DNA of 64,000 bases, taken from contig CAZRCF010000001.1 of the NCBI GenBank assembly GCA_964598505.1, positions 150,543 to 214,542 of the forward strand, given 5' to 3'. The notes under the pieces are model-generated. The model saw only the letters and a list, made by a program, of their open reading frames with translations, ran no database searches and had not been told where the DNA came from. Positions 1 to 64,000 of the stretch are shown piece by piece (position 1 is the stretch's first letter; each line of letters starts with the position of its first letter). Origin of the DNA: an uncultured Lentimicrobiaceae bacterium (GTDB taxonomy: Bacteria > Bacteroidota > Bacteroidia > Bacteroidales > WCHB1-69). A program made the translations under genes and the position numbers.

Positions 1-33
1 GGTTTTCCACGACACCAATTCAATTAATGCCAT
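1..33 (-). CDS. hypothetical protein, 5' end only (runs off window)
   Basis: ATG at 33..31 overlaps the upstream stop as TAATG. Reads MALIELVSWKT and then leaves the window. Confidence 0.3.
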   Translation of the reverse strand, partial: MALIELVSWKT

Positions 34-221
34 TAGTTTTCACCTTCTTTCTCTTTTAATATTTCAATTTTTAAATGACCATATTTAAAATCTTTTAAAT
101 GGGATATTACTGTATCAAATATTCTTGCTCTCTTACCAATTTTTACTTCCCAAATTTCTTGTATGAGATTTTCATTATCGGAAAGTACAATTCTTATAGC
201 TTGTTTCATGTGTCGCTCCAA
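33..221 (-). CDS. hypothetical protein (62 aa)
   Basis: ORF track; part of the packed co-directional array. C-terminal KEKEGEN codons carry an extended SD for the next gene. Confidence 0.55.
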   Translation of the reverse strand: MERHMKQAIRIVLSDNENLIQEIWEVKIGKRARIFDTVISHLKDFKYGHLKIEILKEKEGEN

Positions 222-544
222 TTAAATCCTGACTTCAATAAGTATCTACAAGATAAGGTATCATACCAGTTTGACATGAGTTCTATAACTCTATTCACAT
301 GATATGTTATTGGTTCATCACCATCGTTTAATTCTCCAACGCTTTTGATTAATACTATATCTCCAAGAGCTTGAAGAAATTCTTTATCCTTGTAGTCGAA
401 GTTTACTAAACATCTTTTGATTTCGTTAATTATTAGTTGTTGATCTTCAACACAAGAGAAACCTTCGAAATCTTGAAAGTTGCCGGTTCCATACTTCTCA
501 ATCAATGTAGAAACATCTATTTTATTTCCTATGTATGACTCCAT
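206..544 (-). CDS. hypothetical protein (112 aa)
   Basis: ORF track; packed array; no motif recognised. Confidence 0.55.
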   Translation of the reverse strand: MESYIGNKIDVSTLIEKYGTGNFQDFEGFSCVEDQQLIINEIKRCLVNFDYKDKEFLQALGDIVLIKSVGELNDGDEPITYHVNRVIELMSNWYDTLSCRYLLKSGFNWSDT

Positions 545-546
545 TT

Positions 547-735
547 TTATTTTTCTCCTTTATTGTCTGGTTTGAATCTTATAAAAGCTATACTATCAAT
601 ACATATCCAGATTCTACCATCACTGGAGATTTGAATTCCAATATCACAAACCCTGTTTTTAGTTAATTCTCTAATCATATCTAGATTCTCTAGACTTATA
701 TGTCCGGATTGGTGAGTTTCTTTATATTCTTTCAT
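547..735 (-). CDS. hypothetical protein (62 aa)
   Basis: ORF track. The C-terminus ..NKGEK overlaps an AAGGAG SD for the next gene. Confidence 0.55.
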   Translation of the reverse strand: MKEYKETHQSGHISLENLDMIRELTKNRVCDIGIQISSDGRIWICIDSIAFIRFKPDNKGEK

Positions 736-894
736 TTATTCACCTTCTTTCTTAATTGATTTTTTAATGTTGTTAATTTCTTTTTGAATATTTTCGATAA
801 AATTAGGAGGTTCTGGAATGATGTTAAATTTTGGAATTACGTTTTGTATTATAAAATCATCAAAGAATGATTCCTCTGTAATTTCCGTTGCCAT
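736..894 (-). CDS. small hypothetical protein (52 aa, below ORF-track cutoff)
   Basis: Hand translation gives MATEITEESFFDD...SIKKEGE. It fills the gap between neighbours and ends in the same KEGE-stop junction as they do. Confidence 0.4.
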   Translation of the reverse strand: MATEITEESFFDDFIIQNVIPKFNIIPEPPNFIENIQKEINNIKKSIKKEGE

Positions 895-897
895 TTT

Positions 898-1113
898 TTA
901 TTCACCTTCTTTCGTTTCAATAATTATAGGATTATAAAAATCTCTTTCATCAGAAAAATTGGCTGGAATATCTCCTATTGTATCGGTTCCTTTAATAGGT
1001 TCAAGCTCCCCGAAACACCAGGATTGCATTGCTCCTTCTTTAATAATTTCATCTCTTTTAAGTTTTCGATATGGGTTTCCAAATCTCCAATATGTAATCT
1101 CTTTTATTGTCAT
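898..1113 (-). CDS. hypothetical protein (71 aa)
   Basis: ORF track; ends in the ..TKEGE junction motif. Confidence 0.55.
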   Translation of the reverse strand: MTIKEITYWRFGNPYRKLKRDEIIKEGAMQSWCFGELEPIKGTDTIGDIPANFSDERDFYNPIIIETKEGE

Positions 1114-1115
1114 TT

Positions 1116-1802
1116 TTATTCACCTTCTTTCTTGCTGATTATTTCAACATCATCATATCCAATTAACACTGGATGTTTATCCTGAAGAGCTTCAACTCCG
1201 AGTTTATGAATAGCATTTACAACAAATGCTTCACATTCTCCTTTTGCTTCCACAATAGTTTTATCTACTTGTTTTGTAAAAGACTTTTGAAGAAATGGTA
1301 AGTTTTGTTCTACGTTCATTTGAATATGATAAACAAGATCTGCAAGTCGTTGTCGATCTTCTTTTTTAAGAACTCCACTTCCTTTTAGAATAATTCCTAC
1401 TTCCTTTGCTGCATTTTTTGTTAAGTCTGAAATATTTTTAACATCTTTTGCAAATTCAATATCAATTTGTTGTTTCCTATTAATTTCAGGACAACTTTCT
1501 ATTGATTGTGAACCAATGTGCTGTAAAGTAACAGGAACACCATTTCCCATATTCATGCTTGTGATTGCTTCTGCAAACTGAACATCGCTCATAATTACAG
1601 TAATAATACTCTCTTTCCCAAAATACCTATCACGGTGTAAACTTCTAATTCTTTCTGCACGTTTAATAGTTAAACTGATTAAATTCGAATGAGTAACACT
1701 GCTTCCGAAAAGATTAATATTCGGTGAACATGTTTGTCTTGAAATTTCCAATAAGCCAAAACTTTCATGTTCTTCTTTTATATCTTCATCCATTTTATTC
1801 AC
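1116..1802 (-). CDS. hypothetical protein (228 aa)
   Basis: ORF track. AAGGGTGAATAAAATG-type junction upstream; no motif recognised. Confidence 0.6.
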   Translation of the reverse strand: MNKMDEDIKEEHESFGLLEISRQTCSPNINLFGSSVTHSNLISLTIKRAERIRSLHRDRYFGKESIITVIMSDVQFAEAITSMNMGNGVPVTLQHIGSQSIESCPEINRKQQIDIEFAKDVKNISDLTKNAAKEVGIILKGSGVLKKEDRQRLADLVYHIQMNVEQNLPFLQKSFTKQVDKTIVEAKGECEAFVVNAIHKLGVEALQDKHPVLIGYDDVEIISKKEGE

Positions 1803-1815
1803 CCTTATTTCTTGT

Positions 1816-2010
1816 TTAAAATATTATACCATACTTTGGCTCATTATTTTCTGCATCTTCAGTTTTAACAGTTTCCATATCAAACCCAGTTAATTCTAAA
1901 GTAGCATATAAATTTCTTAATGTATGTTTTTCAGTTTCAACCTTTTTTCTTTGAAGTTTTATATTTTCAATTAAATCATATTGTTCTTGAGTTATTTTAA
2001 TTTTATTCAC
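1816..2010 (-). CDS. hypothetical protein (64 aa), GTG start
   Basis: ORF track. The start codon is the GTG inside the GAAGGTGAATAA junction; start uncertain. Confidence 0.45.
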   Translation of the reverse strand: MNKIKITQEQYDLIENIKLQRKKVETEKHTLRNLYATLELTGFDMETVKTEDAENNEPKYGIIF

Positions 2011-2440
2011 CTTCTTTCTCGTTTAATATCGTTATATCTAATTGCCACTGATAATTACTTCGTTTATGCCATATCTCAAATGCTTCAACGATCAAGTCGT
2101 GTGCATCGAATATATTAATGTTATTTATCTTCATAAAGTGATTTCTAGCGCGACCAAAATGACCATCAATTTGAGCTTTACCCATATGTTTTACTTCGTG
2201 ACATTTCGTACACAGGGCTATAATTTTTTCAAGTTTTTGAATGTGTTTTATATCATCAAATGACCAAACTTCGTGACAATCTAACGATCTATTTTCTGCT
2301 ATATCATTACAAATTTCGCAGCGATTATTTGCTTTTCTTAATACTTTATGTCTAATTTCTTCCCATTCATATTTACTTAATATACTTCTTACATTATTAT
2401 AGAAGCTTGTTCTTGGGATTAGTTCAATTGTGAGTTTCAT
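2003..2440 (-). CDS. HNH-like zinc-finger nuclease-family protein (candidate)
   Basis: Motifs CEIC..(x9)..DCHEVW and CTKCHEVKH resemble the CxxC/H..H beta-beta-alpha-Me (HNH) pattern. Confidence 0.45.
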   Translation of the reverse strand: MKLTIELIPRTSFYNNVRSILSKYEWEEIRHKVLRKANNRCEICNDIAENRSLDCHEVWSFDDIKHIQKLEKIIALCTKCHEVKHMGKAQIDGHFGRARNHFMKINNINIFDAHDLIVEAFEIWHKRSNYQWQLDITILNEKEGE

Positions 2441-2441
2441 T

Positions 2442-2705
2442 TTAATATATGTTTAACCTTTTTGCAAGAGCAATTCTTGCCAATCTCTGTAATTTTCCAA
2501 TAGCATCTTTCCAATCAGCAGCGTCTTCATATTCTTTTGCTACTTCAATTGCTAGAGCCTCTAATTCAGGAGCAGCCGCCATTAAAAAAGCATCTTCTCC
2601 CATTCCGGTTTTAATTTCAGCAATTAAGTTTTCTTTATCATCAATAATACCATAATCACCATGACCCATACCTCGATCCTTCCAAGCTACTTTCCAAGAT
2701 TTCAT
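2442..2705 (-). CDS. hypothetical protein (87 aa)
   Basis: ORF track; packed array. Confidence 0.5.
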   Translation of the reverse strand: MKSWKVAWKDRGMGHGDYGIIDDKENLIAEIKTGMGEDAFLMAAAPELEALAIEVAKEYEDAADWKDAIGKLQRLARIALAKRLNIY

Positions 2706-2715
2706 CGTTTTCTCC

Positions 2716-3105
2716 TTATACAGTTGAATAGTTTATTTTAGATTTACAAACAGTACATGTACCACAATTTCTATCATTACAATCTGAAAAGTGAATCAAT
2801 TTTAATTTTTTAATTGCTTCTTCACCTTCTTTAAGTCGATCTTTATACATTTGAATGTCAAGTTTAAGTTCTCTGTTTTCATTTTCAAGATTGGATATTT
2901 GTTCATCTTTTCTTGCGTATAATCCACTAATTCCTAATGCGGCTTCTGTTGTATTAACATCTTCTTTCCAACGTTTATTTTTTGTAATTGCTTCTTCACC
3001 TTCTTTTAATTTGGTGAGAATTATTTTATATATTTCAGCATCAGAATCCCGATAATATCCATCCCCATGTGACTGTAATTCATCCAATAATTCTTCGTTG
3101 CTCAT
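2716..3105 (-). CDS. coiled-coil protein with C-terminal Cys cluster
   Basis: Internal repeat LKEGEEAI occurs twice. The C-terminus is CNDRNCGTCTVCKSK. Confidence 0.55.
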   Translation of the reverse strand: MSNEELLDELQSHGDGYYRDSDAEIYKIILTKLKEGEEAITKNKRWKEDVNTTEAALGISGLYARKDEQISNLENENRELKLDIQMYKDRLKEGEEAIKKLKLIHFSDCNDRNCGTCTVCKSKINYSTV

Positions 3106-3121
3106 ATTATTTTATCCTCCT

Positions 3122-3337
3122 TTATTTTGTTGGAAATGTTTCGTTAATAAATTTCTGAGCTTGAATTCTTTCTGGAAATTCTTTCAATAGAACTTTCTCA
3201 TAACCAATTCTCTTTCGAGCTACTACTTGAAAATTCTGTTTAAGACCTCCAACTACCAATTGAATTTCTGTTAAATCTTTCACAGCATATTTGCTTGTTC
3301 CAGAAATTCCCCATATCCAATGTTTTTTAGCAGCCAT
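3122..3337 (-). CDS. hypothetical protein (71 aa)
   Basis: ORF track; AAGGAG SD upstream. Confidence 0.5.
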   Translation of the reverse strand: MAAKKHWIWGISGTSKYAVKDLTEIQLVVGGLKQNFQVVARKRIGYEKVLLKEFPERIQAQKFINETFPTK

Positions 3338-3506
3338 TGTCTTTCTCCTTAAATTTCTTTAAACAACTAGGACAAACATTTCCTGCTGATTTGTGACCAG
3401 TAATATCTGGTCGCCATTCTGAAGGATTACATTTACTACAAAAAATCTTTGCACAAACTTGACAGATATATTCATCTCTCCCACAACACGCGCTAAAGTG
3501 TGGCAT
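3327..3506 (-). CDS. small Cys-rich zinc-ribbon-like protein (59 aa)
   Basis: Hand translation gives MPHFSACCGRDEYICQVCAKIFCSKCNP...CPSC. GGAGG lies 8 nt upstream of the ATG at 3506. Confidence 0.45.
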   Translation of the reverse strand: MPHFSACCGRDEYICQVCAKIFCSKCNPSEWRPDITGHKSAGNVCPSCLKKFKEKDNGC

Positions 3507-3508
3507 TT

Positions 3509-3820
3509 CTAAACCTCCTCTTTTTCTGATTTTTCATGAGCTTCAACAGCTCGGTTCCATCTTGCGAGATACTCTTTAAACGATGCGAGATTCACATATA
3601 ATAACTCCCCGCTAAAAACACAGGCATCTAATGCATCCATTTCTTCATTTCCAGACATTTTCTTCTCCTCCTTATTTTTAGATCCTATACATGTTGCTAA
3701 TGTGCAACCCATACAAAAACATACCCGACAGTAATTTAATGCATTGCAGTCACTATTTCTTTTACATGAAATAGAAGGGGCAAACTTACAATATTCTACA
3801 CGATGTGTTTCAGTTAACAT
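3509..3820 (-). CDS. Cys-rich hypothetical protein (103 aa)
   Basis: ORF track. AAGGAGAAATAAAAATG start context; multiple Cys pairs. Confidence 0.55.
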   Translation of the reverse strand: MLTETHRVEYCKFAPSISCKRNSDCNALNYCRVCFCMGCTLATCIGSKNKEEKKMSGNEEMDALDACVFSGELLYVNLASFKEYLARWNRAVEAHEKSEKEEV

Positions 3821-3832
3821 TTTTATTTCTCC

Positions 3833-4000
3833 TTATTCTAATTCTGGTAAAATTCTTTCTATCATTGCTTCTTCAACAAAACTTACAAGAGTTCCAGTTT
3901 CGTCTTCGTCTAATTCATCCAGACCTTTGAATTTTATTGAAACCTCTTTTACTTCTTCTCCATCAATATCAATTCCCATAACCATAATTATTCTCTTCAT
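3833..4000 (-). CDS. small acidic hypothetical protein (55 aa)
   Basis: Hand translation gives MKRIIMVMGIDIDGEEV...LPELE. It is the first ORF downstream of the promoter-like motif at 4051-4085. Confidence 0.4.
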   Translation of the reverse strand: MKRIIMVMGIDIDGEEVKEVSIKFKGLDELDEDETGTLVSFVEEAMIERILPELE

Positions 4001-4050
4001 TTATTTTTCCTTTCGAAATTAAAATCTCGTAGCGTAATCGCTAAGAGTTT

Positions 4051-4085
4051 ATTATATAATTTCTATATATATAATTTGATTAATA
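4051..4085 (-). promoter_or_regulatory. promoter-like element with invariant ATATAGAAAT block (copy 1)
   Basis: Minus strand reads ATATAGAAAT-TA-TATAAT. The decamer core is at 4059-4068. It sits between a terminator hairpin and the next gene. Confidence 0.55.
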
Positions 4086-4091
4086 AAAATT

Positions 4092-4122
4092 GCGGCAAGA
4101 CCTCATAAAGAGATCTTGCCGC
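4092..4122 (-). terminator. intrinsic terminator; CGGCAAGA(T/C)CT palindromic element variant
   Basis: 13-bp stem GCGGCAAGACCTC/GAGATCTTGCCGC with one mismatch. Followed on the minus strand by AATTTTTATT. Confidence 0.65.
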
Positions 4123-4129
4123 TTTTAAA

Positions 4130-4357
4130 TTAATCTTTCTTTTCTTTTAAACGCTCAAACGATTTAATAATGATTGAAAATGGCATCCAAATAGGACATG
4201 TTAGAACAGCCCATTTTATCATAAAGAATGAAAAGTAGCACATTGCCGGTATTAATAACCAATAATATAACCACCCTTGTGAGAATACATTCATATCATA
4301 TTGAAACATTTTCCAAAGAAATGATAAATACTCATTAATAATATCTTGATATATCAT
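4130..4357 (-). CDS. small membrane protein (75 aa)
   Basis: Hydrophobic segments WLYYWLLIPAMCYFSFFMIKWAVL. Confidence 0.55.
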   Translation of the reverse strand: MIYQDIINEYLSFLWKMFQYDMNVFSQGWLYYWLLIPAMCYFSFFMIKWAVLTCPIWMPFSIIIKSFERLKEKKD

Positions 4358-5166
4358 GCAATTTCTCGCATATACATAGCTGTGTTACCAACTGTTTCAT
4401 CAACTTCAATTTGTATGTTTCCCTGAGTGATTCCAAAGTTATTTAAACACATGTAGTTAATTTTATTAGCAAATAGGAATGCCATATTTTCCGCAGTCGG
4501 ATCTAATTCAAAAGGCATAATCACAATCTTCTGATTATGTTTCGCCATATCTACTAACATTGGATCTTTACTATTTAAAACAATAGCATGATCCATTTCA
4601 TTTAGATCTTCTTGAAATGTTTTCAAGAGACTAAAATCAACAACCATATTTGGATTTTTCATCTTCTTAATATCTTCAATGAAAATACTAACTCTGACAA
4701 CATAGCTGTGACCATGGATTTTAGAACAAGGGTGTCCTTCTCCCATACACATTAGTCTATGTGAAGATTCAAACTTAAAGCTCTTCGTTATTCCATACAT
4801 TCCTCTTATATCTCCTTGTTGATTTATTAAATTATTTGATTGACATTTATTACATCTTGATATTAATAATTTTAAAGAGTTATTTTTATCAATTTTATGA
4901 TTGATGTAATTACTTGATAGATATGAAAAAACTTGCGTTTCATCAAAATCTAATGGTGAATTATGATTATATCCTCTTTTAATTAATTCATCAGCAAGAA
5001 TATCATGACGATTTTTTAAAGATAATGGTTCTAATAAATCATTATTTATATAACCATCAATATTAATTTGTTTCTTTAAACTTCCAAGAAACATGTGACA
5101 TTCATTATGTTCACCTAAGAGATGTTGTCGGCACATGATTTTTGGTGTACACATCCACAATCTCAT
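4354..5166 (-). CDS. queD: fusion: TIGR02328/pyrimidine-dimer-glycosylase-like N-domain + 6-carboxy-tetrahydropterin synthase QueD
   Basis: N-terminus MRLW..P..QHLLGEHNECH...RGYNH. C-terminal half has the QueD signature C-x3-HGH (CSKIHGHSYVV) and DHAIVLN. An internal AAGGAG lies before Met123 (ATG at 4800). Confidence 0.75.
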   Translation of the reverse strand: MRLWMCTPKIMCRQHLLGEHNECHMFLGSLKKQINIDGYINNDLLEPLSLKNRHDILADELIKRGYNHNSPLDFDETQVFSYLSSNYINHKIDKNNSLKLLISRCNKCQSNNLINQQGDIRGMYGITKSFKFESSHRLMCMGEGHPCSKIHGHSYVVRVSIFIEDIKKMKNPNMVVDFSLLKTFQEDLNEMDHAIVLNSKDPMLVDMAKHNQKIVIMPFELDPTAENMAFLFANKINYMCLNNFGITQGNIQIEVDETVGNTAMYMREIA

Positions 5167-5384
5167 AATTTTACTGAAATTTTAAGAGAATTCATAAGAG
5201 TTTCTTTTTTTCTTTTTTCTAATTCTTCTTTCGATGGAGATCCAGCAATTCCACCTAGAGGAGCATTACTAGCAAAAATATCAACAATCATTAATCCAGT
5301 TTCATCCATAAACTTTTGCATTGCTTCTTTAATGGTTGATTCTAATTGTTCTTTCTTTTCTAATAATTCATTCCTTACTGTCAT
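5163..5384 (-). CDS. hypothetical coiled-coil protein (73 aa; start moved to Met30 of track ORF)
   Basis: ATG at 5384 is preceded by GAGGGAGAA. The longer track ORF has no SD. Confidence 0.45.
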   Translation of the reverse strand: MTVRNELLEKKEQLESTIKEAMQKFMDETGLMIVDIFASNAPLGGIAGSPSKEELEKRKKETLMNSLKISVKL

Positions 5385-5541
5385 CAGTTTCTCCCTCAAG
5401 ATATTCTTCAATTGTATGAACAATAATACTTTCTCCATTAATTTCTTCTGTATCTGAGAACATCTCTTCAAATAAACAAATCAATTCTTTTATTGTCAAT
5501 GTATCTTCTGTTTCAACTTCAAGTACGATTTTGTGTATCAT
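5368..5541 (-). CDS. small acidic hypothetical protein (57 aa)
   Basis: ATGA overlap with the thyX stop suggests translational coupling. Hand translation gives MIHKIVLEVETED... Confidence 0.4.
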   Translation of the reverse strand: MIHKIVLEVETEDTLTIKELICLFEEMFSDTEEINGESIIVHTIEEYLEGETDDSKE

Positions 5542-6428
5542 TCAAACACCTCCGGATATAATTTTTTAAATTCATCATATAAAGGAATCATTAATTCTCT
5601 CATTTGTGGATGCGCCGCTGAAGAAGTTCTTAATTTAAAAATATGTTTCCATTCTTGTAAATCACAAGAAACAACTATTTCTGTTTTAAGAGAATTTGGT
5701 AATATACTTCTTGCTTGTTCTGGTTTCCAACCATCTCTTATTAAACTTGAATAAGCATGTTCTATTTCATAAAGTGATTTAAACCAAAGCCAACCATTTT
5801 TATGATCTGTTTCTCCCAATCCTTTTGGAGCGGTATTCCAACTATACTCACCTTCTTCAATCCAATCCAACCAAGGTGGAATTATATAAGTTATTTGATT
5901 TTGAAATTTATCTTTAGAATAATTACAATATCTTGTTGATTCCTGACTAAATGCTGGAGGTCGATGTCGGACTATTTCGTGACTGACACCTCTATCGCAT
6001 ATAAATTTGACTGTTGCCGAATACATATCCCATCTTTGCATATCATTAATTCTCTTAAACATTTCTAAAGTTGGAACTGAAAATTTATTTTTATTTTCAA
6101 AATTCCATTCTTCAAAAGCTCTTTGATTTCCAGCAACTATTGTTCCACTATAATAAAATGATGTATAGTTAAGAAATTTATATTTTGGAATATTATAAGT
6201 ATCATAATATCTTAATTCCCAACTATGTTCAGTTACAGAATAGTGTCCTCTATTTTTAATCATTTCAATAAATTTAATAGCCGAATCTTTTGTAATTTTA
6301 TCTTCTGATTTATAACAAGTTCTTCCCGAAGCCTCAATCAAATATTCTGGTCGATTATCATAACTATATGGTAAATCAAGCACATCTGAAGCGGCTAAGA
6401 TCTGATAACTTGGTTTTACTAAGAACAT
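5538..6428 (-). CDS. thyX: flavin-dependent thymidylate synthase ThyX
   Basis: ThyX motif RHRxxSxxxxSxR is present as VRHRPPAFSQESTRY. Confidence 0.9.
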   Translation of the reverse strand: MFLVKPSYQILAASDVLDLPYSYDNRPEYLIEASGRTCYKSEDKITKDSAIKFIEMIKNRGHYSVTEHSWELRYYDTYNIPKYKFLNYTSFYYSGTIVAGNQRAFEEWNFENKNKFSVPTLEMFKRINDMQRWDMYSATVKFICDRGVSHEIVRHRPPAFSQESTRYCNYSKDKFQNQITYIIPPWLDWIEEGEYSWNTAPKGLGETDHKNGWLWFKSLYEIEHAYSSLIRDGWKPEQARSILPNSLKTEIVVSCDLQEWKHIFKLRTSSAAHPQMRELMIPLYDEFKKLYPEVFE

Positions 6429-6438
6429 TCATTTCCCC

Positions 6439-6747
6439 CTATTGGATTATTTTTGGCGGTACATTAACATCTAATCCCGTTGTTAATTTAATATATGTTT
6501 TTTGAATTTCCGGTGGAGCATCAGTCATAGCAATTATAAACTTATCAACTGCAAGTTCTTTGATTGATTTAGCATCAAACGGAGCTAATATCGGAATAAT
6601 CATAGACTCAAGTTGTTGTGGATTAGTTCGAGATGGTTGAAAAATAATAGAATACCCTTCTGTTATAAATTGTCCAGTGTCTCGTTGTTCAAGTTTACCA
6701 ACTACTAGATCTCCTGAAATAATTTTACAAATTACGATTTGATACAT
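6439..6747 (-). CDS. hypothetical protein (102 aa)
   Basis: ORF track; packed array. Confidence 0.5.
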   Translation of the reverse strand: MYQIVICKIISGDLVVGKLEQRDTGQFITEGYSIIFQPSRTNPQQLESMIIPILAPFDAKSIKELAVDKFIIAMTDAPPEIQKTYIKLTTGLDVNVPPKIIQ

Positions 6748-6983
6748 GATTTATTTACCGTCCTTTTTAATTTTTTAATAGCTGAATTTTTAGCTATTTC
6801 AAGATCCAAATGATACATATCTTCCTGCATATTAAGAATACAAACTCTACATAAATTAGCGGATACTGAATAATAACTTGAACCATATTTAAATGTTAAA
6901 CAAGTTGTATTCTTCTCTATTTTTCTGCCGCATCCAAGACAACTTCTTGTGCCTTTAGTAATATCTATAATAAATTTTTTCAT
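6732..6983 (-). CDS. zinc-finger-like hypothetical protein (83 aa)
   Basis: CLGCGRK ... CRVC Cys pairs. Confidence 0.5.
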   Translation of the reverse strand: MKKFIIDITKGTRSCLGCGRKIEKNTTCLTFKYGSSYYSVSANLCRVCILNMQEDMYHLDLEIAKNSAIKKLKRTVNKSCIKS

Positions 6984-6988
6984 TTTTA

Positions 6989-7315
6989 TTACTCCCTTTC
7001 CATAGCTTCAATTAATCTTAATGTATCTATAATATTTTCAATATCATGAAGATTTCTAAATACATCATTCTTTATATGATCTAAAATATATTTTCTTCTT
7101 TTTCCTTTAATAATTTGTACTTCTTCTAAACCATCAATGGTTCCAATCAACAGCCCTCCATAAGCATCTTGAAAATCAAGATGAGTATAATTAACCTTAG
7201 TGTGACCAGTGGTTGCAGTAACCAAGCAAATGTCTTCATATTTACGATTATTCGCTCCTTTTCTGTTTATATTTATAACCATTCCAGGTTTTATCTTTGA
7301 CGCTTTTATTTTCAT
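6989..7315 (-). CDS. hypothetical protein (108 aa)
   Basis: ORF track; AGGAGAT SD upstream. Confidence 0.55.
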   Translation of the reverse strand: MKIKASKIKPGMVININRKGANNRKYEDICLVTATTGHTKVNYTHLDFQDAYGGLLIGTIDGLEEVQIIKGKRRKYILDHIKNDVFRNLHDIENIIDTLRLIEAMERE

Positions 7316-7330
7316 TTTTAATCTCCTACT

Positions 7331-7504
7331 TTAATCCCATTTACGATGACGTTTGTGACACGGGCTGCAATTAGTAATATCTTTATCACAATTCATTAAA
7401 TTTTCTATACGACATTCACAAGGTATACGTTGATTTGTATCGTTACATAATCCGTAATATTCGTTCTTTTTTAAATATTCAAGTATGATTTCTTTTACTG
7501 TCAT
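7331..7504 (-). CDS. small Cys-rich hypothetical protein (57 aa)
   Basis: Hand translation gives MTVKEIILEYLKKNEYYGLCND...CSPCHKRHRKWD. AGGAG lies upstream inside the end of queC. Confidence 0.4.
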   Translation of the reverse strand: MTVKEIILEYLKKNEYYGLCNDTNQRIPCECRIENLMNCDKDITNCSPCHKRHRKWD

Positions 7505-7507
7505 TAT

Positions 7508-8182
7508 TTACTCCTGATATTTAATCGGATCTTCTTTTCCAATATTTTTGAAAGCCTCTAGTCGTTCTGTACAAGAACCACATTTACCACAAGATAATTC
7601 ATTACTTGTATAACAAGTTCTTGTGAATTCATATGGAACAGGTTTATCAAAAGCATACCCCATTTTAAGAATACCTGTTTTATCTAAGGTTTGAACAGGT
7701 GTTTTAATGAAAATTTTTCCATCACTACTCCTATAAATTGCTTCACCCATAGCATCAATAAATCCTTGTCGGCAATCTGGGTATATTTCATGATCTCCCA
7801 TATGTGTTCCAACAGCAACAATATTTGCTCCAACTGATTCAGCATAACCTGCCATAATTGAAATGAAAATACTATTTCTTCCTGGAACAACTGTTAATGA
7901 CATATTTGAATCGTTATAATGTCCTTCTGGAATTTCTCCTTGACCATCTAAAAGATTGGATTTAAAGAGCTCGCCAATGAAATTAAGATGAACAATTTTT
8001 AATTCTTCAGTTTCATAATAGTCAGCTAATACTATAGCAGATAGCATTTCCTTATCATTGTGCTTACTACCATAATGAAAAAATAACGGATAAATCTTAT
8101 ATCCTTTATTAGCATAATATCCTAGAACTGTTGCTGAATCCATTCCTCCGCTTAAACCCATTACTACTGTGTTGTTTGACAT
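7508..8182 (-). CDS. queC: 7-cyano-7-deazaguanine synthase QueC
   Basis: PP-loop SGGMDS, plus a C-terminal CGKCGSC zinc motif. Start set at Met14, which has AGGAGG upstream. Confidence 0.88.
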   Translation of the reverse strand: MSNNTVVMGLSGGMDSATVLGYYANKGYKIYPLFFHYGSKHNDKEMLSAIVLADYYETEELKIVHLNFIGELFKSNLLDGQGEIPEGHYNDSNMSLTVVPGRNSIFISIMAGYAESVGANIVAVGTHMGDHEIYPDCRQGFIDAMGEAIYRSSDGKIFIKTPVQTLDKTGILKMGYAFDKPVPYEFTRTCYTSNELSCGKCGSCTERLEAFKNIGKEDPIKYQE

Positions 8183-8406
8183 ATTTCCTCCTTTTGTTTT
8201 GGTTGTTCTACTCTTGGACATAAATCATTTTTAAAATATTCAAATAATTCATTTATTAAATCTTGTTGATTATTATAAAGCAATACAGCCATTGTTGCTA
8301 AAATTGCAGCAATTCTATTATCTCCTAATTCTTTAGCAATATCTAATCCATGTGTTAAATTATTAAATAACTGTTCTGTGAGTAGCATTTCTTTTACGGT
8401 TTCCAT
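8164..8406 (-). CDS. hypothetical protein (80 aa)
   Basis: ORF track. First gene downstream of promoter-like copy 2. Confidence 0.5.
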   Translation of the reverse strand: METVKEMLLTEQLFNNLTHGLDIAKELGDNRIAAILATMAVLLYNNQQDLINELFEYFKNDLCPRVEQPKQKEEICQTTQ

Positions 8407-8442
8407 CTTTTACATCCTTTTTATTAAAATAAAATTTAGATA

Positions 8443-8477
8443 CATATATTATTTCTATATGAAATTTAACAATATTA
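8443..8477 (-). promoter_or_regulatory. promoter-like element with ATATAGAAAT block (copy 2)
   Basis: Minus strand reads ATATAGAAAT-AA-TATATG. The core is at 8451-8460, directly downstream of the terminator at 8480-8516. Confidence 0.55.
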
Positions 8478-8479
8478 AA

Positions 8480-8516
8480 AAATCGGCAAGAGCTTTAAGT
8501 TAGCTCTTGCCGATTT
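8480..8516 (-). terminator. intrinsic terminator; CGGCAAGAGCT palindromic element variant
   Basis: 15-bp stem AAATCGGCAAGAGCT/AGCTCTTGCCGATTT with T-run on the minus strand. Confidence 0.7.
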
Positions 8517-8536
8517 AAAATGTTAATAAATTCTTT

Positions 8537-9040
8537 TTACATTTTACCTTCGTAACACTCGATTGTTTTTTCTAATTTCAAAACGTAATCAATTACAATA
8601 AGATAATTTTCTGTTATTTGTTTAATTGTCCATCCACTAACGTCGGTCGAGTTGGAGACGGGCAATACTTCTCCGTCGGCTTTTGTACTACCGGCATCGA
8701 GCAGGCCACGAGAATTAAAGAAATAAGTAATATCACTAATAGTTTTTTCATCTTTTTCTCCTATGCATTTTGTTGCTTTTATTTTATTAACAGAAATCAT
8801 TATACTAGCTGCATCATTTGTTATTTTCTGTTGTTCCTTTTGTGCCTTTTTTGCCGCTAAAATTGTTGATTTATAATCCGAAATTTGTCCGGTTAAATCA
8901 ACATTAGTTACAGTTAGCGCATTAATTTGTCCTGCTTGTTTAACTACTGTGTTTCGTTGCCATAAATATAATCCCGAAACAATTATAACTACAACAGCTA
9001 AAATCATTAATATAATATTCTTTGGATTAAGATACCACAT
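8537..9040 (-). CDS. N-terminally anchored coiled-coil protein, possible Rz-like i-spanin
   Basis: Single N-terminal TM (IILMILAVVVIIVSGLYLW) followed by a coiled-coil-like region. Lies immediately downstream of the endolysin. Confidence 0.4.
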   Translation of the reverse strand: MWYLNPKNIILMILAVVVIIVSGLYLWQRNTVVKQAGQINALTVTNVDLTGQISDYKSTILAAKKAQKEQQKITNDAASIMISVNKIKATKCIGEKDEKTISDITYFFNSRGLLDAGSTKADGEVLPVSNSTDVSGWTIKQITENYLIVIDYVLKLEKTIECYEGKM

Positions 9041-9052
9041 TGAATCTCCTTT

Positions 9053-9469
9053 CTATGGGTGAAATAAATATATTCTATTTTTTCCTTGTGGTGGTTCAAA
9101 TCTATCAAAATGAAACCAATTGACTTTTGCTTCTATTCGATTAATAAACTTTAATAATGGATTATCTTGATTAGCAAGAACCTTTTGTCTTACTTCTTCT
9201 GGTGTCATATCTTGAACATCAACATCAAATCCTTTTCCTTTGCGATGTGGACTTTTTGGCGCACCAACGGTACACCATCCAGGTCTATATCCTCTAAAAG
9301 AAAATGTACCACCTTCATGCCAGTTATTACAAGTAACTGGGACACCTATAAATTCTCTAAAATCATCTAACATGGTAAGCGCAGTATCATCAAATAATTG
9401 CCAGCATTTTATACCAAATTGATCAAATGTTCTTTTATCTACAATTTCTTCAAGCTTAAAATATTGCAT
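9053..9469 (-). CDS. peptidase M15 family endolysin (L-Ala-D-Glu / D-Ala-D-Ala peptidase fold)
   Basis: SPHRKGKGFDVDV and WFHFD match the H-x6-D ... H zinc triad pattern. Start set at MQYFKLEE (AAGGAG upstream), which avoids overlap with the tRNA. Confidence 0.75.
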   Translation of the reverse strand: MQYFKLEEIVDKRTFDQFGIKCWQLFDDTALTMLDDFREFIGVPVTCNNWHEGGTFSFRGYRPGWCTVGAPKSPHRKGKGFDVDVQDMTPEEVRQKVLANQDNPLLKFINRIEAKVNWFHFDRFEPPQGKNRIYLFHP

Positions 9470-9509
9470 TCCAATCAATCTCCTTATTTTTATTAATATA
9501 TTCTTTAAT

Positions 9510-9597
9510 TGGCGGAGAGAACAGGATTTGAACCTGTGAATCTTTCGATTGCCAGTTTTCAAGACTGGTTCCATAAGCCAAACTCGGACACCTCTCC
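9510..9597 (-). tRNA. tRNA-Ser (anticodon UGA), type II with long variable arm, encoded CCA
   Basis: Hand-folded cloverleaf. Acceptor GGAGAGG/TCTCTCC, anticodon arm CCAGT-CTTGAAA-ACTGG, variable stem AATC-GAAA-GATT, T arm CAGG-TTCAAAT-CCTG. Confidence 0.9.
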
Positions 9598-9604
9598 AAT
9601 TTAT

Positions 9605-10150
9605 TTAAAATACAAATACTGCTGCAGCAACTACAGATGTGTATCCACCATAAACATATGCTGATTGAGTTATATTTCTAGTTTCAACTATTTTTCCACT
9701 TATTTTAAAGATTTCTTTCTTTTCATCCCAACTATCATCAACATTAAATTCAACACCAAGTGTTGTAGCTAACATTCCAGCTGCAAGATCTTCAGCATAA
9801 TCACCTGCTAGTTTTTTAGTTTGACCAAATGAATGATGTTCGCTTATATATCCATATGAATTTCTATCTGTAGGAATTGCACAACCGACAGAGGATACTA
9901 ATAAACGTTTATTTTCATTACTACAATTTCTACTCATAACACAATGAGTTATTGCGCCCGGTATCAATTGTTTTAGTCCTTCTTTTTTAGATATAACTTT
10001 ACAGTTTGGTGGGAAAATACTTGAAACTGTAACAAGATTACATTTTTCAATTCCAGCATTTCGCAATGCTCTTTCGAAAGAATGCAATTCATCTTTATGA
10101 TGTCCAACACCTCTTGTAAAAAATATCTTTTTAGGTACAAATGATTGCAT
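9605..10150 (-). CDS. pdaD: pyruvoyl-dependent arginine decarboxylase
   Basis: Full-length resemblance to the PvlArgDC family: FFTRGVG.H...L.SFE.ALR.AGIEK.NLV.VSSI.PP (self-cleavage VSS site), GY.SEHH, AEDLAA.MLAT. Confidence 0.8.
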
Positions 10151-10167
10151 TGTTGCCTCCTTGATAA

Positions 10168-10773
10168 TTATAATTCTTCTTCATAAATCTTTTCTACATT
10201 ACAAGTTTCAATTTGAACATAATTAGGATAATCTGAAAAAATTTCTAATTCTAGAATTTTATGAGTTTTTTCTTTATCCAATCCACCTGATTCTTGTTCG
10301 TATTCATTAGTCCAATAATTATGACTGCCACTTGGTGGAAAATAAATTCCAGTTTTTCTAATGAATACTTTTCTAACTTTTGATGTTATTCCAACTAGCT
10401 CTTGCCGATATTTAGAAAATATTTTACGTTCTTTACCACCAAATTGTTCAGATTTAAGATATTCATATGCAAGAGCTGAAATAATTTTATTATATGGTCT
10501 TGAATTGTGTCCATTTACAATAATATCTGGAAATAGTGGTGTTCGGTTATAAATTGTTTTATTAAGAAATTCAACAATTTTATTATGATAAAATTCTTTC
10601 ACTTTTTCCATAGCATCATAAATTGACATTGGATACCCAATTCTGATAATTATTTCCGGATTGGTTATTTTTATTATATCACCAACTCTTATGATCTTTG
10701 GATTGAGCTTCTTTTTTTCCTTGAATATTTCTTTAGCCATTATATCTGATGCATGAACGTTAAATTTTGTCAT
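10168..10773 (-). CDS. hypothetical protein (201 aa)
   Basis: ORF track. Lies immediately upstream of, and may be coupled to, the arginine decarboxylase gene. Confidence 0.55.
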
Positions 10774-10778
10774 TTTTG

Positions 10779-10946
10779 TTATTCCATAATAACATCTAAG
10801 TTAGCATTTTCAGACATATCTATTGTTTCTATAATAGAATTTTTTACTATTTTTTCTTTTCCACAGTTTGAGCATTTATATATTATTTGATTTTTTTCTT
10901 CTCGTGAAGATAATACTCCTCCACATTCGCTACATACTTTTACCAT
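10779..10946 (-). CDS. small zinc-ribbon protein (55 aa)
   Basis: Hand translation gives MVKVCSECGG...YKCSNCGKE (two CxxC pairs). GGAGGG lies 5 nt upstream. Confidence 0.5.
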   Translation of the reverse strand: MVKVCSECGGVLSSREEKNQIIYKCSNCGKEKIVKNSIIETIDMSENANLDVIME

Positions 10947-10968
10947 ATAACCCTCCTAAAAATAAAAC

Positions 10969-10998
10969 ATTGGGATAGAGCCGAAGCCCCATCCCAAT
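10969..10998 (-). terminator. intrinsic terminator with UUCG-type loop
   Basis: Minus strand reads ATTGGGATGGGGC-TTCG-GCTCTATCCCAAT followed by GTTTTATTTTT. Confidence 0.75.
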
Positions 10999-11005
10999 TT
11001 AAAAA

Positions 11006-11419
11006 TTAACTCAATACTGTACCAGTCGGTACAAATGGTTTTACTAAATTATCTTCTACAGGTCTAGCATTCAAAATAGAAGCTTCTTTTTTCTCTTTAC
11101 CAGCTTTTCTAATAGTTATAAAAGTTGATTCTTTTTGAGTAACAATCTCTGAGTATTTTGATGGACCAACAGTTTCCATTAACAACTTTAAATCTGTTGT
11201 AGATCGTGAGGTTGTTTGATATGCGGCTTTCCATTTTTCACCATTTGAAAGATCAACGATTTTTTCATTAGTTTGATCTTCATGAAGCATACCAGCAATG
11301 TGCTCTTTAACTTTATCCATCCTATCCTCAATTTCACCTTTTTGACGATTTAATAATCTATATTCATCATAATTTTCCCGATATTGTTTTTCTCTTTCGA
11401 AAGTTTCTTGTTCATTCAT
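11006..11419 (-). CDS. hypothetical protein (137 aa)
   Basis: ORF track; coiled-coil-like N-terminus. Confidence 0.55.
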   Translation of the reverse strand: MNEQETFEREKQYRENYDEYRLLNRQKGEIEDRMDKVKEHIAGMLHEDQTNEKIVDLSNGEKWKAAYQTTSRSTTDLKLLMETVGPSKYSEIVTQKESTFITIRKAGKEKKEASILNARPVEDNLVKPFVPTGTVLS

Positions 11420-11440
11420 ATTTTCTATTTTTCTCCATAT

Positions 11441-11659
11441 TCATTTTGATGGATGATGTGTATCCCACCATTCTTGTAATTCTTCTTTTGAACTGATAGG
11501 ACCATTTGACAAGTTTTCTTTTACGTTTTTCTTTATATCTTTTTCTTTTTGTGAACCTGGTTTTACTCTACCTCCACCAGAATAGGTTTCTGTGACCCCA
11601 TAAACAATGAGACCAAGAACAGCACCTATTATCAATTTTCCAAAAAATTCAAACACCAT
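11441..11659 (-). CDS. small membrane protein (72 aa)
   Basis: N-terminal TM segment LIIGAVLGLIVYGV. Confidence 0.5.
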   Translation of the reverse strand: MVFEFFGKLIIGAVLGLIVYGVTETYSGGGRVKPGSQKEKDIKKNVKENLSNGPISSKEELQEWWDTHHPSK

Positions 11660-11680
11660 TGATTACCTCTCTGTATAGAA

Positions 11681-12325
11681 CTATATAATTCTCCAGAGTA
11701 TTGAATCCATATTCTTAATTAATAAAGGTCTAATATAATTATTTACAAACAATTCTGTATCTCCAAAATCTACAAGCTCCATATAGTATGAGAATTTAAA
11801 CAGAAGTTTCTGGTACATTTCATCTTTTTGAACAGTCAGATCAATTCGCTGGAGTTTTATTAATTCGTCTACGATATTTTTTATTATTTTAACTAAATTG
11901 GCTTTGACTAATGTATAATCACCATGAAATTTATTCTGTATGAGAGAATCAAAACCATCTAGGGTATTGCATTTAGTATGATTTAAAAAATTTGGTATGA
12001 TTGTATTGTAACAATCTACACAAACAAAATTATAAATATGATTTCCGGTTTCTATCAATTTTTGGGGTAATATTGTTGAACTGTCGAGATCTACTATTGA
12101 TAAATAATTATCATTGATATAATTTAACATATTTGCATATATGTTAAATTTAAAAGAATTATCAATATTGTCTATATAATTTATTCCCATATTATTAAAA
12201 TTGATATATTGATCTTTAATAATGTCTTCATTTGTTTCTAATTCTTCGTCATTTATAAAATCGTTAGGAATAATAATTAAATTGTTAATATTATCAATTG
12301 AATTAGTATCAATTGGTTGAATCAT
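11681..12325 (-). CDS. hypothetical protein (214 aa)
   Basis: ORF track; GAGGAGGACC SD upstream. Confidence 0.6.
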   Translation of the reverse strand: MIQPIDTNSIDNINNLIIIPNDFINDEELETNEDIIKDQYINFNNMGINYIDNIDNSFKFNIYANMLNYINDNYLSIVDLDSSTILPQKLIETGNHIYNFVCVDCYNTIIPNFLNHTKCNTLDGFDSLIQNKFHGDYTLVKANLVKIIKNIVDELIKLQRIDLTVQKDEMYQKLLFKFSYYMELVDFGDTELFVNNYIRPLLIKNMDSILWRII

Positions 12326-12343
12326 TTATTGGTCCTCCTCATA

Positions 12344-13222
12344 TTATATTAATATATTACCGCCTGTCGCTACCTCAAGAGACTCAATTACATCTACTTT
12401 GATGAATCCTGTATTGCATGACATTGCGGACACATAAGAACCGTCTAGTTGTTTACCAATAGCAATTTCATAATCTTCTGCTGGTATTGAGAAATATGCA
12501 ATACTTCTCAATGCTAAATCTGCATTCGTTTCATCTAATTTTGTTGCTTTCGTATCACTAATATATTCACTAAACAAATAAATAGCAGTATCTGGAACAT
12601 GAATTGCTTTTAATACATTGTCTTGAATCAAATAATCAATATATGCTGCTTCACTTGCTAATCCCATAATAATATTTCTTGTAGTTTTATCTACTTTAAT
12701 ATTACACAATCCAGTTGTCTGAGATAAATCTGGTAGTTTTACAGCCTCGACCAAACTTTCTATCTGTTTTGGTAGAAATAACTTGATCTCGCCGTTAGTA
12801 ATGATAAATCTTGAATTTTCTATATCATTTAAAATAAAAATATCGTTATTGTTTCTAAATGTCTTAAATAGTTTTAAATACTTTTTGGGATTTATAATTT
12901 GTAGGTCGATTTTCTTTCCTTCAAATATTTCTTCTACATTAGAGCTTATAATAGCTCCGGATATATTTTGTGTTATATTGGATTCTTTAATTATTAAAGA
13001 ATCATTACTTGATTTATCAGATACTAATACTCCAAGAACTTTTAATAAACTATCAAATTTCGCAGGGGAAATTTGACAAACTATTTCATTTTCTTCCATT
13101 GGTTTAAAATTTGATATTGACAATGGTGTGGTATTACTCTGATCTACTGCTCCAAAATCTAATGTTGTAGTTTCTTCAACATTAGATTCTTCAAAAGGAT
13201 TATTCTCAACAAACTCTGCCAT
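12344..13222 (-). CDS. hypothetical protein (292 aa)
   Basis: ORF track; GGAGGC SD upstream; no motif recognised. Confidence 0.6.
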   Translation of the reverse strand: MAEFVENNPFEESNVEETTTLDFGAVDQSNTTPLSISNFKPMEENEIVCQISPAKFDSLLKVLGVLVSDKSSNDSLIIKESNITQNISGAIISSNVEEIFEGKKIDLQIINPKKYLKLFKTFRNNNDIFILNDIENSRFIITNGEIKLFLPKQIESLVEAVKLPDLSQTTGLCNIKVDKTTRNIIMGLASEAAYIDYLIQDNVLKAIHVPDTAIYLFSEYISDTKATKLDETNADLALRSIAYFSIPAEDYEIAIGKQLDGSYVSAMSCNTGFIKVDVIESLEVATGGNILI

Positions 13223-13233
13223 TTTGCCTCCAA

Positions 13234-13704
13234 TTAATATCTTAATGTTACTTGTGAACCATCTGAAGAACTTTCTGTTACGACTATTCTATTATATTTT
13301 TTAGGATCTTCTTTTTTAGATGTTAAATACTCATTTATTGATTTACTCATATTAACATTAAATTCTCCGGTAATGTTACTTTCAGGATCACCATAGAATT
13401 TTTTACAAAGTTCAATAGTTTCAAATCCGATAGTAATTACTCTATCAGGTAAGTTAATATTTTGATAGACTCTTGGAGTCTTGCAATTATTAATGTTTAA
13501 AGTTAAAATTTCAGGTATCCAATCATGTGGAATTGTTTTTAACAATCCTGTGCGCTCATATATTTTTTCAGGATCAATTCCATATTGTTCAAATAATTGC
13601 TCATGAAGCATTTTTACTTTCTTTCTGGGTTGGTCCGGCGACATATTACTTTTGTCGGACATATCCAAACCATCCATACTTGTAATTGTTATATTTTTTG
13701 CCAT
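13234..13704 (-). CDS. hypothetical protein (156 aa)
   Basis: ORF track; AAGGAGAAAAT SD upstream. Confidence 0.6.
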   Translation of the reverse strand: MAKNITITSMDGLDMSDKSNMSPDQPRKKVKMLHEQLFEQYGIDPEKIYERTGLLKTIPHDWIPEILTLNINNCKTPRVYQNINLPDRVITIGFETIELCKKFYGDPESNITGEFNVNMSKSINEYLTSKKEDPKKYNRIVVTESSSDGSQVTLRY

Positions 13705-13735
13705 TATTATATTTTCTCCTTAAGAAAAACAAACT

Positions 13736-13765
13736 AATAGAGGGAAGATTTCTCTCCCCTCTATT
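13736..13765 (-). terminator. intrinsic terminator
   Basis: Stem AATAGAGGG/CCCTCTATT followed on the minus strand by AGTTTGTTTTTC. Confidence 0.65.
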
Positions 13766-13770
13766 TAATT

Positions 13771-14496
13771 TTATTTCGTATCGGCAGCTACACGAGTAGC
13801 TACAAGATTTAAATCAACAGGACATCTATCCATTAATGTTGCACCTAATCTACTAGAAATATCATTTGCTAGAGATGCTTCAACAGGATCTAACATTTCA
13901 AGTCGGGATTTATAGTTAAACTTTTGAACTGGTTTAGTATTCCGGACCTTCCATTTTGAACTTTCAAAAGCTCGATATTCTGTTCGTTTAAAGAAACTTC
14001 CATTAACACAATTCACTACAAATTCTTGAACTGATTTGCCGTTAAAGAAATGGCATCCAGTCGGTTTGTAATTTTCTGTGCCAAATTTATTACAAATATT
14101 TTTTACAGCTTCAGCTGACGCCGAAGTCCTACAACTGTTTGAGATATGAATGTGATTAATATCTTGTGGAGAAACTAAAATTTTCATTTCATCCAGATGA
14201 TTACGAATCATCCAATCTTCAAGATCGAAATTTTCATGAATATTTTCCCGAACATCTTCTAAAAATTGAACTTCTAGAACTCGCTGTCCAGCGAATTTAT
14301 CAATAGTTTCAACACCTTGTTTTGGAATTTTTCCAAATTCTGTTTCTCTAATTTTATTTAATTGTTTTAATATTTCATTATTATCTGGATCTCTAAAATT
14401 AAAAGTTTTTGAAAAATGCTGAAAAACAGCATCCTGTAAGAAACCTGTGTTGTCTCTTGCCACCGTCTTAATCATTAATACATTCAAATCTCTCAT
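13771..14496 (-). CDS. hypothetical protein (241 aa)
   Basis: ORF track; AGGGAGGC SD upstream. Confidence 0.6.
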   Translation of the reverse strand: MRDLNVLMIKTVARDNTGFLQDAVFQHFSKTFNFRDPDNNEILKQLNKIRETEFGKIPKQGVETIDKFAGQRVLEVQFLEDVRENIHENFDLEDWMIRNHLDEMKILVSPQDINHIHISNSCRTSASAEAVKNICNKFGTENYKPTGCHFFNGKSVQEFVVNCVNGSFFKRTEYRAFESSKWKVRNTKPVQKFNYKSRLEMLDPVEASLANDISSRLGATLMDRCPVDLNLVATRVAADTK

Positions 14497-14553
14497 TCTA
14501 CAAATTGCCTCCCTTTCTTAAATTAAAAACTGGTTTAAAAAACCTCAAAATTA

Positions 14554-14576
14554 AAATGATCCACGATAGATCATTT
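14554..14576 (-). promoter_or_regulatory. leader hairpin plus U-tract between promoter copy 3 and gene 13771..14496
   Basis: AAATGATC-TATCGTG-GATCATTT followed by TAATTTTGAGGTTTTTT on the minus strand. Confidence 0.4.
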
Positions 14577-14580
14577 CTTC

Positions 14581-14615
14581 ATTCATATTATTTCTATATA
14601 AAAACCTTGAATATA
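14581..14615 (-). promoter_or_regulatory. promoter-like element with ATATAGAAAT block (copy 3)
   Basis: Minus strand reads TTCAAGGTTTTT-ATATAGAAAT-AA-TATGAA. The core is at 14590-14599. Near-identical to copy 4 over about 28 bp. Confidence 0.55.
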
Positions 14616-14629
14616 AAAAATGATAAATG

Positions 14630-14876
14630 TGAAAAAATTGGACCACGTCTGCCATATCACTGAGACTATATTGATTGCAGTCTACCAAACTCAATCATCC
14701 CACAGACCTTATGCCAATTCTTTCCACATATCAAAATAAGGATAACGACCAATAACACAGTAGGATTTAATACCTACAAGTCGGCGAACCGTCTAAAGAT
14801 GTTACTCACATATAGAGATGCAGCAGAGTTGTTCCATTTCACTGGCTCCACATCAACTCCATGTGTTATTGATCCT
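14630..14876 (-). ncRNA. candidate promoter-driven structured non-coding RNA (about 245 nt)
   Basis: ORF-free and visibly GC-richer than its flanks. It starts just downstream of promoter copy 4. A 10-bp closing helix CAATAACACA/TGTGTTATTG encloses several hairpins (GGAGTTG/CAACTCT, a UUCG loop, GTAGG..CCTAC). Confidence 0.4.
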
Positions 14877-14880
14877 CTCT

Positions 14881-14915
14881 AAAAATATTATTTCTATATA
14901 AAAATCTTGAAAATT
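14881..14915 (-). promoter_or_regulatory. promoter-like element with ATATAGAAAT block (copy 4)
   Basis: Minus strand reads TTCAAGATTTTT-ATATAGAAAT-AA-TATTTT. The core is at 14890-14899. It abuts the stop codon of the beta-like gene. Confidence 0.5.
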
Positions 14916-14919
14916 AAAA

Positions 14920-17900
14920 TTAAGTTATATTCAATCCCATACCTAAAATATATAAATTGAATATGTCTTTTGTTCCACCAGTTTTTGAGGATTCAGGAAT
15001 AGAAGGCATATCTCCTGTTTCCATAATAGAATTATACATTTCTCTTTTTACTCGATGTTCATCACTTCTTGGACCAAGTAATTCAGATATAATATTATTA
15101 GCATTATATGTAAGAAATGAATAAATATCAAGACCCGCAATACTTTGTCCACCACCAACATTTTTTCCTTGGGTTGGTTGACGAGTAAGTCCTGTAAATC
15201 TACCTGTTCCTCTTACATTAGAATACACATCTGAATAATGCTCCAAAAACATATAATATGATATACCTACAGGAACAGGAACGTCTGTCCAACGATCAAT
15301 TTCTGGAATATATACCTTTTCTTCTAAAGGAATCTTTAAGAATTCCGCCGCTGAACGAATGCTCTTAAAATCAATATCTTCAAAAGGTTCTACAATACAA
15401 TATAAATTAATTTTATCATCTTTTATAGCTTGTCTTAATTTATTTCCAGAATAACTATTGACATTTTCTGCAACTTGTTTTGCTATCTTTTTTGGTCCAA
15501 CAATATTGTATAAATCAATAATAAACTTAGCTAATTTATCATTAGGAATTTTTGGATCTTCTGCCATTATTTCGAGCTTTTTATTTGCATTGAAGAATAT
15601 TTTTCCAAGGTATAATTCCTTTATCATTGCTACATTCTTGCGTCCCAAAATTGAAATTGGGGAGATAAAGATATCTATCTTTTCTGTAAATTCTCCTTTC
15701 GGAGCTGGATCAAGAAGTTTACTAAGAACTCCTTTTGCTCCAAAACGATTACTTAGCTTATCACCTATATTAACACTTTTTAATCTCTTAATATAATAAA
15801 CAATTCTAGAACCTACAAAAATATTTCCTTTAAGTTTATGATCACCAATGTTTATAAAACTTAAATCCATATTATCTGTAATTGAAAGTTGTTTATCTTT
15901 ATCTTTTATAACGGATGCGAGCTTTGCAATAACTTGTTTTTGTTCTTTTACAAGATTTGAATGAAATGACATAAGTTGTTTATCAGCAGAATTCTTATTA
16001 TTAATGAATACTTTGATATCAACAATTTCACCCTCTGGAGCTAATAATTTGATACTTTTAGAACCCGTTGAGAAAATGTCTTTTGGGGATTCAGAATCAT
16101 CATCTTCTATATCTAAATTTGTCGAATCAAGATATTCATCCAAACTATCTTCATATGAAAATTCAACTAATATATCCCCACTTTTAACATGTTTACCTTT
16201 TTCTATTTCAAGATTTATAATTTTTGTATTTGGGGGAATAATAGCTTGAACTTCTTCAACACTATCTGTCAGTGTTTGATCTGCAAGTTCTTTTGAAATA
16301 ATATAACTATCTTCATGATTCAATCCCATATAATTAAATAAAGCTATATTAATATTTTTACCGGCACAATATGTTCCAGCTTGATTAAAATTCTTTGTAA
16401 AAGCAATAGGTTGATTTGCTTTAAATTTCTCATCAATTCCAAGAGTATTCATTTCAAGAGAAATGTAAGATCCTCTTTTAGTTCTACTCATTCTTGGAAC
16501 TATATCAAAAATATCAATTGTTCCATCTTTATATTTCACAGTAAGTGTTTTATTTTTATCGACATCTGTGATGATTCCATCTTGTTTTGCTCTATGTATA
16601 AATCTTGGTGATGCTAATTGAGGAACAATAAATTCTGCACCAGTACAAACTAATGGTTGTTCAGAATCACTAATTGGAGTGGTTTGATTTGAATGTGTTC
16701 TTGCAAGAGTAAGACGATCACTATCGACTTGATTTTGAAATGGTGTTAAAGATTCATCTAACGCCAGTGTTTGCCATCCAGATAATTGTGTAATATCTTT
16801 AGCTCCATATGAACCATATTTATTTATTATGACCGGGGTAAGCGTGTGATGTGTAGTAAGTCCGACATCCACATACTCTGGCGTACTGACTGCTCCCATG
16901 GTACCATATTGGCTAGGGTGAATATTACGATGTTCTTTTTTGAAACTTTTTCTTGAAGGTACACCGCCTTTACCACCTTTAGTTACTCTACTACTTAACA
17001 TTATTTCCGTTATAGGAGCAACTGGCTCTGTATTCTGAAGAACCCCAGCATCAGTTAATAAACTATTAATAATATAATCTGGGTCTAAAAATACAGCAGC
17101 TTGAGGATCACCTTCTGTAATACGTTTACGATAAGTATTGTGAGAAAGTTTAATTACTTTATAAACTATATTAAGAATAATTTCACTTAATCTTGTTCTA
17201 TAAATTTTAAGATCAGATAAAGAATTCATTTGTTTATTTAGTAATTGATCAACTGCAACTTTTGAAGAAAGCTCTGTTAAATTTGTTGGCATATTTTCAA
17301 ATTGTAAAAGCTCTTTGGTAATTGGATCAACAAAATTCTCACTATTTAATCTAAGAAGAATAATTGATCTTGTACCATATGTTTGAATAATATAATTATA
17401 GATTTCCTGAGGATCATTTAAATCTTTAATTGGTTCCTTTAGTTTAATAGTTGATAATGCATTAACTATTACTCTTTGTTTTAAATTTTCAGGAGTAATC
17501 TTTAAAAATTTGCCATCGGCTTGAGCTACATAAAAAACTCCAGGTTCTGGAGTATCAGTTTCAACAACTTCATAATTTATACCATAATCATTAAGAGTTG
17601 CTAGAAGACCTTTTTGACTCCAAAGATAAAGTATCAATGGCATTTTTATTGCTCCCATATAAATCCATATATATGGAAGAGCTTTTTTAGTTTTTGTTAA
17701 ATTGTCAACCGGATTAGCTGTATGAATTTTATCTAATATAGTATCAAATAAAAACTCATATTTATTTTGTTTTAATAATTCTTTAGTTTCTACATCTTGT
17801 AATCTACCGGATTCAGTATCTGTAGTTATATTTTTATCTTTAGAACTATAAACGCTCTCGCCGGTAAAATAAATAATACTACCATCATTAAATTCACATG

Positions 17901-19614
17901 AGTTTTCGTCTCGTTTTTTGATAAGTTTTGGATATCTAATTTCAGCATATTTTGTAATTTCTGTAAGATCTGTTGGATTAAATTTTGAATTAGCTAATCC
18001 AACTCTTACAATACCGTAATTAGAAATCATACGAACTTCATTCTTATCTGTTTTTGTTACCGGACGAAGAAACTGTTGATTACTCATTATATATGATTTT
18101 CCATGAAGTTTGAAGTATTTCTCATTGACTGGAGAAGGAACTTTTAATTCGACAACATATGGTTCTTTTTTACCACCATTCATATTTTGAAGAGTAACTT
18201 TATAATTAATAAATCTATTTGAATTATCATCTTCAACGGAAGATTCGATCTTTTTTATTTTAATTGGGTATTCAGTTCCAATGGATTCTAATGAATTAAA
18301 CAGTTTTGATACATTTTCATGAATAGCAGTTTCAAATTCAAATTTCTGACGATGTTGACCAGTTGTGTATTTTAAATCAATAATCTTACTAGGATTAATA
18401 ATATTATTTGATTCGGAAATATTTAAATCATTTTTATAATAATCAATTTGTTTTAATTTATTAAATAATAAATTTGGTTTATGAAGATACTCATCTGGAA
18501 CAATATCTGAACCTGAAATTGAATAATTAATAGCTCTCAATACTAAATCCTCAGCTTGTTCCTGATTTGGTTTAGTTTTATTATTTTCAATATATTTATT
18601 CAAAGCTATTTGAACATTAGCAACAATATCAGGATCTGTAATTTTATGAGATTTTAAAGCTTTTCTTAATTCTTCTTGATTAAGTTTAACTCGAATTCCG
18701 GAAGTATCTGGATCTTTGTCAGCTACTAGAGTTGAAGTTTGAAGTGATTTAACAATTCCAGAAATGAAAGAAGGTTCTTTATTTTCTTCAGTTGTATCTT
18801 CATTTTCTTGTTCATTTTCTGGTTTATTTATTGAACCATCTTCTGTTTCTCCTGCTATAGCATTTTCCTTAGATTTGTTAATATCTTCTATTTCCGTATT
18901 TACTTCAATATATTGTTTTAATTTTAAAAGATTAGCAACAACTAATTGAGTTTCAGATTTATCTATATCAAATATTGGAATAGTTACTTCCTGACAATCT
19001 GATATAAGACTAAATTCATCAAAGAATTTAATAGATTTTAAATCATCAGCTTTGATGAATGATCTAAGATTTAAAAAAATATTATATAATCTTCCACTCT
19101 GGTTCTTAATAAGAAATACCATTTCAACATTGTAATCTTGATTGTTTGATTTAATTTGTTTATATAATGTGGCAAGCTCTTCGAAGAGTTGTCGAACAAC
19201 AGTCTTTTCCGAATATCTTTGCATCATAAATTCTAATGCTTGGCTCCACACTGTTGCATCATAAAAATAATAATTACTTGTTTTATGAGATGTTAATATT
19301 TCTTTCTCAGATTTTTCAATTATTAAACTATTTAAAACTCGTATTTTCTTACCAATTTTTTGATCTGATATATTAGAAGATAGCTTCTTTTTGACATCGA
19401 AAAAGTGAGCTTTGCCGCTAAATTTTCTTTTACCTATTGTAAGAACTTTACTTGGACAAACAAGTCCCATACAATTTGATAATAAGAAATTAGAATTATA
19501 AATTTCTGTAGATATATCAAGATTTGTATCTGGTAACATAATAAATATTGTTTTCTTATCAACATATATTTTTGTTTTTATAACATATGCTGGATGAATT
19601 GAACTATAATTCAT
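14920..19614 (-). CDS. multisubunit RNA polymerase beta-subunit homolog, full-length fused form (1564 aa)
   Basis: Beta motifs in order: IHPSQYG..STPEYVDVGL (CPIETPEG region), TPFQNQVDSDRLTLARTHSNQ (IPFLEHDDANRALMG), NRFGAKGVLSKL (GRHGNKGV), GGGQSIAGLDIYSF (GGQRFGEMEVWAL). Confidence 0.85.
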   Translation of the reverse strand: MNYSSIHPAYVIKTKIYVDKKTIFIMLPDTNLDISTEIYNSNFLLSNCMGLVCPSKVLTIGKRKFSGKAHFFDVKKKLSSNISDQKIGKKIRVLNSLIIEKSEKEILTSHKTSNYYFYDATVWSQALEFMMQRYSEKTVVRQLFEELATLYKQIKSNNQDYNVEMVFLIKNQSGRLYNIFLNLRSFIKADDLKSIKFFDEFSLISDCQEVTIPIFDIDKSETQLVVANLLKLKQYIEVNTEIEDINKSKENAIAGETEDGSINKPENEQENEDTTEENKEPSFISGIVKSLQTSTLVADKDPDTSGIRVKLNQEELRKALKSHKITDPDIVANVQIALNKYIENNKTKPNQEQAEDLVLRAINYSISGSDIVPDEYLHKPNLLFNKLKQIDYYKNDLNISESNNIINPSKIIDLKYTTGQHRQKFEFETAIHENVSKLFNSLESIGTEYPIKIKKIESSVEDDNSNRFINYKVTLQNMNGGKKEPYVVELKVPSPVNEKYFKLHGKSYIMSNQQFLRPVTKTDKNEVRMISNYGIVRVGLANSKFNPTDLTEITKYAEIRYPKLIKKRDENSCEFNDGSIIYFTGESVYSSKDKNITTDTESGRLQDVETKELLKQNKYEFLFDTILDKIHTANPVDNLTKTKKALPYIWIYMGAIKMPLILYLWSQKGLLATLNDYGINYEVVETDTPEPGVFYVAQADGKFLKITPENLKQRVIVNALSTIKLKEPIKDLNDPQEIYNYIIQTYGTRSIILLRLNSENFVDPITKELLQFENMPTNLTELSSKVAVDQLLNKQMNSLSDLKIYRTRLSEIILNIVYKVIKLSHNTYRKRITEGDPQAAVFLDPDYIINSLLTDAGVLQNTEPVAPITEIMLSSRVTKGGKGGVPSRKSFKKEHRNIHPSQYGTMGAVSTPEYVDVGLTTHHTLTPVIINKYGSYGAKDITQLSGWQTLALDESLTPFQNQVDSDRLTLARTHSNQTTPISDSEQPLVCTGAEFIVPQLASPRFIHRAKQDGIITDVDKNKTLTVKYKDGTIDIFDIVPRMSRTKRGSYISLEMNTLGIDEKFKANQPIAFTKNFNQAGTYCAGKNINIALFNYMGLNHEDSYIISKELADQTLTDSVEEVQAIIPPNTKIINLEIEKGKHVKSGDILVEFSYEDSLDEYLDSTNLDIEDDDSESPKDIFSTGSKSIKLLAPEGEIVDIKVFINNKNSADKQLMSFHSNLVKEQKQVIAKLASVIKDKDKQLSITDNMDLSFINIGDHKLKGNIFVGSRIVYYIKRLKSVNIGDKLSNRFGAKGVLSKLLDPAPKGEFTEKIDIFISPISILGRKNVAMIKELYLGKIFFNANKKLEIMAEDPKIPNDKLAKFIIDLYNIVGPKKIAKQVAENVNSYSGNKLRQAIKDDKINLYCIVEPFEDIDFKSIRSAAEFLKIPLEEKVYIPEIDRWTDVPVPVGISYYMFLEHYSDVYSNVRGTGRFTGLTRQPTQGKNVGGGQSIAGLDIYSFLTYNANNIISELLGPRSDEHRVKREMYNSIMETGDMPSIPESSKTGGTKDIFNLYILGMGLNIT

Positions 19615-19633
19615 ATCGTAAATACCTCTCTTG

Positions 19634-19933
19634 TTAATTAAGTGTACGTCCCATTTCTTTTGGATTTAGATTTTTATATACCTCTTGACATACAATTTCG
19701 ATTTTTTCAAGTTCATCTGTGTTATTTTCTAGATATTTTAAAACTGTAAATATTGTTAAAAATATATTATGTAATGATTCATGTTCAATTTGTCCTGTTA
19801 ATTCTATATTTTTTATTAGATTTTCCATAATCTGATTACACTTGCAATTGATATCATTACATTCTGAACATTCACAGTTTTCATCTTCCTGAGATTTATC
19901 TTTAATTTTTTCATTTTCTGTAGTTGTTACCAT
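19634..19933 (-). CDS. Cys-rich hypothetical protein (99 aa)
   Basis: CECSECNDINCKCN cluster; ORF track. Confidence 0.5.
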   Translation of the reverse strand: MVTTTENEKIKDKSQEDENCECSECNDINCKCNQIMENLIKNIELTGQIEHESLHNIFLTIFTVLKYLENNTDELEKIEIVCQEVYKNLNPKEMGRTLN

Positions 19934-19942
19934 GGGTTAATC

Positions 19943-20440
19943 CTACCTATATTCTATGTCTTTGCCGAAAAGATCTAGAAAGTTGAGTTTTATTACATCT
20001 TTAAATATGTAAGTGTATATCCAATTAATATCACCATTTGTTTGATTTGGGATTACAGCTACCGGCACGATCTGTTTAAGTTCTAAATTATAATTAGTAA
20101 ATAGTAATGCTGGTTTATTCTTAAATTGACAAATTAAAAAAATAATCCACTGATTATGTTGTTTTCCTTCAACAGTAGATTTATTAAACCATTCAATGAC
20201 TTTTGTGTATTGCCAAAAACTTGGAGTATGTTGTTCATATCCTGTTTTGGTTTCAATAAGAAATGGAAAATTTGACCAATTAATCTGTGCCATTGGAAAG
20301 ATATCACCACAATAATTATGTTTAATTGCACCGCTAGTTGGTTCTCTTTTTAATGCATGTTCTTCATCGAACATCCATATAGAAAGCGTTTTAGCTGTAT
20401 CTCTTTCCATTTTATTTCCTTTAGCTTTTCCTTGTACCAT
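19943..20440 (-). CDS. PD-(D/E)xK nuclease-like protein (Hjc/RecU-type resolvase candidate)
   Basis: KGNKMERDTAKTLS near the N-terminus, then GDIFP ... FLIETKTG (a D...E-x-K pattern). Start set at MVQGKAKG with AAGGAA upstream. Confidence 0.4.
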   Translation of the reverse strand: MVQGKAKGNKMERDTAKTLSIWMFDEEHALKREPTSGAIKHNYCGDIFPMAQINWSNFPFLIETKTGYEQHTPSFWQYTKVIEWFNKSTVEGKQHNQWIIFLICQFKNKPALLFTNYNLELKQIVPVAVIPNQTNGDINWIYTYIFKDVIKLNFLDLFGKDIEYR

Positions 20441-20475
20441 TTTTTTATTCCTTATTAGATTTTTAAAACAAAAAG

Positions 20476-20503
20476 AAATAACTCCCATTTAAGGGAGTTA
20501 TTT
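20476..20503 (-). terminator. intrinsic terminator
   Basis: Stem AAATAACTCCC/GGGAGTTATTT followed on the minus strand by CTTTTTGTTTT. Confidence 0.7.
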
Positions 20504-20509
20504 TAGAAA

Positions 20510-22288
20510 TTAATGATCTTGAGAATAACGTTCAAGAACAATTTTTTCAATAGGATCTAAAGTTGCATCACGATTATCAATTAATCCAACTTTAACAGCT
20601 CTATTAATATTTTCAAAAATAAGAGAAGATAGCCATGAAAGTATATATGGTAATTTCTTTTGACCTACAATTGTTATATTTTTGTAATTAGTTAATCTAG
20701 CTGGTATGGTTAAATCTTCACTGTCTCTAAACATATTTGAAACAATTGCTTCAATGTGTATCATATCAATTCCAGCTAATTTGTCATGAATTGTCATTGT
20801 TAATACTTCTGGATTAGTGATATATTTTGCGCCGCCCTCGAAGAGCCTATCAACTGTTCTTTCATTAAAAGTATCATCATAATAATCTTGTTTTATAATT
20901 ATTTCACCAGGTTCGTAATTCATAGTTATTATATGACCATCTTCTATGACTTCCGCTGGTTTAAATACGTCAACCATGATTGCAAAAGGTAATGTTATAA
21001 AATTAATATCTGGTGATTCACCATATTGAACAGTTAGTACTCCGATTGTTTGATATTTATCTCCACAATCAATTAATGAAATATCATTATATTCCGTATC
21101 ATCTATAGATATACTACATTGTGTTTTTGCAATTATTTCATTCTTTTTAATTTCAAGAATATTATTAAATTGCTTAATATCAATTCCAGCTTTTTTAATC
21201 ATATCAATAAAATCTACTTCTTTTGTATTTATCGAAGATGATTTGTGTCTCATTTTCATCATCGAATTTATACCAATTTGATTTGCTGCTCCACTTGCCA
21301 GTATTCCAATATTAATTGTGTTTAATGTTTTATAAAGATTGCCATAGCAAGTTGGACAAATGCCGGATTTTGAAATACAATATAATGGAGATCTTAATTT
21401 AATCTTTTTATTAATAATTTGATCTGCGGAAATTATGTTTTTAATTGAACCAGATTGTGATACATAATTTCTTTGCAAAAGAAGATCGGCAAGATCTTCA
21501 GTGATAACTAAATCAAATGTTCTTTTTGTTCCACAATCTTCGTTTTTAACATCTATCTGTAATCCTGCGTTTGCTTGAACCATTTTTCTAGTAAGATATC
21601 CTGGATGTGCTGTTAGAGCAGATCTTATATAAAAGTTTTTACGTGCTTCTGAACCTGCATTATAATAATCTATTTTTCCATAACCAGTGTTTAAACTGGT
21701 TGTAATAGGTCCAAGAAGTTTACCTTCAATATCAATTGCATAACCTTTTGCTACTAATAATGCTCCCCAATCGGAAATAGGATTTCCTTTTGTTCCAGAA
21801 GACATTATATCATTTGCTCTAAATCCTGATTCTTCGAAATATGATAATAACTCTTTTGTAAGTTTTTCAGCTTCTTTTTTAAATTCAACAGGATCAAGTT
21901 TACTTGCTGTTTTTTCAAACTCATCTCGTTTCTTAACCCATTCTGCAGGTGGAACAAACATATCGATTGTAAATGTATTTGGGGAAATACTAGCTAATTT
22001 AAAAGCTTCAGTTTGAAGTTTTGAAACAATATCTACAGCTTCTTCTGTACCATATTTATTATACATTTCAATAATAATTTTATTCATCAGGTTTTGATTA
22101 ACTGGTTCATTTACTAATGGATAATCCGCAGGCAATAATTGATTAAACCATATCCGACCAAGAGTCAGATTAACACTTTTTCCATTAGTCTTTTTTGGAT
22201 GAGAATATGATACTTTTGAAGAAAGTTTTTTCCCATCTTTAATTAAATCATATATATTGTCTGATGTTGAAATTGGTTGTGCCGACAT
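20510..22288 (-). CDS. multisubunit RNA polymerase beta-prime homolog, C-terminal module (bridge helix + trigger loop)
   Basis: SGTKGNPISDWGALLVAKGY (SGARGS..QLAGMRGL), ARKNFYIRSALTAHPGYLTRKMV (bridge helix), EDCGT, GILASGAANQIG..MKMRHKSS (trigger loop region). Confidence 0.8.
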   Translation of the reverse strand: MSAQPISTSDNIYDLIKDGKKLSSKVSYSHPKKTNGKSVNLTLGRIWFNQLLPADYPLVNEPVNQNLMNKIIIEMYNKYGTEEAVDIVSKLQTEAFKLASISPNTFTIDMFVPPAEWVKKRDEFEKTASKLDPVEFKKEAEKLTKELLSYFEESGFRANDIMSSGTKGNPISDWGALLVAKGYAIDIEGKLLGPITTSLNTGYGKIDYYNAGSEARKNFYIRSALTAHPGYLTRKMVQANAGLQIDVKNEDCGTKRTFDLVITEDLADLLLQRNYVSQSGSIKNIISADQIINKKIKLRSPLYCISKSGICPTCYGNLYKTLNTINIGILASGAANQIGINSMMKMRHKSSSINTKEVDFIDMIKKAGIDIKQFNNILEIKKNEIIAKTQCSISIDDTEYNDISLIDCGDKYQTIGVLTVQYGESPDINFITLPFAIMVDVFKPAEVIEDGHIITMNYEPGEIIIKQDYYDDTFNERTVDRLFEGGAKYITNPEVLTMTIHDKLAGIDMIHIEAIVSNMFRDSEDLTIPARLTNYKNITIVGQKKLPYILSWLSSLIFENINRAVKVGLIDNRDATLDPIEKIVLERYSQDH

Positions 22289-22293
22289 AATAA

Positions 22294-22479
22294 TTACCTC
22301 TGTATCTGATTATTAATATTTGATAATTTACTATTCATCTTTTTAATTCTACTAAATGCTCCACGATTAGGGGTTAGTTGAACTCCTGGAAGATTTTTCT
22401 TTTTTGTTCTTACTTTAAACTTGTTTTGTGACGACCACGGAGACATAAAATTTTCGAATAATTCTTTAATCGAAATCAT
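22294..22479 (-). CDS. small basic hypothetical protein (61 aa)
   Basis: Start moved to an ATG overlapping the end of the upstream ORF; basic C-terminus. Confidence 0.4.
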   Translation of the reverse strand: MISIKELFENFMSPWSSQNKFKVRTKKKNLPGVQLTPNRGAFSRIKKMNSKLSNINNQIQR

Positions 22480-22666
22480 AACGATATCCTTTCTTTCCAG
22501 TCGATGGTTTTGAATACGATCCATCAAATTCTGGGGATTGTGAATAAGTATCAGTTTTATTAAGTTCAGATTGATACTTTAAAATTTTTATACAATATTT
22601 GTTTAGATTTATACATTTCTTTTTTGAACGAGTACGAAATTCACATGAGAAACAGGGCGAATCCAT
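22466..22666 (-). CDS. small Cys-containing hypothetical protein (66 aa)
   Basis: Start set at MDSPCFSCEF with AAAGGA upstream. The longer track ORF would start at GTG next to the tRNA. Confidence 0.4.
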   Translation of the reverse strand: MDSPCFSCEFRTRSKKKCINLNKYCIKILKYQSELNKTDTYSQSPEFDGSYSKPSTGKKGYRYDFD

Positions 22667-22690
22667 GATAAATCCTTTCACAAGATAAGA

Positions 22691-22766
22691 TGGAGCTGAT
22701 GGAGGGAGTCGAACCCCCGACAGGTTGATTACAAATCAACTACTCTTCCAACTGAGTTACATCAGC
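22691..22766 (-). tRNA. tRNA-Thr (anticodon UGU), encoded CCA
   Basis: Hand-folded 76-nt cloverleaf. Acceptor GCTGATG/CATCAGC, D arm ACTC-AGTTGGAA-GAGT, anticodon arm GTTGA-TTTGTAA-TCAAC, T arm GGGGG-TTCGACT-CCCTC. Confidence 0.88.
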
Positions 22767-22782
22767 TTTTGTACATTAAATA

Positions 22783-25542
22783 TTATCCACAAGATCCTTG
22801 ATTATAACTACAATTATTACAGAAATAACATGAACCTAATCGTCTCATAGTGTTTCCGCAATTTGGGCATATTGGTCCTAAAATTTCTTTAGAATCAATT
22901 GTTTTTATTTCTTCTTTTTCGAGTAAGATTCCATTTGAATCTGAAGCTTGAATTAATCCCAATTCAATTTGATCTTCTTTTTCAAGAAATTTTAAACCGA
23001 CATATCTTGCAATATAATCTACAATACTATGGGCTATTCTAATATCAGGATTTGAAGTAAAACCATTTGGTTCAAATTTAAGATGTGATAGTTTGCGAAT
23101 TAAATCCTTTAACGGAACACCATATTGTAGGGAAATACTTATTACTGTTGCAAGTGCGTCAGCAAACCCAGATATTACAGATCCTTCTTTTGACACATTT
23201 ACGAAGACCTCGCCGAGTTTATTAGAATTCGCGTATAATCCACACGTGATGTATCCTTCACTACTTCCAATTCTAAACTTATGAGTAATAGACATTCTCT
23301 CGTCTGGGAGTTTCTTTCTTGTTAATTTAGTTGGAATTGTTTCTTTTAATTCTTCTTTTTTAGAAGAATTGTCTGTTGTTGATAATGGTTGAAAATTTTT
23401 ACTTCCATCTCTATAAATTGTAATTCCTTTTAATTCCATTTTCCAAGCTTCAATATAGAGATTATATATTTCATCAACTGTAACATCTTTTGATAAATTA
23501 ATTGTTTTACTGATTGCTCCACTTAAGAATGGTTGAACCGCTGCACACATTTTTACATGTCCCATATAATCTATACAAAGATTGTTTGTATTGGGAGTTG
23601 GTGCAGCTGTTAGAAATACTTCTCTATGTTTCCATTCTTTAAATTTTGTTATTGAATGAGGTTCTTCCCCACTTCCACTAATTAATTCATTTACTAATTC
23701 TGGAATTTCATTTTCAGAATATCCTAAATTCAATAGAGATTCTTCAACTATTGGATTGACTGTTTTTAAAGTTGCCCCATCAGATCCAGCCAATCTTTTA
23801 TATCTTATTAAACTATATTCTGGTTCAATTCCAGTAGTGATTGAATTCATTAGAAAGCTAATTGTTCCAGTTGGAGCTAATAAACTGACTTGAGCATTTC
23901 TAAATTTCTTTCTTTTAATAACTTCTTCCCAGTTGCTGGTACAGAATTTCTTTATTGTTTTTGTATAGAATTCTTCGTTATTAACTTCTTCCCAGTTGCT
24001 GGTACAGAATTTCTTTATTGTTTTTGTATAGAATTCTTCGTTATTAACTTCGAAAAATATAACATCTTTAAATAACTCTTGAACTTTATCATAATGTTGT
24101 TTTAATACTCTTTTAAAGGGTGCGTCATTGGCATCAAATCTATTAAATTCTCCAACTTTATCTGCAAGATCTGCACTTGTATTATATGCTATTCCTGTCA
24201 TAAGAGCAGTTAATCCAGCTGCAACAAATCTTCCTTCATCACTATCATATGGAAGTCCGAGCCACATTAGTAGACCACCAAGATTAGTATATCCAAGGCC
24301 AAGGTTTCTATAAGAAGCTGTTCTTAATCCTATGTCTAGACTTGGGTAACTCGATTTATCGATTAAAATATCTTGTGCAGTAATAACTGTTCTAATTACA
24401 TCTTCAAATGTTGCTATATCAAAAATAATATTATTTTCTTTATTTCTTGAAAAGAATTTTAGTAGGTTAATTGACGCTAGATTACAACTTGTGTTTGCTA
24501 ATGCCGCATATTCACCACATGGGTTGGTTGACTCAATAATACCATCATTTGATACTGTATTCCATTTATTAAAAGCATCATGAAATTGAATACCTGGATC
24601 TGCAATTTTCCAACTCATTTCCGCAATTTTTCTTAATAGAGCTTTTGCTGTATATGTTTTATATGTTGCTTTTGTTTTAACGAATTTAGTATCCCAATGT
24701 TCATCATTTATAACTTTACGCATAAACACATCAGGAATTCTAACTGATATATTTGTGTTTTGAAAATAAACTTCATCGGCAAGATCATATCCCGGTCTAT
24801 TTTTTATACCAGCTTTTCTTAAAACTGCTAATTTTTCTTCTTCATAAAGTTTACAATTAATGAATTCTTCAATATCAGGATGGTTCATATTTAGACAAGC
24901 TAATTTTGCACTTCGTCTTAATGTGCCTCCAGATTTGACTACGCCCGCGAGGGTATCGTGAGCTTTAAGAAAACTGATTGGTCCACTTGCTGTGCCTCCA
25001 CCACTAACTGCTTCCTTAGAACTTCTTAAATTACTTAAATTAGATCCAGCTCCAGAACCTTTCTTAAAAATTTGAGCTTCAAGTTTTCCAAGTTCTGTAA
25101 TTGAATCCATATTATCTTGAACACCAAGAATAAAACAAGCACTTGTTTGAGGTAATTCCTGAACCCCACAGTTGAAATAAACTGGTGAATTAAAAGCAAA
25201 ATATCTGTTCATTTGATAATATTTTAACTTATAGTTAAAATCCCATTTTTCATGATCGGATTCATCCGGATATTTATCAGAAGAATGTTTTCCGAAATAT
25301 TCTTGTTCTACTCCCCAATTAGAAATTGTATCACTAACTCTGTCAATCATTTGTTTAAGAGATGTTTCTTTATATTTTGAATTATTACAGAGATATCTGC
25401 TAGCGACTACTGCAGCAGCGTTATCATCAAAATCTTTAGGAAATTCAATTTTATCACTAAAAACTATATCTCCATTAGGAGATTTAATTTCTACATTTTT
25501 AATTTCAAATTCTATGTCTTTATAAGGATCTTTTGGGTTCAC
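22783..25542 (-). CDS. nrdJ: class II (adenosylcobalamin-dependent) ribonucleotide reductase NrdJ with C-terminal zinc ribbon
   Basis: TNPCGE active-site motif, RNAQVSLLAPTGTISFL, and a C-terminal CPNCG...CYFCNNC. GTG start with GGAGG 8 nt upstream. Confidence 0.88.
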   Translation of the reverse strand: MNPKDPYKDIEFEIKNVEIKSPNGDIVFSDKIEFPKDFDDNAAAVVASRYLCNNSKYKETSLKQMIDRVSDTISNWGVEQEYFGKHSSDKYPDESDHEKWDFNYKLKYYQMNRYFAFNSPVYFNCGVQELPQTSACFILGVQDNMDSITELGKLEAQIFKKGSGAGSNLSNLRSSKEAVSGGGTASGPISFLKAHDTLAGVVKSGGTLRRSAKLACLNMNHPDIEEFINCKLYEEEKLAVLRKAGIKNRPGYDLADEVYFQNTNISVRIPDVFMRKVINDEHWDTKFVKTKATYKTYTAKALLRKIAEMSWKIADPGIQFHDAFNKWNTVSNDGIIESTNPCGEYAALANTSCNLASINLLKFFSRNKENNIIFDIATFEDVIRTVITAQDILIDKSSYPSLDIGLRTASYRNLGLGYTNLGGLLMWLGLPYDSDEGRFVAAGLTALMTGIAYNTSADLADKVGEFNRFDANDAPFKRVLKQHYDKVQELFKDVIFFEVNNEEFYTKTIKKFCTSNWEEVNNEEFYTKTIKKFCTSNWEEVIKRKKFRNAQVSLLAPTGTISFLMNSITTGIEPEYSLIRYKRLAGSDGATLKTVNPIVEESLLNLGYSENEIPELVNELISGSGEEPHSITKFKEWKHREVFLTAAPTPNTNNLCIDYMGHVKMCAAVQPFLSGAISKTINLSKDVTVDEIYNLYIEAWKMELKGITIYRDGSKNFQPLSTTDNSSKKEELKETIPTKLTRKKLPDERMSITHKFRIGSSEGYITCGLYANSNKLGEVFVNVSKEGSVISGFADALATVISISLQYGVPLKDLIRKLSHLKFEPNGFTSNPDIRIAHSIVDYIARYVGLKFLEKEDQIELGLIQASDSNGILLEKEEIKTIDSKEILGPICPNCGNTMRRLGSCYFCNNCSYNQGSCG
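23920..24045. repeat. perfect 63-bp tandem duplication (2 copies, plus 6 bp of a third) inside nrdJ
   Basis: Positions 23920-23982 and 23983-24045 are identical. In-frame, duplicating the 21 aa EVNNEEFYTKTIKKFCTSNWE. Confidence 0.95.
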
Positions 25543-25582
25543 TACTTTGCCTCCATATTATATTTTATTAAAAATAAAAAGC

Positions 25583-25616
25583 GATAAGAGTAATTAAGAA
25601 ATTAATTACTCTTATC
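25583..25616 (-). terminator. terminator-like hairpin located inside the nrdJ leader (possible attenuator)
   Basis: Perfect 15-bp stem GATAAGAGTAATTAA/TTAATTACTCTTATC with a 4-nt loop. Followed on the minus strand by GCTTTTTATTTTT. Lies between promoter copy 5 and the nrdJ SD. Confidence 0.6.
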
Positions 25617-25639
25617 AAAAAGATATGAGAGTATCTTCA

Positions 25640-25668
25640 AGAATAATATTTCTATATAACCCTTGCAA
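25640..25668 (-). promoter_or_regulatory. promoter-like element with ATATAGAAAT block (copy 5)
   Basis: Minus strand reads TTGCAA-GGGTT-ATATAGAAAT-AT-TATTCT (17-nt spacing between hexamers). The core is at 25648-25657. Confidence 0.55.
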
Positions 25669-25818
25669 ATATTAAATTTGTATTTGGTGACACCTATAAA
25701 CACCATTTTTATAAAAGGATGGTCACAAGGACCTCCAACCGACACACAGGTGTATTCCTGGATTCACACATCCAGGGTGGGATTGGGATCGCGCATGAAA
25801 ACAAAGACGCGGAGAGAG
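25669..25818 (-). ncRNA. GC-rich ORF-free structured region (candidate 3'-UTR-derived or independent RNA)
   Basis: Several hairpins: CGCG..CGCG, CTGGAT-GTGTGA-ATCCAG, GGTC-CTTGT-GACC, TGGTG..CACCA. GC is visibly far above the flanks. The only ORF is an implausible plus-strand one. Confidence 0.3.
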
Positions 25819-26322
25819 TTAAATAATTTTAAAGTGATCAGAATTTGTTATCTTAGATTTCTTATATAAGGTCATAAGAAAATTTTCAATATTCTGCCGA
25901 TATTCTAAATCTTTTGTATCTCTATGTTCACAATCAATTAACCAATTATTTGTTTTAATTTGTTTAAAATTTATTTCATCATATGTATTTAAATGATATA
26001 TTGCTAAATCAAACATCACATCTGCAAGATCTATAAACCCCATCCAAATTGTATATGCAATTGAATCGAATACTGTTCTGTCGCAAATTACAATATCATA
26101 AATATTTGTTAATTCAATTTCTGTTCTCATTTGATTTGTAAAAATCCAAAGCTGAGACTCCGCTGTGCCTTTTTTATTATAAAGACCTTTAGGAGCTCTT
26201 GCCGCATTATCATGAAAAACTGTAATGCTTTTGTCTGGATAAGCTAATTTAGCAGCTTTTGCCGAATCAAATACAGAAGTTGTCTTACCAGTTCCTTGTG
26301 TTCCTGTATATGCTATTTTCAA
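25819..26322 (-). CDS. P-loop NTPase (AAA_28 / NadR-kinase-like small kinase candidate), TTG start
   Basis: Walker A GTQGTGKTT and a Walker-B-like IVICDR. TTG start with AAGGAG 10 nt upstream. Confidence 0.55.
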   Translation of the reverse strand: MKIAYTGTQGTGKTTSVFDSAKAAKLAYPDKSITVFHDNAARAPKGLYNKKGTAESQLWIFTNQMRTEIELTNIYDIVICDRTVFDSIAYTIWMGFIDLADVMFDLAIYHLNTYDEINFKQIKTNNWLIDCEHRDTKDLEYRQNIENFLMTLYKKSKITNSDHFKII

Positions 26323-26339
26323 GATTTTATTTCTCCTTA

Positions 26340-28181
26340 TTATTTAAAAAATACATTTAACAATCCTTTTCCTAATCCAATTATATAACTAGTACTAGCT
26401 TCAATTTTTTGAATTTTAGATTTAGGTAATACAAACGGTTCTTCACTAAATCTTGACATATCTCCTGTAAATGCTTGTTCAATCTGACTTACAAATTTTG
26501 GATCAGTAATTATTTCAGCGTATTTATTCATAGTTCTCCCAGTTCTATTAACTAATTGTGTTAGCGATCCTAAATCTGCTTCTTTTTGACTAACTGGGTT
26601 TATAATTGTAGGTATGTACATTTTATCACATGTTATGTTTATTCCTTCTCTGATAGCATCTGTTGCAAGTACTACTTTTATTATTCGAGCAATAAATAAA
26701 TTTTGAATAATTAAAGAATCGTGGATTCTTGCGGATGATAATTCTTCAGGTCTATATAAGTATCCAATTCCATGTCCTGCAGCTCTTCTTAATCTATCAT
26801 CTGTAATATCATTGATACTTCCTGGACTTGTAATTTGTCTGATGTCAGATTTATGATCAAATATTCCACCTTTTTTAGAAGTTTTTAAGTTTCCCTTAGG
26901 ATCAATATATCCTCGATCTTTTGGAGCTATCATATCGATTAAATCATTTATTCTTTGTTTTCCAAAAATTACAAAAACAATTCCTTCTTTATTTCCGCTT
27001 GCTAAATGAGATGATATAATTTGAGCTTGTTTATGTATATCATTTAATCCACTTTGAGGAGTTATTCTAATGTTTGATGGATTTACAGCTGTTGCAGGAG
27101 TTTGATGAGGCATATTATCAAAAGATCTATTATATGCTATATTAAAATAGTGCATAACATTCGCAGCTGTTATAGGATTTACAGATCCACTCAACATCAC
27201 TATTCTTGCATTTTCTCCATTAGTATTATTCAAAACTTCATGAATATTATCCCCAATTTGTTTTGCTCTTTTATCAGCATCTTTATCTCCACCTTGAAGA
27301 CGTTGTCCTTCATCAAAAACAAGTAATTCTAAATTATTCATATCTGAAATTATTCCACTTGCGGATTCGTAAATTGAAATCACAAATGGTTTTGCAAATT
27401 CAGTTTGATTAATTTTAATAGTATTTACTCCTTCTTCTTTACGACCAACTAATGTATTTCTTACATAGTTAACAACTAATTGACCAAGAGAAGTTTTAAA
27501 TTCTGGTACTCTTTGAATTGGAACTCTTCCATCTCCATTTTGATCACGTTGAATTGAAGACAATATTACTCCTGAAATTTGTCCACCATACGTTGCAAAA
27601 TTTTTTATAATACGTTCAAATGTTAGAGACAATCCTTGTCGAGGATCTTTTGGAAATATTATGTCGCCAGTAGTTGTATCTATTGTGCAAGTTTTGTTTA
27701 ATATTTGTAGAATTATTGTCGTAAATCTTTGGGTTTGTTCTTGTTCAAAATTGGCGTTTAAACTTTTTATAGGAACAAGCCATAATACTTTTGGAATATC
27801 TTGTGGTTTTGATATAAGTTTTTCTAAATTTGTTATAGTTGTTGAACTTAATTGTTTTTCTTCAGTATTTATGCCAAGAATTTTATTAACCCAATACCAG
27901 ATTACTGGATATGTTTTACCACTACCTGGTTGAGATAATATATAAACATCTTTTTTCTTTCCAGTGCTTGCGGTTTGTTCAAGCTTATGAACAATTTGTA
28001 GTTGCCAATCCCTTAGTTTATAATCTGCTATTTGAATAGGATTGTTTAAAACATCTAATGTTCCTGGACTAGGAGATGCAAATCCAACTGGTATTGGAAA
28101 ATTTACAGGTGATCCATATCCAGTTCTATCATAACTTTGTTGAGCAAATATACCTTCAAATATTGGTGATATGTATTTCAT
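26340..28181 (-). CDS. superfamily 2 helicase (DExx box)
   Basis: Walker A QPGSGKT, motif II LVFDEGQR, C-terminal helicase motifs TDAIREGINI and NRTGR. Confidence 0.75.
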   Translation of the reverse strand: MKYISPIFEGIFAQQSYDRTGYGSPVNFPIPVGFASPSPGTLDVLNNPIQIADYKLRDWQLQIVHKLEQTASTGKKKDVYILSQPGSGKTYPVIWYWVNKILGINTEEKQLSSTTITNLEKLISKPQDIPKVLWLVPIKSLNANFEQEQTQRFTTIILQILNKTCTIDTTTGDIIFPKDPRQGLSLTFERIIKNFATYGGQISGVILSSIQRDQNGDGRVPIQRVPEFKTSLGQLVVNYVRNTLVGRKEEGVNTIKINQTEFAKPFVISIYESASGIISDMNNLELLVFDEGQRLQGGDKDADKRAKQIGDNIHEVLNNTNGENARIVMLSGSVNPITAANVMHYFNIAYNRSFDNMPHQTPATAVNPSNIRITPQSGLNDIHKQAQIISSHLASGNKEGIVFVIFGKQRINDLIDMIAPKDRGYIDPKGNLKTSKKGGIFDHKSDIRQITSPGSINDITDDRLRRAAGHGIGYLYRPEELSSARIHDSLIIQNLFIARIIKVVLATDAIREGINITCDKMYIPTIINPVSQKEADLGSLTQLVNRTGRTMNKYAEIITDPKFVSQIEQAFTGDMSRFSEEPFVLPKSKIQKIEASTSYIIGLGKGLLNVFFK

Positions 28182-28196
28182 AATGACTCCAAATAT

Positions 28197-29504
28197 TTAT
28201 TTTGTTGCTGCATAAATTGCCGTTAATGCATCATACTTAATTGTATATGGACATTTATTTGCAGACGTTACAGATGTCCACATTGATTTTGCATATTTCG
28301 GATGCATTTTTGTTTTAGCTTCTTCTTGAGCTTCTTTTGTGAATAAGGCCACTACAGCCATTGCGTCACCATCGAAGTCACCACCAACCCTATCAAGATC
28401 TAGTGGATTTAATGACATTGTAATACCTTCTCTTTTAACTCTTACGTTGGCTGCTAGCCATGAGTCTCTATTTTCGACGGGATCGCGTTTGTATATAATA
28501 ACTTTATCTTTAACAATATCTTCGGCTACATGCACAAAATAATCAACCATGTCTTCTGGAATGATTTCAGGTTTGTCTATTGCCGCAGCAAAAAGTTTCT
28601 TTAAATCAATAACATCAATATCAACATCTGATTTTAATAAATATTGAATTGACTTTAACATATTTCTGTCTCTTTTTAAAATATGATTTATTGCGAATGG
28701 TTCAAATAGTTTTAATACAACTGCCCAATGTAATCCAACTGTGCCCAAGGGCAACGTGTTATCCGTTGTAATAATTAATCTTCCAGAGTAGTCAACTACT
28801 TTTCTCATTAACCCACCACGAATCAAACCAGATTTACCTTTAAGACGATTCTTAATCCAATTATTAATTTCTAAAACAGTTTTCTGAATTTGTTCTATAA
28901 TTGGTCTTTTAATTTCATCAGGAAGAGTTTTAAAATCTGATCCAAGTGTATTTGTATGTCTAATTAAATTTGTATATAATTCGGACAGATCTGAAAAATT
29001 AACAAGTGTTTTATTCGTAGTTTTTGAGATAGATAGATCTCTGATTCCTGCCGGTAAAATCAAATATTTATCAATAAATATTTTATCTTTATTGTTTTTT
29101 ATAAAAGCAACATTTTTTGGTCTATTCTTTTTGAAATTATCAAGATCTATTTTCTTAAATATCGATATAAAATAATCTGTTCCTGAAGAACCTTTTTCTG
29201 AATCTTCAATAAGTACACCTTCTTTATTTACAATGTATTGCGCTTTTGATGTTATAAGTTTAGATATTGAAGGATCTAATCCAGTTATAAGTGAATATGC
29301 TTCAGGATGTATAATTGGAACTTTGAGATTTACATATGCAAATCTTTTCCTACGTTCATTTGATCCAAATTTGCCAAAAATTTCCTCTGAGAATAACCCA
29401 TTTGGATCAGTCTTCTCAAGTTTTTCATATAGCCGAATTGTTGATACCGGCTTGAGCTTATTGTCCTCTATATATTTATCAATATTAAGCAATTCAAGTT
29501 TCAT
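28197..29504 (-). CDS. multisubunit RNA polymerase beta-prime homolog, N-terminal catalytic module
   Basis: LKGKSGLIRGGLMRKVVDYSGRLII ([23 protein letters not shown]) and the catalytic GGDFDGDAMAV (NADFDGDQMAV). Confidence 0.85.
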   Translation of the reverse strand: MKLELLNIDKYIEDNKLKPVSTIRLYEKLEKTDPNGLFSEEIFGKFGSNERRKRFAYVNLKVPIIHPEAYSLITGLDPSISKLITSKAQYIVNKEGVLIEDSEKGSSGTDYFISIFKKIDLDNFKKNRPKNVAFIKNNKDKIFIDKYLILPAGIRDLSISKTTNKTLVNFSDLSELYTNLIRHTNTLGSDFKTLPDEIKRPIIEQIQKTVLEINNWIKNRLKGKSGLIRGGLMRKVVDYSGRLIITTDNTLPLGTVGLHWAVVLKLFEPFAINHILKRDRNMLKSIQYLLKSDVDIDVIDLKKLFAAAIDKPEIIPEDMVDYFVHVAEDIVKDKVIIYKRDPVENRDSWLAANVRVKREGITMSLNPLDLDRVGGDFDGDAMAVVALFTKEAQEEAKTKMHPKYAKSMWTSVTSANKCPYTIKYDALTAIYAATK

Positions 29505-29531
29505 AATTATATAACTCCTTAAAATTATTTA

Positions 29532-29831
29532 CTAACTATTTGCAAATGTATCATCACTTCCACTTACTATTGTGCCTACTAAACATCCGGTAACAGTGTC
29601 ATCAATTCTAGCGACACCTATTTCATTAATTTTTACAATATCACTAGCCGAAGAAATAACACCAGTATGTCCACAAGCACCAACAACAATGTCCCCCAAT
29701 CTAGCAACTCCTAGTTCATTTGAATTTACATCTCCACTAGATGTTGTGATCGTTCCAGTCATTGGAATTGGAGTTAAATGACATACACAAACTCCTGCAA
29801 AAAGATCAGTTAATCTAGCAACCTTTCGCAT
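29532..29831 (-). CDS. PAAR-domain protein (spike-tip sharpening protein)
   Basis: Repeated ARLTD / ARLGD / ARIDD motifs with conserved C/H positions, in a 99-aa protein. Confidence 0.7.
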   Translation of the reverse strand: MRKVARLTDLFAGVCVCHLTPIPMTGTITTSSGDVNSNELGVARLGDIVVGACGHTGVISSASDIVKINEIGVARIDDTVTGCLVGTIVSGSDDTFANS

Positions 29832-29851
29832 AATTAATTACCTCTTTAAAT

Positions 29852-30517
29852 TTATTTATAAAGAACGTTTTTGTATACTTGTTTTAATTCATCATAAACA
29901 TTTTGTTCGAAATTATCATTTGTTATATCTAAATCTTCTAAAATTTTCATTAAATAAACATTGTCTTCCTGACCCATCCAAATTTTTTCATATGTTTTTT
30001 GTTTGTAACCATTATCCTGACGAAAACGATTAAGAACATTTTTTCCCATATATAATTTATAAATCTTATTAGTATCCATATTAAGTGTAGAACATAAATC
30101 AATAAAAGATTCAAGATGAAATTTATGATCTCTTAATGTCCAAAATGCTAACATTTCTGTTTCTCTTTGAACATATTTTAGATCAATACCAGCTAATATT
30201 TCAAATTTATCTTTAAAAGCTAAAAATGTATTTTCAACACATTTGTCTATACTAATATAACAAGCTGTCATCATATCCGACATTGCAAAATGCCAAATAT
30301 CAATTAGTTCCATTTCAATATCTTGTAAACTTACATCTTGTTTCTTCCACCATTTCCAATTAGTATAATCTATTAATTCTGCTAATTCTGTCCAAATTGC
30401 TCTATACCATCTAAGGTCTCTATTGGTTTTCCAATCTGGTCCGTTTGTGTGAATATTTAATTCATTTTGTTTCTCAAACATTTTCTTGATTAAAGATTTA
30501 GTTATTTCGTCTGACAT
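29852..30517 (-). CDS. dut: dimeric (all-alpha) dUTPase family NTP pyrophosphatase
   Basis: Pattern Q.ELN...NG.DW....L.W.RAIW.E.AELID...WKWWKK.....D..ME.IDIWHF matches dimeric dUTPases of the Campylobacter type. Confidence 0.7.
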   Translation of the reverse strand: MSDEITKSLIKKMFEKQNELNIHTNGPDWKTNRDLRWYRAIWTELAELIDYTNWKWWKKQDVSLQDIEMELIDIWHFAMSDMMTACYISIDKCVENTFLAFKDKFEILAGIDLKYVQRETEMLAFWTLRDHKFHLESFIDLCSTLNMDTNKIYKLYMGKNVLNRFRQDNGYKQKTYEKIWMGQEDNVYLMKILEDLDITNDNFEQNVYDELKQVYKNVLYK

Positions 30518-30537
30518 TTATGCCTCCAAAAAGATTT

Positions 30538-30572
30538 ATATCGGCAAGATCAAGTTAAGATCTTGCCGATAT
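30538..30572 (-). terminator. terminator; CGGCAAGATC palindromic element
   Basis: 14-bp stem ATATCGGCAAGATC/GATCTTGCCGATAT with loop AAGTTAA. Located downstream of queE. Confidence 0.7.
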
Positions 30573-30579
30573 ATTTAAT

Positions 30580-31458
30580 TTATATAATTGGAATAGAAAC
30601 ACATTTTGATTTTCTTACATCAACATACTCGTCTCTATGCTTGAAGTTATTAAATACCCAAACATGTGCTCGAGGACTAAATACATATCCTTTTCTCATA
30701 CAATAATCAATTGTATCATAACTAGATTTTCTAAAGTCTTCTAGAAATTTCATTTCAGTCTTATATTCCAAATAATCTGGAGTTAAAGGCATTATACAAA
30801 TATTACAAACATAAGGAATGTCTGTAATAAATTTATTAATTAATTCTTCTTCAGCTTTAGAATATACAAATTTCCAAGTAATTGTAGTTGGTGTTTCTTC
30901 TAATATTTTCCGATACGATTCTCTATAATTCTCATCAAATAATGAAATTATATCATCAACTGTTTTAATCTTATCAGACCTATAATAACTAGGATCTAGC
31001 TTAGGGGATATATTAATTTGTATAGTTTTATCCCAATGATAGAAAAGCATTTTGTCAGTATTGCTGTTTAACAATACTCCATTTGTTTCAATTTCAATTT
31101 TAGTAATATTCTTTAAATTGGTGTTTTTGTTATATATTAAACTTCCAATAAATTCTTTATTCATTAGAGGTTCACCACCAGTTAGAAGAATGGTGTTGAT
31201 TTGAAATTTATTCAAGAATTGTTCATTCAGATAATTTATAAAATCATCTATGCTTGTTTCATCAACAGTGAACGGCAAGATCTTATTTCTAGAACTAAAT
31301 TTCTTAACATCTTTAATCTTTAAATTATTTGACCATGAGGTATCACACCATTCACAATCTAAATTACAATTGCCCATTCTAATGAGTAATACTGGTGTTC
31401 CCACGCTAGGACCTTCACCTTGTACCGTAGGAATTAACTGACTAATAATTGTTTTCAT
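30580..31458 (-). CDS. queE: 7-carboxy-7-deazaguanine synthase QueE (radical SAM)
   Basis: TVQGEGPSVGTPVLLIRMGNCNLDCEWCDT matches the QueE N-terminal signature with the CxxxCxxC-type cluster. GGAGG SD upstream. Confidence 0.85.
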   Translation of the reverse strand: MKTIISQLIPTVQGEGPSVGTPVLLIRMGNCNLDCEWCDTSWSNNLKIKDVKKFSSRNKILPFTVDETSIDDFINYLNEQFLNKFQINTILLTGGEPLMNKEFIGSLIYNKNTNLKNITKIEIETNGVLLNSNTDKMLFYHWDKTIQINISPKLDPSYYRSDKIKTVDDIISLFDENYRESYRKILEETPTTITWKFVYSKAEEELINKFITDIPYVCNICIMPLTPDYLEYKTEMKFLEDFRKSSYDTIDYCMRKGYVFSPRAHVWVFNNFKHRDEYVDVRKSKCVSIPII

Positions 31459-31848
31459 TTATATTTTCGCCTCCTCAACTTTAACTTTTATATCTTTTAA
31501 GGATTTTAATTTTCTAATAAATTCAACTGAACTTATTTTCCTAGTCCAATGAAGAATTAAAATGTCAATATTTAAATAAATCCATTTTTGGAGATTTCTT
31601 TTATTTTTTCCCATAATAGATTTATTAACTTTATTTGGTTTTACATCAATAATATCTCCAGATCTATTAAATACTACATCACACATATCATCTAAATTTG
31701 TTTTTGTATTATTTGGTGCTGCTTTTAGTCGAATATCATGTGGGATATGTTTATCATCAGGAACAAATTGAACCCAGATGGTTGTTCCTATTCCAGTTTC
31801 ATCTGGAGGAATATTTGCAAATTCAAATAATTCTGCAACTGGTAACAT
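31459..31848 (-). CDS. hypothetical protein (129 aa)
   Basis: ORF track; GGAGGCGAAATAATG start context. Confidence 0.55.
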   Translation of the reverse strand: MLPVAELFEFANIPPDETGIGTTIWVQFVPDDKHIPHDIRLKAAPNNTKTNLDDMCDVVFNRSGDIIDVKPNKVNKSIMGKNKRNLQKWIYLNIDILILHWTRKISSVEFIRKLKSLKDIKVKVEEAKI

Positions 31849-32033
31849 TATTTCGCCTCCGATCTTTCTTTAGCTTCTCTAATTAGTGTCGAATGAGTTG
31901 TAACTCCTAATTTCTTAAGAATAATATCTAAAATATTGTGATCTAATTTATATTCTGTTAATTTTAAATATCTTATAAGGGTCTGTCGAAGAATTAATAG
32001 CTCTTCACTATTTAATTCTATTACTTTATTCAC
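31848..32033 (-). CDS. hypothetical protein (61 aa)
   Basis: ORF track; GGAGGCGAAGTG context upstream. Confidence 0.5.
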   Translation of the reverse strand: MNKVIELNSEELLILRQTLIRYLKLTEYKLDHNILDIILKKLGVTTHSTLIREAKERSEAK

Positions 32034-32383
32034 TTCGCCTCCTTAAATAACTCTTCTATTTTAAAATCTATTTCTTGTATTATATTATCATTAAATTTGT
32101 CTTGATTAATTCCATGAATCTCAATTTCAAAATCATCTCTCCAATCTAAATAAAGTTCTACATTTTTACATTTATCAAAAGATTCAATAATAATTTTATT
32201 AATCTGTTCTTTAAGTTTTTGACATTTTTTAAACATATCAAAATTATGTTTAATATCTGGATATTCATTTATAAATTTTAATAATTCTTCATCGGTTTTA
32301 AATCCGAAACTACCTATTCCAATAGGTTTATCAAAATTTATTCTTAAAGTTTGTTCGTATCTAAAATCGTGAGCTGGTTCCAT
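32030..32383 (-). CDS. hypothetical protein (117 aa)
   Basis: ORF track; AGAGGAAATGAATG start context. Confidence 0.55.
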   Translation of the reverse strand: MEPAHDFRYEQTLRINFDKPIGIGSFGFKTDEELLKFINEYPDIKHNFDMFKKCQKLKEQINKIIIESFDKCKNVELYLDWRDDFEIEIHGINQDKFNDNIIQEIDFKIEELFKEAK

Positions 32384-32396
32384 TCATTTCCTCTTT

Positions 32397-32570
32397 CTAT
32401 TCACATCTTTTAATTGATTTGACTTTGTGTATTTGCATTTTGATATTCTTGTTGGATTTTATAAATTTTGTCGCTTCTGGTTCATTTTTAAAAATCAAAT
32501 CACAATATTGATTATTTTCATACCAAGCAACAATAAATACATTGACTTCAGTTTCAATTAAATTAGGCAT
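32397..32570 (-). CDS. small hypothetical protein (57 aa)
   Basis: Hand translation gives MPNLIETEVNVFIVAWYENNQ... The ATG overlaps the end of the receiver-domain gene (AATGCCTAA). Confidence 0.35.
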   Translation of the reverse strand: MPNLIETEVNVFIVAWYENNQYCDLIFKNEPEATKFIKSNKNIKMQIHKVKSIKRCE

Positions 32571-32955
32571 TCAATATCTCTCTTATTTTTCGTGATAAAT
32601 CTTCTAATAAAAATGGTTTTTGAATAAATCCATTGTAACCATTTTTCATAATATTATTCACATCAGTTAAACAACATCCGCTCGAAATAATAACTTTAAT
32701 ATTTGGATTAATTTCTCTAAGCATATCAAAGGTATCACTACCAGATAATCCTGGCATAAGCATATCCATAATAACAAGACTTATTTTTTCTTGATTTTCT
32801 ATATAAATATCAAGACCTTCTTGTCCACCATTAGCGGTAAAGACTATATAACCAAGATATTCTAATAAATCTTTATAAAGTTTCGAAGTATTTTTTTCAT
32901 CGTCAATTGTAAGAATTATTATGTCTTTTTTATTAGGTTCTAATGTTGTTCTCAT
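32563..32955 (-). CDS. stand-alone response-regulator receiver (CheY-like REC) domain protein
   Basis: All REC signature positions are present: acidic pair TIDDE, phospho-acceptor Asp in VIMDMLMPG, S in IISSG, K-P in IQKPF. 130 aa with no output domain. Confidence 0.8.
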   Translation of the reverse strand: MRTTLEPNKKDIIILTIDDEKNTSKLYKDLLEYLGYIVFTANGGQEGLDIYIENQEKISLVIMDMLMPGLSGSDTFDMLREINPNIKVIISSGCCLTDVNNIMKNGYNGFIQKPFLLEDLSRKIREILNA

Positions 32956-32974
32956 AATATTGTTCCTCTAATAA

Positions 32975-34525
32975 TTAATTTTGTCGAATTTCTGCAAAAC
33001 TTTTTGCTTTTTCCCAATTATTTTTATTTGTTGTTGAATCGCTAATTGGTTTGGTTTTAAGTCTCTTGCCGATACAAATGTCACATTTACCACATTCTTT
33101 AGTTCTTGTATAGTCGTTAAAATAATCAAGAATTTGTAGCATGCGGCAAGATCTAGTATTACTAACAAATTCGGACATATCAGTAAGAACATCAAATTTA
33201 GCTCTTCTCTTTTCTTCTAGAGTATTAAAATTAAAATATTCATCAAGAGATCTATTATGATCTATTTTATATTTACCTCTTCCAATGGTTTCGATAAAAC
33301 CATTTTCTCTTAATTTGGAAACACATCCACTGGTGTAACAACCTTTCATAAAAGAACTGCATTGTTCTTCCATTTCTTTTTGAGTCATTAATAGCATAGC
33401 ATTATCATCTACATTATCACAACACCATTGCCAAAAAGATCTAATATCTTCATTAGGTGGATATGACATTTCAATAAAGAATTTTTGTAATCCAATGTCT
33501 CTAAAGACATCAAAATATACAATACATTCTGCGCCTTTTCCATCTCTTGAAGCCCGTCCAATTTCCTGATAATAGTTTTCTACACTAGCTGGCATACCAG
33601 CATGAATCACGAAGCGAACGTCTGATTTATCTATTCCCATACCAAATGCAACTGTTGCAACTACAATTCCACCATTTTTAAACCAATTGGTTTGAGTTGA
33701 TTCTCTAGTTTTATCATCTAATCCAGCATGATATAATACAGCTGGAATATTTTCATTTATTAATTTTTCATTTATTTCATCTGCTAATTTTCTAGTAGGT
33801 GCATAAATGATTCCAGTTTTTATTCCAGAGTGAATGTAACCAGATGTTTTCTTTACAATGTGATCAATTTTCGAGGAAGCATTGCAGGTTTTGACTGAAA
33901 GTTCCAGATCTGGCCGGTAAAATCCTTGAATAAATTTCTTAGCTTTTAAAATATTTAATTGTTTACATATGTCTTTTTGAACTCTAGCAGTTGCAGTTGC
34001 TGTTAAAGCTATTACTTGTCTAGGTTCTAAAAATTCAATAGTATCTTTGAGTAATCTATAACTTGGTCTAAAATCGTGACCCCAACTGGAAATACAATGA
34101 GCTTCGTCTACTGCAAATAATTCAATTTTATTTGTCATTTTTAAGGCTTGAGTAAATCTTTGATCACTAAATCTTTCAGGAGCTATATAAAGAAGTTTTA
34201 CTTCTTGTCTTACTAATTTCTGGTGAATTATTTTCTTTTCAAATTCTAGTAGACTTGAATTATAAAATTCAGCAGTAATTCCTTTTGATTTTAAATAATC
34301 AACTTGATCTTTCATTAAACTTATTAGCGGCGAAATCACTATTGATAATCCATCCATGAGTAAAGAAGGAATCTGATATAATAAACTCTTTCCTGCTCCT
34401 GTTGGAAATACTGCTAATACTCCTTTATTTTCAATATCAAATATTGAATCAATAACTTCTGCTTGTGCATCTCTAAATGATTCAAATCCAAATACTTCTT
34501 TTAGAACTGTTTCTTTATCTAACAT
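32975..34525 (-). CDS. recQ: RecQ-family ATP-dependent DNA helicase
   Basis: FGFESFRDAQ, PTGAGKS, DEAHCISSWGHDFRPSY, and a RecQ zinc-binding Cys cluster CRM..L.....CGKCDIC. Confidence 0.9.
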   Translation of the reverse strand: MLDKETVLKEVFGFESFRDAQAEVIDSIFDIENKGVLAVFPTGAGKSLLYQIPSLLMDGLSIVISPLISLMKDQVDYLKSKGITAEFYNSSLLEFEKKIIHQKLVRQEVKLLYIAPERFSDQRFTQALKMTNKIELFAVDEAHCISSWGHDFRPSYRLLKDTIEFLEPRQVIALTATATARVQKDICKQLNILKAKKFIQGFYRPDLELSVKTCNASSKIDHIVKKTSGYIHSGIKTGIIYAPTRKLADEINEKLINENIPAVLYHAGLDDKTRESTQTNWFKNGGIVVATVAFGMGIDKSDVRFVIHAGMPASVENYYQEIGRASRDGKGAECIVYFDVFRDIGLQKFFIEMSYPPNEDIRSFWQWCCDNVDDNAMLLMTQKEMEEQCSSFMKGCYTSGCVSKLRENGFIETIGRGKYKIDHNRSLDEYFNFNTLEEKRRAKFDVLTDMSEFVSNTRSCRMLQILDYFNDYTRTKECGKCDICIGKRLKTKPISDSTTNKNNWEKAKSFAEIRQN

Positions 34526-34542
34526 TTCTTCCCCTTTATATT

Positions 34543-34824
34543 TTAAAGGTTTTTTAAATTTAAGCGAGTATAAAATATAACAGAATCTTCTTCTGAATCA
34601 CCTTCACCATTACAATCGTACCAAGTATTATATCCTGAAAGATGGTAATGTTGTGGATTACTACATTTTGGAAATTCAACTAAAATCGGTCTTAAAACAT
34701 CTTCAAACGCTTCAATTGAAACTACTTTTCCAACTCCAAATTTTTCACTAATTGCAAGATCACCAATATTAATTAGTTTTTTATTTTTATTTAAGACCTG
34801 TGCTTGTTTTGTATAATTTGCCAT
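34543..34824 (-). CDS. hypothetical protein (93 aa)
   Basis: ORF track; packed array. Confidence 0.5.
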   Translation of the reverse strand: MANYTKQAQVLNKNKKLINIGDLAISEKFGVGKVVSIEAFEDVLRPILVEFPKCSNPQHYHLSGYNTWYDCNGEGDSEEDSVIFYTRLNLKNL

Positions 34825-34998
34825 TTAACAAGTTACCTCCTCTAAAGTTTGACAATTGCAACATTTAAAATTATCCCATGATTTACGACAGAAATGAGTA
34901 CCACTAATTGCTCGATAATCATCTCCATCTTCTCGAATATCCCCATATTCATGTTTACACTTTTCAATATGAGAACAATTTAAACAATAATCCTCCAT
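34825..34998 (-). CDS. small Cys-rich protein (57 aa)
   Basis: Start set at MEDYCLNCSHIEKC with AGGAGAA upstream. Contains CxxC, C, and CCNC. Confidence 0.45.
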   Translation of the reverse strand: MEDYCLNCSHIEKCKHEYGDIREDGDDYRAISGTHFCRKSWDNFKCCNCQTLEEVTC

Positions 34999-35008
34999 AT
35001 TAGTTCTC

Positions 35009-35311
35009 CTATTCTGATATTTCGAAACAAATATTATCTTCATTTTGATCACAATATAGTGGTATCCAATTTATCCAAGTTTCAAATATATGATCCCACT
35101 TTTGTATGTAACCAAATGGATCATTTTGAATTGTATATTGCACTTTATCTAACTCGTGAAAATTAATTTGTTGTTTGAAATTTAATCTAATTTCTGTAGA
35201 GGGCATTAGATCTTTTGCTTGTTCATTTGTTTTAACATTTAACCATGTTCTTATAATTTTAGAGCAATATGTTGAGAATATAATATCACCGATTTGAAGT
35301 TTGTCCACCAT
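35009..35311 (-). CDS. hypothetical protein (100 aa)
   Basis: Start set at MVDKLQIGD with AGGAGG just upstream, avoiding a 38-nt overlap with the dpdA-like gene. Confidence 0.5.
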   Translation of the reverse strand: MVDKLQIGDIIFSTYCSKIIRTWLNVKTNEQAKDLMPSTEIRLNFKQQINFHELDKVQYTIQNDPFGYIQKWDHIFETWINWIPLYCDQNEDNICFEISE

Positions 35312-35318
35312 TTGCCTC

Positions 35319-36629
35319 CTATTCATTAAGATCGAATGGAAAACCAATCCGTTCAATGAATTTCTCCATTAGTTTTTCAAATTTATCACTATTATAATTC
35401 ATGTAAGCTTCGTGAAAAACGAAACAGTATTGAAAATTTATTAAATTCTTTTTTGTTCTATTGCCGAATATTAAAGGATATTTATATTCTAATTCTCTTA
35501 ATATCGGCGAGATCTTATTCTTGAATGTATTAAAGTTACTTGTTTCAAGAAACAAATTAACTATATTATTCTTATCAATTTCTTCATCAATAATTTTATC
35601 AATTGTTGTTTGGGCAATAACATTTAATAAACTTGCCATGCGAGTTTCTTCTACGTTTTTACCGTCTCGAACACATTGTAAATCTCTACAAACTGTTTCT
35701 AAGACTTCTTTATTATCAATTACTAAATGCATCTTGTCCATAAGATCGTGTGCATATCCACAGGTGTAAGTTCCATTGGGTTCTGGAATAAACATAATCT
35801 GTTCTTTGAGCTTATACAAACCACTTAATGAATAATTTACAGTATCATATGTAACCTGAACTTTGCATTTTCTATCTTTCAAATAATGTTGATTAAATAG
35901 TTTATGTAAGAAACTCATAATCATTCTATCATGTAAATGATATACTCCTAAAATATGAATAATACTTGTGTAATCAAGATTCTTATCATTGATTAATTTT
36001 AAGATCTTATATGTTATTCCTATAAAGGGACTGAATTTGATTCCAGTTATTCCTCTTAAAGAAACTAATCCTCCGACGGCAAAATTCTTCAAATTATTAT
36101 TATCGGCAAAATTCTCTTGATATACTTGTTTCCAAATATTATATTGCTTCAACAATTTAAACTGCCAAACAAAAGTATATTTATCATATAATTTTGGATT
36201 CTTTTCTAGAATTTTTACTGCTGTCGAAATAGATCTAGAATTAGCTTCTAGAATTGTTTTTATATTATTATTTTCTGGATATTTTAAAAAGATCGGAATA
36301 TCTAATGAAAATATATAATCGCAATTATCTGGTGCGTCTCTTTCCAGAAACATGTTGTAACATTCCGTAAATTTTCCAACATCTCTTGGGGAAACATCGC
36401 CTGCTATGATACTATATCCACCGGAGTCGACGAAGAATTTTCTACCATTATCCAGCACTTGCCGGTATTGTTTAATTTCTTCCGTAACACGATGAAGAGT
36501 ATCAAATCCGAAATTCCCCTGCCTCATTCCCTTAATTAAACTGAATAAGTAATTATTAACGTATTTATCAATTAATTTGAGTTGGTTCGATTCTATCACG
36601 TCGCCAGTCGTGTGTACGTATTGAAACAT
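35319..36629 (-). CDS. dpdA: DpdA-like tRNA-guanine-transglycosylase-superfamily protein (candidate 7-deazaguanine DNA transglycosylase)
   Basis: FFVDSGGYSI resembles the TGT/DpdA DSGGF(Q/S) substrate-pocket motif. About 430 aa in size. Co-occurs with folE2, queC, queD and queE. Confidence 0.6.
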   Translation of the reverse strand: MFQYVHTTGDVIESNQLKLIDKYVNNYLFSLIKGMRQGNFGFDTLHRVTEEIKQYRQVLDNGRKFFVDSGGYSIIAGDVSPRDVGKFTECYNMFLERDAPDNCDYIFSLDIPIFLKYPENNNIKTILEANSRSISTAVKILEKNPKLYDKYTFVWQFKLLKQYNIWKQVYQENFADNNNLKNFAVGGLVSLRGITGIKFSPFIGITYKILKLINDKNLDYTSIIHILGVYHLHDRMIMSFLHKLFNQHYLKDRKCKVQVTYDTVNYSLSGLYKLKEQIMFIPEPNGTYTCGYAHDLMDKMHLVIDNKEVLETVCRDLQCVRDGKNVEETRMASLLNVIAQTTIDKIIDEEIDKNNIVNLFLETSNFNTFKNKISPILRELEYKYPLIFGNRTKKNLINFQYCFVFHEAYMNYNSDKFEKLMEKFIERIGFPFDLNE

Positions 36630-36992
36630 TTATTTTTCCTTTTCTTTTATTAAATGTATTTGCTTCAGTTGACCATCAACAAAATAAGATGAGAACTCAA
36701 TCCAATTTTCATTATGACCTACATAAAATCTAATCTCACCTATGAAATCATTAACAAATTCCCATCGAGAATTTACTTTAGTTATACTGCCTATAAATTT
36801 CATAACACCTTCTCCATTTGGATCACTATGATCTTCTATATCATATTCTTCATGCCACAATGTTCCATCTTCTCGAATCTCATACATATCACAAAATTGA
36901 GATGGTGTATCTTTTGTTTGAAAAACTACATCTTTTAAATCAATATCTGTTGGCAATGTATATTTACATTTTAAGTTATCAAACATTCCCAT
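36630..36992 (-). CDS. hypothetical protein (120 aa)
   Basis: ORF track; AAGGAGTAAAATATG start context. Confidence 0.55.
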   Translation of the reverse strand: MGMFDNLKCKYTLPTDIDLKDVVFQTKDTPSQFCDMYEIREDGTLWHEEYDIEDHSDPNGEGVMKFIGSITKVNSRWEFVNDFIGEIRFYVGHNENWIEFSSYFVDGQLKQIHLIKEKEK

Positions 36993-36995
36993 ATT

Positions 36996-37250
36996 TTACT
37001 CCTTATCAGATCTTATTTTTAGGACTTTAAAATCTATATTATGATCATATAATATTGGCGCTATTTCTCCATTATTTGATCTTTTAATTGCTAATTTAAA
37101 AGTTTGTCTAAGTTGTTCTGATAAATTTATATACATTTCTTGATTTATTTTAGTATTTACTTGACATAATAATATATCACCATTTTCCAATACTAAATCA
37201 TCATCTTGAATTATATTTCCATCCTTATCATTTATCTGGAGTTTGATCAT
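36996..37250 (-). CDS. hypothetical protein (84 aa)
   Basis: ORF track. Confidence 0.5.
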   Translation of the reverse strand: MIKLQINDKDGNIIQDDDLVLENGDILLCQVNTKINQEMYINLSEQLRQTFKLAIKRSNNGEIAPILYDHNIDFKVLKIRSDKE

Positions 37251-37263
37251 TTTTATGTTTCCT

Positions 37264-37674
37264 TTAATATAGGATTTCTACTAAATTAGCTAAATCAATA
37301 TCTAATTTTTCTTCTGTTCCATCGTGTATTTGAATGTGCATTTTAGTTTCACAATGATTTGATTTATACATTTTTTCGGCGCGAGCTGCAACGTCTCGGT
37401 ATCCAGGTTTAGATCCAGCATATTGTTTTGCTCTAATTCTTGCTGCGTATATTAATGCACAATCAGGCTTACCTGTATCTGGGTTTACTACTGGGAATTT
37501 TAATTGGTCAGGAAGTAAGAAAGCGTGTTTGCCATATTTCTCAAGCATTAGTTGTCGATTTTTTCTACTTGATAATTTAGCTTTTGTAGAATTTGGAATA
37601 AGTTTTTTAATAGCTTCTGTTAATACATCATCCGTAGTTTCGTCTGTATAGAATTGTTGTTCATTAATTAACAT
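37264..37674 (-). CDS. hypothetical protein (136 aa)
   Basis: Start moved to the second ATG (MLINEQ) because GGAGG lies 8 nt upstream of it. Confidence 0.55.
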   Translation of the reverse strand: MLINEQQFYTDETTDDVLTEAIKKLIPNSTKAKLSSRKNRQLMLEKYGKHAFLLPDQLKFPVVNPDTGKPDCALIYAARIRAKQYAGSKPGYRDVAARAEKMYKSNHCETKMHIQIHDGTEEKLDIDLANLVEILY

Positions 37675-37697
37675 TTTAAGAACCTCCATAAAAATAT

Positions 37698-37737
37698 AAG
37701 CTAACCAAAACTCTAATTAAAGAATTTTGGTTAGCTT
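37698..37737 (-). terminator. intrinsic terminator
   Basis: 13-bp stem AAGCTAACCAAAA/TTTTGGTTAGCTT followed on the minus strand by ATATTTTTAT. Confidence 0.7.
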
Positions 37738-37747
37738 TTGTTACTAA

Positions 37748-38467
37748 TTAAAATGGTACATCGTCGCTAAAGTTATTGAATGCATTTGAGAAATTTCCAG
37801 CAACACCTGCTGCTCCAGGATTTGGAGCATTACCACCAAATGGAGTAGGATTAACTCCTGAAGACGGAACTGGATCTGCAAATCCTGTTGGATTTGGGTT
37901 TTCATAAACTCCAGTTTGAGCTCCAGCTGGACCTCTTAAAATTTCAAGTTTATCACAATGTTCTGACATTGCTTGTAATTTATCAGCTATTGCTAATGCT
38001 CTATATGGAGTCATAGAATATCCTAATGCTTGATTACTTCCTACTTTGAAGAAGAATGTAACTTGAGGAGCATTATTCTGTTTTTGATTCTGTGTTTTCT
38101 GAATCATTAAAGATTTGCCTGTTCCACCTTGTGCTCCTCCACCATATGCGGATTTACCAGAATCAACATAAATTGAATGAGGACCAAGTTGAGCTTCTTG
38201 TCCACGTGCAAATGCTCTTAATGCATGAGCAAGTTCATCAATTTGATAACTATCAACTTTCATTGTAACTCTATTATTGAAATCAAATGTTCTCCCACCT
38301 TGTTGACTCTGAACTCCTGGAGCTAGTGTAATAAAGAAGAAGAATTGTTTTTTGTAACTTTGTTCCGATTCCTGCTTCACAATCGAAAATTGAAGAAGAT
38401 GATTTGCTGGAAACGAAGTTGAAAATATGTTTTCTAATTTTGATTGTCCTTGTGGTGCATTTGCCAT
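37748..38467 (-). CDS. candidate non-canonical ssDNA-binding protein with SSB-type acidic C-terminal tip
   Basis: Structured N-domain, then a G/P/N/Q-rich disordered tail ending FSDDVPF (compare bacterial SSB DDDIPF). GGAGG SD upstream. Confidence 0.45.
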   Translation of the reverse strand: MANAPQGQSKLENIFSTSFPANHLLQFSIVKQESEQSYKKQFFFFITLAPGVQSQQGGRTFDFNNRVTMKVDSYQIDELAHALRAFARGQEAQLGPHSIYVDSGKSAYGGGAQGGTGKSLMIQKTQNQKQNNAPQVTFFFKVGSNQALGYSMTPYRALAIADKLQAMSEHCDKLEILRGPAGAQTGVYENPNPTGFADPVPSSGVNPTPFGGNAPNPGAAGVAGNFSNAFNNFSDDVPF

Positions 38468-38483
38468 TTAGTTGTTGCCTCCA

Positions 38484-38654
38484 TTATTGTTTTATTGGTT
38501 TTTCTATTGGATAAATATCTGGAAATGTATCAATATCTAATCCTTCTGGTTTATTAGGAAAATTTTTTATAATTGGTAATTCCACAATTATTTTTTCATC
38601 ATCCTTTACAGGGTGACTATATGCCTCAAGTCTATCTCTAATAGGATCTATCAT
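38484..38654 (-). CDS. small hypothetical protein (56 aa)
   Basis: Hand translation gives MIDPIRDRLEAYSHP... GAGGTG upstream. Fills an otherwise empty 190-bp gap. Confidence 0.4.
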   Translation of the reverse strand: MIDPIRDRLEAYSHPVKDDEKIIVELPIIKNFPNKPEGLDIDTFPDIYPIEKPIKQ

Positions 38655-38656
38655 AG

Positions 38657-39376
38657 TTATGACACCTCAATTAAAAGATCTGGTGGAATCGTATCAAGAA
38701 CAGCTTGCGCATTATCTATAAGTGTCTGCCCTTCTGTTTGCAACTTATCGTAATTCAAATTTAAAGCTCCAAATGGAGTTGCTAAGTTTTCAAATTTTGA
38801 TCGCATTGCCGCTATCCAAAGTTTTGTATGACCAAGACACATAGGTTTAAAAGCTCTATGATATAAATCTGGTCTAATAGTATCTAATGTGATATGTGGA
38901 CGATTATATATAACAACACATGAATAAATCTCTTTATCAAATATCATTATATTTGGTGGTACAAATTCCCAGGTTTGTCTAGTTTGCATAGATCTAACTG
39001 CGTCAATATATGCGTTTGAAATTACAAGATCCATAGCGGCTTGAGCATTAATAATAGCTCCACCATACATATCCACAACTGAAACTTCCTTAGTTGGCAT
39101 AGCTTCAAGAATATCCACAATATACGTTCCTTCTGGAACTGGTATTGTATACATAAATCTTGGAGAACCTGATGCACCATTTATTTGATTTGCACCAGTA
39201 ATAAAAGCATAATCTTTAGCTGGGGCATATTGTGAAAATGCTGAAAGAGTATGTTCTCTCAAATTTAATATAAGTTCGTCATCTGGTATTTCTAATAAAT
39301 TTATTGGAACTCCAAGATTAATTTTAATATAGCTTAAAATATTATTCCAATGTTGTGCTGGTTGAGTATCTGTCAT
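38657..39376 (-). CDS. hypothetical protein (239 aa)
   Basis: Start moved to MTDTQPAQ (AAGGAG upstream) so the CDS does not read through the palindromic hairpin. Confidence 0.6.
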   Translation of the reverse strand: MTDTQPAQHWNNILSYIKINLGVPINLLEIPDDELILNLREHTLSAFSQYAPAKDYAFITGANQINGASGSPRFMYTIPVPEGTYIVDILEAMPTKEVSVVDMYGGAIINAQAAMDLVISNAYIDAVRSMQTRQTWEFVPPNIMIFDKEIYSCVVIYNRPHITLDTIRPDLYHRAFKPMCLGHTKLWIAAMRSKFENLATPFGALNLNYDKLQTEGQTLIDNAQAVLDTIPPDLLIEVS

Positions 39377-39391
39377 AATTAACTCCTTGAC

Positions 39392-39425
39392 TATCGGCAA
39401 GATCTTTAACTAGATCTTGCCGATA
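39392..39425 (-). terminator. terminator; 28-bp CGGCAAGATCT palindromic element, inverted copy
   Basis: CGGCAAGATCTTTAACTAGATCTTGCCG is the exact reverse complement of the cores at 45338 and 53651. Confidence 0.7.
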
Positions 39426-39436
39426 AAATATAAAAA

Positions 39437-39832
39437 TTATTTTATAATTTCATTAAATAATTCATTTGAAACATCTGCAATAAGACCGGTTTTTGCAATA
39501 GATGAGGCTTTAACAGCTCCTTCATCACTAAGACGCTCAACAAGTACTTTCTTACATGATGCTAAAAATTCATGATTTGTTTTTTCAATGAATTTTGCAA
39601 GTTCTACAGGAGCTTCTTGAGGAACAATAACAACATTAAAATTATAACCCATATTCTGGATTAATCTTTGAAGCGGTTTAAGACCAAAATCTGCTCCTTT
39701 AAGGAAACCTTCGAATTGTGGTTCGTTTTGTGCTCCTAAAGTTAATCCACAAACATGTCTCTTTTTAGCTCCACCATCAATTATTTCTTGAAATACTTCT
39801 CTTAAAGCTCCATTAATATTTTCGACTTTCAT
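39437..39832 (-). CDS. hypothetical protein (131 aa)
   Basis: ORF track; GGAGGTAAAATG start context. Confidence 0.55.
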   Translation of the reverse strand: MKVENINGALREVFQEIIDGGAKKRHVCGLTLGAQNEPQFEGFLKGADFGLKPLQRLIQNMGYNFNVVIVPQEAPVELAKFIEKTNHEFLASCKKVLVERLSDEGAVKASSIAKTGLIADVSNELFNEIIK

Positions 39833-40044
39833 TTTACCTCCATATTGATTTTATTACATGTTACTGTAGTTATTGATATTATATTTCCATATGAGTTATT
39901 ACTTTTAATTGCAGCATAACATATTCCATATCTGTCTTTGAAATAACTAAGATCATTTGAAAGAGTTTCTACTTTTTCTGGTTTGTCAGTAACTGTGCAT
40001 CCTAATATGATAAATAATATAAATATAAATATTATTTTCTTCAT
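39829..40044 (-). CDS. small lipoprotein (71 aa)
   Basis: Signal peptide with lipobox: MKKIIFIFILFIILGC. Confidence 0.6.
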   Translation of the reverse strand: MKKIIFIFILFIILGCTVTDKPEKVETLSNDLSYFKDRYGICYAAIKSNNSYGNIISITTVTCNKINMEVK

Positions 40045-41078
40045 TTTACCTCCATGTTGGTTTCTTGTTTTATAAATACTTGTTTTGGTATTCGTTTAAG
40101 TTGTTCTTCAAATGATATTAATTTATAGTTCTTATTAATCATTTCAAAATTATCTTTAATAATATCTGGCATCGTATTAAGTTTCCATTTAAGTTCTTCT
40201 GCCGATATAGGAATTGAATGATTTATAATTAAATCAATTGCTTTTGTTGGACCAATTCCTCTTATTCCAGGAACACCATCTGCTTTATCTCCACCGATTG
40301 CCAAAATCATAGGGATATATTCCGCAGTTAATATTCCTCTTTTAAATTTCTTATTAATGTAACTTATTGCATTTTCATTATCATAAGCATCAAACTGAAT
40401 TACATATCCTCCCTTATTTCTATTTGGGTTTTGAATAAAAGAGGTTACACATTGTATTGTATTTGTAAATTTACAACATTGTAATAAGTCTTTATCAACG
40501 GACAAGATTACATTTAACACATCAGATTGATCTGAATCGAATAAACCATTTACAATACAATAGTGAGGAATTAAATCAGCTTCATACTCTTTAAGATAAT
40601 AAACTTTTGAAATATCTTTTTTAGTAAACATTTGTTCAATTTTTTGATAGTAATATTTTTTTATTTCTCGGAATAATTGAACTTGTTCATCATTATCAAT
40701 TATTAAATTTAAAGTTGATCTTCCAGATTTATATGAACTATCAATTATTTTTTGTTGAGCACAATATCCATCATCATATGAAATTACAAAAAATGGATCA
40801 TATGCCTTAAATTGGGTATATAATCCATTTAGAAATTCTCTTAGTTCTTGCACTAAAATATCGCTGACTTTTCCTTCAGTAGCGTATCTTCCAAGTTCGA
40901 CTAAAATGACATCCTTATTATAGAAGCCTTTTGCGATCGATTGAAGATCGATAAAAAAGTTAATTCGTTTCTTACTTAATTTTTGAAGAATCTCTACAAT
41001 TAGAGAATATTTAATCTGATATTTTATATAGTATTTAATAGCTTTTCCACTCCTTTCAAAAAATAAAAATAGAAACAT
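40041..41078 (-). CDS. flap endonuclease / 5'-3' exonuclease (T4 RNase H-like, PIN + H3TH)
   Basis: INFFIDLQSIA (T4 RNase H ICLIDFSQIA), YEADLIPHY, GGDKADGVPGIRGIGPTKA (H3TH). The start is uncertain: the ATG lies only 23 nt from the promoter core, and an AAGGAG lies further inside. Confidence 0.75.
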   Translation of the reverse strand: MFLFLFFERSGKAIKYYIKYQIKYSLIVEILQKLSKKRINFFIDLQSIAKGFYNKDVILVELGRYATEGKVSDILVQELREFLNGLYTQFKAYDPFFVISYDDGYCAQQKIIDSSYKSGRSTLNLIIDNDEQVQLFREIKKYYYQKIEQMFTKKDISKVYYLKEYEADLIPHYCIVNGLFDSDQSDVLNVILSVDKDLLQCCKFTNTIQCVTSFIQNPNRNKGGYVIQFDAYDNENAISYINKKFKRGILTAEYIPMILAIGGDKADGVPGIRGIGPTKAIDLIINHSIPISAEELKWKLNTMPDIIKDNFEMINKNYKLISFEEQLKRIPKQVFIKQETNMEVK

Positions 41079-41092
41079 TTATCTGATTTCTA

Positions 41093-41127
41093 AATATATA
41101 ATTTCTATATGAAAATTGAAAATATAA
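41093..41127 (-). promoter_or_regulatory. promoter-like element with ATATAGAAAT block (copy 6)
   Basis: Minus strand reads TTTCAA-TTTTC-ATATAGAAAT-TA-TATATT. The core is at 41101-41110. Confidence 0.5.
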
Positions 41128-41144
41128 AAATGTGAGTGTTTGTT

Positions 41145-42890
41145 TTATTTTGGTGAAAGTGGTTCTGGTTCAAATCCTTTAGGTGGTAAAGGTTCTGATT
41201 GTGATACTGTCTCTTTTTTTGGTTTAATCAATCTTAACATTGCATATTTATTAATGCACTCAAGAGTAGCATCTTTTAGCTGTCGCCGCTTAAAAATATT
41301 AGCAATATAAACTGGAGTATGAATATAATCATTTGTATTAATTCCGGTTTTTGGATCTTTTTCCAGATTATATAATTTTCCAAATTGCAACCAAATTGGA
41401 GTAGTATTTGTTGTTTCATATAATTCAATTTTGTCTATATGTTCTCTGAATATTCCAATATTGTCCATAATTCTTTGTTCAGCAGGTTTTATATCATCAG
41501 GGACATAAATTCTTAAAGATGTCATTCTTGAATCTTGAGTTTCAGATGTATTATCTGCCATTAATGTTTTCGGAAGTGTTCCTAATTTTTTTAATGTTTG
41601 TGTCATATTTGTTTTTATAAAATTAATTACGGCATTTGGTCGATCAAGAATTGATTCTGTATCGGCAAATGGTTGTGAATCTATACGATGAGTAAATGTA
41701 GTAATATTTGCATCTTTTGAAATATCAACTTTTTCAAAAGTTTTATAACAATTGAAGAAATTAATTAGTATAGCCCATATTGGAATTTTTCCATTAATAG
41801 GTTTTGAATCTTTATCATAATCTCCAAAATTAAAACTATCAAAAAACCAAAAACTTGGTGTACTAAATGGCTTATATGTATTATTAATATATTCTGGAAC
41901 ATTAATTTCTGGAATTGTTGGAGGAATTGTTATCTGTTCATAATGATGTAAATTTACTGTACTCTTATCTGCTAACACAATTTGTTTAATATTTTTTGAA
42001 TTTCCAGCGTATTTCTTTATCATGTAATCTGTGAATGAGCTCATTTGTGATGTTTTTATTTGAGGATTAAAACTATTATTTATTATTGTTTCCAAAGCAA
42101 TCAACTCTGGATTCTGAGAAGAATTGGTATCCGTTTTAGTATAAGGTGTAAATACGACATTAAATCCTGTATTTACTGACATTTGCCATGCTATTGGATT
42201 CTCAAGAACAATTCTACATGGAATTGCTCCTTCTGCAGTTGTTCTATCAGTTGTTGTTTTGTCTTTTTGACGCTCACACACTCTAATCACAACAAATGAT
42301 GAATATAATTTTAATTTAATATTGTCATCGGCTTCATTCGATTTATCGATATCTTTTATTTGATGACATGTTAATTCATATTCTGGAAATTTTTTTTGAC
42401 TTAATTCAACTTCGATAGCATCCAAAGTGGCATTTGGTATCATTGCTTCCATATCTATAAGTACACCTTGTTTTTTAATAGGATCTCTTATAAATGCGAT
42501 ATATTGAAAATCTGTTATGTGTGGAAGGGATTTATCTAATATATTTGTGCGTGATAGAATAAATTCATATACAGCTGTTGTTGTATCATCTTTAGTGGCA
42601 TTTTGTTTATTTGATGTTGTAACTTCGGATACAGAAGCTTTTACATTAGAGACAATCTTATCTGCACTTGTTATAGTTGTTGATAATGCTTTTTTAGCAT
42701 CAGATGATATAGAATCTAGTTTTGCTTGGGCACCAGGAATTGATGTTGATATATCTTTCTTTGCACTAGAAATTATATCTGCAACTGTTCCTAATGCGTC
42801 AGAATTTGTTCCAGCCGATGCTGCTTCAATTTTTGCAACTGTACCTTTCATATCTTCTTTTACTTTTGCAAGAACACTCATCGCGTCCAT
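41145..42890 (-). CDS. large hypothetical protein (581 aa), possibly structural
   Basis: Start moved to MDAMSVLAKV (GGAGAT 8 nt upstream), downstream of the hairpin. No motif recognised. Confidence 0.6.
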   Translation of the reverse strand: MDAMSVLAKVKEDMKGTVAKIEAASAGTNSDALGTVADIISSAKKDISTSIPGAQAKLDSISSDAKKALSTTITSADKIVSNVKASVSEVTTSNKQNATKDDTTTAVYEFILSRTNILDKSLPHITDFQYIAFIRDPIKKQGVLIDMEAMIPNATLDAIEVELSQKKFPEYELTCHQIKDIDKSNEADDNIKLKLYSSFVVIRVCERQKDKTTTDRTTAEGAIPCRIVLENPIAWQMSVNTGFNVVFTPYTKTDTNSSQNPELIALETIINNSFNPQIKTSQMSSFTDYMIKKYAGNSKNIKQIVLADKSTVNLHHYEQITIPPTIPEINVPEYINNTYKPFSTPSFWFFDSFNFGDYDKDSKPINGKIPIWAILINFFNCYKTFEKVDISKDANITTFTHRIDSQPFADTESILDRPNAVINFIKTNMTQTLKKLGTLPKTLMADNTSETQDSRMTSLRIYVPDDIKPAEQRIMDNIGIFREHIDKIELYETTNTTPIWLQFGKLYNLEKDPKTGINTNDYIHTPVYIANIFKRRQLKDATLECINKYAMLRLIKPKKETVSQSEPLPPKGFEPEPLSPK

Positions 42891-42916
42891 ATTATTATCT
42901 CCAAAATTGATTATTA

Positions 42917-42939
42917 GCAAGATCACTAATAGATCTTGC
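42917..42939 (-). terminator. degenerate copy of the CGGCAAGATCT palindromic element
   Basis: The right arm AGATCTTGCCGATA is intact. The left arm has decayed to TTAGCAAGATCA, leaving the 8-bp stem GCAAGATC/GATCTTGC. Confidence 0.45.
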
Positions 42940-42957
42940 CGATACATTTATTAAGTT

Positions 42958-43284
42958 TTATATTTTACGTTCCTGATAATCTCCAAAGATTTTATTTATC
43001 TTATTTTTTGCTTCTATTCTCATTTTATTTATATCTCTTATTTGTAAAGCTCTTTTGCCTACTTCTTCTAACGGCATATCTTTTCCATTTCTAATATCCG
43101 CTTCTAAAATCCATATCTTTGAGTTAGCTTCTATAAGATCAGCCATACTATCAAAAATTCCGGTATCATAACGTTCTATCTCTTTTTTAATTTCAATATA
43201 TTCATCTCCAATATTATCTAATACTCTTGCTTTCATTCTTAAAATAGACCATTTGTCAAATATGTCACCTACTGTCATTTTCAT
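42958..43284 (-). CDS. DUF4254-like protein (family often linked to glycosyltransferase loci)
   Basis: Pattern DKWSILRMK ... NSKIWILEADIR ... IRDINKMRIEAKNKIN resembles DUF4254. Weak, by eye only. Confidence 0.35.
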   Translation of the reverse strand: MKMTVGDIFDKWSILRMKARVLDNIGDEYIEIKKEIERYDTGIFDSMADLIEANSKIWILEADIRNGKDMPLEEVGKRALQIRDINKMRIEAKNKINKIFGDYQERKI

Positions 43285-43291
43285 AAAGTTA

Positions 43292-43858
43292 TTATTTCCT
43301 CCATGCCGTAAAGGTAGTTCTTGAATCATCTTGAAAAGTTAATGTTACGTTTTCAAGACGATTCATAAACTTTTCCATTGTAATTCTATCTGTTTTATCT
43401 GCATGCCATTCTATTGCCCATTTTCGAATTTTTAGTAATTCGTCGTCTGATAATTCAGGTAAGAAATCTTTTTCAGTTCCTTCACAATCTATTTTTAGGA
43501 AATCTATCTTTTCTAAATTATTAAGAATGCTTTTAAAACTAATAAAATCAACTTCCTCTGGAACTCCTCTTGTTAAATAAATTCCACTACTAGGTGTATC
43601 GTTTATGTCAAAATATATATTTCCTTTTCCATTATTTAAACAAACTGCAGCTTTTGTTAATTCTACTTCTTTAATTAATTTGCATATTTTGAATAATTTA
43701 TTGCATGGTTCAAACGCTATAATTCTTCCTGCTTTTTTAGATTTAGCATAATATATAAACTCTCCAACATGTGCACCAATGTCAACTACTATATCTCCTT
43801 CTTCAACATCACAATTTGGGGTTATATACGTATTAATATCTGTTACTGGATTAATCAT
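43292..43858 (-). CDS. FkbM-family SAM-dependent methyltransferase
   Basis: VVDIGAHVGEFIYYA ... IIAFEPC matches the FkbM (TIGR01444) N-terminal signature. ATGA overlap with the upstream gene. Confidence 0.7.
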   Translation of the reverse strand: MINPVTDINTYITPNCDVEEGDIVVDIGAHVGEFIYYAKSKKAGRIIAFEPCNKLFKICKLIKEVELTKAAVCLNNGKGNIYFDINDTPSSGIYLTRGVPEEVDFISFKSILNNLEKIDFLKIDCEGTEKDFLPELSDDELLKIRKWAIEWHADKTDRITMEKFMNRLENVTLTFQDDSRTTFTAWRK

Positions 43859-45300
43859 ATTCGACTCATTTCTGGTGTGCGAGCAAAACACATCTTACAT
43901 ATATTTGGAAAATCGTGATTAAGAAGTTGTTTTCTCCACAAATTCCACCTACTTAAAAATTTATCATATCCATCACGAATATCACCAATGTACATTTCAG
44001 ATTGCCAATCTCCACAACATACATGTCCTTTACCACAATAATCTACAATCAATTCCCAATTAGGTCTACCACATCTTTCGATATTATTACCTTCTATCTG
44101 TTGTATTCTTCCGTCCAGAGCACCTTGTTGAAACCTTATATTTTTACAAGTGTCTGAAAGAATATTGAGTGCAGTAGTATTTGTTTCTGGATAAATTGTA
44201 ACCATAACATCTGTAAATCTTTTTATAAGAAATTTGTCTTCGATTGATAAATTTATTCCGTTTGTCCACAGTGAGTATTTTGCTTCTGGAACAGCCTCTA
44301 TTATCTCAATTAGTTTATCTTTTGACAATAGGGGTTCATTATAATAATGAACATTAACAAGACCATCAAATCCTCGATTTATACAATGGTGAAGAAATCC
44401 GATAATATCTTTTGTTTCAAGTGGATTTCCTATTAGTTTTCGAGTGTTTCTTGGACATTCTTTATGTAAATTAGTAAGTTGACATTCATCGTTTATCTCA
44501 AATGCAAGATGTTTAAGAAAGTGAAGATCAATATGTGTATCCAGAATTGGTAATACCATATCGTTTTTGTGGGAATTACATGCAAGTACAATATCATTTT
44601 TTGTTACTGTGAAATGTTGATATCCATATCCTTTTTCCTTATTTTCTTTACTAAATCGTTTCTTGCGAAGAAGTCTTCTTGAAATTGCTAATGATGGATC
44701 TGCCATTTGCCAATGAACACCACTATATCTTTCTGCACAAAGATTGAACTCCTTTTCTAATTCGTGATTTCCAGGTTTAAATTGAATACCTATTCCTGGT
44801 CTAATAACAATAGGTTTTACATAATATATATTTGCAGCAGTATGTTCTGACTGCCAAGTTGATAGTCGATCGGGATCGCCATGTAATCTTTGTGGAACAG
44901 GTAAATCATTATAATCAAGATCTTTGTCGTCTTTATGCCGATATACTTGATATAACCATGCTAATATTATATCTCCTTCTTGGCGTTTTAAGAACTCTTT
45001 AGAATTTTCCCATGAAGCTGGAAATATAAATTCGTCCGGGTCAACAACATAGACCCAATCACATTTTATTAAGTTAAGTTGTTCATTTATTATTCGTACT
45101 TTTTGTGAATCATCAAGTCCTTCTTCTATATGACATGGAATTATTTTAATATTATTATATGATAAAAGAATACTCTCTGTTTTATCATCTGTATCAGTTT
45201 CTAGAAGGACCCTAATTTCGTCAACATCTTTATAATGATTACAAAAAAAATGAGCCATTTGCTCTTCATTATACATCATCGTAATGATTCCAATTCGCAT
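43855..45300 (-). CDS. two-domain protein: GT2-like glycosyltransferase N-domain + Cys-rich radical-SAM/SPASM-like C-domain
   Basis: N-terminus MRIGIITMMYNEE... is GT-A-like. C-terminus has VHYYNEPLL, WTNG, CGRPNWELIVDYCGKGHVCCGDW...IGDI...CKMCF (SPASM/twitch-like). No canonical CxxxCxxC motif was seen. Confidence 0.4.
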   Translation of the reverse strand: MRIGIITMMYNEEQMAHFFCNHYKDVDEIRVLLETDTDDKTESILLSYNNIKIIPCHIEEGLDDSQKVRIINEQLNLIKCDWVYVVDPDEFIFPASWENSKEFLKRQEGDIILAWLYQVYRHKDDKDLDYNDLPVPQRLHGDPDRLSTWQSEHTAANIYYVKPIVIRPGIGIQFKPGNHELEKEFNLCAERYSGVHWQMADPSLAISRRLLRKKRFSKENKEKGYGYQHFTVTKNDIVLACNSHKNDMVLPILDTHIDLHFLKHLAFEINDECQLTNLHKECPRNTRKLIGNPLETKDIIGFLHHCINRGFDGLVNVHYYNEPLLSKDKLIEIIEAVPEAKYSLWTNGINLSIEDKFLIKRFTDVMVTIYPETNTTALNILSDTCKNIRFQQGALDGRIQQIEGNNIERCGRPNWELIVDYCGKGHVCCGDWQSEMYIGDIRDGYDKFLSRWNLWRKQLLNHDFPNICKMCFARTPEMSRI

Positions 45301-45334
45301 AGATTTCCTTTCTTTTTAATTCTAAAAAAATTGT

Positions 45335-45370
45335 TTATCGGCAAGATCTAGTTAAAGATCTTGCCGATAA
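45335..45370 (-). terminator. terminator; 28-bp CGGCAAGATCT palindromic element
   Basis: 15-bp stem TTATCGGCAAGATCT/AGATCTTGCCGATAA with loop AGTTAA. Confidence 0.7.
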
Positions 45371-45372
45371 AT

Positions 45373-45549
45373 TTATTTATTCTCAAGTTTAATTAATTGT
45401 AAATCATATCCAGCCTTATTGATATATTCGAGAATTTCAATACATAAACATTTATTTGTTGTTGTGCCGTTCTTTGGTTTTTCATTCCAAAATCCATCAC
45501 CAAATTTAGTAATACATTTGTATACGATTTTCATATCAGAAGCTTTCAT
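45373..45549 (-). CDS. small hypothetical protein (58 aa), paralog of the C-terminal part of 45546..45842
   Basis: ATGA overlap with the upstream stop. Shares the ..KAGY(D/N)L(Q/K)LIK.. segment with the neighbouring ORF. Confidence 0.4.
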   Translation of the reverse strand: MKASDMKIVYKCITKFGDGFWNEKPKNGTTTNKCLCIEILEYINKAGYDLQLIKLENK

Positions 45550-45842
45550 TTTATATTCTCCAATTCTTGTGAGATAACTTTTAATAAGCTTTTAATAATA
45601 TGTGGATGATTCTTTATTTTAAATTCTAAAGTAGCATCTCGAATAACTGAATTTTCCTTACCGATATCTACATTTAATACAATTTGGTTATCTATATATT
45701 TTTCTGGATTCTCTCCAATTTTAATTAATTTTAAATTATATCCAGCTTTATGTAAACAATTTACAACATCATTACTTACTTTTCCTGGCTGGTTTAAATC
45801 AACATCTATTATATTTTTAAATAGAGTTTCATCAAGATTCAT
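45546..45842 (-). CDS. hypothetical protein (98 aa)
   Basis: ORF track; overlaps the end of ligA by 4 nt. Confidence 0.5.
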   Translation of the reverse strand: MNLDETLFKNIIDVDLNQPGKVSNDVVNCLHKAGYNLKLIKIGENPEKYIDNQIVLNVDIGKENSVIRDATLEFKIKNHPHIIKSLLKVISQELENIK

Positions 45843-47740
45843 TTTTTATTTTCCTTTATCAAAGATATTAATTCTGTTTCCGTTATAACTTTAACACCTC
45901 TTTCAACTGCTTTTTTGAATTTACTTGAATCACTCGGAGTATTACAAATTAAATAATCACATGATGATATACTTGAATTTGTCCCTCCAAACTTTTCAAT
46001 TATTTGTTCATAAGCTTTTCTTGGCTTACTTAAACTTCCAGTTATACAAAAGCTTTTGCCGGTTAAAGGACCTTTTACAGATACAAAATTTATACCAGTA
46101 TCCATTAATTTCTTTAATAATTCTTTATTCTCTTTTAATCCTTTAATAACTGAAGTTACTTTTATTTCTCCAAGTCCTTTGACTTGAATTAATTTAGTAA
46201 TCATAGTTTTTAACAAATCTTGGTTATCAAGAGCATTAATAATGTCTTGCGGTGAAAAGTTTTCCAAAATTAATTTAGATGTTGTATTTCCTAAATTATC
46301 AATTCCAAAAGCGGCAAGAATCTTTTCAGGTCTTGCTTTTTTAGTTTGTTCAATTCGATTTAAAAAATCATCAGTTGATGTTTCTGCCCAACCATCTAAT
46401 TTTAAAATATCTTCTCTCTTTAAATTATAAATATCAATAACGGTTTTACAACCTAAACTTGTAATCATCTTCTCACTAAAGTTTTCAAGTCCAAGCTTCT
46501 CAAAGAAATATGCTATTCCTTTTTGAGTTTGTGCAGGACAATTTTGGTTAGTGCAATATAAATGTGTTTTGGTATCATCGGTTTCTAACGGATGATGTTT
46601 ACAAGTTGGACACGCTATTAATCCACCAACATTTTCAGATGCTTTAATTACATTTTCAATATATGGAATAACATCTCCAGATCGAACAATCTTAATGATT
46701 GCTCCTGGTCCGATGTTATTATCATAAATGAATTTTGCATGAAATCCTGTTGCTCTCTTAATTGTTACTCCACCCAAGTTAACTGGTTTAATTTTCACCA
46801 CTGGAATAATTTTTCCAGTTCGAGAAGTATTCCATTCAACTTCTTCAACTTTCGCTTCTATTGCCATTTTATTAAACTTAAATGCTATTTTCTTTTCGGG
46901 AAGTTTAATATTTTCAACTGCTGAACTATTAACTGTTACAACAATCCCATCTTTATCATATTGAGTTGTTTGTTCAAATAATTTTTTAGCAACTTCAATC
47001 ACTATTGTTTTAGTATCTGCGTGAGCAAAATTAACTACTGAATTGTTTAAAATTCCAAATGTTTCTTGCATATACTTCATGCGTCCAAGTTCATTAGTTT
47101 CAAGATCAGTTGGTATAAATTGATTTGGAACATATGTATGAAATATAACATAAAGATGTTGTAATTTACTATGATCATCTCTATTAATTATTCCCGCTGC
47201 AGCATTACGTTTAGTCTTATATGGAGTTCCATCATCTCTCTTAATCGATTCTGGTTCACAATTTAAGAGAATTTCACCTTTAAAATATTGTTTACCAAGT
47301 GGTTGAGACCGAATACAACTATGAGTAGGAGTAAATTTAAGAGCCTTAGCTGTAATATTTTCACCCACATAATGATCACCTCTTAACCAAGCTCCTGTTA
47401 AAGTACCATCCGTGTATTCACATTCAATTGCAACTCCATCAAGTTTATGAGATAGAACAAATCCACTTCCATTGTCATTTTTATCTAACCAAGCTTGAAT
47501 ATCATCTTCAAATTTATTCGTTAAGCTACCTAAAATAAATGGTAATGTTTCTTTATTCTTTTTAGGTTTATTTCCTATCTTTAATAAGAATTTACTATTT
47601 GGTCTTAATTGTTGTAAAATTCTTTTATAATGATCATATTCATTATCTGGAATTTTTATTTCTCCAATTTCATAAGCTTCTAAACAAGATTCTAATTCTT
47701 GTTCAAGTCTGTCTAAGTCTTCAGTTGTATACTCTTCCAT
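45839..47740 (-). CDS. ligA: NAD-dependent DNA ligase LigA
   Basis: Adenylation motif KLDGVA, Zn finger CPTC...C.NQNCPAQ, HhH region, C-terminal BRCT-like GKSFCITGSL. Confidence 0.9.
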   Translation of the reverse strand: MEEYTTEDLDRLEQELESCLEAYEIGEIKIPDNEYDHYKRILQQLRPNSKFLLKIGNKPKKNKETLPFILGSLTNKFEDDIQAWLDKNDNGSGFVLSHKLDGVAIECEYTDGTLTGAWLRGDHYVGENITAKALKFTPTHSCIRSQPLGKQYFKGEILLNCEPESIKRDDGTPYKTKRNAAAGIINRDDHSKLQHLYVIFHTYVPNQFIPTDLETNELGRMKYMQETFGILNNSVVNFAHADTKTIVIEVAKKLFEQTTQYDKDGIVVTVNSSAVENIKLPEKKIAFKFNKMAIEAKVEEVEWNTSRTGKIIPVVKIKPVNLGGVTIKRATGFHAKFIYDNNIGPGAIIKIVRSGDVIPYIENVIKASENVGGLIACPTCKHHPLETDDTKTHLYCTNQNCPAQTQKGIAYFFEKLGLENFSEKMITSLGCKTVIDIYNLKREDILKLDGWAETSTDDFLNRIEQTKKARPEKILAAFGIDNLGNTTSKLILENFSPQDIINALDNQDLLKTMITKLIQVKGLGEIKVTSVIKGLKENKELLKKLMDTGINFVSVKGPLTGKSFCITGSLSKPRKAYEQIIEKFGGTNSSISSCDYLICNTPSDSSKFKKAVERGVKVITETELISLIKENKK

Positions 47741-47753
47741 TTTTTATTTTCCT

Positions 47754-48662
47754 TTATTTAAATTCTAATATAAGATCTAAATAATCTTCTCTCCAGTATG
47801 GGTATATTTCTCCATTTAATGCTCTCAAAAGATTTTCTGCCGATAAACATTTTACTAATTCATTTTCACCATTTACATGCAAGTGAACATTTTGAGGATA
47901 TAGGTACGACATTCCTCCGAAATCATTAATATTACCATTTGGTTTTGGAAGATAAAATCTATCTAAAGATGGTTTATCTGTAATAATAATTCCTTTAACG
48001 TCTAGAGCTGCAGCGATATGCATTGGTCCAGAATCTATTCCTATAAAATATTCAAATGTTGCAAATCTTTTTATCATTTCTTCAGTAGGTAAACTAAAGT
48101 ACTCCACATTCTTTAAGTGTGGAGTACTTTGTTTAGCAAACGTTTCAACAAAATGAAATTTATTATTGTTATTATCTACAAATTTTTGAATAAGAGGAGT
48201 TATGATATCTGTTAGATAATGAAATGAATGCCCTTCTATATTAATAAGAATTGTATTCGGAATTTTATTACATCTGAAATTAATATATGGTTTTGGTTTA
48301 ATATCTATTTCAAAATCCATTGCTCTGCTTTGAACTTGTAACCAATGGCCATTTCCAGCATCTATATCATACAATTGACATATTGCATTATATTTTGATA
48401 GATCTAATTCATCTTCCGAAATATAATAATCATTAAAAACCATTAAAGGTTCAAAAAATGTGCTTTGACTAAATATATGAACTTCCCGATTTGCTTTAAA
48501 AGCTTTTTTTGGTATGATTGATAAAAAAGCTGTATCTCCGAAATTCCAAGAAGTATTAGTCCAATTCATAGCATAATCAATAAATTTTATTTTTCGATCT
48601 GTTGGAAATTGTTTATTAACTTTCTTGATCATTGAAAGAATATCATCTTTTGTATATATCAT
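47754..48662 (-). CDS. glycosyltransferase family 9 (heptosyltransferase-like)
   Basis: IGIDSGPMHIAAALDVKGIII matches the GT9 D(S/T)GxxHLAAA motif. Confidence 0.65.
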   Translation of the reverse strand: MIYTKDDILSMIKKVNKQFPTDRKIKFIDYAMNWTNTSWNFGDTAFLSIIPKKAFKANREVHIFSQSTFFEPLMVFNDYYISEDELDLSKYNAICQLYDIDAGNGHWLQVQSRAMDFEIDIKPKPYINFRCNKIPNTILINIEGHSFHYLTDIITPLIQKFVDNNNNKFHFVETFAKQSTPHLKNVEYFSLPTEEMIKRFATFEYFIGIDSGPMHIAAALDVKGIIITDKPSLDRFYLPKPNGNINDFGGMSYLYPQNVHLHVNGENELVKCLSAENLLRALNGEIYPYWREDYLDLILEFK

Positions 48663-49075
48663 ATTTCTTCTAAAATTTGATTAATTTGTGTATTTGTTAA
48701 TCCACAAGATGCAGATTTATTCAAAATTCTTAATACCACTTCTACGGTTTCAGGATCAGATGATGAAATCTTTTCTAAGAAAGATTTCTCTTCATCTGAT
48801 ACATCTCCAGTTTTTGAATTTAAATAATCTAACATTTCAAAAATTCCATTAACATGTTGATTCTCTGCGGCTGCAGTATCATCAAAATATACACAGTAAT
48901 TGATTTTTGTTAGTCTAAATGAATATTTTGGATCTATTATATATGTTAAAACTTTTCTCAAAGTTTGACCAAATATTGGATCTTTTAGATGTTTTCTTAA
49001 TACTTCTTCTTTATTCATTTGTGAATGATTTATATTCTCTAGTATTTCATATATAACTTTTAAGCTTATTAACAT
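48659..49075 (-). CDS. hypothetical protein (138 aa)
   Basis: ORF track. TAATG overlap with the beta N-module gene. Confidence 0.5.
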   Translation of the reverse strand: MLISLKVIYEILENINHSQMNKEEVLRKHLKDPIFGQTLRKVLTYIIDPKYSFRLTKINYCVYFDDTAAAENQHVNGIFEMLDYLNSKTGDVSDEEKSFLEKISSSDPETVEVVLRILNKSASCGLTNTQINQILEEI

Positions 49076-50241
49076 TAGTATACCTCATCAACGAATTGTC
49101 CAAACATATCTAATTTTGTTTCTGCAATTATATAAATTGTTTCTCCTGGATTTTGTGAACTAACACTTGTTGGACATATCTTTTGAAAATGTGTTGGATG
49201 TAAATTAGCTATCATACTTGGCGCTTGTTCTGCATTTGGGCTTAACATGTAAGCTTTATGTTGTAGCATTGTATCATATGCATTTACATTATCATAAATA
49301 AATTTATTGTGTAAACTTGTATAGAAATTCTTAACAATCTCCATTTGATCCATTTGAATTTCATTAATATAAAATCCTCTTGAAGCTCTTGAAGCTGTTT
49401 GGGCAATACGTTTAAATATTGGCCAAAGTAGTATTTCAAGAAATACAAGTCTTTTTTGTGTAAGATCAATAAACGAATCATCGGTCATTGTCTTATTTAA
49501 ATCAACAACAATTTTTAATAGTGTTTGAATGTTTAAATCTTTCTCATCTATATTATAACATTGTTTATATAGTAATTTTGAATAATCATCAAAAAATATG
49601 TCGTGGAAATGTTTTTGTATTGTAGCTCTGTCCGGATCACATTTGAATAGATTACTAAAATAACTTAATAAATCTTGCTCAGATATTTGAGTTGTTGTTA
49701 TTTTAAATTCCTTTATAAATTCTTGTTTTGTTGCGGCTTGATCTGGAATATTATCTGATAAGAATATATTCAAAAAGTATATTGCCGGCATATTATTACC
49801 CATAAATGTTATCAATTTATCATATATCGTAATCGAATTAAATGTGCCCGATAGTTTAACTGATTTCTTTTTAATAACAATGGGTTTATCTAATACATAC
49901 AATGTTGGTACAAAGTTATTCCCATTAAGAATAAAGAAACAATCATCAATTAATGTCGGAATAAGAAATTTCATAAATATCTTATTTGTAGCAACATTTT
50001 GATTCATAAAATTTATTTCAACAGTTACTTGTGTGAGAGAACTATTATATATCCCATTATATGTTTGTAATTCTCTAATAGTTATATTATGAACTGTTAG
50101 ATAATTTTTATTCTGTTTGGATATATATTCAACACACAAGTTCATAAAATAGTTGATAAGACTATATTGGGCAGATCTGAAGCTACCGATTGTAAAATAA
50201 TTACTTTCGGCAACTTCAGATACTTTGGTTAGAAGATTCAA
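49075..50241 (-). CDS. multisubunit RNA polymerase beta homolog, N-terminal module (split gene), TTG start
   Basis: The C-terminal end HFQKICPTSVSSQNPGETIYIIAETKLDMFGQF aligns with beta HYGRICPIETPEGPNIGLI..YA..N.YGF. AGGAGG lies 6 nt before the TTG. Confidence 0.7.
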   Translation of the reverse strand: MNLLTKVSEVAESNYFTIGSFRSAQYSLINYFMNLCVEYISKQNKNYLTVHNITIRELQTYNGIYNSSLTQVTVEINFMNQNVATNKIFMKFLIPTLIDDCFFILNGNNFVPTLYVLDKPIVIKKKSVKLSGTFNSITIYDKLITFMGNNMPAIYFLNIFLSDNIPDQAATKQEFIKEFKITTTQISEQDLLSYFSNLFKCDPDRATIQKHFHDIFFDDYSKLLYKQCYNIDEKDLNIQTLLKIVVDLNKTMTDDSFIDLTQKRLVFLEILLWPIFKRIAQTASRASRGFYINEIQMDQMEIVKNFYTSLHNKFIYDNVNAYDTMLQHKAYMLSPNAEQAPSMIANLHPTHFQKICPTSVSSQNPGETIYIIAETKLDMFGQFVDEVY

Positions 50242-50256
50242 TATCTTCCTCCTTTA

Positions 50257-50664
50257 TTAGCTTTCTGTTGTTTCTGTTACTGGTTGTTCTGTTGCTGGTT
50301 GAGGATCATTAGATGTAAGTGGTGTTCTATTTACTTTATCTAACATTCTAAGATCATATGCTATAATTTCGTATGCTTTACGTTTTGTCCCAGGATTTGC
50401 TGTATCTTCATATTCCCGAGATTGAATCTTTCCTTCCACATATACATGTGAACCTTTTTTAAGATAATTACTAGCAATTTCAGCAAGACGCCTCCAGAAA
50501 ACTACTCTGTGCCATTCTGTGCGTTTTTGTTCATTACCTTTCTGATCTTTCCAAGTTTCAGATGTTGCAATACTAAGATTACAAACAGATGTACCATCTA
50601 CAGTGTGTCTGAGTTCTGGATCTTGTCCAAGCCAACCGATTAGAATAACTTTATTAATACTCAT
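50257..50664 (-). CDS. ssb: single-stranded DNA-binding protein (OB-fold SSB), lacks acidic C-terminal tip
   Basis: MSINKVILIGWLGQDPELRHT..G..V....IA....W.D..G....RTEWHRVV.W..LAE canonical SSB signature. Ends ..TETTES. Confidence 0.88.
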   Translation of the reverse strand: MSINKVILIGWLGQDPELRHTVDGTSVCNLSIATSETWKDQKGNEQKRTEWHRVVFWRRLAEIASNYLKKGSHVYVEGKIQSREYEDTANPGTKRKAYEIIAYDLRMLDKVNRTPLTSNDPQPATEQPVTETTES

Positions 50665-50699
50665 GTTCTTTTCTCCTTAATTCGTAGTTTGTTTTTTAG

Positions 50700-52658
50700 T
50701 TAAGATTTCAAAAATTGAAGACTCACATCCACCACCTGTTTGGTTCGACTTTTAATCGGTCGATTTTCTGGAAGATCATATTTACCATCCACTACAAGTT
50801 GTCTAACTAAATCTTTCTTTCCAGCTGTCCAATCACTTTTTACAGATAAAATTTCTTTGACTGCTAGATCACACCCGTGTGCTAACATACTTTCTAACTC
50901 CATTTGACCAACTCTACTTCCACCACCTCTTGCTCTACCTTTGGTTGGTTGTTTAGTTATACTTTTGACACTACCAAAATCTCGAGCATTTATAATTTTA
51001 GAAACTAATTTTGATAATTTCTGAATATAAATCGGGGCACATAGGATATTTTTTAAATAAACATCTTCATCTGGAAATTGTGTTTCTAATTTTAATTTTT
51101 GTTTGATAAATTTAATCGTTTCTTTTTTAATTAAAACTGTCTCTTTATAATTGATTGTATTTTTTACTAATGTTTTTATGTCAACTTCTGCAAAAGAAGG
51201 AGATTCCACAAATAAATTTGATTGATTGATATTTTCAACAAATTGATTTCTAAATTCATCATTATCTAAATTATCAATAATTTCATTTTTGACTCTTAAA
51301 TAATATTTATCATCAATATGTTTTAAAACAGATTCGTTTAACCAAGTTATTATTTCTTTTGAATTTTCGGGATTTGTTCTAATATGTTCGTCACAATACA
51401 TAACTGATTTTCCAACTAATGCTTCCAATAGTTGCCCAAGATTCTGCCGACTAAATACACTAAAAGGATTATAAATTAAATCAATTTGTTTATTTGAAGT
51501 TGTTGCAATTGGTCGCAATTCATCTGGAAGAATCAAACTGACTATTCCTTTTGCAGCATATCTGTTTGCAATTTTGTCACCGATTACTGTTGGACAATCT
51601 TTTGATATTTCTAATTCAATAAGGTAACATAAATTATTAAGTCCTATTTCTCCTCTTGATCCTTTTGTTTTTTCAATATACATATAATATTTTTGAAGAA
51701 TATATCCAACATATTGTGAATTAAAACATTTTAGAAGATCACTTCTTGTTTGTACAACAAAAGTTCCATATTTTAAATATAATTGATCCATCATATTTTC
51801 TAATTTTTGATCGATCATTACTTGTGTTCCTAGTTTTTTGAATTTATGAATTTTGATACCTGAAATAGTACCATTTTCAACTTTTGTTTTAATTTTATCA
51901 ATTGCAAATTTACCATCTCCACAGAATCCCATATTCAATAAATCTGATAATGACATATTCTTCAATGACATTTGAACTTTATTTTTTAGATCTGAATAAT
52001 TTGCTGTCGAACTATCTCTTGGAGCAATCAAACAACATACTATATCATCCTTAATTTTTTGTCCAATTGCAGGAAAATATACATATGAATCTTGATAATC
52101 TTTATAAAATTCTTGCATTAATGTATATTCATATATCGGAATATACACTTTATCAACTTGTGAATATCTAGCTTTGTCCGCTAAACTTTCAGAAATCGTA
52201 ATAGCGTCCTCGTGATTGTATCCGAAAAATGGCATGTATGCTGTAAAAACATTATATCCATAGCTCGGAACATGACCTATGAAACAATCATAATTTGCTA
52301 AAATATCCCCTCTTTTAAATTTAGATTTATTTGGAATCACATATCTCAGTTTTGTTCCAAAAGAACCTGTTGTCTTTTTTATCGGCGGAAGACTTATATC
52401 GACAACTTTATTAAGATTTGAATATTGAACAATTAATAAATCTTGATTTTTATATAATACCTCTCCATCATCCTTAGCTAATACCACTCCCATCTTAGAG
52501 GAATTTGTTACAGTATAATAATCAGATCCAATAACATATGGAATTTCAGTATTCAAGCTTGTTAATGCTTGTTGAATTTGTTTCGCACTCATCGAAGCTC
52601 TTGTACTGTCAGTTGAGCTAAGAAATGGAATAGTATTTAAATTTACACTTACAATCAT
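50700..52658 (-). CDS. multisubunit RNA polymerase beta homolog, C-terminal module (split gene)
   Basis: Begins IVSVNLNTIPFLSSTDSTRASMSAKQIQQA ([30 protein letters not shown]). Also NRYAAKGIVS and GGGSRVGQMELESMLAHGC. Confidence 0.85.
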   Translation of the reverse strand: MIVSVNLNTIPFLSSTDSTRASMSAKQIQQALTSLNTEIPYVIGSDYYTVTNSSKMGVVLAKDDGEVLYKNQDLLIVQYSNLNKVVDISLPPIKKTTGSFGTKLRYVIPNKSKFKRGDILANYDCFIGHVPSYGYNVFTAYMPFFGYNHEDAITISESLADKARYSQVDKVYIPIYEYTLMQEFYKDYQDSYVYFPAIGQKIKDDIVCCLIAPRDSSTANYSDLKNKVQMSLKNMSLSDLLNMGFCGDGKFAIDKIKTKVENGTISGIKIHKFKKLGTQVMIDQKLENMMDQLYLKYGTFVVQTRSDLLKCFNSQYVGYILQKYYMYIEKTKGSRGEIGLNNLCYLIELEISKDCPTVIGDKIANRYAAKGIVSLILPDELRPIATTSNKQIDLIYNPFSVFSRQNLGQLLEALVGKSVMYCDEHIRTNPENSKEIITWLNESVLKHIDDKYYLRVKNEIIDNLDNDEFRNQFVENINQSNLFVESPSFAEVDIKTLVKNTINYKETVLIKKETIKFIKQKLKLETQFPDEDVYLKNILCAPIYIQKLSKLVSKIINARDFGSVKSITKQPTKGRARGGGSRVGQMELESMLAHGCDLAVKEILSVKSDWTAGKKDLVRQLVVDGKYDLPENRPIKSRTKQVVDVSLQFLKS

Positions 52659-52894
52659 TCTTCCTCCTTATAAAACACTTCAAGTATTGGAAGTGACAAA
52701 TTAATAGAAATAATTTGAGGAGTTTTTTCTTTTGCCCAGTCATTTAATTTATCTATTAATAATTGTTCCGCAACAGTTACAAGTGGCATATCATAGGAAG
52801 ATATATGATTACCATCACTATCATATGCTCTACTATAACATTTTTCTTGTTGTTCTTCATAAGATAATTGAAAAACAAGTCTTCCGATTTTCAT
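52655..52894 (-). CDS. hypothetical protein (79 aa)
   Basis: ORF track. 4-nt overlap with the beta C-module gene. Confidence 0.5.
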   Translation of the reverse strand: MKIGRLVFQLSYEEQQEKCYSRAYDSDGNHISSYDMPLVTVAEQLLIDKLNDWAKEKTPQIISINLSLPILEVFYKEEE

Positions 52895-52910
52895 TCTTGC
52901 CTCCAGTTAG

Positions 52911-53315
52911 TTATACATTTCTATTAGGTATTTCGTCAGCTTTTTCATATGGAAATACTATCCAGTCATTTGTTTCTTCAGCATAATATGTTGGTTTTAT
53001 AATTGATCTTGGTTTATAATATACTGTTGCCATATCACTATTAAGATGTTTATAATTTTCTAATGTAAGTCCAGTATCTGCAATATCATCTGCTAATAGA
53101 ATGTTCTTATTTGTTCCAAATAGTTCTAAATCAATATCAGTTATGAGAGGAATTTCTAATTTATGACTTATCCAAACAGATACAATTAACCCACCTCTTG
53201 GAACTCCATAAACATATTTATATTTATCTTTATGGGGTCTAATTAATTCAATTAATTTTTCAATAGATTTAGCAAATTGATCATTCGATATAAGTATTTT
53301 ATTCCATTCTTCCAT
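52911..53315 (-). CDS. type I phosphoribosyltransferase, xanthine-guanine PRT (Gpt)-like
   Basis: VYGVPRGGL, PRPP loop ILLADDIADTGLTL, and C-terminal ..DWIVFPYE like Gpt ..TWIEQPWD. 134 aa. Confidence 0.7.
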   Translation of the reverse strand: MEEWNKILISNDQFAKSIEKLIELIRPHKDKYKYVYGVPRGGLIVSVWISHKLEIPLITDIDLELFGTNKNILLADDIADTGLTLENYKHLNSDMATVYYKPRSIIKPTYYAEETNDWIVFPYEKADEIPNRNV

Positions 53316-53362
53316 TTTTCGTTCTCCTTTTTATTTATGAGCTTAATAAAAAATAATTAGTA

Positions 53363-53391
53363 ATTATACTATTTCTATATATAAATTGTAA
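53363..53391 (-). promoter_or_regulatory. promoter-like element with ATATAGAAAT block (copy 7), best sigma-70-like fit
   Basis: Minus strand reads TTACAA-(17 nt including ATATAGAAAT)-TATAAT. The core is at 53371-53380. Confidence 0.6.
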
Positions 53392-53417
53392 TTATTAGAA
53401 ATTACTTTATTGAAATT

Positions 53418-53633
53418 TTACCAATTATCCGTATCTGTTATATCAATTTGTTTTCCACAAGCGCATTCAACGACTATAATTACTCCTAATCCAGTTGGTG
53501 TAAATCTATATGATATTCTACCACCAATAGCACCGGGTGTATTAATATTGGCTTTTTTATATTTACATGTTTTATCATGTTTCATTAACCATTTTTTTGC
53601 CTCTAATTTTTCTTTTTCATTTAGAGTAAACAT
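53418..53633 (-). CDS. small hypothetical protein (71 aa)
   Basis: Start moved to MFTLNEKEK (AAGGGAGAA upstream), downstream of the palindromic hairpin. Confidence 0.5.
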   Translation of the reverse strand: MFTLNEKEKLEAKKWLMKHDKTCKYKKANINTPGAIGGRISYRFTPTGLGVIIVVECACGKQIDITDTDNW

Positions 53634-53647
53634 TAGTTCTCCCTTAA

Positions 53648-53683
53648 AATCCGGCAAGATCTAGTTAAAGATCTTGCCGGATT
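53648..53683 (-). terminator. terminator; 28-bp CGGCAAGATCT palindromic element
   Basis: 15-bp stem AATCCGGCAAGATCT/AGATCTTGCCGGATT with loop AGTTAA. The core is identical to the one at 45338. Confidence 0.7.
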
Positions 53684-53687
53684 ACAT

Positions 53688-54002
53688 TTAAATTAATCCT
53701 TGTTTATGTAATTCACAACCATCAAGTAACGGAGCGCCTTTTTCTGGATAACCTTTACAAACTTCAGGTCTATAGTCATAAATTAGACATCCTTCTACAG
53801 AGTCTAAATTTGGACAAGGAAGATTAAATTCAATAAAGGTTAATGTTTCCCCATGTAGTGTTCTTTCACTTACTTTCGCTCCACGAGCCTCATAAAATTC
53901 TTTTATATCTGGTGTATATGGATAAGCTGAATATACTCCAACAGTTTTGCAACAAATTTGACAGTTAATACAAATCTTAGATAGTTCTTTATTATTTTCC
54001 AT
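53688..54002 (-). CDS. YkgJ/UPF0153-family CxxCxxCC zinc/iron-binding protein
   Basis: CINCQICCK ... C.IYDYRPEVCKGYP matches the family signature. Confidence 0.6.
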   Translation of the reverse strand: MENNKELSKICINCQICCKTVGVYSAYPYTPDIKEFYEARGAKVSERTLHGETLTFIEFNLPCPNLDSVEGCLIYDYRPEVCKGYPEKGAPLLDGCELHKQGLI

Positions 54003-54011
54003 TTATTTCTC

Positions 54012-54254
54012 CTAGTACAAATCTTCACTATATAATTTATTTTTTAATTTTCCAGATACACTTACTTGACCACTATCAATGAAATGCTTTAAAGCGTCTA
54101 TTCTATTGAGAAATTCACCAGTGTCTGTTACAAATCCTTGAATCTCAGTTTCATTCCAGATAAATCCTTTAAGTCTCATATCCGATATAATATTATGGTG
54201 TCTACGACCGGTATGAACTATTCCATCTTGTTTAATCGCCGCTGAAACTATCAT
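54012..54254 (-). CDS. hypothetical protein (80 aa)
   Basis: ORF track. Confidence 0.5.
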   Translation of the reverse strand: MIVSAAIKQDGIVHTGRRHHNIISDMRLKGFIWNETEIQGFVTDTGEFLNRIDALKHFIDSGQVSVSGKLKNKLYSEDLY

Positions 54255-54955
54255 TGTAGTCTCACTTTTAGATCATATATTTTGCCTTTATATATCATAG
54301 CACTAAGTAACTCAGTATTCTGATCCATTCTATATTCATATATTCTAGTAGTTATATAACTGCCTAAAACTATACCTATCAATACATATATCATAGCTAC
54401 AAACATTTGAGCTTTAACTTTAATCCACCATACACTATTCCACCAATGGCTTCCGCTTATTGCGTATTGTTCTAAATTTGACAATGCATCATGAGACATT
54501 TTTGCAGCTAATAAAGCTACTTTTTCAAATGGAACAATAATTTTATCTTTAATAAATACTTTATCTTCAGATGCTATTTCATTAACTATATCTTTGACTA
54601 TTTCAATTGCAGCTTCATCAGTTTTACTAGCAACATGAGTATTGATTACATCTATTACTTCCTGAACTTTATTTTGAACTTCAACCATAGGATGATCTAT
54701 TTCCGTTTTAGGTTTTGGTTCTGGTTCTGGGATTTCTGGTTCTTGAGGTTTTTCTTCACTTACTACTGGTTCTTGCGCAATAGATTCAGTTATAATTTGT
54801 TCGGATAATTTTGGTTCAGACATAATACTTGAAATTACTTCTTCAAATTTAATATCTTTATTTTCTTCTGGTTTAATTATTACAGATTCTGTAATAATAG
54901 ATAATTCTATATTTTCTGGTATTATTTCATTTTGAGGATTATTTACTGTTGTCAT
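54251..54955 (-). CDS. acidic Pro/Glu-rich protein with C-terminal TM segment
   Basis: EPEIPEPEPKPK low-complexity region and a C-terminal TM segment FVAMIYVLIGIVLGSYI. Confidence 0.55.
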   Translation of the reverse strand: MTTVNNPQNEIIPENIELSIITESVIIKPEENKDIKFEEVISSIMSEPKLSEQIITESIAQEPVVSEEKPQEPEIPEPEPKPKTEIDHPMVEVQNKVQEVIDVINTHVASKTDEAAIEIVKDIVNEIASEDKVFIKDKIIVPFEKVALLAAKMSHDALSNLEQYAISGSHWWNSVWWIKVKAQMFVAMIYVLIGIVLGSYITTRIYEYRMDQNTELLSAMIYKGKIYDLKVRLQ

Positions 54956-55517
54956 TTTTTCTCCTTACAGTGTCTAGTTTAATTTTTAAATTTTCTAATC
55001 GTTGTATTACATCGTTAGCTTGTCCTGTTGCTATTATAATACCTTCTGGTGTGACTCCTCCTTTATAATAAATAAGAGCTTGTTTTAAATCACCACGAGA
55101 CATTCTTAATTTTTGTTGTAAAATTCTAGCTCCATGTAATACATCAACATCTGCAAATTCATATGTAGCTGTAGGTGTTTGCATTAATCCTTTGTAATTA
55201 GCGGAAGATACGGCTTTATAATCGAAGTTAGATTCAGTTTTAAGTAATGTAGCTATTAATAATGGAGAAATATCAGTAAGCTGTGCTGCATTATTAATAG
55301 CTTTAGATATTGCGTCCAACTTATCAGTTGGGCATTGTAATATCTGTAATGCTAAATATACATCCGATTTTTTCTTAGGATCGAGCTGAATTGGCATAGG
55401 TAAAACATTGTGAAAATTAAATACGATTATTAATATCAGACATATCAAACTAATATACATTATACCTACCATGTGTGACTTGAATGATTTAAACAATGTG
55501 CTTCTAAAGAAAAACAT
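54939..55517 (-). CDS. membrane-anchored lytic transglycosylase (SLT domain)
   Basis: N-terminal TM, then LLKTESNFDYKAVSSANYKGLMQ (catalytic ES, then GLMQ). Confidence 0.75.
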   Translation of the reverse strand: MFFFRSTLFKSFKSHMVGIMYISLICLILIIVFNFHNVLPMPIQLDPKKKSDVYLALQILQCPTDKLDAISKAINNAAQLTDISPLLIATLLKTESNFDYKAVSSANYKGLMQTPTATYEFADVDVLHGARILQQKLRMSRGDLKQALIYYKGGVTPEGIIIATGQANDVIQRLENLKIKLDTVRRKNDNSK

Positions 55518-55529
55518 TTTTTAATCCTT

Positions 55530-55721
55530 TCATTTTTTAGTAGAGTATTTAAGTAATAAATAAACTCCTATTGAAAATACAATTAATACCATTATTGATA
55601 TATAGATGTGATGAATAAGTGATAAAACGATAAAACTTACAATTGAGATTAATATTAAAACTATTCCAACTAATTGTTTGTCTTTCCAAAATTCTTTTAA
55701 CATATCAAGTATTTTGTTCAT
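55530..55721 (-). CDS. small two-TM membrane protein (holin-like candidate)
   Basis: 63 aa with two hydrophobic helices and a basic C-terminus (KYSTKK). Lies directly upstream of the SLT gene. Confidence 0.4.
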   Translation of the reverse strand: MNKILDMLKEFWKDKQLVGIVLILISIVSFIVLSLIHHIYISIMVLIVFSIGVYLLLKYSTKK

Positions 55722-55752
55722 TTAAACGCCTCCTTTATTTATTTTAAATTGG

Positions 55753-55857
55753 GGCAGAGGCAGGGGTTGATACCTACAAGTATTAAACTTTATTATAATT
55801 TAATACATCTAGCCCACTAATTATCTACCTTAAGTTAGATTAGTCTGCCACTCTGCC
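55753..55857 (-). ncRNA. candidate structured RNA (about 105 nt)
   Basis: ORF-free. Terminal helix GGCAGAG(T)GCAG / CTGC-CTCTGCC encloses two hairpins (ACTAAT..ATTAGT and TATTAAA..TTTAATA). Shares the 12-mer ACTTGTAGGTAT with the 14.7-kb candidate RNA. Confidence 0.35.
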
Positions 55858-55864
55858 ATGAATT

Positions 55865-56539
55865 TTATTTATCTAACATTCTTTGATTGAGATCTCTTAA
55901 ATCCTGTCCAAGTGATTCACCACTTTCACCTGCTACTCCATTTTTCCCGGAATCTCCAATAAATCCTTCTATAATATTATATCCACCAATAGCGTTTGCT
56001 CCACCTATTTCTGGTTTTAGTTTTTCTTTAACTTTTATACAATAATCTCTACCTTCTTGTAACGCTTCAATAAAGTTATTGATGTGTTCTGGGTCAGTTA
56101 AAAGAAAGTCACCATGTAACTTGATCTTGCCGGTAAAGGCTAATATAATTGCTTTCTTCCATCTATAAAGAAATCTTCTAAACCAATTAAATTTAAAGAA
56201 TCCATATTCTGGATATCTCCAATGATCAAATCTAACCTCTTTATAAAAATGAAGTTGTATTAACCCAAATTCATTATCACATTCGATTTCAACTATCGAA
56301 CCACATTCGTTATCTCCACATTCACATTGTACTGAATACCAAAGAGATTTATCAAATTTATGTATTAATGAAACTCCTTTTTTAAATTTACTTTGAAATT
56401 CCATTTTATCGGCTTGAGTCATTTGTTGTTTCTCCTTAAATTGTTTAGCGTCATCAGATAAATGCCACTTAGATGAAGTGGATTCAAAACAGTTTGGGCA
56501 GATATATGTGCAGATAATTTTACAAGTTGGACATATCAT
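55865..56539 (-). CDS. hypothetical protein with N-terminal zinc ribbon (224 aa)
   Basis: MICPTCKIICTYICPNC. Confidence 0.55.
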   Translation of the reverse strand: MICPTCKIICTYICPNCFESTSSKWHLSDDAKQFKEKQQMTQADKMEFQSKFKKGVSLIHKFDKSLWYSVQCECGDNECGSIVEIECDNEFGLIQLHFYKEVRFDHWRYPEYGFFKFNWFRRFLYRWKKAIILAFTGKIKLHGDFLLTDPEHINNFIEALQEGRDYCIKVKEKLKPEIGGANAIGGYNIIEGFIGDSGKNGVAGESGESLGQDLRDLNQRMLDK

Positions 56540-56548
56540 TTAATCCTC

Positions 56549-56755
56549 CTATATGTATATAACATTGACTGCCATTGATTCGTCTATTCCATCTTCTTCA
56601 ACAATACCATCCCAATACATACCATCTTTTTTATAAAAAACTAATGGAGTTATACAATCAATATCTCTACTTCCCATATGATTATAATCGTCAGTAATAA
56701 CAAATGCTTCTTGATCATGTTTAGATAATATTTCTATTAGTTCTTTTACTTTCAT
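56549..56755 (-). CDS. hypothetical protein (68 aa)
   Basis: ORF track. Confidence 0.5.
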   Translation of the reverse strand: MKVKELIEILSKHDQEAFVITDDYNHMGSRDIDCITPLVFYKKDGMYWDGIVEEDGIDESMAVNVIYI

Positions 56756-56758
56756 TTA

Positions 56759-57076
56759 TTAATCCTCTATTTGATATTTGTTTTTATGCTCTTGAATTAT
56801 AATAGTTTCATTAATTATATCTGTTTTTATTGGTTCATCAGAATCATGTAATGCAACCATAAGATTTAATAATGGAAACATACTAAAATCTAAACTGTAT
56901 CCACATACATTTTTATCTGTTATTGTTTTATCTTTTATAGATTTATCAAAACTACTAATAATAGTTATTTTTTGTTTTCGATATCTTTTATTAAACATTA
57001 CAGTAAAATCATGTAAATATTGACATGTCTTTAGTAATTCAGCTTTTTCTTTTTCATCATTTACTATTATTTTCAT
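56759..57076 (-). CDS. hypothetical protein (105 aa)
   Basis: ORF track. Confidence 0.5.
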   Translation of the reverse strand: MKIIVNDEKEKAELLKTCQYLHDFTVMFNKRYRKQKITIISSFDKSIKDKTITDKNVCGYSLDFSMFPLLNLMVALHDSDEPIKTDIINETIIIQEHKNKYQIED

Positions 57077-57087
57077 TTAAGCCTCTT

Positions 57088-57876
57088 TTAATAATTTGTC
57101 ATTATTGCTACTGCATTGTGAGCGTGAATTGATTCATCGGATTCTACACTTACTTTAAATTTCTCAACATCTTCCATTTTATCTAATTTATCATATACGG
57201 CGCGAGCTATATCTTCGACAAACATTGGACTATTGTATGCTCTTTCTGTAACTACTTTTTCATCAATTCTCTTAAGTACTGAAAATATTTCACAAGATGA
57301 AGATGATTCTGCCGCTTCAATAAGGGATTCAATCCAAATAAATGAATTCTCTTTTCCTTGAACTACCATATCAATTAATACTTTCTGATTGTGTGCTCCA
57401 TATTCAGATATTTCTTTTGAGCAAGGACATAGAGATGTTGCTAATACTTTGACACCCAATCTAAATATGAAATTGTCTTTTGTTTTAATTCCAGTAAAAG
57501 AAATATGATATGGAAGTATACCAGGTTCCTGAGAAGCTGGAGCTAACTTCTGAACAAAATATGGAAACGAATAACTTATTTCACAAGTATCCGCTTCCGC
57601 TGAAATTCTTATATTTTCTGCAATTGAACTAATTAGTTTACCATTAAGTTGTTGTCCAACAAATTTCTGTAAACCAATTATTAATCTACTCATATTTGTT
57701 CCTTTAAGATTAGCAGCGAGATCTACATAACAATCAACTTTAGCAACTGAATGTTGTACTCCTCCGTTCTTCATTGAAACAAAAATAGGAAGTTCAACAG
57801 AATTGATACCAACTCTATTGATCCTAATTTCATGTACTGGTAATGTGTATTGCATATCCGGTAAGTTTTCTGACAT
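57088..57876 (-). CDS. folE2: GTP cyclohydrolase IB (FolE2 / GCYH-IB)
   Basis: N-terminal LPDMQ, RVGIN..ELPI, and SLCPCSKEIS..GAHNQ metal-site motif. AGGAGA SD upstream. Confidence 0.85.
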   Translation of the reverse strand: MSENLPDMQYTLPVHEIRINRVGINSVELPIFVSMKNGGVQHSVAKVDCYVDLAANLKGTNMSRLIIGLQKFVGQQLNGKLISSIAENIRISAEADTCEISYSFPYFVQKLAPASQEPGILPYHISFTGIKTKDNFIFRLGVKVLATSLCPCSKEISEYGAHNQKVLIDMVVQGKENSFIWIESLIEAAESSSSCEIFSVLKRIDEKVVTERAYNSPMFVEDIARAVYDKLDKMEDVEKFKVSVESDESIHAHNAVAIMTNY

Positions 57877-57899
57877 TTAACTTTATCTCCTCTTTCTTA

Positions 57900-58178
57900 T
57901 TAATTTCCGTATGGATTCTTAAATATTGGAATAGGATTGTCAATTTCTTTATCAATTTCTTCCATAGCTTTTTCTGTCCAACTGTGTGTTTCTTCCATAG
58001 ATGAATCTATCGGATCTGGAAAATCTATTTTCTTTATTTCCTGTCCAGAAATTGATATATCATATATATTTTCTGGAAAAAATAATTCTGTGATATGTTC
58101 CATTAATCCATCTATAAAATTACCAGCGTCTACATTGTCTGGTAGTGCCAAAGTAAGTTTATGATTAATTATTTGCAT
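57900..58178 (-). CDS. acidic hypothetical protein (92 aa)
   Basis: ORF track. Confidence 0.5.
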   Translation of the reverse strand: MQIINHKLTLALPDNVDAGNFIDGLMEHITELFFPENIYDISISGQEIKKIDFPDPIDSSMEETHSWTEKAMEEIDKEIDNPIPIFKNPYGN

Positions 58179-58626
58179 TTATATCTCCTCTTAAAACTTC
58201 AACTAAAAAATTCTTTACTTTCTCGAAAATACCTGGATTGGTACTTTCCCGATTTCCACTAACATTTAAAATTACAATATTGTTCCAGTTAATCCATCTA
58301 AGAAATGATTCTTTTGTAGGATTAATAATATATGGTTTTCCAAATTGTTTGCAACTATTAATTGTTAATTTTCCACCTGGACTAGATTCGTTCCCGAACC
58401 AGATAGTAGCAGAAGAATTTTTAACATTTTCAATTGTTCTTGTTCTATAATTAGGACTTCCACTTTCTGTTATCCCATACAATTCTTTAAGAGCAGGATT
58501 AAAACCAGTTTCTGTTTTAAAACCTTTAGGTGCTATTCCTCCCGTCTCGAGCTTTAAAATTTTACCAGCCTCTAACCCCGCTTGATCAGCTCCAGTTTGA
58601 GCTCCTGATATTATTTTAGTGATCAT
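58165..58626 (-). CDS. YpsA-like SLOG-superfamily nucleotide-binding protein
   Basis: IISGAQTGADQAGLEAGKILKLETGGIAPKG matches the YpsA / putative molybdenum carrier GGQTGADRAAL...GG.CPKG signature. The ATG at 58626 is preferred over the upstream TTG. Confidence 0.6.
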   Translation of the reverse strand: MITKIISGAQTGADQAGLEAGKILKLETGGIAPKGFKTETGFNPALKELYGITESGSPNYRTRTIENVKNSSATIWFGNESSPGGKLTINSCKQFGKPYIINPTKESFLRWINWNNIVILNVSGNRESTNPGIFEKVKNFLVEVLRGDINANN

Positions 58627-58798
58627 TTTTAATATCCCATAATATAAGTCGTACAAACTCTTCTAATTTATTATGTACGTCACACATATCCTCTCCTTTT
58701 TGAATAACTATTTCTCTTGTCCAATCTTTGTCATTTTGTATTCTTAAATGATAATTTTTCTCATTTTCAAAAGCACATAAATCTTTAAGTTTATTCAT
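58616..58798 (-). CDS. hypothetical protein (60 aa)
   Basis: ORF track. Confidence 0.45.
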   Translation of the reverse strand: MNKLKDLCAFENEKNYHLRIQNDKDWTREIVIQKGEDMCDVHNKLEEFVRLILWDIKNDH

Positions 58799-59048
58799 TT
58801 ATTCTCTCCTCTATTTTTATATATTCACCTAATAATTTTTTAACACAATATTGACAGAGATCTAATTTCATTTGTGATTCATCTCCAAAAATAGACCCAT
58901 AACCATTTGTTTTATCAATGCTTATAAATTCTTCAATTTCCATAACATCTTTTGATCTATTATCATTTTCATAAACAGTTTTACAACAATCACAAACAAT
59001 TTGATCTAATACTTTCCGAGTATATGCTTCTTCTATGTAATTCTTCAT
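58791..59048 (-). CDS. Cys-containing hypothetical protein (85 aa)
   Basis: CDCC ... CQYC pairs. First gene downstream of promoter copy 8; AAGGAGAAGAAAATG start context. Confidence 0.55.
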   Translation of the reverse strand: MKNYIEEAYTRKVLDQIVCDCCKTVYENDNRSKDVMEIEEFISIDKTNGYGSIFGDESQMKLDLCQYCVKKLLGEYIKIEERINE

Positions 59049-59096
59049 TTTCTTCTCCTTTTAGAAATAAAAAACAAACGATTTGAGGTCGTTATA

Positions 59097-59130
59097 AGAA
59101 TATAATTTCTATATGAAATATGAAAATAAA
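59097..59130 (-). promoter_or_regulatory. promoter-like element with ATATAGAAAT block (copy 8)
   Basis: Minus strand reads ATATAGAAAT-TA-TATTCT. The core is at 59105-59114. Downstream of the terminator at 59141-59171. A small leader hairpin AACGA..TCGTT plus T-run follows. Confidence 0.55.
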
Positions 59131-59140
59131 AAAATTGCAA

Positions 59141-59171
59141 AGCTAGAGAGAAGTGTTAATTCTCTCTAGCT
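59141..59171 (-). terminator. intrinsic terminator (divergent relative of the palindromic element)
   Basis: 12-bp stem AGCTAGAGAGAA/TTCTCTCTAGCT, flanked by TTGCAA / CTTGCCAA remnants. Confidence 0.6.
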
Positions 59172-59182
59172 CTTGCCAATAT

Positions 59183-59722
59183 TCAATCCCATAAATTTCC
59201 AAAGTTTTTTCTTAACAAAGTAAACATTTTGTCTACTTTTATATCATACTCTTCTCTTGTTAATTTATCAAATCCTTCTTCGAATTCCATAATTTTGTTA
59301 TATTCTTCGAATTCCTTAGCTATTTCTTTTAAAGTTTTATCCCATTCTTCTGGAGATGAATCACATGGATAACCATGTGTAGTTTTAGAAAGATGTAAAC
59401 ACCCCTTAGAAATTATTTCTGCTAAATAACTATCAAAACTCCAAACATCAAAGTCTGAATAACCTCTCCAACCTCTTTGACAAAACCATTTGATTCTTTT
59501 TGGAATCATAAAGACTTCATTATTAAAAAATCTATAAAGTATATAATAAAACTCACGTAAAATATATAGAATTGGATGTTTTGCTTTCCATTCTTTCTCA
59601 ATTCTTTTCCACTCTTCCATTGATTTAAATTCAAATAAAGCTTTATTAAATTTTCTAAACGTACGTATTTTGTCTAATATGGATTTAAGAGTTTTCATTG
59701 GGTTAGGATCTCTAAACATCAT
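59183..59722 (-). CDS. hypothetical protein (179 aa)
   Basis: ORF track. Confidence 0.55.
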   Translation of the reverse strand: MMFRDPNPMKTLKSILDKIRTFRKFNKALFEFKSMEEWKRIEKEWKAKHPILYILREFYYILYRFFNNEVFMIPKRIKWFCQRGWRGYSDFDVWSFDSYLAEIISKGCLHLSKTTHGYPCDSSPEEWDKTLKEIAKEFEEYNKIMEFEEGFDKLTREEYDIKVDKMFTLLRKNFGNLWD

Positions 59723-59925
59723 TTTGAAAAATCCTCCGGTTTATTCTTAATCACTAATCTTAAACCTATAATAAGAGTTATTATTGAAAATATTGTAACA
59801 GATGTCATTAAAAATAATCCAAATATAATTAAGAACCATATAGACGCTACAATAAGAGAACAACCTACTCCAAATTTATCAGCCCACATTCTTTTATAAC
59901 ATTCTATAAAATCTTTAAAACTCAT
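59719..59925 (-). CDS. small membrane protein (68 aa)
   Basis: Two hydrophobic helices (SLIVASIWFLIIFGLFL and IFSIITLIIGL). Confidence 0.5.
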   Translation of the reverse strand: MSFKDFIECYKRMWADKFGVGCSLIVASIWFLIIFGLFLMTSVTIFSIITLIIGLRLVIKNKPEDFSK

Positions 59926-60143
59926 TTTTCAATCTCCTTCGTTAATATTAATTTATCATTAATATTATATTTTCCACATTTATCCATTATAATAGTGTCA
60001 AATGGTTTCGCAGGAACAGTATATAAACACCTTCCTTCTTTTAATTGTGATCCTATTATCTCTGTAACTACAAGGTTGTCTGTATCTACAATATCCGAGC
60101 ACCCAACAAATAATAAACATATTAATATTATTAATTTTTTCAT
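59922..60143 (-). CDS. small lipoprotein (73 aa)
   Basis: MKKLIILICLLFVGC lipobox. Confidence 0.6.
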   Translation of the reverse strand: MKKLIILICLLFVGCSDIVDTDNLVVTEIIGSQLKEGRCLYTVPAKPFDTIIMDKCGKYNINDKLILTKEIEK

Positions 60144-60166
60144 TTAGTAATCACCTCACTTTTCTA

Positions 60167-60502
60167 TTATCGTTCTAATATAATTAAACTGCCAAAAAGC
60201 ATCACATCTGTAAGTTTTGGATTATCATATTTTGTAATTATAGCTTGTTCTAATCTTTCTAAATCATTTTCTGTTTTAACCGGAAAGTTAACTTTGATAC
60301 TAGCTGGTCTTATTCCACCTTTTTCTTGTAAATAGAAAGTTGCATAAGTTATATATCTAGTATGCTCTTTAATAGTGTGAAAACTTATTGAAACTATTAT
60401 ACCCATTATGAATCCAAATACAATCAAATGGCTTTTCATATATTTTAAATAAAATTCAATCCAGCGAAATACTAAATTATCTTCTCTCCTATAAAATTTC
60501 AT
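60167..60502 (-). CDS. membrane protein (111 aa)
   Basis: TM segment HLIVFGFIMGIIVSISF. Confidence 0.5.
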   Translation of the reverse strand: MKFYRREDNLVFRWIEFYLKYMKSHLIVFGFIMGIIVSISFHTIKEHTRYITYATFYLQEKGGIRPASIKVNFPVKTENDLERLEQAIITKYDNPKLTDVMLFGSLIILER

Positions 60503-60708
60503 TCTAATTTTCCTTTCTGATTAAGCAAATCATTTTTAACTTCTGGAGCTTTAAACGAGAAACCAAAGTAAAGTATTGCAAGAATTAAATTCGGAATAGC
60601 ACTCCAATAAGCTATTTTCCCGAAATCATTTGCTACGATAAAACATAAACATACCAATAAATTAAGTATTGTCCACAAATAATAATGAGTTTTATTCATT
60701 TCTTGCAT
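60499..60708 (-). CDS. small membrane protein (69 aa)
   Basis: Two TM helices. Confidence 0.5.
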   Translation of the reverse strand: MQEMNKTHYYLWTILNLLVCLCFIVANDFGKIAYWSAIPNLILAILYFGFSFKAPEVKNDLLNQKGKLE

Positions 60709-60935
60709 CCTCCTTTATTAATTCTTGAGTGGGAAGCCCATTTAGCTTTTTTAATTTGTTGTGTTAATATCACAGATTCTCTTGATATTGGAGTTTCATT
60801 ACAATAATGATATCGACTATTTAATATCCAAGGTTTTTTCTGAATCGTTTCAATCAATTCATCTGCCTTGCCTTTTCCGACTGTTTTTATCTTACCACCT
60901 CTTGCTAAAAATTCTTCTACGGTTTCGTTTCCCAT
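60696..60935 (-). CDS. hypothetical protein (79 aa)
   Basis: ORF track. Confidence 0.5.
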   Translation of the reverse strand: MGNETVEEFLARGGKIKTVGKGKADELIETIQKKPWILNSRYHYCNETPISRESVILTQQIKKAKWASHSRINKGGCKK

Positions 60936-60939
60936 TGTA

Positions 60940-61143
60940 TCACCTCTTTATATCAATTAGTTTTTCGTGATACGAACAACTGCAATATTTTGTAGGTCCG
61001 TACCACGTTTTTTGAAGTTGACAAATTATTTTTTGATGATAACATATTATAATTGGTATATTATTATGTTCTTTAGTATTTATTTTAATTTCTTTAGTTC
61101 GGTCAATATTACAATTGTTTTGACCTTTGCAACACTCGTGCAT
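60940..61143 (-). CDS. Cys/His-rich small protein (67 aa)
   Basis: MHECCKGQNNC ... CYHQKIIC ... CSCSYH. Confidence 0.45.
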   Translation of the reverse strand: MHECCKGQNNCNIDRTKEIKINTKEHNNIPIIICYHQKIICQLQKTWYGPTKYCSCSYHEKLIDIKR

Positions 61144-61151
61144 ATAATCTC

Positions 61152-61700
61152 CTACTTTTTAAATTCAGGATAAATCATTGTAATATTCTTAGTTGGTTCT
61201 GTAATGTCGAATACAACAATTTGTTCAGAAGAATCTCCTTCAACTTTTGAATCTTTAATACATCTCATTATTTTATCTGCTATATAATTTACAACTTCAA
61301 TATTGATTGGTATATTAAAATCAAAATTAGTATATTGTTCTTCGATCATATCAATAAAGTCAAAATAAATTATTCCATCATATGGGTTTTTAACAATCTC
61401 TCGAATTAATGCATCTTTAAAATTTATTCCAACTAAACTATTGTCCCAAGTTTGTATTCCTTTATTGTGTACCCCGATCCAGAGAAAAATTCTTTTATTT
61501 TTATCGGCAAGCTCTGGTAAAGTGAAATCGAATCTTATTCCTGTTTTATATGTGTTTGATTCTTTAATGATATCAGCAATAACTGCTTCCCATTGATTTG
61601 GTGCTTCATCAGTAGTAAGATTTTCATACATACTTTTGAATACTATCATTTTATTTGTTAATTCACGTCTTACTTCCATTAAATCTTCATTTGTATTCAT
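61152..61700 (-). CDS. hypothetical protein (182 aa)
   Basis: ORF track. Confidence 0.55.
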   Translation of the reverse strand: MNTNEDLMEVRRELTNKMIVFKSMYENLTTDEAPNQWEAVIADIIKESNTYKTGIRFDFTLPELADKNKRIFLWIGVHNKGIQTWDNSLVGINFKDALIREIVKNPYDGIIYFDFIDMIEEQYTNFDFNIPINIEVVNYIADKIMRCIKDSKVEGDSSEQIVVFDITEPTKNITMIYPEFKK

Positions 61701-61939
61701 CCGTGTTTCTCCTTTTTTTGTTTATCAGATTCAATTGATTTTATATATCTATGATGTTTCTCATTTAATTCTTTTATTACTTCTTCTGGTTTTTTATTTG
61801 CAGTTTTTGAAAATCTCAATTCACACTCTTTATCCCAACATTTTTGACAAACTTGTTTTTCTTTTCCTTGATCAAGAAATAATCTAACACAGGATTCATC
61901 TATTTTACTTAGACATTTATAACACAACACTTCAGTCAT
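61697..61939 (-). CDS. zinc-ribbon-like small protein (80 aa)
   Basis: CYKC ... CQKC pairs. Confidence 0.5.
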   Translation of the reverse strand: MTEVLCYKCLSKIDESCVRLFLDQGKEKQVCQKCWDKECELRFSKTANKKPEEVIKELNEKHHRYIKSIESDKQKKEKHG

Positions 61940-61961
61940 TTAAATTCTCCTTAAAAGTTAT

Positions 61962-62309
61962 TTAATCAGCATCTTCATAAGATGAATTTTTCCTACTAGC
62001 TGTACAACTTGGACACAATCTTATAAATTTACTTTCAGACCAAAATTTATATGGTGTTGAATGATTTGATCCCAAACATTCCACTTTTACTAGTTTGTTT
62101 GATTTTTTGCGAACTCTATAATCATTTCGATCTTGTTTGTTTAAAGTAAGAGTTCCTTTACAACCATCTTTAACCCATTGTCTAATTATTGTTGCATGTC
62201 TTCTGCTTATTGATACTTGTTTTAGGCTTTCAGTAATAGTTGTTTTTATATCTTTTTTAAAAAGATTAATCAGTTTACGTATCTTTACATTATCTTCTTT
62301 GTCTGGCAT
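61962..62309 (-). CDS. basic hypothetical protein with C-terminal Cys pair (115 aa)
   Basis: ORF track; CLG ... CPSC. Confidence 0.5.
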   Translation of the reverse strand: MPDKEDNVKIRKLINLFKKDIKTTITESLKQVSISRRHATIIRQWVKDGCKGTLTLNKQDRNDYRVRKKSNKLVKVECLGSNHSTPYKFWSESKFIRLCPSCTASRKNSSYEDAD

Positions 62310-62343
62310 TATTTGTATCTCCTACATTTTGTTGAATAAAAGT

Positions 62344-62376
62344 GACTGGAACACTATATAATTATAGTGCCCAGTC
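62344..62376 (-). terminator. intrinsic terminator downstream of beta-prime fragment
   Basis: Stem GACTGG-AA-CACTATA / TATAGTG-C-CCAGTC followed on the minus strand by ACTTTTATTC. Confidence 0.65.
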
Positions 62377-62384
62377 TAGTAATT

Positions 62385-63383
62385 TTATACTTGTCCTAAG
62401 AAAATTTTCTCATAAATTGTCAAATTCTCAAGATCGATATTATCAAGTTCCTCTAAATCCACTTTTTCAATAGTTTCTTTGTTTGGTTGATATAATAATC
62501 CAATTCGGCTAGATATAAAACTTGCCATCATTTTGTCACCAAGTTTATATGTCGGTGGCAGATCTTGCCGATATCTCCAGAATTCTTTTTTATCATAATC
62601 TGTTATAAACATGTTTGCAAATAATATTTCAACAAAGGAACTGTATAAATTTCCAACTGTTAATAAAGCAGTCATCAATTCTATATAGTAAGGTACAACT
62701 GAAGTTGTAACTGGTCCTTGTCTTAATATGGATTTAATATTGTTAACAACCGAGATTACATCCTGATTGTAGACTATATGATGATCTTCACCATATATAA
62801 GAGTTTTACCTTTGACTTCTTTTAATCCATATACTTGTTGTGTAGATGAAGAAACTATTAATTGAATTGGAAATTGATCTGTATCGAATTCTAATGTAGT
62901 TTCCTCTTGATTATTAATAATATCTGTTTTCACATTTATTAAATGTTCTTCAAAAAATTTAACAATTTCAGAATCAACTGGTAGAGTTGCCCGCCCAGAC
63001 TCGTGAAAAGTTCTCAATGTTAGCTGCGTTAGCCGCTCTGTTATTAATTGCCCAGCTACAATACCAGCATATTTCGTTGTTAATCTTTTTGCACCAAAAC
63101 ACTTGTTGCAAATTTTGAAATTATGATTCACACAAGTCATCGGGGAACGAACACAAATCTTTTTATTTATATAGCTCTTTGCCGTTATAGAATCTAATAT
63201 TTTCCAATCAGGAAATGTCTCTAATTCTTTAGGGTCACAATAATATTTTCCAATTAATGTTGAAGCATGATCCTTAGACATTACAATAAATTCTAAATGA
63301 TTGTTCGTTTCACAATCTTCGAGATCAAATTCAATCATTGACAGGGCCATTACAAGAGTACGTTCTAAATCAGAAATATTCAA
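62385..63383 (-). CDS. multisubunit RNA polymerase beta-prime homolog fragment (second half of bridge helix through trigger loop); probable downstream exon
   Basis: [25 protein letters not shown] aligns with [43 protein letters not shown] aligns with [45 protein letters not shown] is the trigger loop. The ORF opens with TTG right after an in-frame TAG and has no SD. Confidence 0.75.
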   Translation of the reverse strand: [332 protein letters not shown]

Positions 63384-64000
63384 CTAGAATCGCTATTTCT
63401 AGTTCTGTCTCAAAAGAGACAGCTGCATATTACTATGCAGCTTAGACTATATCTTCACTCTAAATTTTTAAATTGTTACATGTTTCCAGGTTTTTCCATT
63501 ATCAATACACCATATTGCAGTTACAGACGTATTAAACTGTTTCGCAATTGCATGTTGTGATATTCCATTCTTCAATAACTGTTTAATTTGTTTTACTTGT
63601 TGAATTGTAAATTTATCATGTATAATTTTTCTTTTAATATCTGATAACGATATATTTTGATTTAGTTGAGATGTTATGTGAGTCCACGCATTTCCGTTTA
63701 ATATATTTATAATAGGAATTCGAGAAATTTTATATATTTCAGTAATATGTTTTACAGATAATAATTCACCAGACCAAATTCTATTTAACATTTCTTTAAC
63801 TTGTTCATCTGTTAAGATTGAACCACCATGTCTTGATCCAATTGTATTTCTTCCTTTTTGTTTTGCGTCCTTATTATTGTCATCATATGTTCCTAAGAAC
63901 AAATGATCAGGATTACAACAAGATGGATTATCACATTTATGACACACTAATAATCCAGTTGGAATATATCCATTAAAGAACTCCCAAGAGAGTCTATGAA
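63384..64000 (-). mobile_element. candidate group I-type intron (3' part) carrying an HNH homing-endonuclease ORF, inserted in a beta-prime gene; continues beyond window
   Basis: An HNH ORF is followed by an 84-nt non-coding tail. The tail has three consecutive perfect hairpins (63384-63402, 63405-63422, 63422-63441) and ends ...CTAG directly at the start of the beta-prime reading frame. Confidence 0.45.
63468..64000 (-). CDS. HNH homing endonuclease (HNH_3-type with C-terminal helix-turn-helix-like repeats), 5' end outside window
   Basis: The reading frame is open to the window edge: ..HRLSWEFFNGYIPTGLLVCHKCDNPSCCNPDHLFLGT, the classic HNH_3 motif. The GTG in the ORF track is internal. Confidence 0.8.
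   Translation of the reverse strand, partial: HRLSWEFFNGYIPTGLLVCHKCDNPSCCNPDHLFLGTYDDNNKDAKQKGRNTIGSRHGGSILTDEQVKEMLNRIWSGELLSVKHITEIYKISRIPIINILNGNAWTHITSQLNQNISLSDIKRKIIHDKFTIQQVKQIKQLLKNGISQHAIAKQFNTSVTAIWCIDNGKTWKHVTI

Follow-up and report, generated by a model that had tools for sequence, protein, structure and literature searches.

The window analysed here, a stretch of 64,000 nucleotides (64 kb), belongs to a 256.7-kb contig of an uncultured AT-rich jumbo phage, and the survey for RNAP β fragments described below covers these 64 kb of the 257-kb genome, about a quarter of it. An ORF check of the window places betaC, ssb and betaN, all on the minus strand, at the following positions, given with two of their neighbors:

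50700..52658, minus strand: betaC, C-terminal half of β, 652 aa (Pfam RNA_pol_Rpb2_6, 2.5e-31, and Rpb2_7)
50257..50664, minus strand: ssb, bacterial-type OB-fold SSB, 135 aa (PF00436, 3e-36; phrog_44, 8e-46)
49075..50241, minus strand: betaN, N-terminal half of β, 388 aa (family profile; AF2 model with Foldseek)
48659..49075, minus strand: 138-aa ORF (phrog_114, 1.5e-7; PF04675, 0.011)
45839..47740, minus strand: NAD-dependent DNA ligase, 633 aa (PF01653, PF03120 and BRCT)

The matches for betaC, ssb and betaN have strong E-values, and chance patterns are ruled out as their source. The betaC protein aligns to Thermus thermophilus β residues 539-1097, with its residue 2 at T. thermophilus 539, and, as the first-pass annotation had proposed, it is a C-terminal module that opens with the IPFL..D..R..M motif (residues 10-23). 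The motifs GYNHED, GDKIANRYAAKG, TKQPTKGR and GGSRVGQME are also present, so that it has the hybrid-binding and anchor domains and the active-site-proximal motifs that mark betaC of the AR9/phiKZ type. It matches chain 7S00_C of the AR9 non-virion RNAP (nvRNAP) at 2.4e-16, and a tblastn search with it reaches the AR9 gene that carries the annotation non-virion RNAP β C-terminus. The betaC ATG overlaps the stop codon of an upstream 79-aa ORF as ATGA.

The betaN protein has no match in Pfam, PHROG or a phage tblastn search, but it has 64 homologues, most of which are full-length at 374-399 aa. A family profile of 384 positions built from 39 sequences finds AR9 nvRNAP betaN first in the PDB (7S00_c, 2.1e-15, profile positions 39-372 of 384), which assigns 49075..50241 to the N-terminal region of β; the profile also matches about 45 bacterial RpoB chains, all at one place (Escherichia coli 500-562). 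The AF2 model (pLDDT 78.8, pTM 0.80) gives the same answer in Foldseek, where 7S00_c is again first (3.8e-13, TMq 0.61), bacterial β chains are next and the betaN chain of phiKZ nvRNAP, 9rjs_E, follows as a significant though weaker match (4.5e-8). The protein ends ...HPTHFQKICPTSVSSQNPGE...FGQFVDEVY, and the fork-domain motif HPTH..CP..S..NPGE...FGQF terminates it; residues 312-360 of the model are of low confidence, yet this same region is where the fork motif is clearest in sequence. The TTG start lies 6 nt downstream of an AAGGAGG Shine-Dalgarno sequence, a TTG or ATG occupies the same aligned position in 10 of 10 tabulated loci, and residues N2 and L3 are invariant across 39 homologues; judged by these comparisons the TTG start is real. 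With 388 aa against 496 in AR9 gp105, betaN is unusually compact, about 100 residues shorter and the most compact betaN in the present comparison. At least 64 protein clusters, which form a nameless family that escapes both Pfam and PHROGs, can now be annotated as betaN of AR9-type non-virion RNAPs.

The two β proteins are the products of independent genes, and each gene has a start codon and a Shine-Dalgarno sequence to itself. Profile position 359 of 384 in betaN corresponds to T. thermophilus β residue 443, from which the betaN end extrapolates to ∼468, so that ∼69 residues of T. thermophilus β (∼468 vs 539) are missing between the halves, in good agreement with the "roughly 70" estimated earlier. 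This break falls between conserved regions D (the fork) and E, in a spacer of which most has been lost, and its two edges are conserved to the residue across the compared loci. Since betaN stops at the fork and betaC opens at IPFL, the halves tile β once without overlap. The genes adjoin in nine of ten distinct family loci, in either order and either directly or with only the cargo of one variable slot between them, and the betaC and betaN identities to the relatives drop in parallel (0.71/0.68, 0.69/0.59, 0.60/0.54, 0.58/0.51, 0.49/0.43 and 0.38/0.33). This parallel divergence and adjacency argue that the two proteins belong to one enzyme, and betaN and betaC are very probably the two halves of the β subunit of a single non-virion multisubunit RNAP of the AR9/phiKZ type.

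Two further genes in the window encode halves of a β′ subunit:

28197..29504, minus strand: β′ N-terminal half, 435 aa (Pfam Rpb1_2, 1.8e-14)
20510..22288, minus strand: β′ C-terminal half, 592 aa (weak Pfam Rpb1_5)

The best PDB matches of the 435-aa protein are AR9 nvRNAP β′N chains 7S01_d and 7S00_d (∼2e-14), and its catalytic GGDFDGD lies about 50 residues before the C-terminus. The 592-aa protein is matched best by bacterial β′ chains (up to 2.4e-20), with AR9 β′C (7S00_D, 6.3e-15) behind them. The split thus follows the DPBB domain and leaves the N-terminal half with the catalytic Asp triad, as in AR9/phiKZ-type enzymes. Together, betaN, betaC, β′N and β′C match all four chains of a single solved enzyme, and the two β′ halves are inferred to be the probable partners of betaN and betaC.

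That enzyme is the AR9 nvRNAP, in which betaN is gp105 and betaC is gp089 (PDB 7S00, 7S01, 7UM0 and 7UM1; PMC9209446). It gives the best profile and fold match for betaN and also matches betaC, its β is split in the same D-E spacer with chains broken within ∼20 residues of the betaN/betaC break, and its β′ halves have 448 and 631 aa (435 and 592 here). The resemblance is nevertheless distant: betaC is only ∼24% identical to its AR9 counterpart, betaN is recognizable solely through profile or fold comparison, and AR9 keeps ∼35 more residues at the split junction. No gp226-like subunit was identified within the window. The sigma-like fifth subunit that confers promoter specificity is gp226 in AR9 and gp68 in phiKZ; two large unannotated ORFs, 41145..42947 and 35319..36629, have no PDB sequence match, but subunits of this type evolve rapidly and the window covers about a quarter of the genome. 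The phiKZ nvRNAP (PDB 9rjs and others; PMC8287921; PMC7618050) has a four-polypeptide β/β′ core without alpha or omega, and the four polypeptides encoded in the window may form an active core of the same kind. Two polypeptides per large subunit that assemble in trans are also found with the split rpoB of some archaea (B''/B') and the split rpoC of cyanobacteria and plastids, but the jumbo-phage β split sites differ from the archaeal one (PMC7598289).

The β genes are surrounded in the window by a replication/repair module with the NAD-ligase and a 5′-3′ exonuclease. The NAD-ligase gene comes after betaN in family loci L003, L008, L009, L010, L012 and L013, and it lies near betaC in AR9, SA1 and phiR1-37, where betaC too is part of a replication module; the NAD-dependent DNA ligase is a marker of a conserved replication module that houses the β genes. 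The start codon of the 138-aa ORF and the stop codon of betaN overlap in TAATG; the ORF is weakly similar to the N-terminal DNA-binding domain of ATP-dependent ligases, and its homologues come after betaN in L009 and L012. The first-pass annotation had described a replication gene embedded in a polymerase operon, but there is no discrete polymerase operon here; nearly the whole 64-kb window is co-directional (54 of the 55 ORFs of at least 120 aa), and it is the β genes that lie within a replication module.

The coordinates and minus-strand orientation confirm that the C-terminal half precedes the N-terminal half in the window. This order had been considered unusual, and that part of the proposal does not survive comparison with relatives, in which both the order and the content of the slot between the halves vary. 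In AR9 the non-virion betaC (73219..75216) and betaN (83356..84846) share a strand and betaC is the upstream gene, again with an NAD-ligase nearby, so the C-before-N order was already documented, although 8 kb and ∼15 genes separate the AR9 halves and 458 nt those in the window. Family members have C then N at a spacing of 4 to 1893 nt, N then C at 27 nt, or halves that are not adjacent. L008 (betaN identity 60%) has C then N with a 4-nt gap and an empty slot, the slots of L010, L003 and L001 hold ORFs unrelated to one another and to SSB, and L005 and L006, the most divergent members, have the canonical N then C. The archaeal split rpoB genes adjoin in N-then-C order, and the phiKZ subunit genes (gp55, gp68, gp71-73, gp74 and gp123) are scattered, and there betaN has a lower number than betaC. 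The family forms a natural series of N-C adjacent, C-N abutting, C-cargo-N and dispersed arrangements, which shows that the genes of a split subunit can change order freely with the break point fixed to the residue.

If the solved AR9 enzyme is a guide, the halves would be translated separately and then assembled with the β′ halves (28197..29504 and 20510..22288); because such assembly occurs in trans, gene order should have no mechanistic consequence, and the C-before-N order may well be neutral, inherited and evolutionarily labile. It is possible, but rather unlikely, that it is instead a permutation derived within the family without AR9-like inheritance, in which an adjacent N-C pair was tandemly duplicated, loss of the outer copies left C and N directly abutting and the junction later gained cargo. 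The N-then-C order of L005 and L006 and the 4-nt C-N spacing in L008, which should arise immediately after the outer copies are lost, fit this history, and the 8 kb and ∼15 genes between the AR9 halves mean that the AR9 order could be coincidental. However, no duplicate remnants or repeats were found flanking the genes, and the neighborhood of betaC and NAD-ligase common to AR9, SA1, phiR1-37 and the window clade points to an old C-first module. The choice concerns history only and leaves the gene functions unaffected. With the same C-N order in AR9 and ssb specific to one lineage (see below), the polymerase adds an ordinary new member to an enzyme family that is already known, and current understanding of how AR9/phiKZ-type enzymes work is unchanged.

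The identification of ssb as an OB-fold SSB holds over its full length (PF00436 positions 1-104 of 104). Its closest homologues outside the phage clade are SSBs of bacterial MAGs with 55-65% identity, so it is much closer to bacterial proteins than are the RNAP subunits (∼25%); its GC3 is the same as that of the neighboring genes. It differs from the bacterial homotetrameric SSBs (PF00436) in a 2-residue insertion in one loop and in the lack of the (D/E)DD(I/L)P(F/L) tip. The protein ends ...TETTES without an acidic DDDIPF-like C-terminus, and the tip is absent from 10 of 10 phage-clade SSBs (the window protein and nine homologues), whereas of the six homologues in the bacterial tier four have DD(L/I)P(F/L/T) at the C-terminus, and DDLKM and DDIRM close the remaining two. 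The acidic C-terminal tip of SSB recruits partner proteins and docks host replication proteins.

The ssb gene lies between the β halves in the window, L009, L012 and L013, the only loci whose betaN identity reaches 63%, and among the family loci sampled it is not in the slot of L008, L010, L003, L001 or L005/L006. It was earlier presented as an unusual wedge, but it is subclade-specific cargo of a variable slot and no conserved part of the arrangement. Within the subclade, which spans 63-100% betaN identity, ssb has been kept in the slot. The likely explanation is that a bacterial-type SSB was captured by the ancestor of one subclade and came to lie in the variable intergenic slot, where it most likely serves phage DNA replication together with the flanking ligase and exonuclease and would have no polymerase role.

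Its retention in the subclade and the loss of the host-docking tip leave some room for a neighbor-linked function. The tip-less SSB might be a working part of the transcription unit and assist the non-virion polymerase as a cofactor, for instance by keeping the template strand single-stranded for AR9-style promoter recognition; promoter reading by the AR9 nvRNAP takes place in the template strand, and betaN forms part of the pocket (PMC9209446). Also consistent with such a role are the short spacers on either side of ssb (35 nt to betaC, 15 nt to betaN), in which no terminator-like site was found on the coding strand, the presence of ssb at every sampled locus with betaN identity at or above the 63% level, a gene for a PC4-like DNA-binding protein in the interval that separates the AR9 halves, and an SSB ∼5 kb after betaC in phiR1-37. 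Yet the slot is empty in L008, filled with non-SSB ORFs in L010, L003 and L001, and missing in the N-then-C relatives, so the polymerase does not need an SSB encoded there; since the whole 64 kb is co-directional, the close spacing carries little information; and the flanking NAD-ligase, 5′-3′ exonuclease and ligase-N-like ORF are replication functions that are enough to explain the position of ssb. A cofactor role is therefore improbable, and it is very improbable that the tip-less ssb was recruited as a co-expressed polymerase accessory that, by analogy with AR9, could stabilize single-stranded template in promoter recognition. SSBs have roles in the transcription of phage N4, and such an accessory would be the second independent SSB acting in phage transcription. 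Service in replication remains the preferred reading for ssb.

A second, paralogous β gene lies farther along the window, which also holds an extra β′ fragment:

14920..19614, minus strand: unsplit β-like subunit, 1564 aa (Pfam Rpb2_3 and Rpb2_6)

This protein aligns to E. coli β 516-585 and 651-1323, carries its own fork motif (HPSQYG, residue 899) and its own IPFL-equivalent region, and matches the second β of phiR1-37 (g099), SA1, LPJP1 and others; it and the 652-aa protein match different genes within the same phages. Virion and non-virion β subunits of jumbo phages are split at different positions (PMC7598289), and here the 388-aa/652-aa pair has the AR9 non-virion split while the 1564-aa protein is unsplit. 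From its sequence the latter belongs to a second (virion-type) polymerase, for which the 388-aa and 652-aa proteins would be dispensable. It is extremely improbable that the two short ORFs themselves belong to different polymerases, the 388-aa protein pairing with the 1564-aa β or an out-of-window partner and the 652-aa protein with another N-terminal partner, even though jumbo phages of the AR9/phiKZ type encode two multisubunit RNAPs, a second β and an extra β′ fragment are present and the window is a quarter of the genome: pairing with the 1564-aa β would duplicate the fork, the 652-aa protein has none, a profile search finds a single betaN-type gene in the window, both halves have the same solved enzyme as their best phage match, and adjacency and parallel divergence place them in the same polymerase.

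Group I intron and HNH insertions are present in RNAP genes of the window genome and of one relative. A published hypothesis attributes the RNAP splits of jumbo phages to intron mobility, and these insertions provide concrete material for it.

The genes betaC, ssb and betaN are co-directional minus-strand ORFs, with exactly the coordinates that the first-pass annotation gave them:

50700..52658, minus strand: betaC, 652 aa, matching Pfam RNA_pol_Rpb2_6 (2.5e-31) and Rpb2_7
50257..50664, minus strand: ssb, 135 aa, matching Pfam SSB over its full length (3e-36)
49075..50241, minus strand: betaN, 388 aa, TTG start, recognized by a family profile and a fold match to AR9 betaN

The RNA polymerase to which the two beta halves belong belongs to the AR9-type non-virion RNAP (nvRNAP) family, as a compact member that had not been annotated before, and comes from an uncultured jumbo-phage clade. 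The 388-aa ORF gives no match in Pfam and PHROG scans or by tblastn against 50,697 phage records; since single-sequence methods fail on it, a family profile was needed. A search of a large protein collection found 64 homologous clusters, most of them full-length (374-399 aa) and several located on 256-306 kb contigs; none has an annotated function, and the few source names are "hypothetical protein". Thirty-nine sequences of the family were aligned as the source of a profile and an AlphaFold2 model (pLDDT 78.8, pTM 0.80), and the alignment contains a conserved C-terminal block, NLHPTHxxRICPISVSSQNPGE...FGQF. The best match of the profile among all PDB sequences is the AR9 nvRNAP betaN chain 7S00_c (E 2.1e-15, spanning profile positions 39-372 of 384), and next come about 45 bacterial RpoB chains, all at E. 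coli beta 500-562, the fork / HPTHYGRVCPIE segment. Foldseek with the model also places 7S00_c first (3.8e-13, TMq 0.61), followed by bacterial beta chains and the phiKZ nvRNAP betaN 9rjs_E (4.5e-8). Motif, profile and predicted fold therefore agree in identifying the ORF as betaN, the N-terminal region of beta, as had been proposed from the sequence. The proposed TTG start is also genuine: AAGGAGG lies 6 nt before it, residues N2 and L3 are invariant throughout the family alignment, and a TTG or ATG start occupies one aligned position in all 10 loci tabulated.

The alignment of betaC to T. thermophilus beta starts at residue 539 and runs to about 1097; betaC also matches the AR9 nvRNAP betaC chain 7S00_C (2.4e-16). 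By extrapolation, betaN ends near T. thermophilus residue 468; thus the two proteins tile beta once and leave out about 69 residues, in agreement with the roughly 70 first reported missing between the flanking motifs. Their break points are kept to the residue across relatives, and their identities to the window proteins drop in step (betaC/betaN 0.71/0.68, 0.69/0.59, 0.60/0.54, 0.58/0.51, 0.49/0.43 and 0.38/0.33). The betaN profile finds one gene in the window. The sole other beta there is a 1564-aa protein (14920..19614, minus strand) that contains a fork motif (HPSQYG) and an IPFL-equivalent region of its own together with every C-terminal motif, so it needs neither half; the idea that it borrows the 388-aa protein as an N-terminal module was rejected because of that fork motif. 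The 1564-aa and 652-aa proteins match different genes in the same phages (e.g., phiR1-37 g099 vs g261) and by these matches represent two RNAP lineages. The single tiling of beta, the parallel divergence and the self-sufficiency of the other beta bear out the assignment of both halves to one polymerase. The 1564-aa protein also lacks the D-E spacer (E. coli 586-650 is replaced by 5 residues), carries about 790 residues N-terminal to the part that aligns with bacterial beta, and covers a region that known jumbo phages encode in separate genes; it resembles a virion-type beta that is unsplit or has been re-fused.

Beta-prime is likewise present as two halves, and no gp226/gp68-like fifth subunit was found in two large orphan ORFs of the window:

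28197..29504: beta-prime N half, 435 aa, GGDFDGD present, best match AR9 beta'N
20510..22288: beta-prime C half, 592 aa, matching AR9 beta'C (6.3e-15), which is outranked by bacterial beta' chains

Non-virion cores consist of four polypeptides, and virion and non-virion betas have different split sites, neither related to the archaeal split (PMC7598289). The beta halves here are encoded separately, and each gene has a ribosome-binding site of its own; the breakpoint is conserved, the spacer is lost, and catalytic motifs are present in the partner subunits. By analogy with the solved AR9 enzyme, the four polypeptides would assemble in trans, in which case gene order would be irrelevant to function, and betaN probably contributes to the promoter-binding surface, like its AR9 counterpart (PMC9209446).

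The inverted gene order, first described as unusual, is already found in AR9. There the gene annotated "non-virion RNAP subunit, beta C-terminus" (73219..75216) is upstream of the one annotated "beta N-terminus" (83356..84846), both on one strand; between them lie genes for an NAD-dependent ligase and a PC4-like DNA-binding protein (PC4 family, 76333..76569). The structural interpretation is supported and the claim of unusualness is not; the arrangement here is a variation on an already documented one.

Gene order at betaC and betaN in the window and nine relatives (percent identity of betaN to its window counterpart)
Window, 100%: betaC-ssb-betaN
L009, 68%: betaC-ssb-betaN
L012, 63%: betaC-ssb-betaN
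L013, 63%: betaC-ssb-betaN
L008, 60%: betaC, betaN; 4 nt gap, empty slot
L010, 54%: betaC, 4 small ORFs, betaN
L003, 52%: betaC, 2 small ORFs, betaN
L001, 43%: betaC, 4 ORFs (1.9 kb), betaN
L005/L006, 32%: betaN, betaC; 27 nt gap (canonical order)
L007, 30%: betaN; no betaC adjoining within the DNA examined

The C-before-N order is therefore stable across a large clade, whereas the slot between the halves varies in content and ssb came to occupy it as a derived feature. The slot ORFs show no kinship between lineages, with SSB or with the AR9 inter-beta genes. A mobile-element origin of this cargo was considered and rejected: the 10 slot ORFs of L001, L003 and L010 show no endonuclease or transposase domain in Pfam and PHROG scans, and in the window there is neither an Rfam intron signal nor flanking repeats around ssb.

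In the window the genes run betaC, ssb, betaN, a ligase-N-like ORF, a glycosyltransferase-like ORF and NAD-ligase, with a 5'-3' exonuclease gene about 5 kb beyond the last. Rather than a replication gene being embedded in a polymerase operon, as first described, the non-virion beta genes are located in an old replication/repair module. Staphylococcus phage SA1 and Yersinia phage phiR1-37 have NAD-ligase within a few kb after the matching betaC, and the betaN profile finds no match within 12 kb on either side of betaC in these two phages. An annotated SSB of phiR1-37 (190677..191009) lies just past NAD-ligase, about 5 kb downstream of betaC. A single-stranded DNA-binding gene near non-virion betaC (PC4 family in AR9, SSB in phiR1-37) is recurrent in distant lineages, probably owing to the shared replication-module setting. 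The start of a 138-aa ORF (48659..49075, minus strand) overlaps the betaN stop (TAATG); its product shows weak similarity to the DNA-binding domain at the N terminus of ATP-dependent DNA ligases (phrog_114, 1.5e-7) and has no catalytic domain, and homologues come after betaN in L009 and L012.

All but one of the 55 window ORFs of at least 120 aa lie on the minus strand, and betaC, ssb and betaN are presumably co-transcribed. A sigma-70 promoter scan was uninformative (48 sites vs 50.7 expected), and the coding strand has a single terminator-like site, which falls within a 79-aa ORF upstream of betaC. GC skew is negative across the whole window, which has two tRNA genes (Ser-TGA, 9510..9597; Thr-TGT, 22691..22766).

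The window SSB falls in a phage-clade cluster (65-89% identity), whose contigs agree in length with those that carry betaN; ordinary bacterial SSBs are the next closest group (55-65%). Its GC3 (0.147) equals that of neighboring genes, so its capture was not recent and composition gives no sign of recent horizontal transfer; its higher overall GC is due to amino-acid composition. The acidic DDDIPF-type C-terminal tip of SSB docks partner proteins. All phage-clade SSBs in the alignment keep the bacterial-type OB core and have lost this DD(I/L)P(F/L) tip. By analogy ssb most plausibly serves replication; that the tip-less protein is instead a co-expressed transcription cofactor, a minority reading, is very improbable.

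Beta splits may stem from intron mobility followed by rearrangement (PMC7598289), and two putative introns fit this hypothesis. Near the window end, a group I intron signal (RF00028, 63423..63543, minus strand; 34 bits, E 9.6e-7, below the Rfam gathering score) is placed between an HNH_3+HTH_7 homing-endonuclease-like ORF (63468..63947) and a 332-aa beta-prime trigger-loop fragment (62385..63383, minus strand; Rpb1_5 8.6e-10, aligned to E. coli beta' 880-968). This layout suggests that an intron interrupts the beta-prime gene of the second polymerase and that the upstream exon of this gene lies past the window end. In L012 (1..960), a 244-aa ORF that has an HTH and an HNH signature (CHKCDNPSCVNPYHL) interrupts betaC precisely at the conserved GYNxEDA motif; an RF00028 match (721..848, 31 bits, E 6e-6) ends just ahead of the second exon.

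The window also carries a nucleotide-metabolism set (57088..57876, 30580..31458, 53688..54002, 5538..6428, 29852..30517 and 22783..25542) comprising a FolE2-type GTP cyclohydrolase I, a radical-SAM protein, a CxxCxxCC protein, ThyX, a dimeric-type dUTPase and a class II ribonucleotide reductase with a TSCPD domain; FolE2 and the radical-SAM protein could hint at a deazapurine DNA-modification pathway. A 163-aa protein (58165..58656, minus strand) belongs to the circularly permuted YpsA SLOG family (PF12694, 2.8e-28).

Follow-up and report, generated by a model that had tools for sequence, protein, structure and literature searches.

A putative mobile group I intron with an HNH endonuclease gene within the bridge-helix codons of a jumbo-phage RNA polymerase beta'C gene

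I describe here one end of a 64,000-nt stretch of DNA (the window), which very probably holds the 3' part of a mobile group I intron interrupting the beta'C gene of a jumbo phage, the C-terminal half of RNA polymerase (RNAP) beta-prime, within the codons of the bridge helix, and for which splicing is predicted. This reading is carried by the anatomy of the locus, by the homology of the ribozyme together with the covariation in its helices, and by the exact restoration of the protein sequence found in homologues. The window edge falls within the intron, and the DNA upstream of it comes from a 205-kb metagenome contig (L001) that matches the window with 0 mismatches over 12,039 nt and adds the 5' 406 nt of the intron, which would be positions 64001..64406. 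The features inside the window are collected in Table 1.

Table 1. Features of the interrupted beta'C gene and the predicted intron within the window (the caret marks the predicted splice site)
Feature	Position	Strand	Basis
Exon 2, beta'C (C-terminal half of beta-prime, nvRNAP-like)	62385..63370	-	Pfam RNA_pol_Rpb1_5, spliced-product alignment, splice-site logic
Exon 2 stop codon	62385-62387	-	
First 5 nt of exon 2, AUUUA, P10 partner	63366..63370	-	Direct sequence reading
Predicted group I intron, 1,036 nt in full (L001 7904..8939), 3' 630 nt in window	63371..64000	-	Rfam RF00028, alignment with four ORF-less homologues
Terminal (omega) G, predicted 3' splice site	63371 = L001 8939	-	..GAAUAUUUCUG^AUUUAGAACG; frame and homologue sequence restored
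P9.2 hairpin, AACUAGAA-AUAGCGA-UUCUAGUU	63382..63404	-	Compensatory changes, alignment columns 388-410
P9.1 hairpin, UGUCUC-UUUU-GAGACA	63406..63421	-	Hairpin fold
P9 hairpin, GCUGCAUA-GUAA-UAUGCAGC	63422..63441	-	Compensatory changes, columns 352-369; Rfam alignment
P7 3' strand, UAGUC	63445-63449	-	Rfam alignment; invariant in five introns
J8/7, UGAAGAUA	63450-63457	-	Rfam alignment; invariant in five introns
P8 3' strand, AUUUAGAG	63458..63465	-	Pairs with CUCUAAAU, L001 8060-8067
HNH ORF, 3' part, C-terminal 176 codons and stop	63468..64000	-	Pfam, PHROG

The interrupted gene and its predicted spliced product

Gene callers annotate this locus as a 351-aa ORF, a 321-aa ORF and an 'HNH endonuclease', all separate, and the initial annotation had drawn attention to the ORF at 62385..63383 (minus strand, 332 aa) as one that opens with a TTG right after an in-frame TAG, has no GGAG-type Shine-Dalgarno sequence and covers only the second part of the bridge helix onward. 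These observations were borne out: the TTG abuts the TAG, no Shine-Dalgarno or GGAG-like motif was seen by eye ahead of either the TTG or Met12, and the first part of the bridge helix can be said to be absent from exon 2 because its match to Pfam RNA_pol_Rpb1_5 begins only at profile position 31 (31-134, 38.9 bits, E 8.6e-10). The first half had been expected upstream of the HNH ORF, and it is found there in exon 1 (L001 6868..7903), which contains NADFDGD and ends with this half of the helix, its ORF extending a further six intron codons (LINSSL), non-homologous to the protein, before a stop. Exon 2 begins AT TTA GAA CGT.. and codes for the remainder of the protein, trigger loop included, and the intron lies between the Gly codon and the second base of a Tyr codon (..SSG^YLER..), this Tyr codon being made up of the last base of exon 1 and the first two bases (AT) of exon 2; the predicted junction of the ligated exons reads ..CAAGCAGTGGGT^ATTTAGAACGTACT.. 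at the nucleotide level. The boundaries first proposed, a splice-site G at 63384 and an exon 2 beginning with the TTG at 63383, had to be moved: the terminal G lies 12 nt into the ORF, exon 2 starts 13 nt downstream of the TTG, at 63370, and the residues NISD of the ORF are intron-encoded and outside the protein.

When the intron is removed in silico, the two exons give an in-frame beta'C of 673 aa and ~77 kDa, and the Pfam Rpb1_5 match rises from 38.9 to 68.4 bits while its span grows from profile positions 31-134 to 1-134. The junction reads SGYLERTLV as compared with SGYLTRRLV in E. coli, the phmmer alignment to bacterial beta-prime is gapless across it, and the junction residues are identical in two uninterrupted phage homologues (P0001 and P0003). 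At least ten uninterrupted homologues (661–674 aa, 55–78% identity) read ..HTP(S/N).. in the junction region, the catalytic motifs of these intact proteins are preserved in the exons, and intron-less alleles exist on two contigs (L004 and L006). At the DNA level, megablast of positions 61000-64000 against 50,697 phage records gave no close relatives, and an exon 2 protein-pattern scan of IMG/VR gave none either. The phage also encodes a second beta'-like gene at 20510..22288 (minus strand), whose sequence ARKNFYIRSALTAHPGYLTRKMV, used for comparison in the initial annotation, is indeed present; at the corresponding site of this paralogue (window position ~21,600) 24 of 60 nt are identical.

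The ribozyme and its guide sequences

With the upstream L001 DNA added, Rfam RF00028 recognizes both halves of the ribozyme, the 5' half at L001 7894-8127 (39.4 bits, E 3.3e-8) and the 3' half at L001 8767-8887 (34 bits, E 1.3e-6), each of them alone short of the gathering score of 50 bits because the 780-nt ORF insertion divides the model. The same scan, proposed at the outset for 63384 to the end of the upstream exon, gives no group I match on the window alone, whether run in the 3-kb E-value, whole-window gathering or whole-window E-value mode (sub-threshold matches being to unrelated families only), because just the 3' third or so of the ribozyme lies there and is dropped by the filters. 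A group II intron was also considered and rejected, with no group II family at E ≤ 1 in L001 7700-9100 and an ORF that encodes an HNH protein, not a reverse transcriptase.

The elements P1, P10, P3–P9.2, P7.1/P7.2 and the terminal G are all present, the helices can be read directly from the sequence and the minimum free energy (MFE) fold of the ORF-deleted precursor agrees with them; given P7.1/P7.2, the architecture appears to be IA-like. The 3' strand of P7 pairs with GACUA at L001 8015-8019, outside the window, and P7 (GACUA/UAGUC) and P3 (UUCCUC/GGGGGA) stand in pseudoknot order, with P3 covarying and P7 invariant, so that the latter carries no covariation information. When the intron is aligned with four ORF-less introns of a metagenomic relative (L007; GCA_023229115.1 JALNZW010000014.1), RNAalifold predicts 55 pairs, 21 of which show compensatory changes on both sides (in P3, P5, P6, P7.1, P7.2, P8, P9 and P9.2) in an alignment of five sequences only, four of them from one genome, and the J8/7–P7 catalytic-core motif GAAGAUAUAGUC (63445..63457) is invariant in all five. 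Group I introns annotated in 236 phage records also resemble the core in nucleotide sequence.

The 84-nt spacer between the HNH ORF and the ORF at 62385..63383 (63384..63467) had been described as folding into three back-to-back perfect hairpins, and these are real, corresponding to P9, P9.1 and P9.2 with 8, 6 and 8 bp (MFE -30.5 kcal/mol, z = -3.8, with 0 of 200 shuffles as stable); the first ~20 nt of the spacer form no hairpin and are instead core strands, namely the 3' strand of P8, J8/7 and the 3' strand of P7. The last bases of P9.2 overlap the TTG that was earlier taken for a start codon.

The guide sequences fit the exons on both sides. In P1 the end of exon 1, GUGGGU (L001 7898-7903), pairs with GCUCAC of the internal guide, whose full strand is AGCUCAC (L001 7912-7918) with its 5' A paired to the first intron base, U7904, and the wobble of U7903 with the guide G at 7913 is located at the 5' splice site; P1 is also present in the MFE fold. 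In P10 the guide UAAAU (L001 7907-7911, outside the window) is complementary to the first bases of exon 2, a helix of 5 A/U pairs only that one unpaired A separates from the wobble G. The intron ends in ..UUUCUG and its four L007 homologues all end in ..AAUG. The suggestion that a group I-like intron with a terminal G joins the two halves of the helix is thus upheld by a complete ribozyme and by an in-frame junction that matches the homologues, splicing itself being predicted.

By analogy with characterised group I introns, splicing would be expected to proceed from a precursor in which exon 1, intron and exon 2 are transcribed together: the ribozyme would fold, P1 (GUGGGU with AGCUCAC) would set the U·G pair at the splice site and exogenous guanosine would attack after the U, P10 (UAAAU/AUUUA) would align exon 2, and the 3'-OH of exon 1 would attack after the terminal G (63371), the ligated mRNA giving a single 673-aa beta'C with an intact bridge helix. 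The HNH_3 and HTH protein would be translated from its own ribosome-binding site in the P8 loop and, again by analogy, presumably nicks or cuts intron-less alleles in co-infecting relatives, whereupon recombinational repair would copy the intron in (homing).

The encoded endonuclease and the alternatives to splicing

The HNH_3 ORF noted initially as lying directly upstream and running off the window could be confirmed from its in-window part (HNH_3 E 1.3e-13, with a C-terminal HTH_7). In full it spans L001 8156..8842 and encodes 228 aa with HNH_3 at residues 51-94 (E 2.3e-14) and HTH_7 at residues 186-212 (E 3.1e-6), it matches PHROG 59 'HNH endonuclease' (E 5.8e-39), and it sits wholly within the P8 loop, the P8 strands being at L001 8060-8067 and 8845-8852. 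An AGGAGG (L001 8138-8143) precedes its ATG by 12 nt, a spacing that exceeds that of neighbouring genes. A search of PDB sequences, I-HmuI included, returned no match at E ≤ 1, and IMG/VR holds only two relatives of the protein, at 42–46% identity, one of which lies in a class II ribonucleotide reductase that is split at TNP^..GE. Neither locus gave a group I intron match with Rfam at E ≤ 0.001, and the pair therefore added nothing to the covariation analysis.

Two other readings of the same arrangement have to be weighed. A free-standing HNH gene might have split beta'C permanently, the halves being translated separately and reassembling non-covalently, for which the nrdA gene of Aeromonas phage Aeh1, split by mobE, and the natural beta'N/beta'C split of jumbo phages are precedents. 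Jumbo-phage RNAP subunits are already several polypeptides (PMC7598289), the gene callers did return two separate ORFs plus an HNH ORF, and exon 2 offers a TTG that might act as a start as well as the ATG of Met12, but either start candidate lacks a Shine-Dalgarno sequence whereas the HNH ORF has its AGGAGG. I nevertheless hold such a gene in pieces to be very improbable, since a complete, conserved group I ribozyme surrounds the HNH ORF, its guide pairs with precisely the exon termini whose joining brings back the frame and the homologue sequence, the exon 1 ORF continues through the six non-homologous intron codons up to their stop, and the break would be inside the bridge helix.

A decayed intron, in which splicing has been lost and a non-functional beta'C is compensated by the paralogous RNAP set, could account for the two Rfam half-scores below the gathering score and would be in keeping with the second beta'-like gene at 20510..22288 and with splicing being a prediction; yet every core helix as well as the invariant J8/7–P7 motif is undamaged and corresponds to those of the four homologues scoring 79–87 bits, the exons and the HNH ORF are all open, and the exons keep their catalytic motifs at 55–78% identity to the intact homologues. 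Furthermore, in such phages virion and non-virion RNAP cannot replace one another (PMC7598289), and the identical intron was recovered from a second, independent sample (L002), all of which makes decay exceedingly improbable. An intein was rejected as well, the insertion having several in-frame stop codons and no Hint or intein domain.

Precedents, relatives and meaning for annotation

Phage group I introns whose peripheral loop holds an HNH endonuclease ORF and that are inserted at conserved sites of essential genes are familiar from the DNA polymerase introns of SPO1 and SP82 (I-HmuI/I-HmuII) and from Twort and the K-like Staphylococcus phages. The core of the predicted ribozyme has direct nucleotide similarity to 'Intron_gpI' features of the K-like Staphylococcus phages, although the host genes in these systems differ, being those for DNA polymerase, ribonucleotide reductase, lysin and capsid. 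The view in the initial annotation that multisubunit RNAP genes of phages had no described intron no longer holds (PMC11620839; 10.1101/2020.12.14.422802; PMC12350094). The gp210 intron of jumbo phage PhiPA3 likewise is an HNH-encoding group I intron in an RNAP subunit gene, positioned at ultra-conserved catalytic residues, and its endonuclease makes a nick in the allele of a related phage that lacks the intron (Birkholz et al., 2024, Science; PMC11620839). In PhiPA3 the intron follows two conserved Asp codons of the virion RNAP beta subunit, whereas the window intron is in the bridge helix of beta'C; the two phage lineages are only distantly related, and nicking and its competitive effect are experimentally proven for PhiPA3 (PMC11620839), whereas cleavage by the window endonuclease is predicted. 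Introns, including group I introns with homing endonuclease genes, have also been reported in RNAP subunit genes of Bacillus phage AR9/PBS1 and of MarsHill, Madawaska and Machias, jumbo phages of Staphylococcus (Lavysh 2016 as cited in 10.1101/2020.12.14.422802; PMC12350094). These phages are the closest cultured relatives of the window beta'C gene by tblastn, but the intron sites that the consulted texts name for them lie elsewhere, in another subunit or at another position (nvRNAP beta'N, vRNAP beta'N), and the nvRNAP beta'C homologue of Madawaska is a single uninterrupted 637-aa ORF. Elements of this type, the logic by which they work and their presence in multisubunit RNAP genes of phages have all been published before, so that no concept is changed, while the bridge-helix site in beta'C is apparently unreported, as far as the texts citing Lavysh 2016 and the bioRxiv version of Korn 2021 show.

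For annotation, the real product would be one 673-aa beta'C, not two ORFs, and modelling or expression of this RNAP needs the spliced sequence. The bridge helix would join the list of catalytic-centre sites targeted by mobile introns in jumbo-phage RNAP genes and, should the HNH enzyme act as PhiPA3 gp210 does, related phages could compete by means of it.

The four ORF-less group I introns of the relative L007 likewise lie in beta'C, and together with the window intron they mark this gene as an intron hotspot. All four score above the gathering score of RF00028 (79–87 bits), their excision yields a perfect ORF, each has a P1 with its U·G and a guide matched to its own exon, and they align with the HNH-bearing intron along the whole core, P3–P9.2 being nearly identical, and belong to the same intron lineage. 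They differ in having a short simple hairpin for P8 in place of the ORF-bearing loop and in their sites, which lie after KSIQD, YLER (11 nt downstream of the SG^Y site), ITER and LRT. Intron 4 of L007 has the long P6 and the sequence of P9.2 in common with the HNH-bearing intron and retains a remnant of the AT-rich leader found ahead of the HNH ORF.

A second intron at the exact SG^Y site was sought in metagenome scans, where the guide-sequence pattern had 0 matches and the pattern of exon end plus intron start had one (L133), which was no true second intron; it was discarded as fortuitous, lying within an unrelated ORF of bacterial origin that has no group I or RNAP features. The truncated homologues inspected stop at other sites (such as TRKG, ITER and LRT) and none at SSG, and neither the homologues nor the metagenome scans revealed a population polymorphism at the exact SG^Y site. 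One may speculate, and I regard it as rather unlikely, that beta'C of this clade is a playground for one group I intron lineage at six or more bridge-helix and trigger-loop sites, the HNH copy in the window being an active 'master' that spreads through homing and, on occasion, ectopic reverse splicing, and that serves, like PhiPA3 gp210, as a weapon against intron-less co-infecting relatives by nicking their RNAP gene. Two of these sites are separated by 11 nt, and in one relative a single gene holds four copies.

An interrupted bridge helix

What the initial annotation had noticed inside the window is confirmed: the Pfam RNA_pol_Rpb1_5 match of ORF 62385..63383 (E 8.6e-10) begins only at profile position 31, and this ORF therefore opens midway through the beta-prime bridge helix, at a TTG that follows a TAG; an HNH_3 ORF (E 1.3e-13, also with a C-terminal HTH_7) lies 5' of it and leaves the window, in the same frame with stop codons between; and the beta'-like paralogue carries ARKNFYIRSALTAHPGYLTRKMV, as cited. 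The 84-nt spacer does contain three perfect back-to-back hairpins (MFE -30.5 kcal/mol, z = -3.8), and none of 200 shuffles was equally stable.

DNA beyond the edge was found through an exact-protein look-up with a neighbouring 115-aa gene: this genome is also present in the ENA metagenome contig L001 (205 kb) and in the JGI contig L002 (97 kb). L001 is identical to the window across the full 12,039-nt overlap, its position x being minus-strand window position 72310 − x, and it differs from L002 at 7 positions, none inside the intron element. An upstream ORF ending in the first half of the bridge helix had been predicted, and L001 holds it as the exon-1 ORF of the table.

Joined in silico (..AGT GGG T|AT TTA GAA CGT..), the two exons are in frame and give a 673-aa product, in which the Rpb1_5 match begins at position 1 of the profile (68.4 bits, up from 38.9 bits with exon 2 by itself) and which phmmer aligns without a gap across the junction to solved bacterial beta' chains (SGYLERTLV versus SGYLTRRLV). 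A search of 5.8 billion proteins returned numerous homologues without an interruption, 661–674 aa long, at 99–100% query coverage and 55–78% identity; in their alignment P0001 and P0003 have the identical 23-residue junction stretch and SGYLERT hardly varies, the DNA of intron-less alleles has the same codon context (..GGN T|AT YTN GAR..), and the intron-less relatives L004/L005 encode the C-terminal half of beta-prime (beta'C) as a single 665-aa ORF. Predicted splicing would thus exactly restore the beta'C protein, and the main practical value of the finding is an annotation corrected to one 673-aa subunit.

Coordinates and elements of the interrupted gene, its predicted intron and associated features
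Feature	Coordinates	Strand	Details
Exon-1 ORF, 351 aa	L001 6868..7923		5' of HNH ORF; NADFDGD catalytic motif, Pfam Rpb1_2
HNH ORF, full length, 228 aa	L001 8156..8842		HNH_3 and C-terminal HTH_7 domains
Exon-2 ORF, 332 aa	window 62385..63383	minus	TTG start, in-frame TAG directly before
P1	L001 7898-7903 with 7912-7918		exon GUGGGU with guide AGCUCAC; U7903·G wobble at 5' splice site
P10	L001 7907-7911		UAAAU with AUUUA, first five bases of exon 2
P3			UUCCUC/GGGGGA
P4, P5, long P6			present in intron
P7			GACUA/UAGUC; invariant J8/7 motif GAAGAUA precedes
P7.1, P7.2			hairpins between P7 and P3 3' strand
P8			CUCUAAAU/AUUUAGAG; loop holds whole HNH ORF
Intron 3' end	L001 8939 (window 63371)		P9, P9.1, P9.2, 11-nt tail, final G at this position
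Introns 1-4 of relative L007	L007 6549-6797, 6837-7081, 7406-7642, 7668-8060		in bridge-helix and trigger-loop codons
HNH relative, 42% identity	L131 1224..4790		IMGVR_UViG_3300029288_003026; between halves of split class II ribonucleotide reductase
Beta-like, 1,564 aa	window 14920..19614	minus	Rpb2_6 in C-terminal third only
Beta'-like paralogue, 592 aa	window 20510..22288	minus	near 1,564-aa beta; one 181-aa ORF between
Further beta-like, 652 aa	window 50700..52658	minus	Rpb2_6/7; elsewhere in window
Two overlapping ORFs, 94 aa each	L001 6346-6630, 6587-6871		in 537-nt insert
HEARO RNA	L007 10548..11298		RF02033, 99.7 bits; directly upstream of RRXRR-domain ORF
tRNA gene	window 9513..9597	minus	RF00005, 48.9 bits
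tRNA gene	window 22694..22766	minus	RF00005, 66.3 bits; immediately downstream of class II ribonucleotide reductase 22783..25542
GCHY-1 GTP cyclohydrolase, cpYpsA-like and CxxCxxCC proteins	window 57088..57876 and neighbours; L001 13684..15222, 18308..18622	minus (57088..57876)

The predicted ribozyme and its relatives

A group I-like intron had been proposed, and on L001 hits to the Rfam group I family RF00028 flank the HNH ORF, at 7894-8127 on its 5' side (39.4 bits, E 3.3e-8) and at 8767-8887 on its 3' side (34 bits, E 1.3e-6). The sequence between the exons is a group I intron, whose architecture, with hairpins P7.1 and P7.2, appears IA-like by the Michel–Westhof scheme. An unconstrained MFE fold of the ORF-deleted precursor gives P1, P3–P6, P7.1, P7.2, P8, P9, P9.1 and P9.2, and the three spacer hairpins are the last three of these. 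The terminal G of the proposal stands, but its site does not: the predicted 3' splice site falls 13 nt past the TTG's first base.

A comparison comes from the relative L007 (GCA_023229115.1, JALNZW010000014.1), a contig binned as Caldatribacteriota, yet phage-like, whose beta'C homologue (5001..8686) has four ORF-less group I introns, all above the Rfam gathering score for RF00028 (87.2, 78.8, 84.8 and 86.8 bits). In each of them the 5' splice site is U·G, the last base is G and the guide sequence fits its own exon; excising all four leaves a perfect beta'C ORF. They align over the whole core with the ORF-deleted window intron, P8 being a simple hairpin where the latter holds the HNH ORF, and RNAalifold on the five introns gives 55 pairs; compensatory double changes affect 21 of these, located in P3, P5, P6, P7.1, P7.2, P8, P9 and P9.2. 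Intron 2 is inserted at YLER|T, 11 nt downstream of the window intron's site, and intron 4 (trigger loop, LRT|F) has the long P6 and the P9.2 sequence in common with the window intron and retains traces of the AT-rich leader found there ahead of the HNH ORF. At the nucleotide level the core is also directly similar to group I introns from 236 deposited phage genomes, among them some within capsid and DNA polymerase genes and features annotated 'Intron_gpI' in K-like Staphylococcus phages, and at least 120 IMG/VR contigs contain a conserved core 18-mer.

That a free-standing endonuclease gene has split beta'C permanently is contradicted by the complete ribozyme flanking the HNH ORF, by a guide sequence that matches the exons, by a read-through tail of exon 1 that is non-homologous, and by exon 2, which, as had been noted, has no Shine–Dalgarno sequence, whereas the HNH ORF has AGGAGG 12 nt upstream of its ATG. 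An intron that is present but dead is unlikely, given that every core element matches the high-scoring homologues, that both exons and the HNH ORF are intact, and that two samples share the sequence. A group II intron and an intein were also tested as explanations of the split and rejected. With the upstream DNA in hand, the finding of a group I intron is real and well reasoned, its support about as strong as sequence analysis allows; splicing and endonuclease activity I infer.

Many beta'C homologues stop at the same few conserved trigger-loop or bridge-helix positions, some perhaps at contig ends, and these shared positions suggest that more alleles contain introns and that the gene family has at least six distinct insertion sites. 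P0018, P0027, P0030, P0035 and P0056 end at ..GQ(L/T)(I/V)(T/V)ER; P0020, P0025, P0032 and P0089 at ..LTQL(T/V)(L/M)R(T/V); and P0091 at ..GTRKG. No second intron at exactly the window intron's site was found in the homologue alignment or in metagenome pattern scans.

Endonuclease, polymerase and precedent

The 228-aa protein matches Pfam HNH_3 (E 2.3e-14) and, C-terminally, HTH_7 (E 3.1e-6), and belongs to PHROG 59, 'HNH endonuclease' (E 5.8e-39); a PDB sequence search gave no match. One of its two IMG/VR relatives sits in a reductase split in the active-site region (..STNP | ..GGE), a position typical of homing-endonuclease behaviour; Rfam at E ≤ 0.001 reports no group I intron at that locus, where the gene may be truly split or contain a divergent intron.

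Among cultured phages, exon 2 best matches beta' genes of phiR1-37, YerA41 and Staphylococcus jumbo phages (E ~1e-5 to 1e-7), and since the match in Madawaska, an uninterrupted 637-aa ORF, is annotated 'non-viral RNA polymerase beta-prime subunit, C-terminal', the interrupted gene is, from this weak similarity, most likely beta'C of the non-virion RNA polymerase. The second set of polymerase pieces in the window fits the jumbo-phage organisation of one virion and one non-virion enzyme; Rfam finds no group I intron in those three genes, and the paralogue's sequence at the corresponding position agrees with the putative homing site at only 24 of 60 nt.

The initial annotation was unaware of any intron described in a phage multisubunit polymerase gene, but the literature has several. 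In PhiPA3, a group I intron of the virion polymerase beta gene encodes the HNH endonuclease gp210, which nicks the PhiKZ allele and confers a competitive advantage (PMC11620839). Polymerase-gene introns are also on record for Bacillus phage AR9/PBS1 and for Staphylococcus jumbo phages (10.1101/2020.12.14.422802; PMC12350094). A full-text literature search combining 'bridge helix', 'group I intron' and phage returned nothing relevant, and the specific insertion site may be unreported, with Lavysh 2016 and Korn 2021 outside this comparison.

Neighbouring features

In L007 5001..6569 (P0081), a ~190-aa in-frame insertion (residues ~60-250) lies in the catalytic motif N-x-D-x-DGD|T, between G-D and T, beginning with Cys (CAYCNV..) and ending ..HGIFLYD before Thr; it resembles a mini-intein, although Asp as its last residue is non-canonical. 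The N-terminus of P0056 is the C-terminal portion of such an insertion, and the close homologues P0004, P0005, P0006 and P0027 begin directly after the motif, which may therefore be another insertion site.

The beta'N and beta'C genes of L004 and L005 overlap by 4 nt; in the window phage a 537-nt insert separates them (L001 6331..6867, window 65443..65979, past the edge), and its two small ORFs have no above-threshold Pfam match and no PHROG match, with one sub-threshold hit to Paf67 (E 0.033). The HEARO RNA and RRXRR ORF of L007 are an IscB/OMEGA-type element adjoining that relative's phage polymerase region. The GCHY-1, cpYpsA-like and CxxCxxCC genes, downstream of the polymerase genes and conserved in L004 and L007, may form a nucleotide or DNA-modification module.
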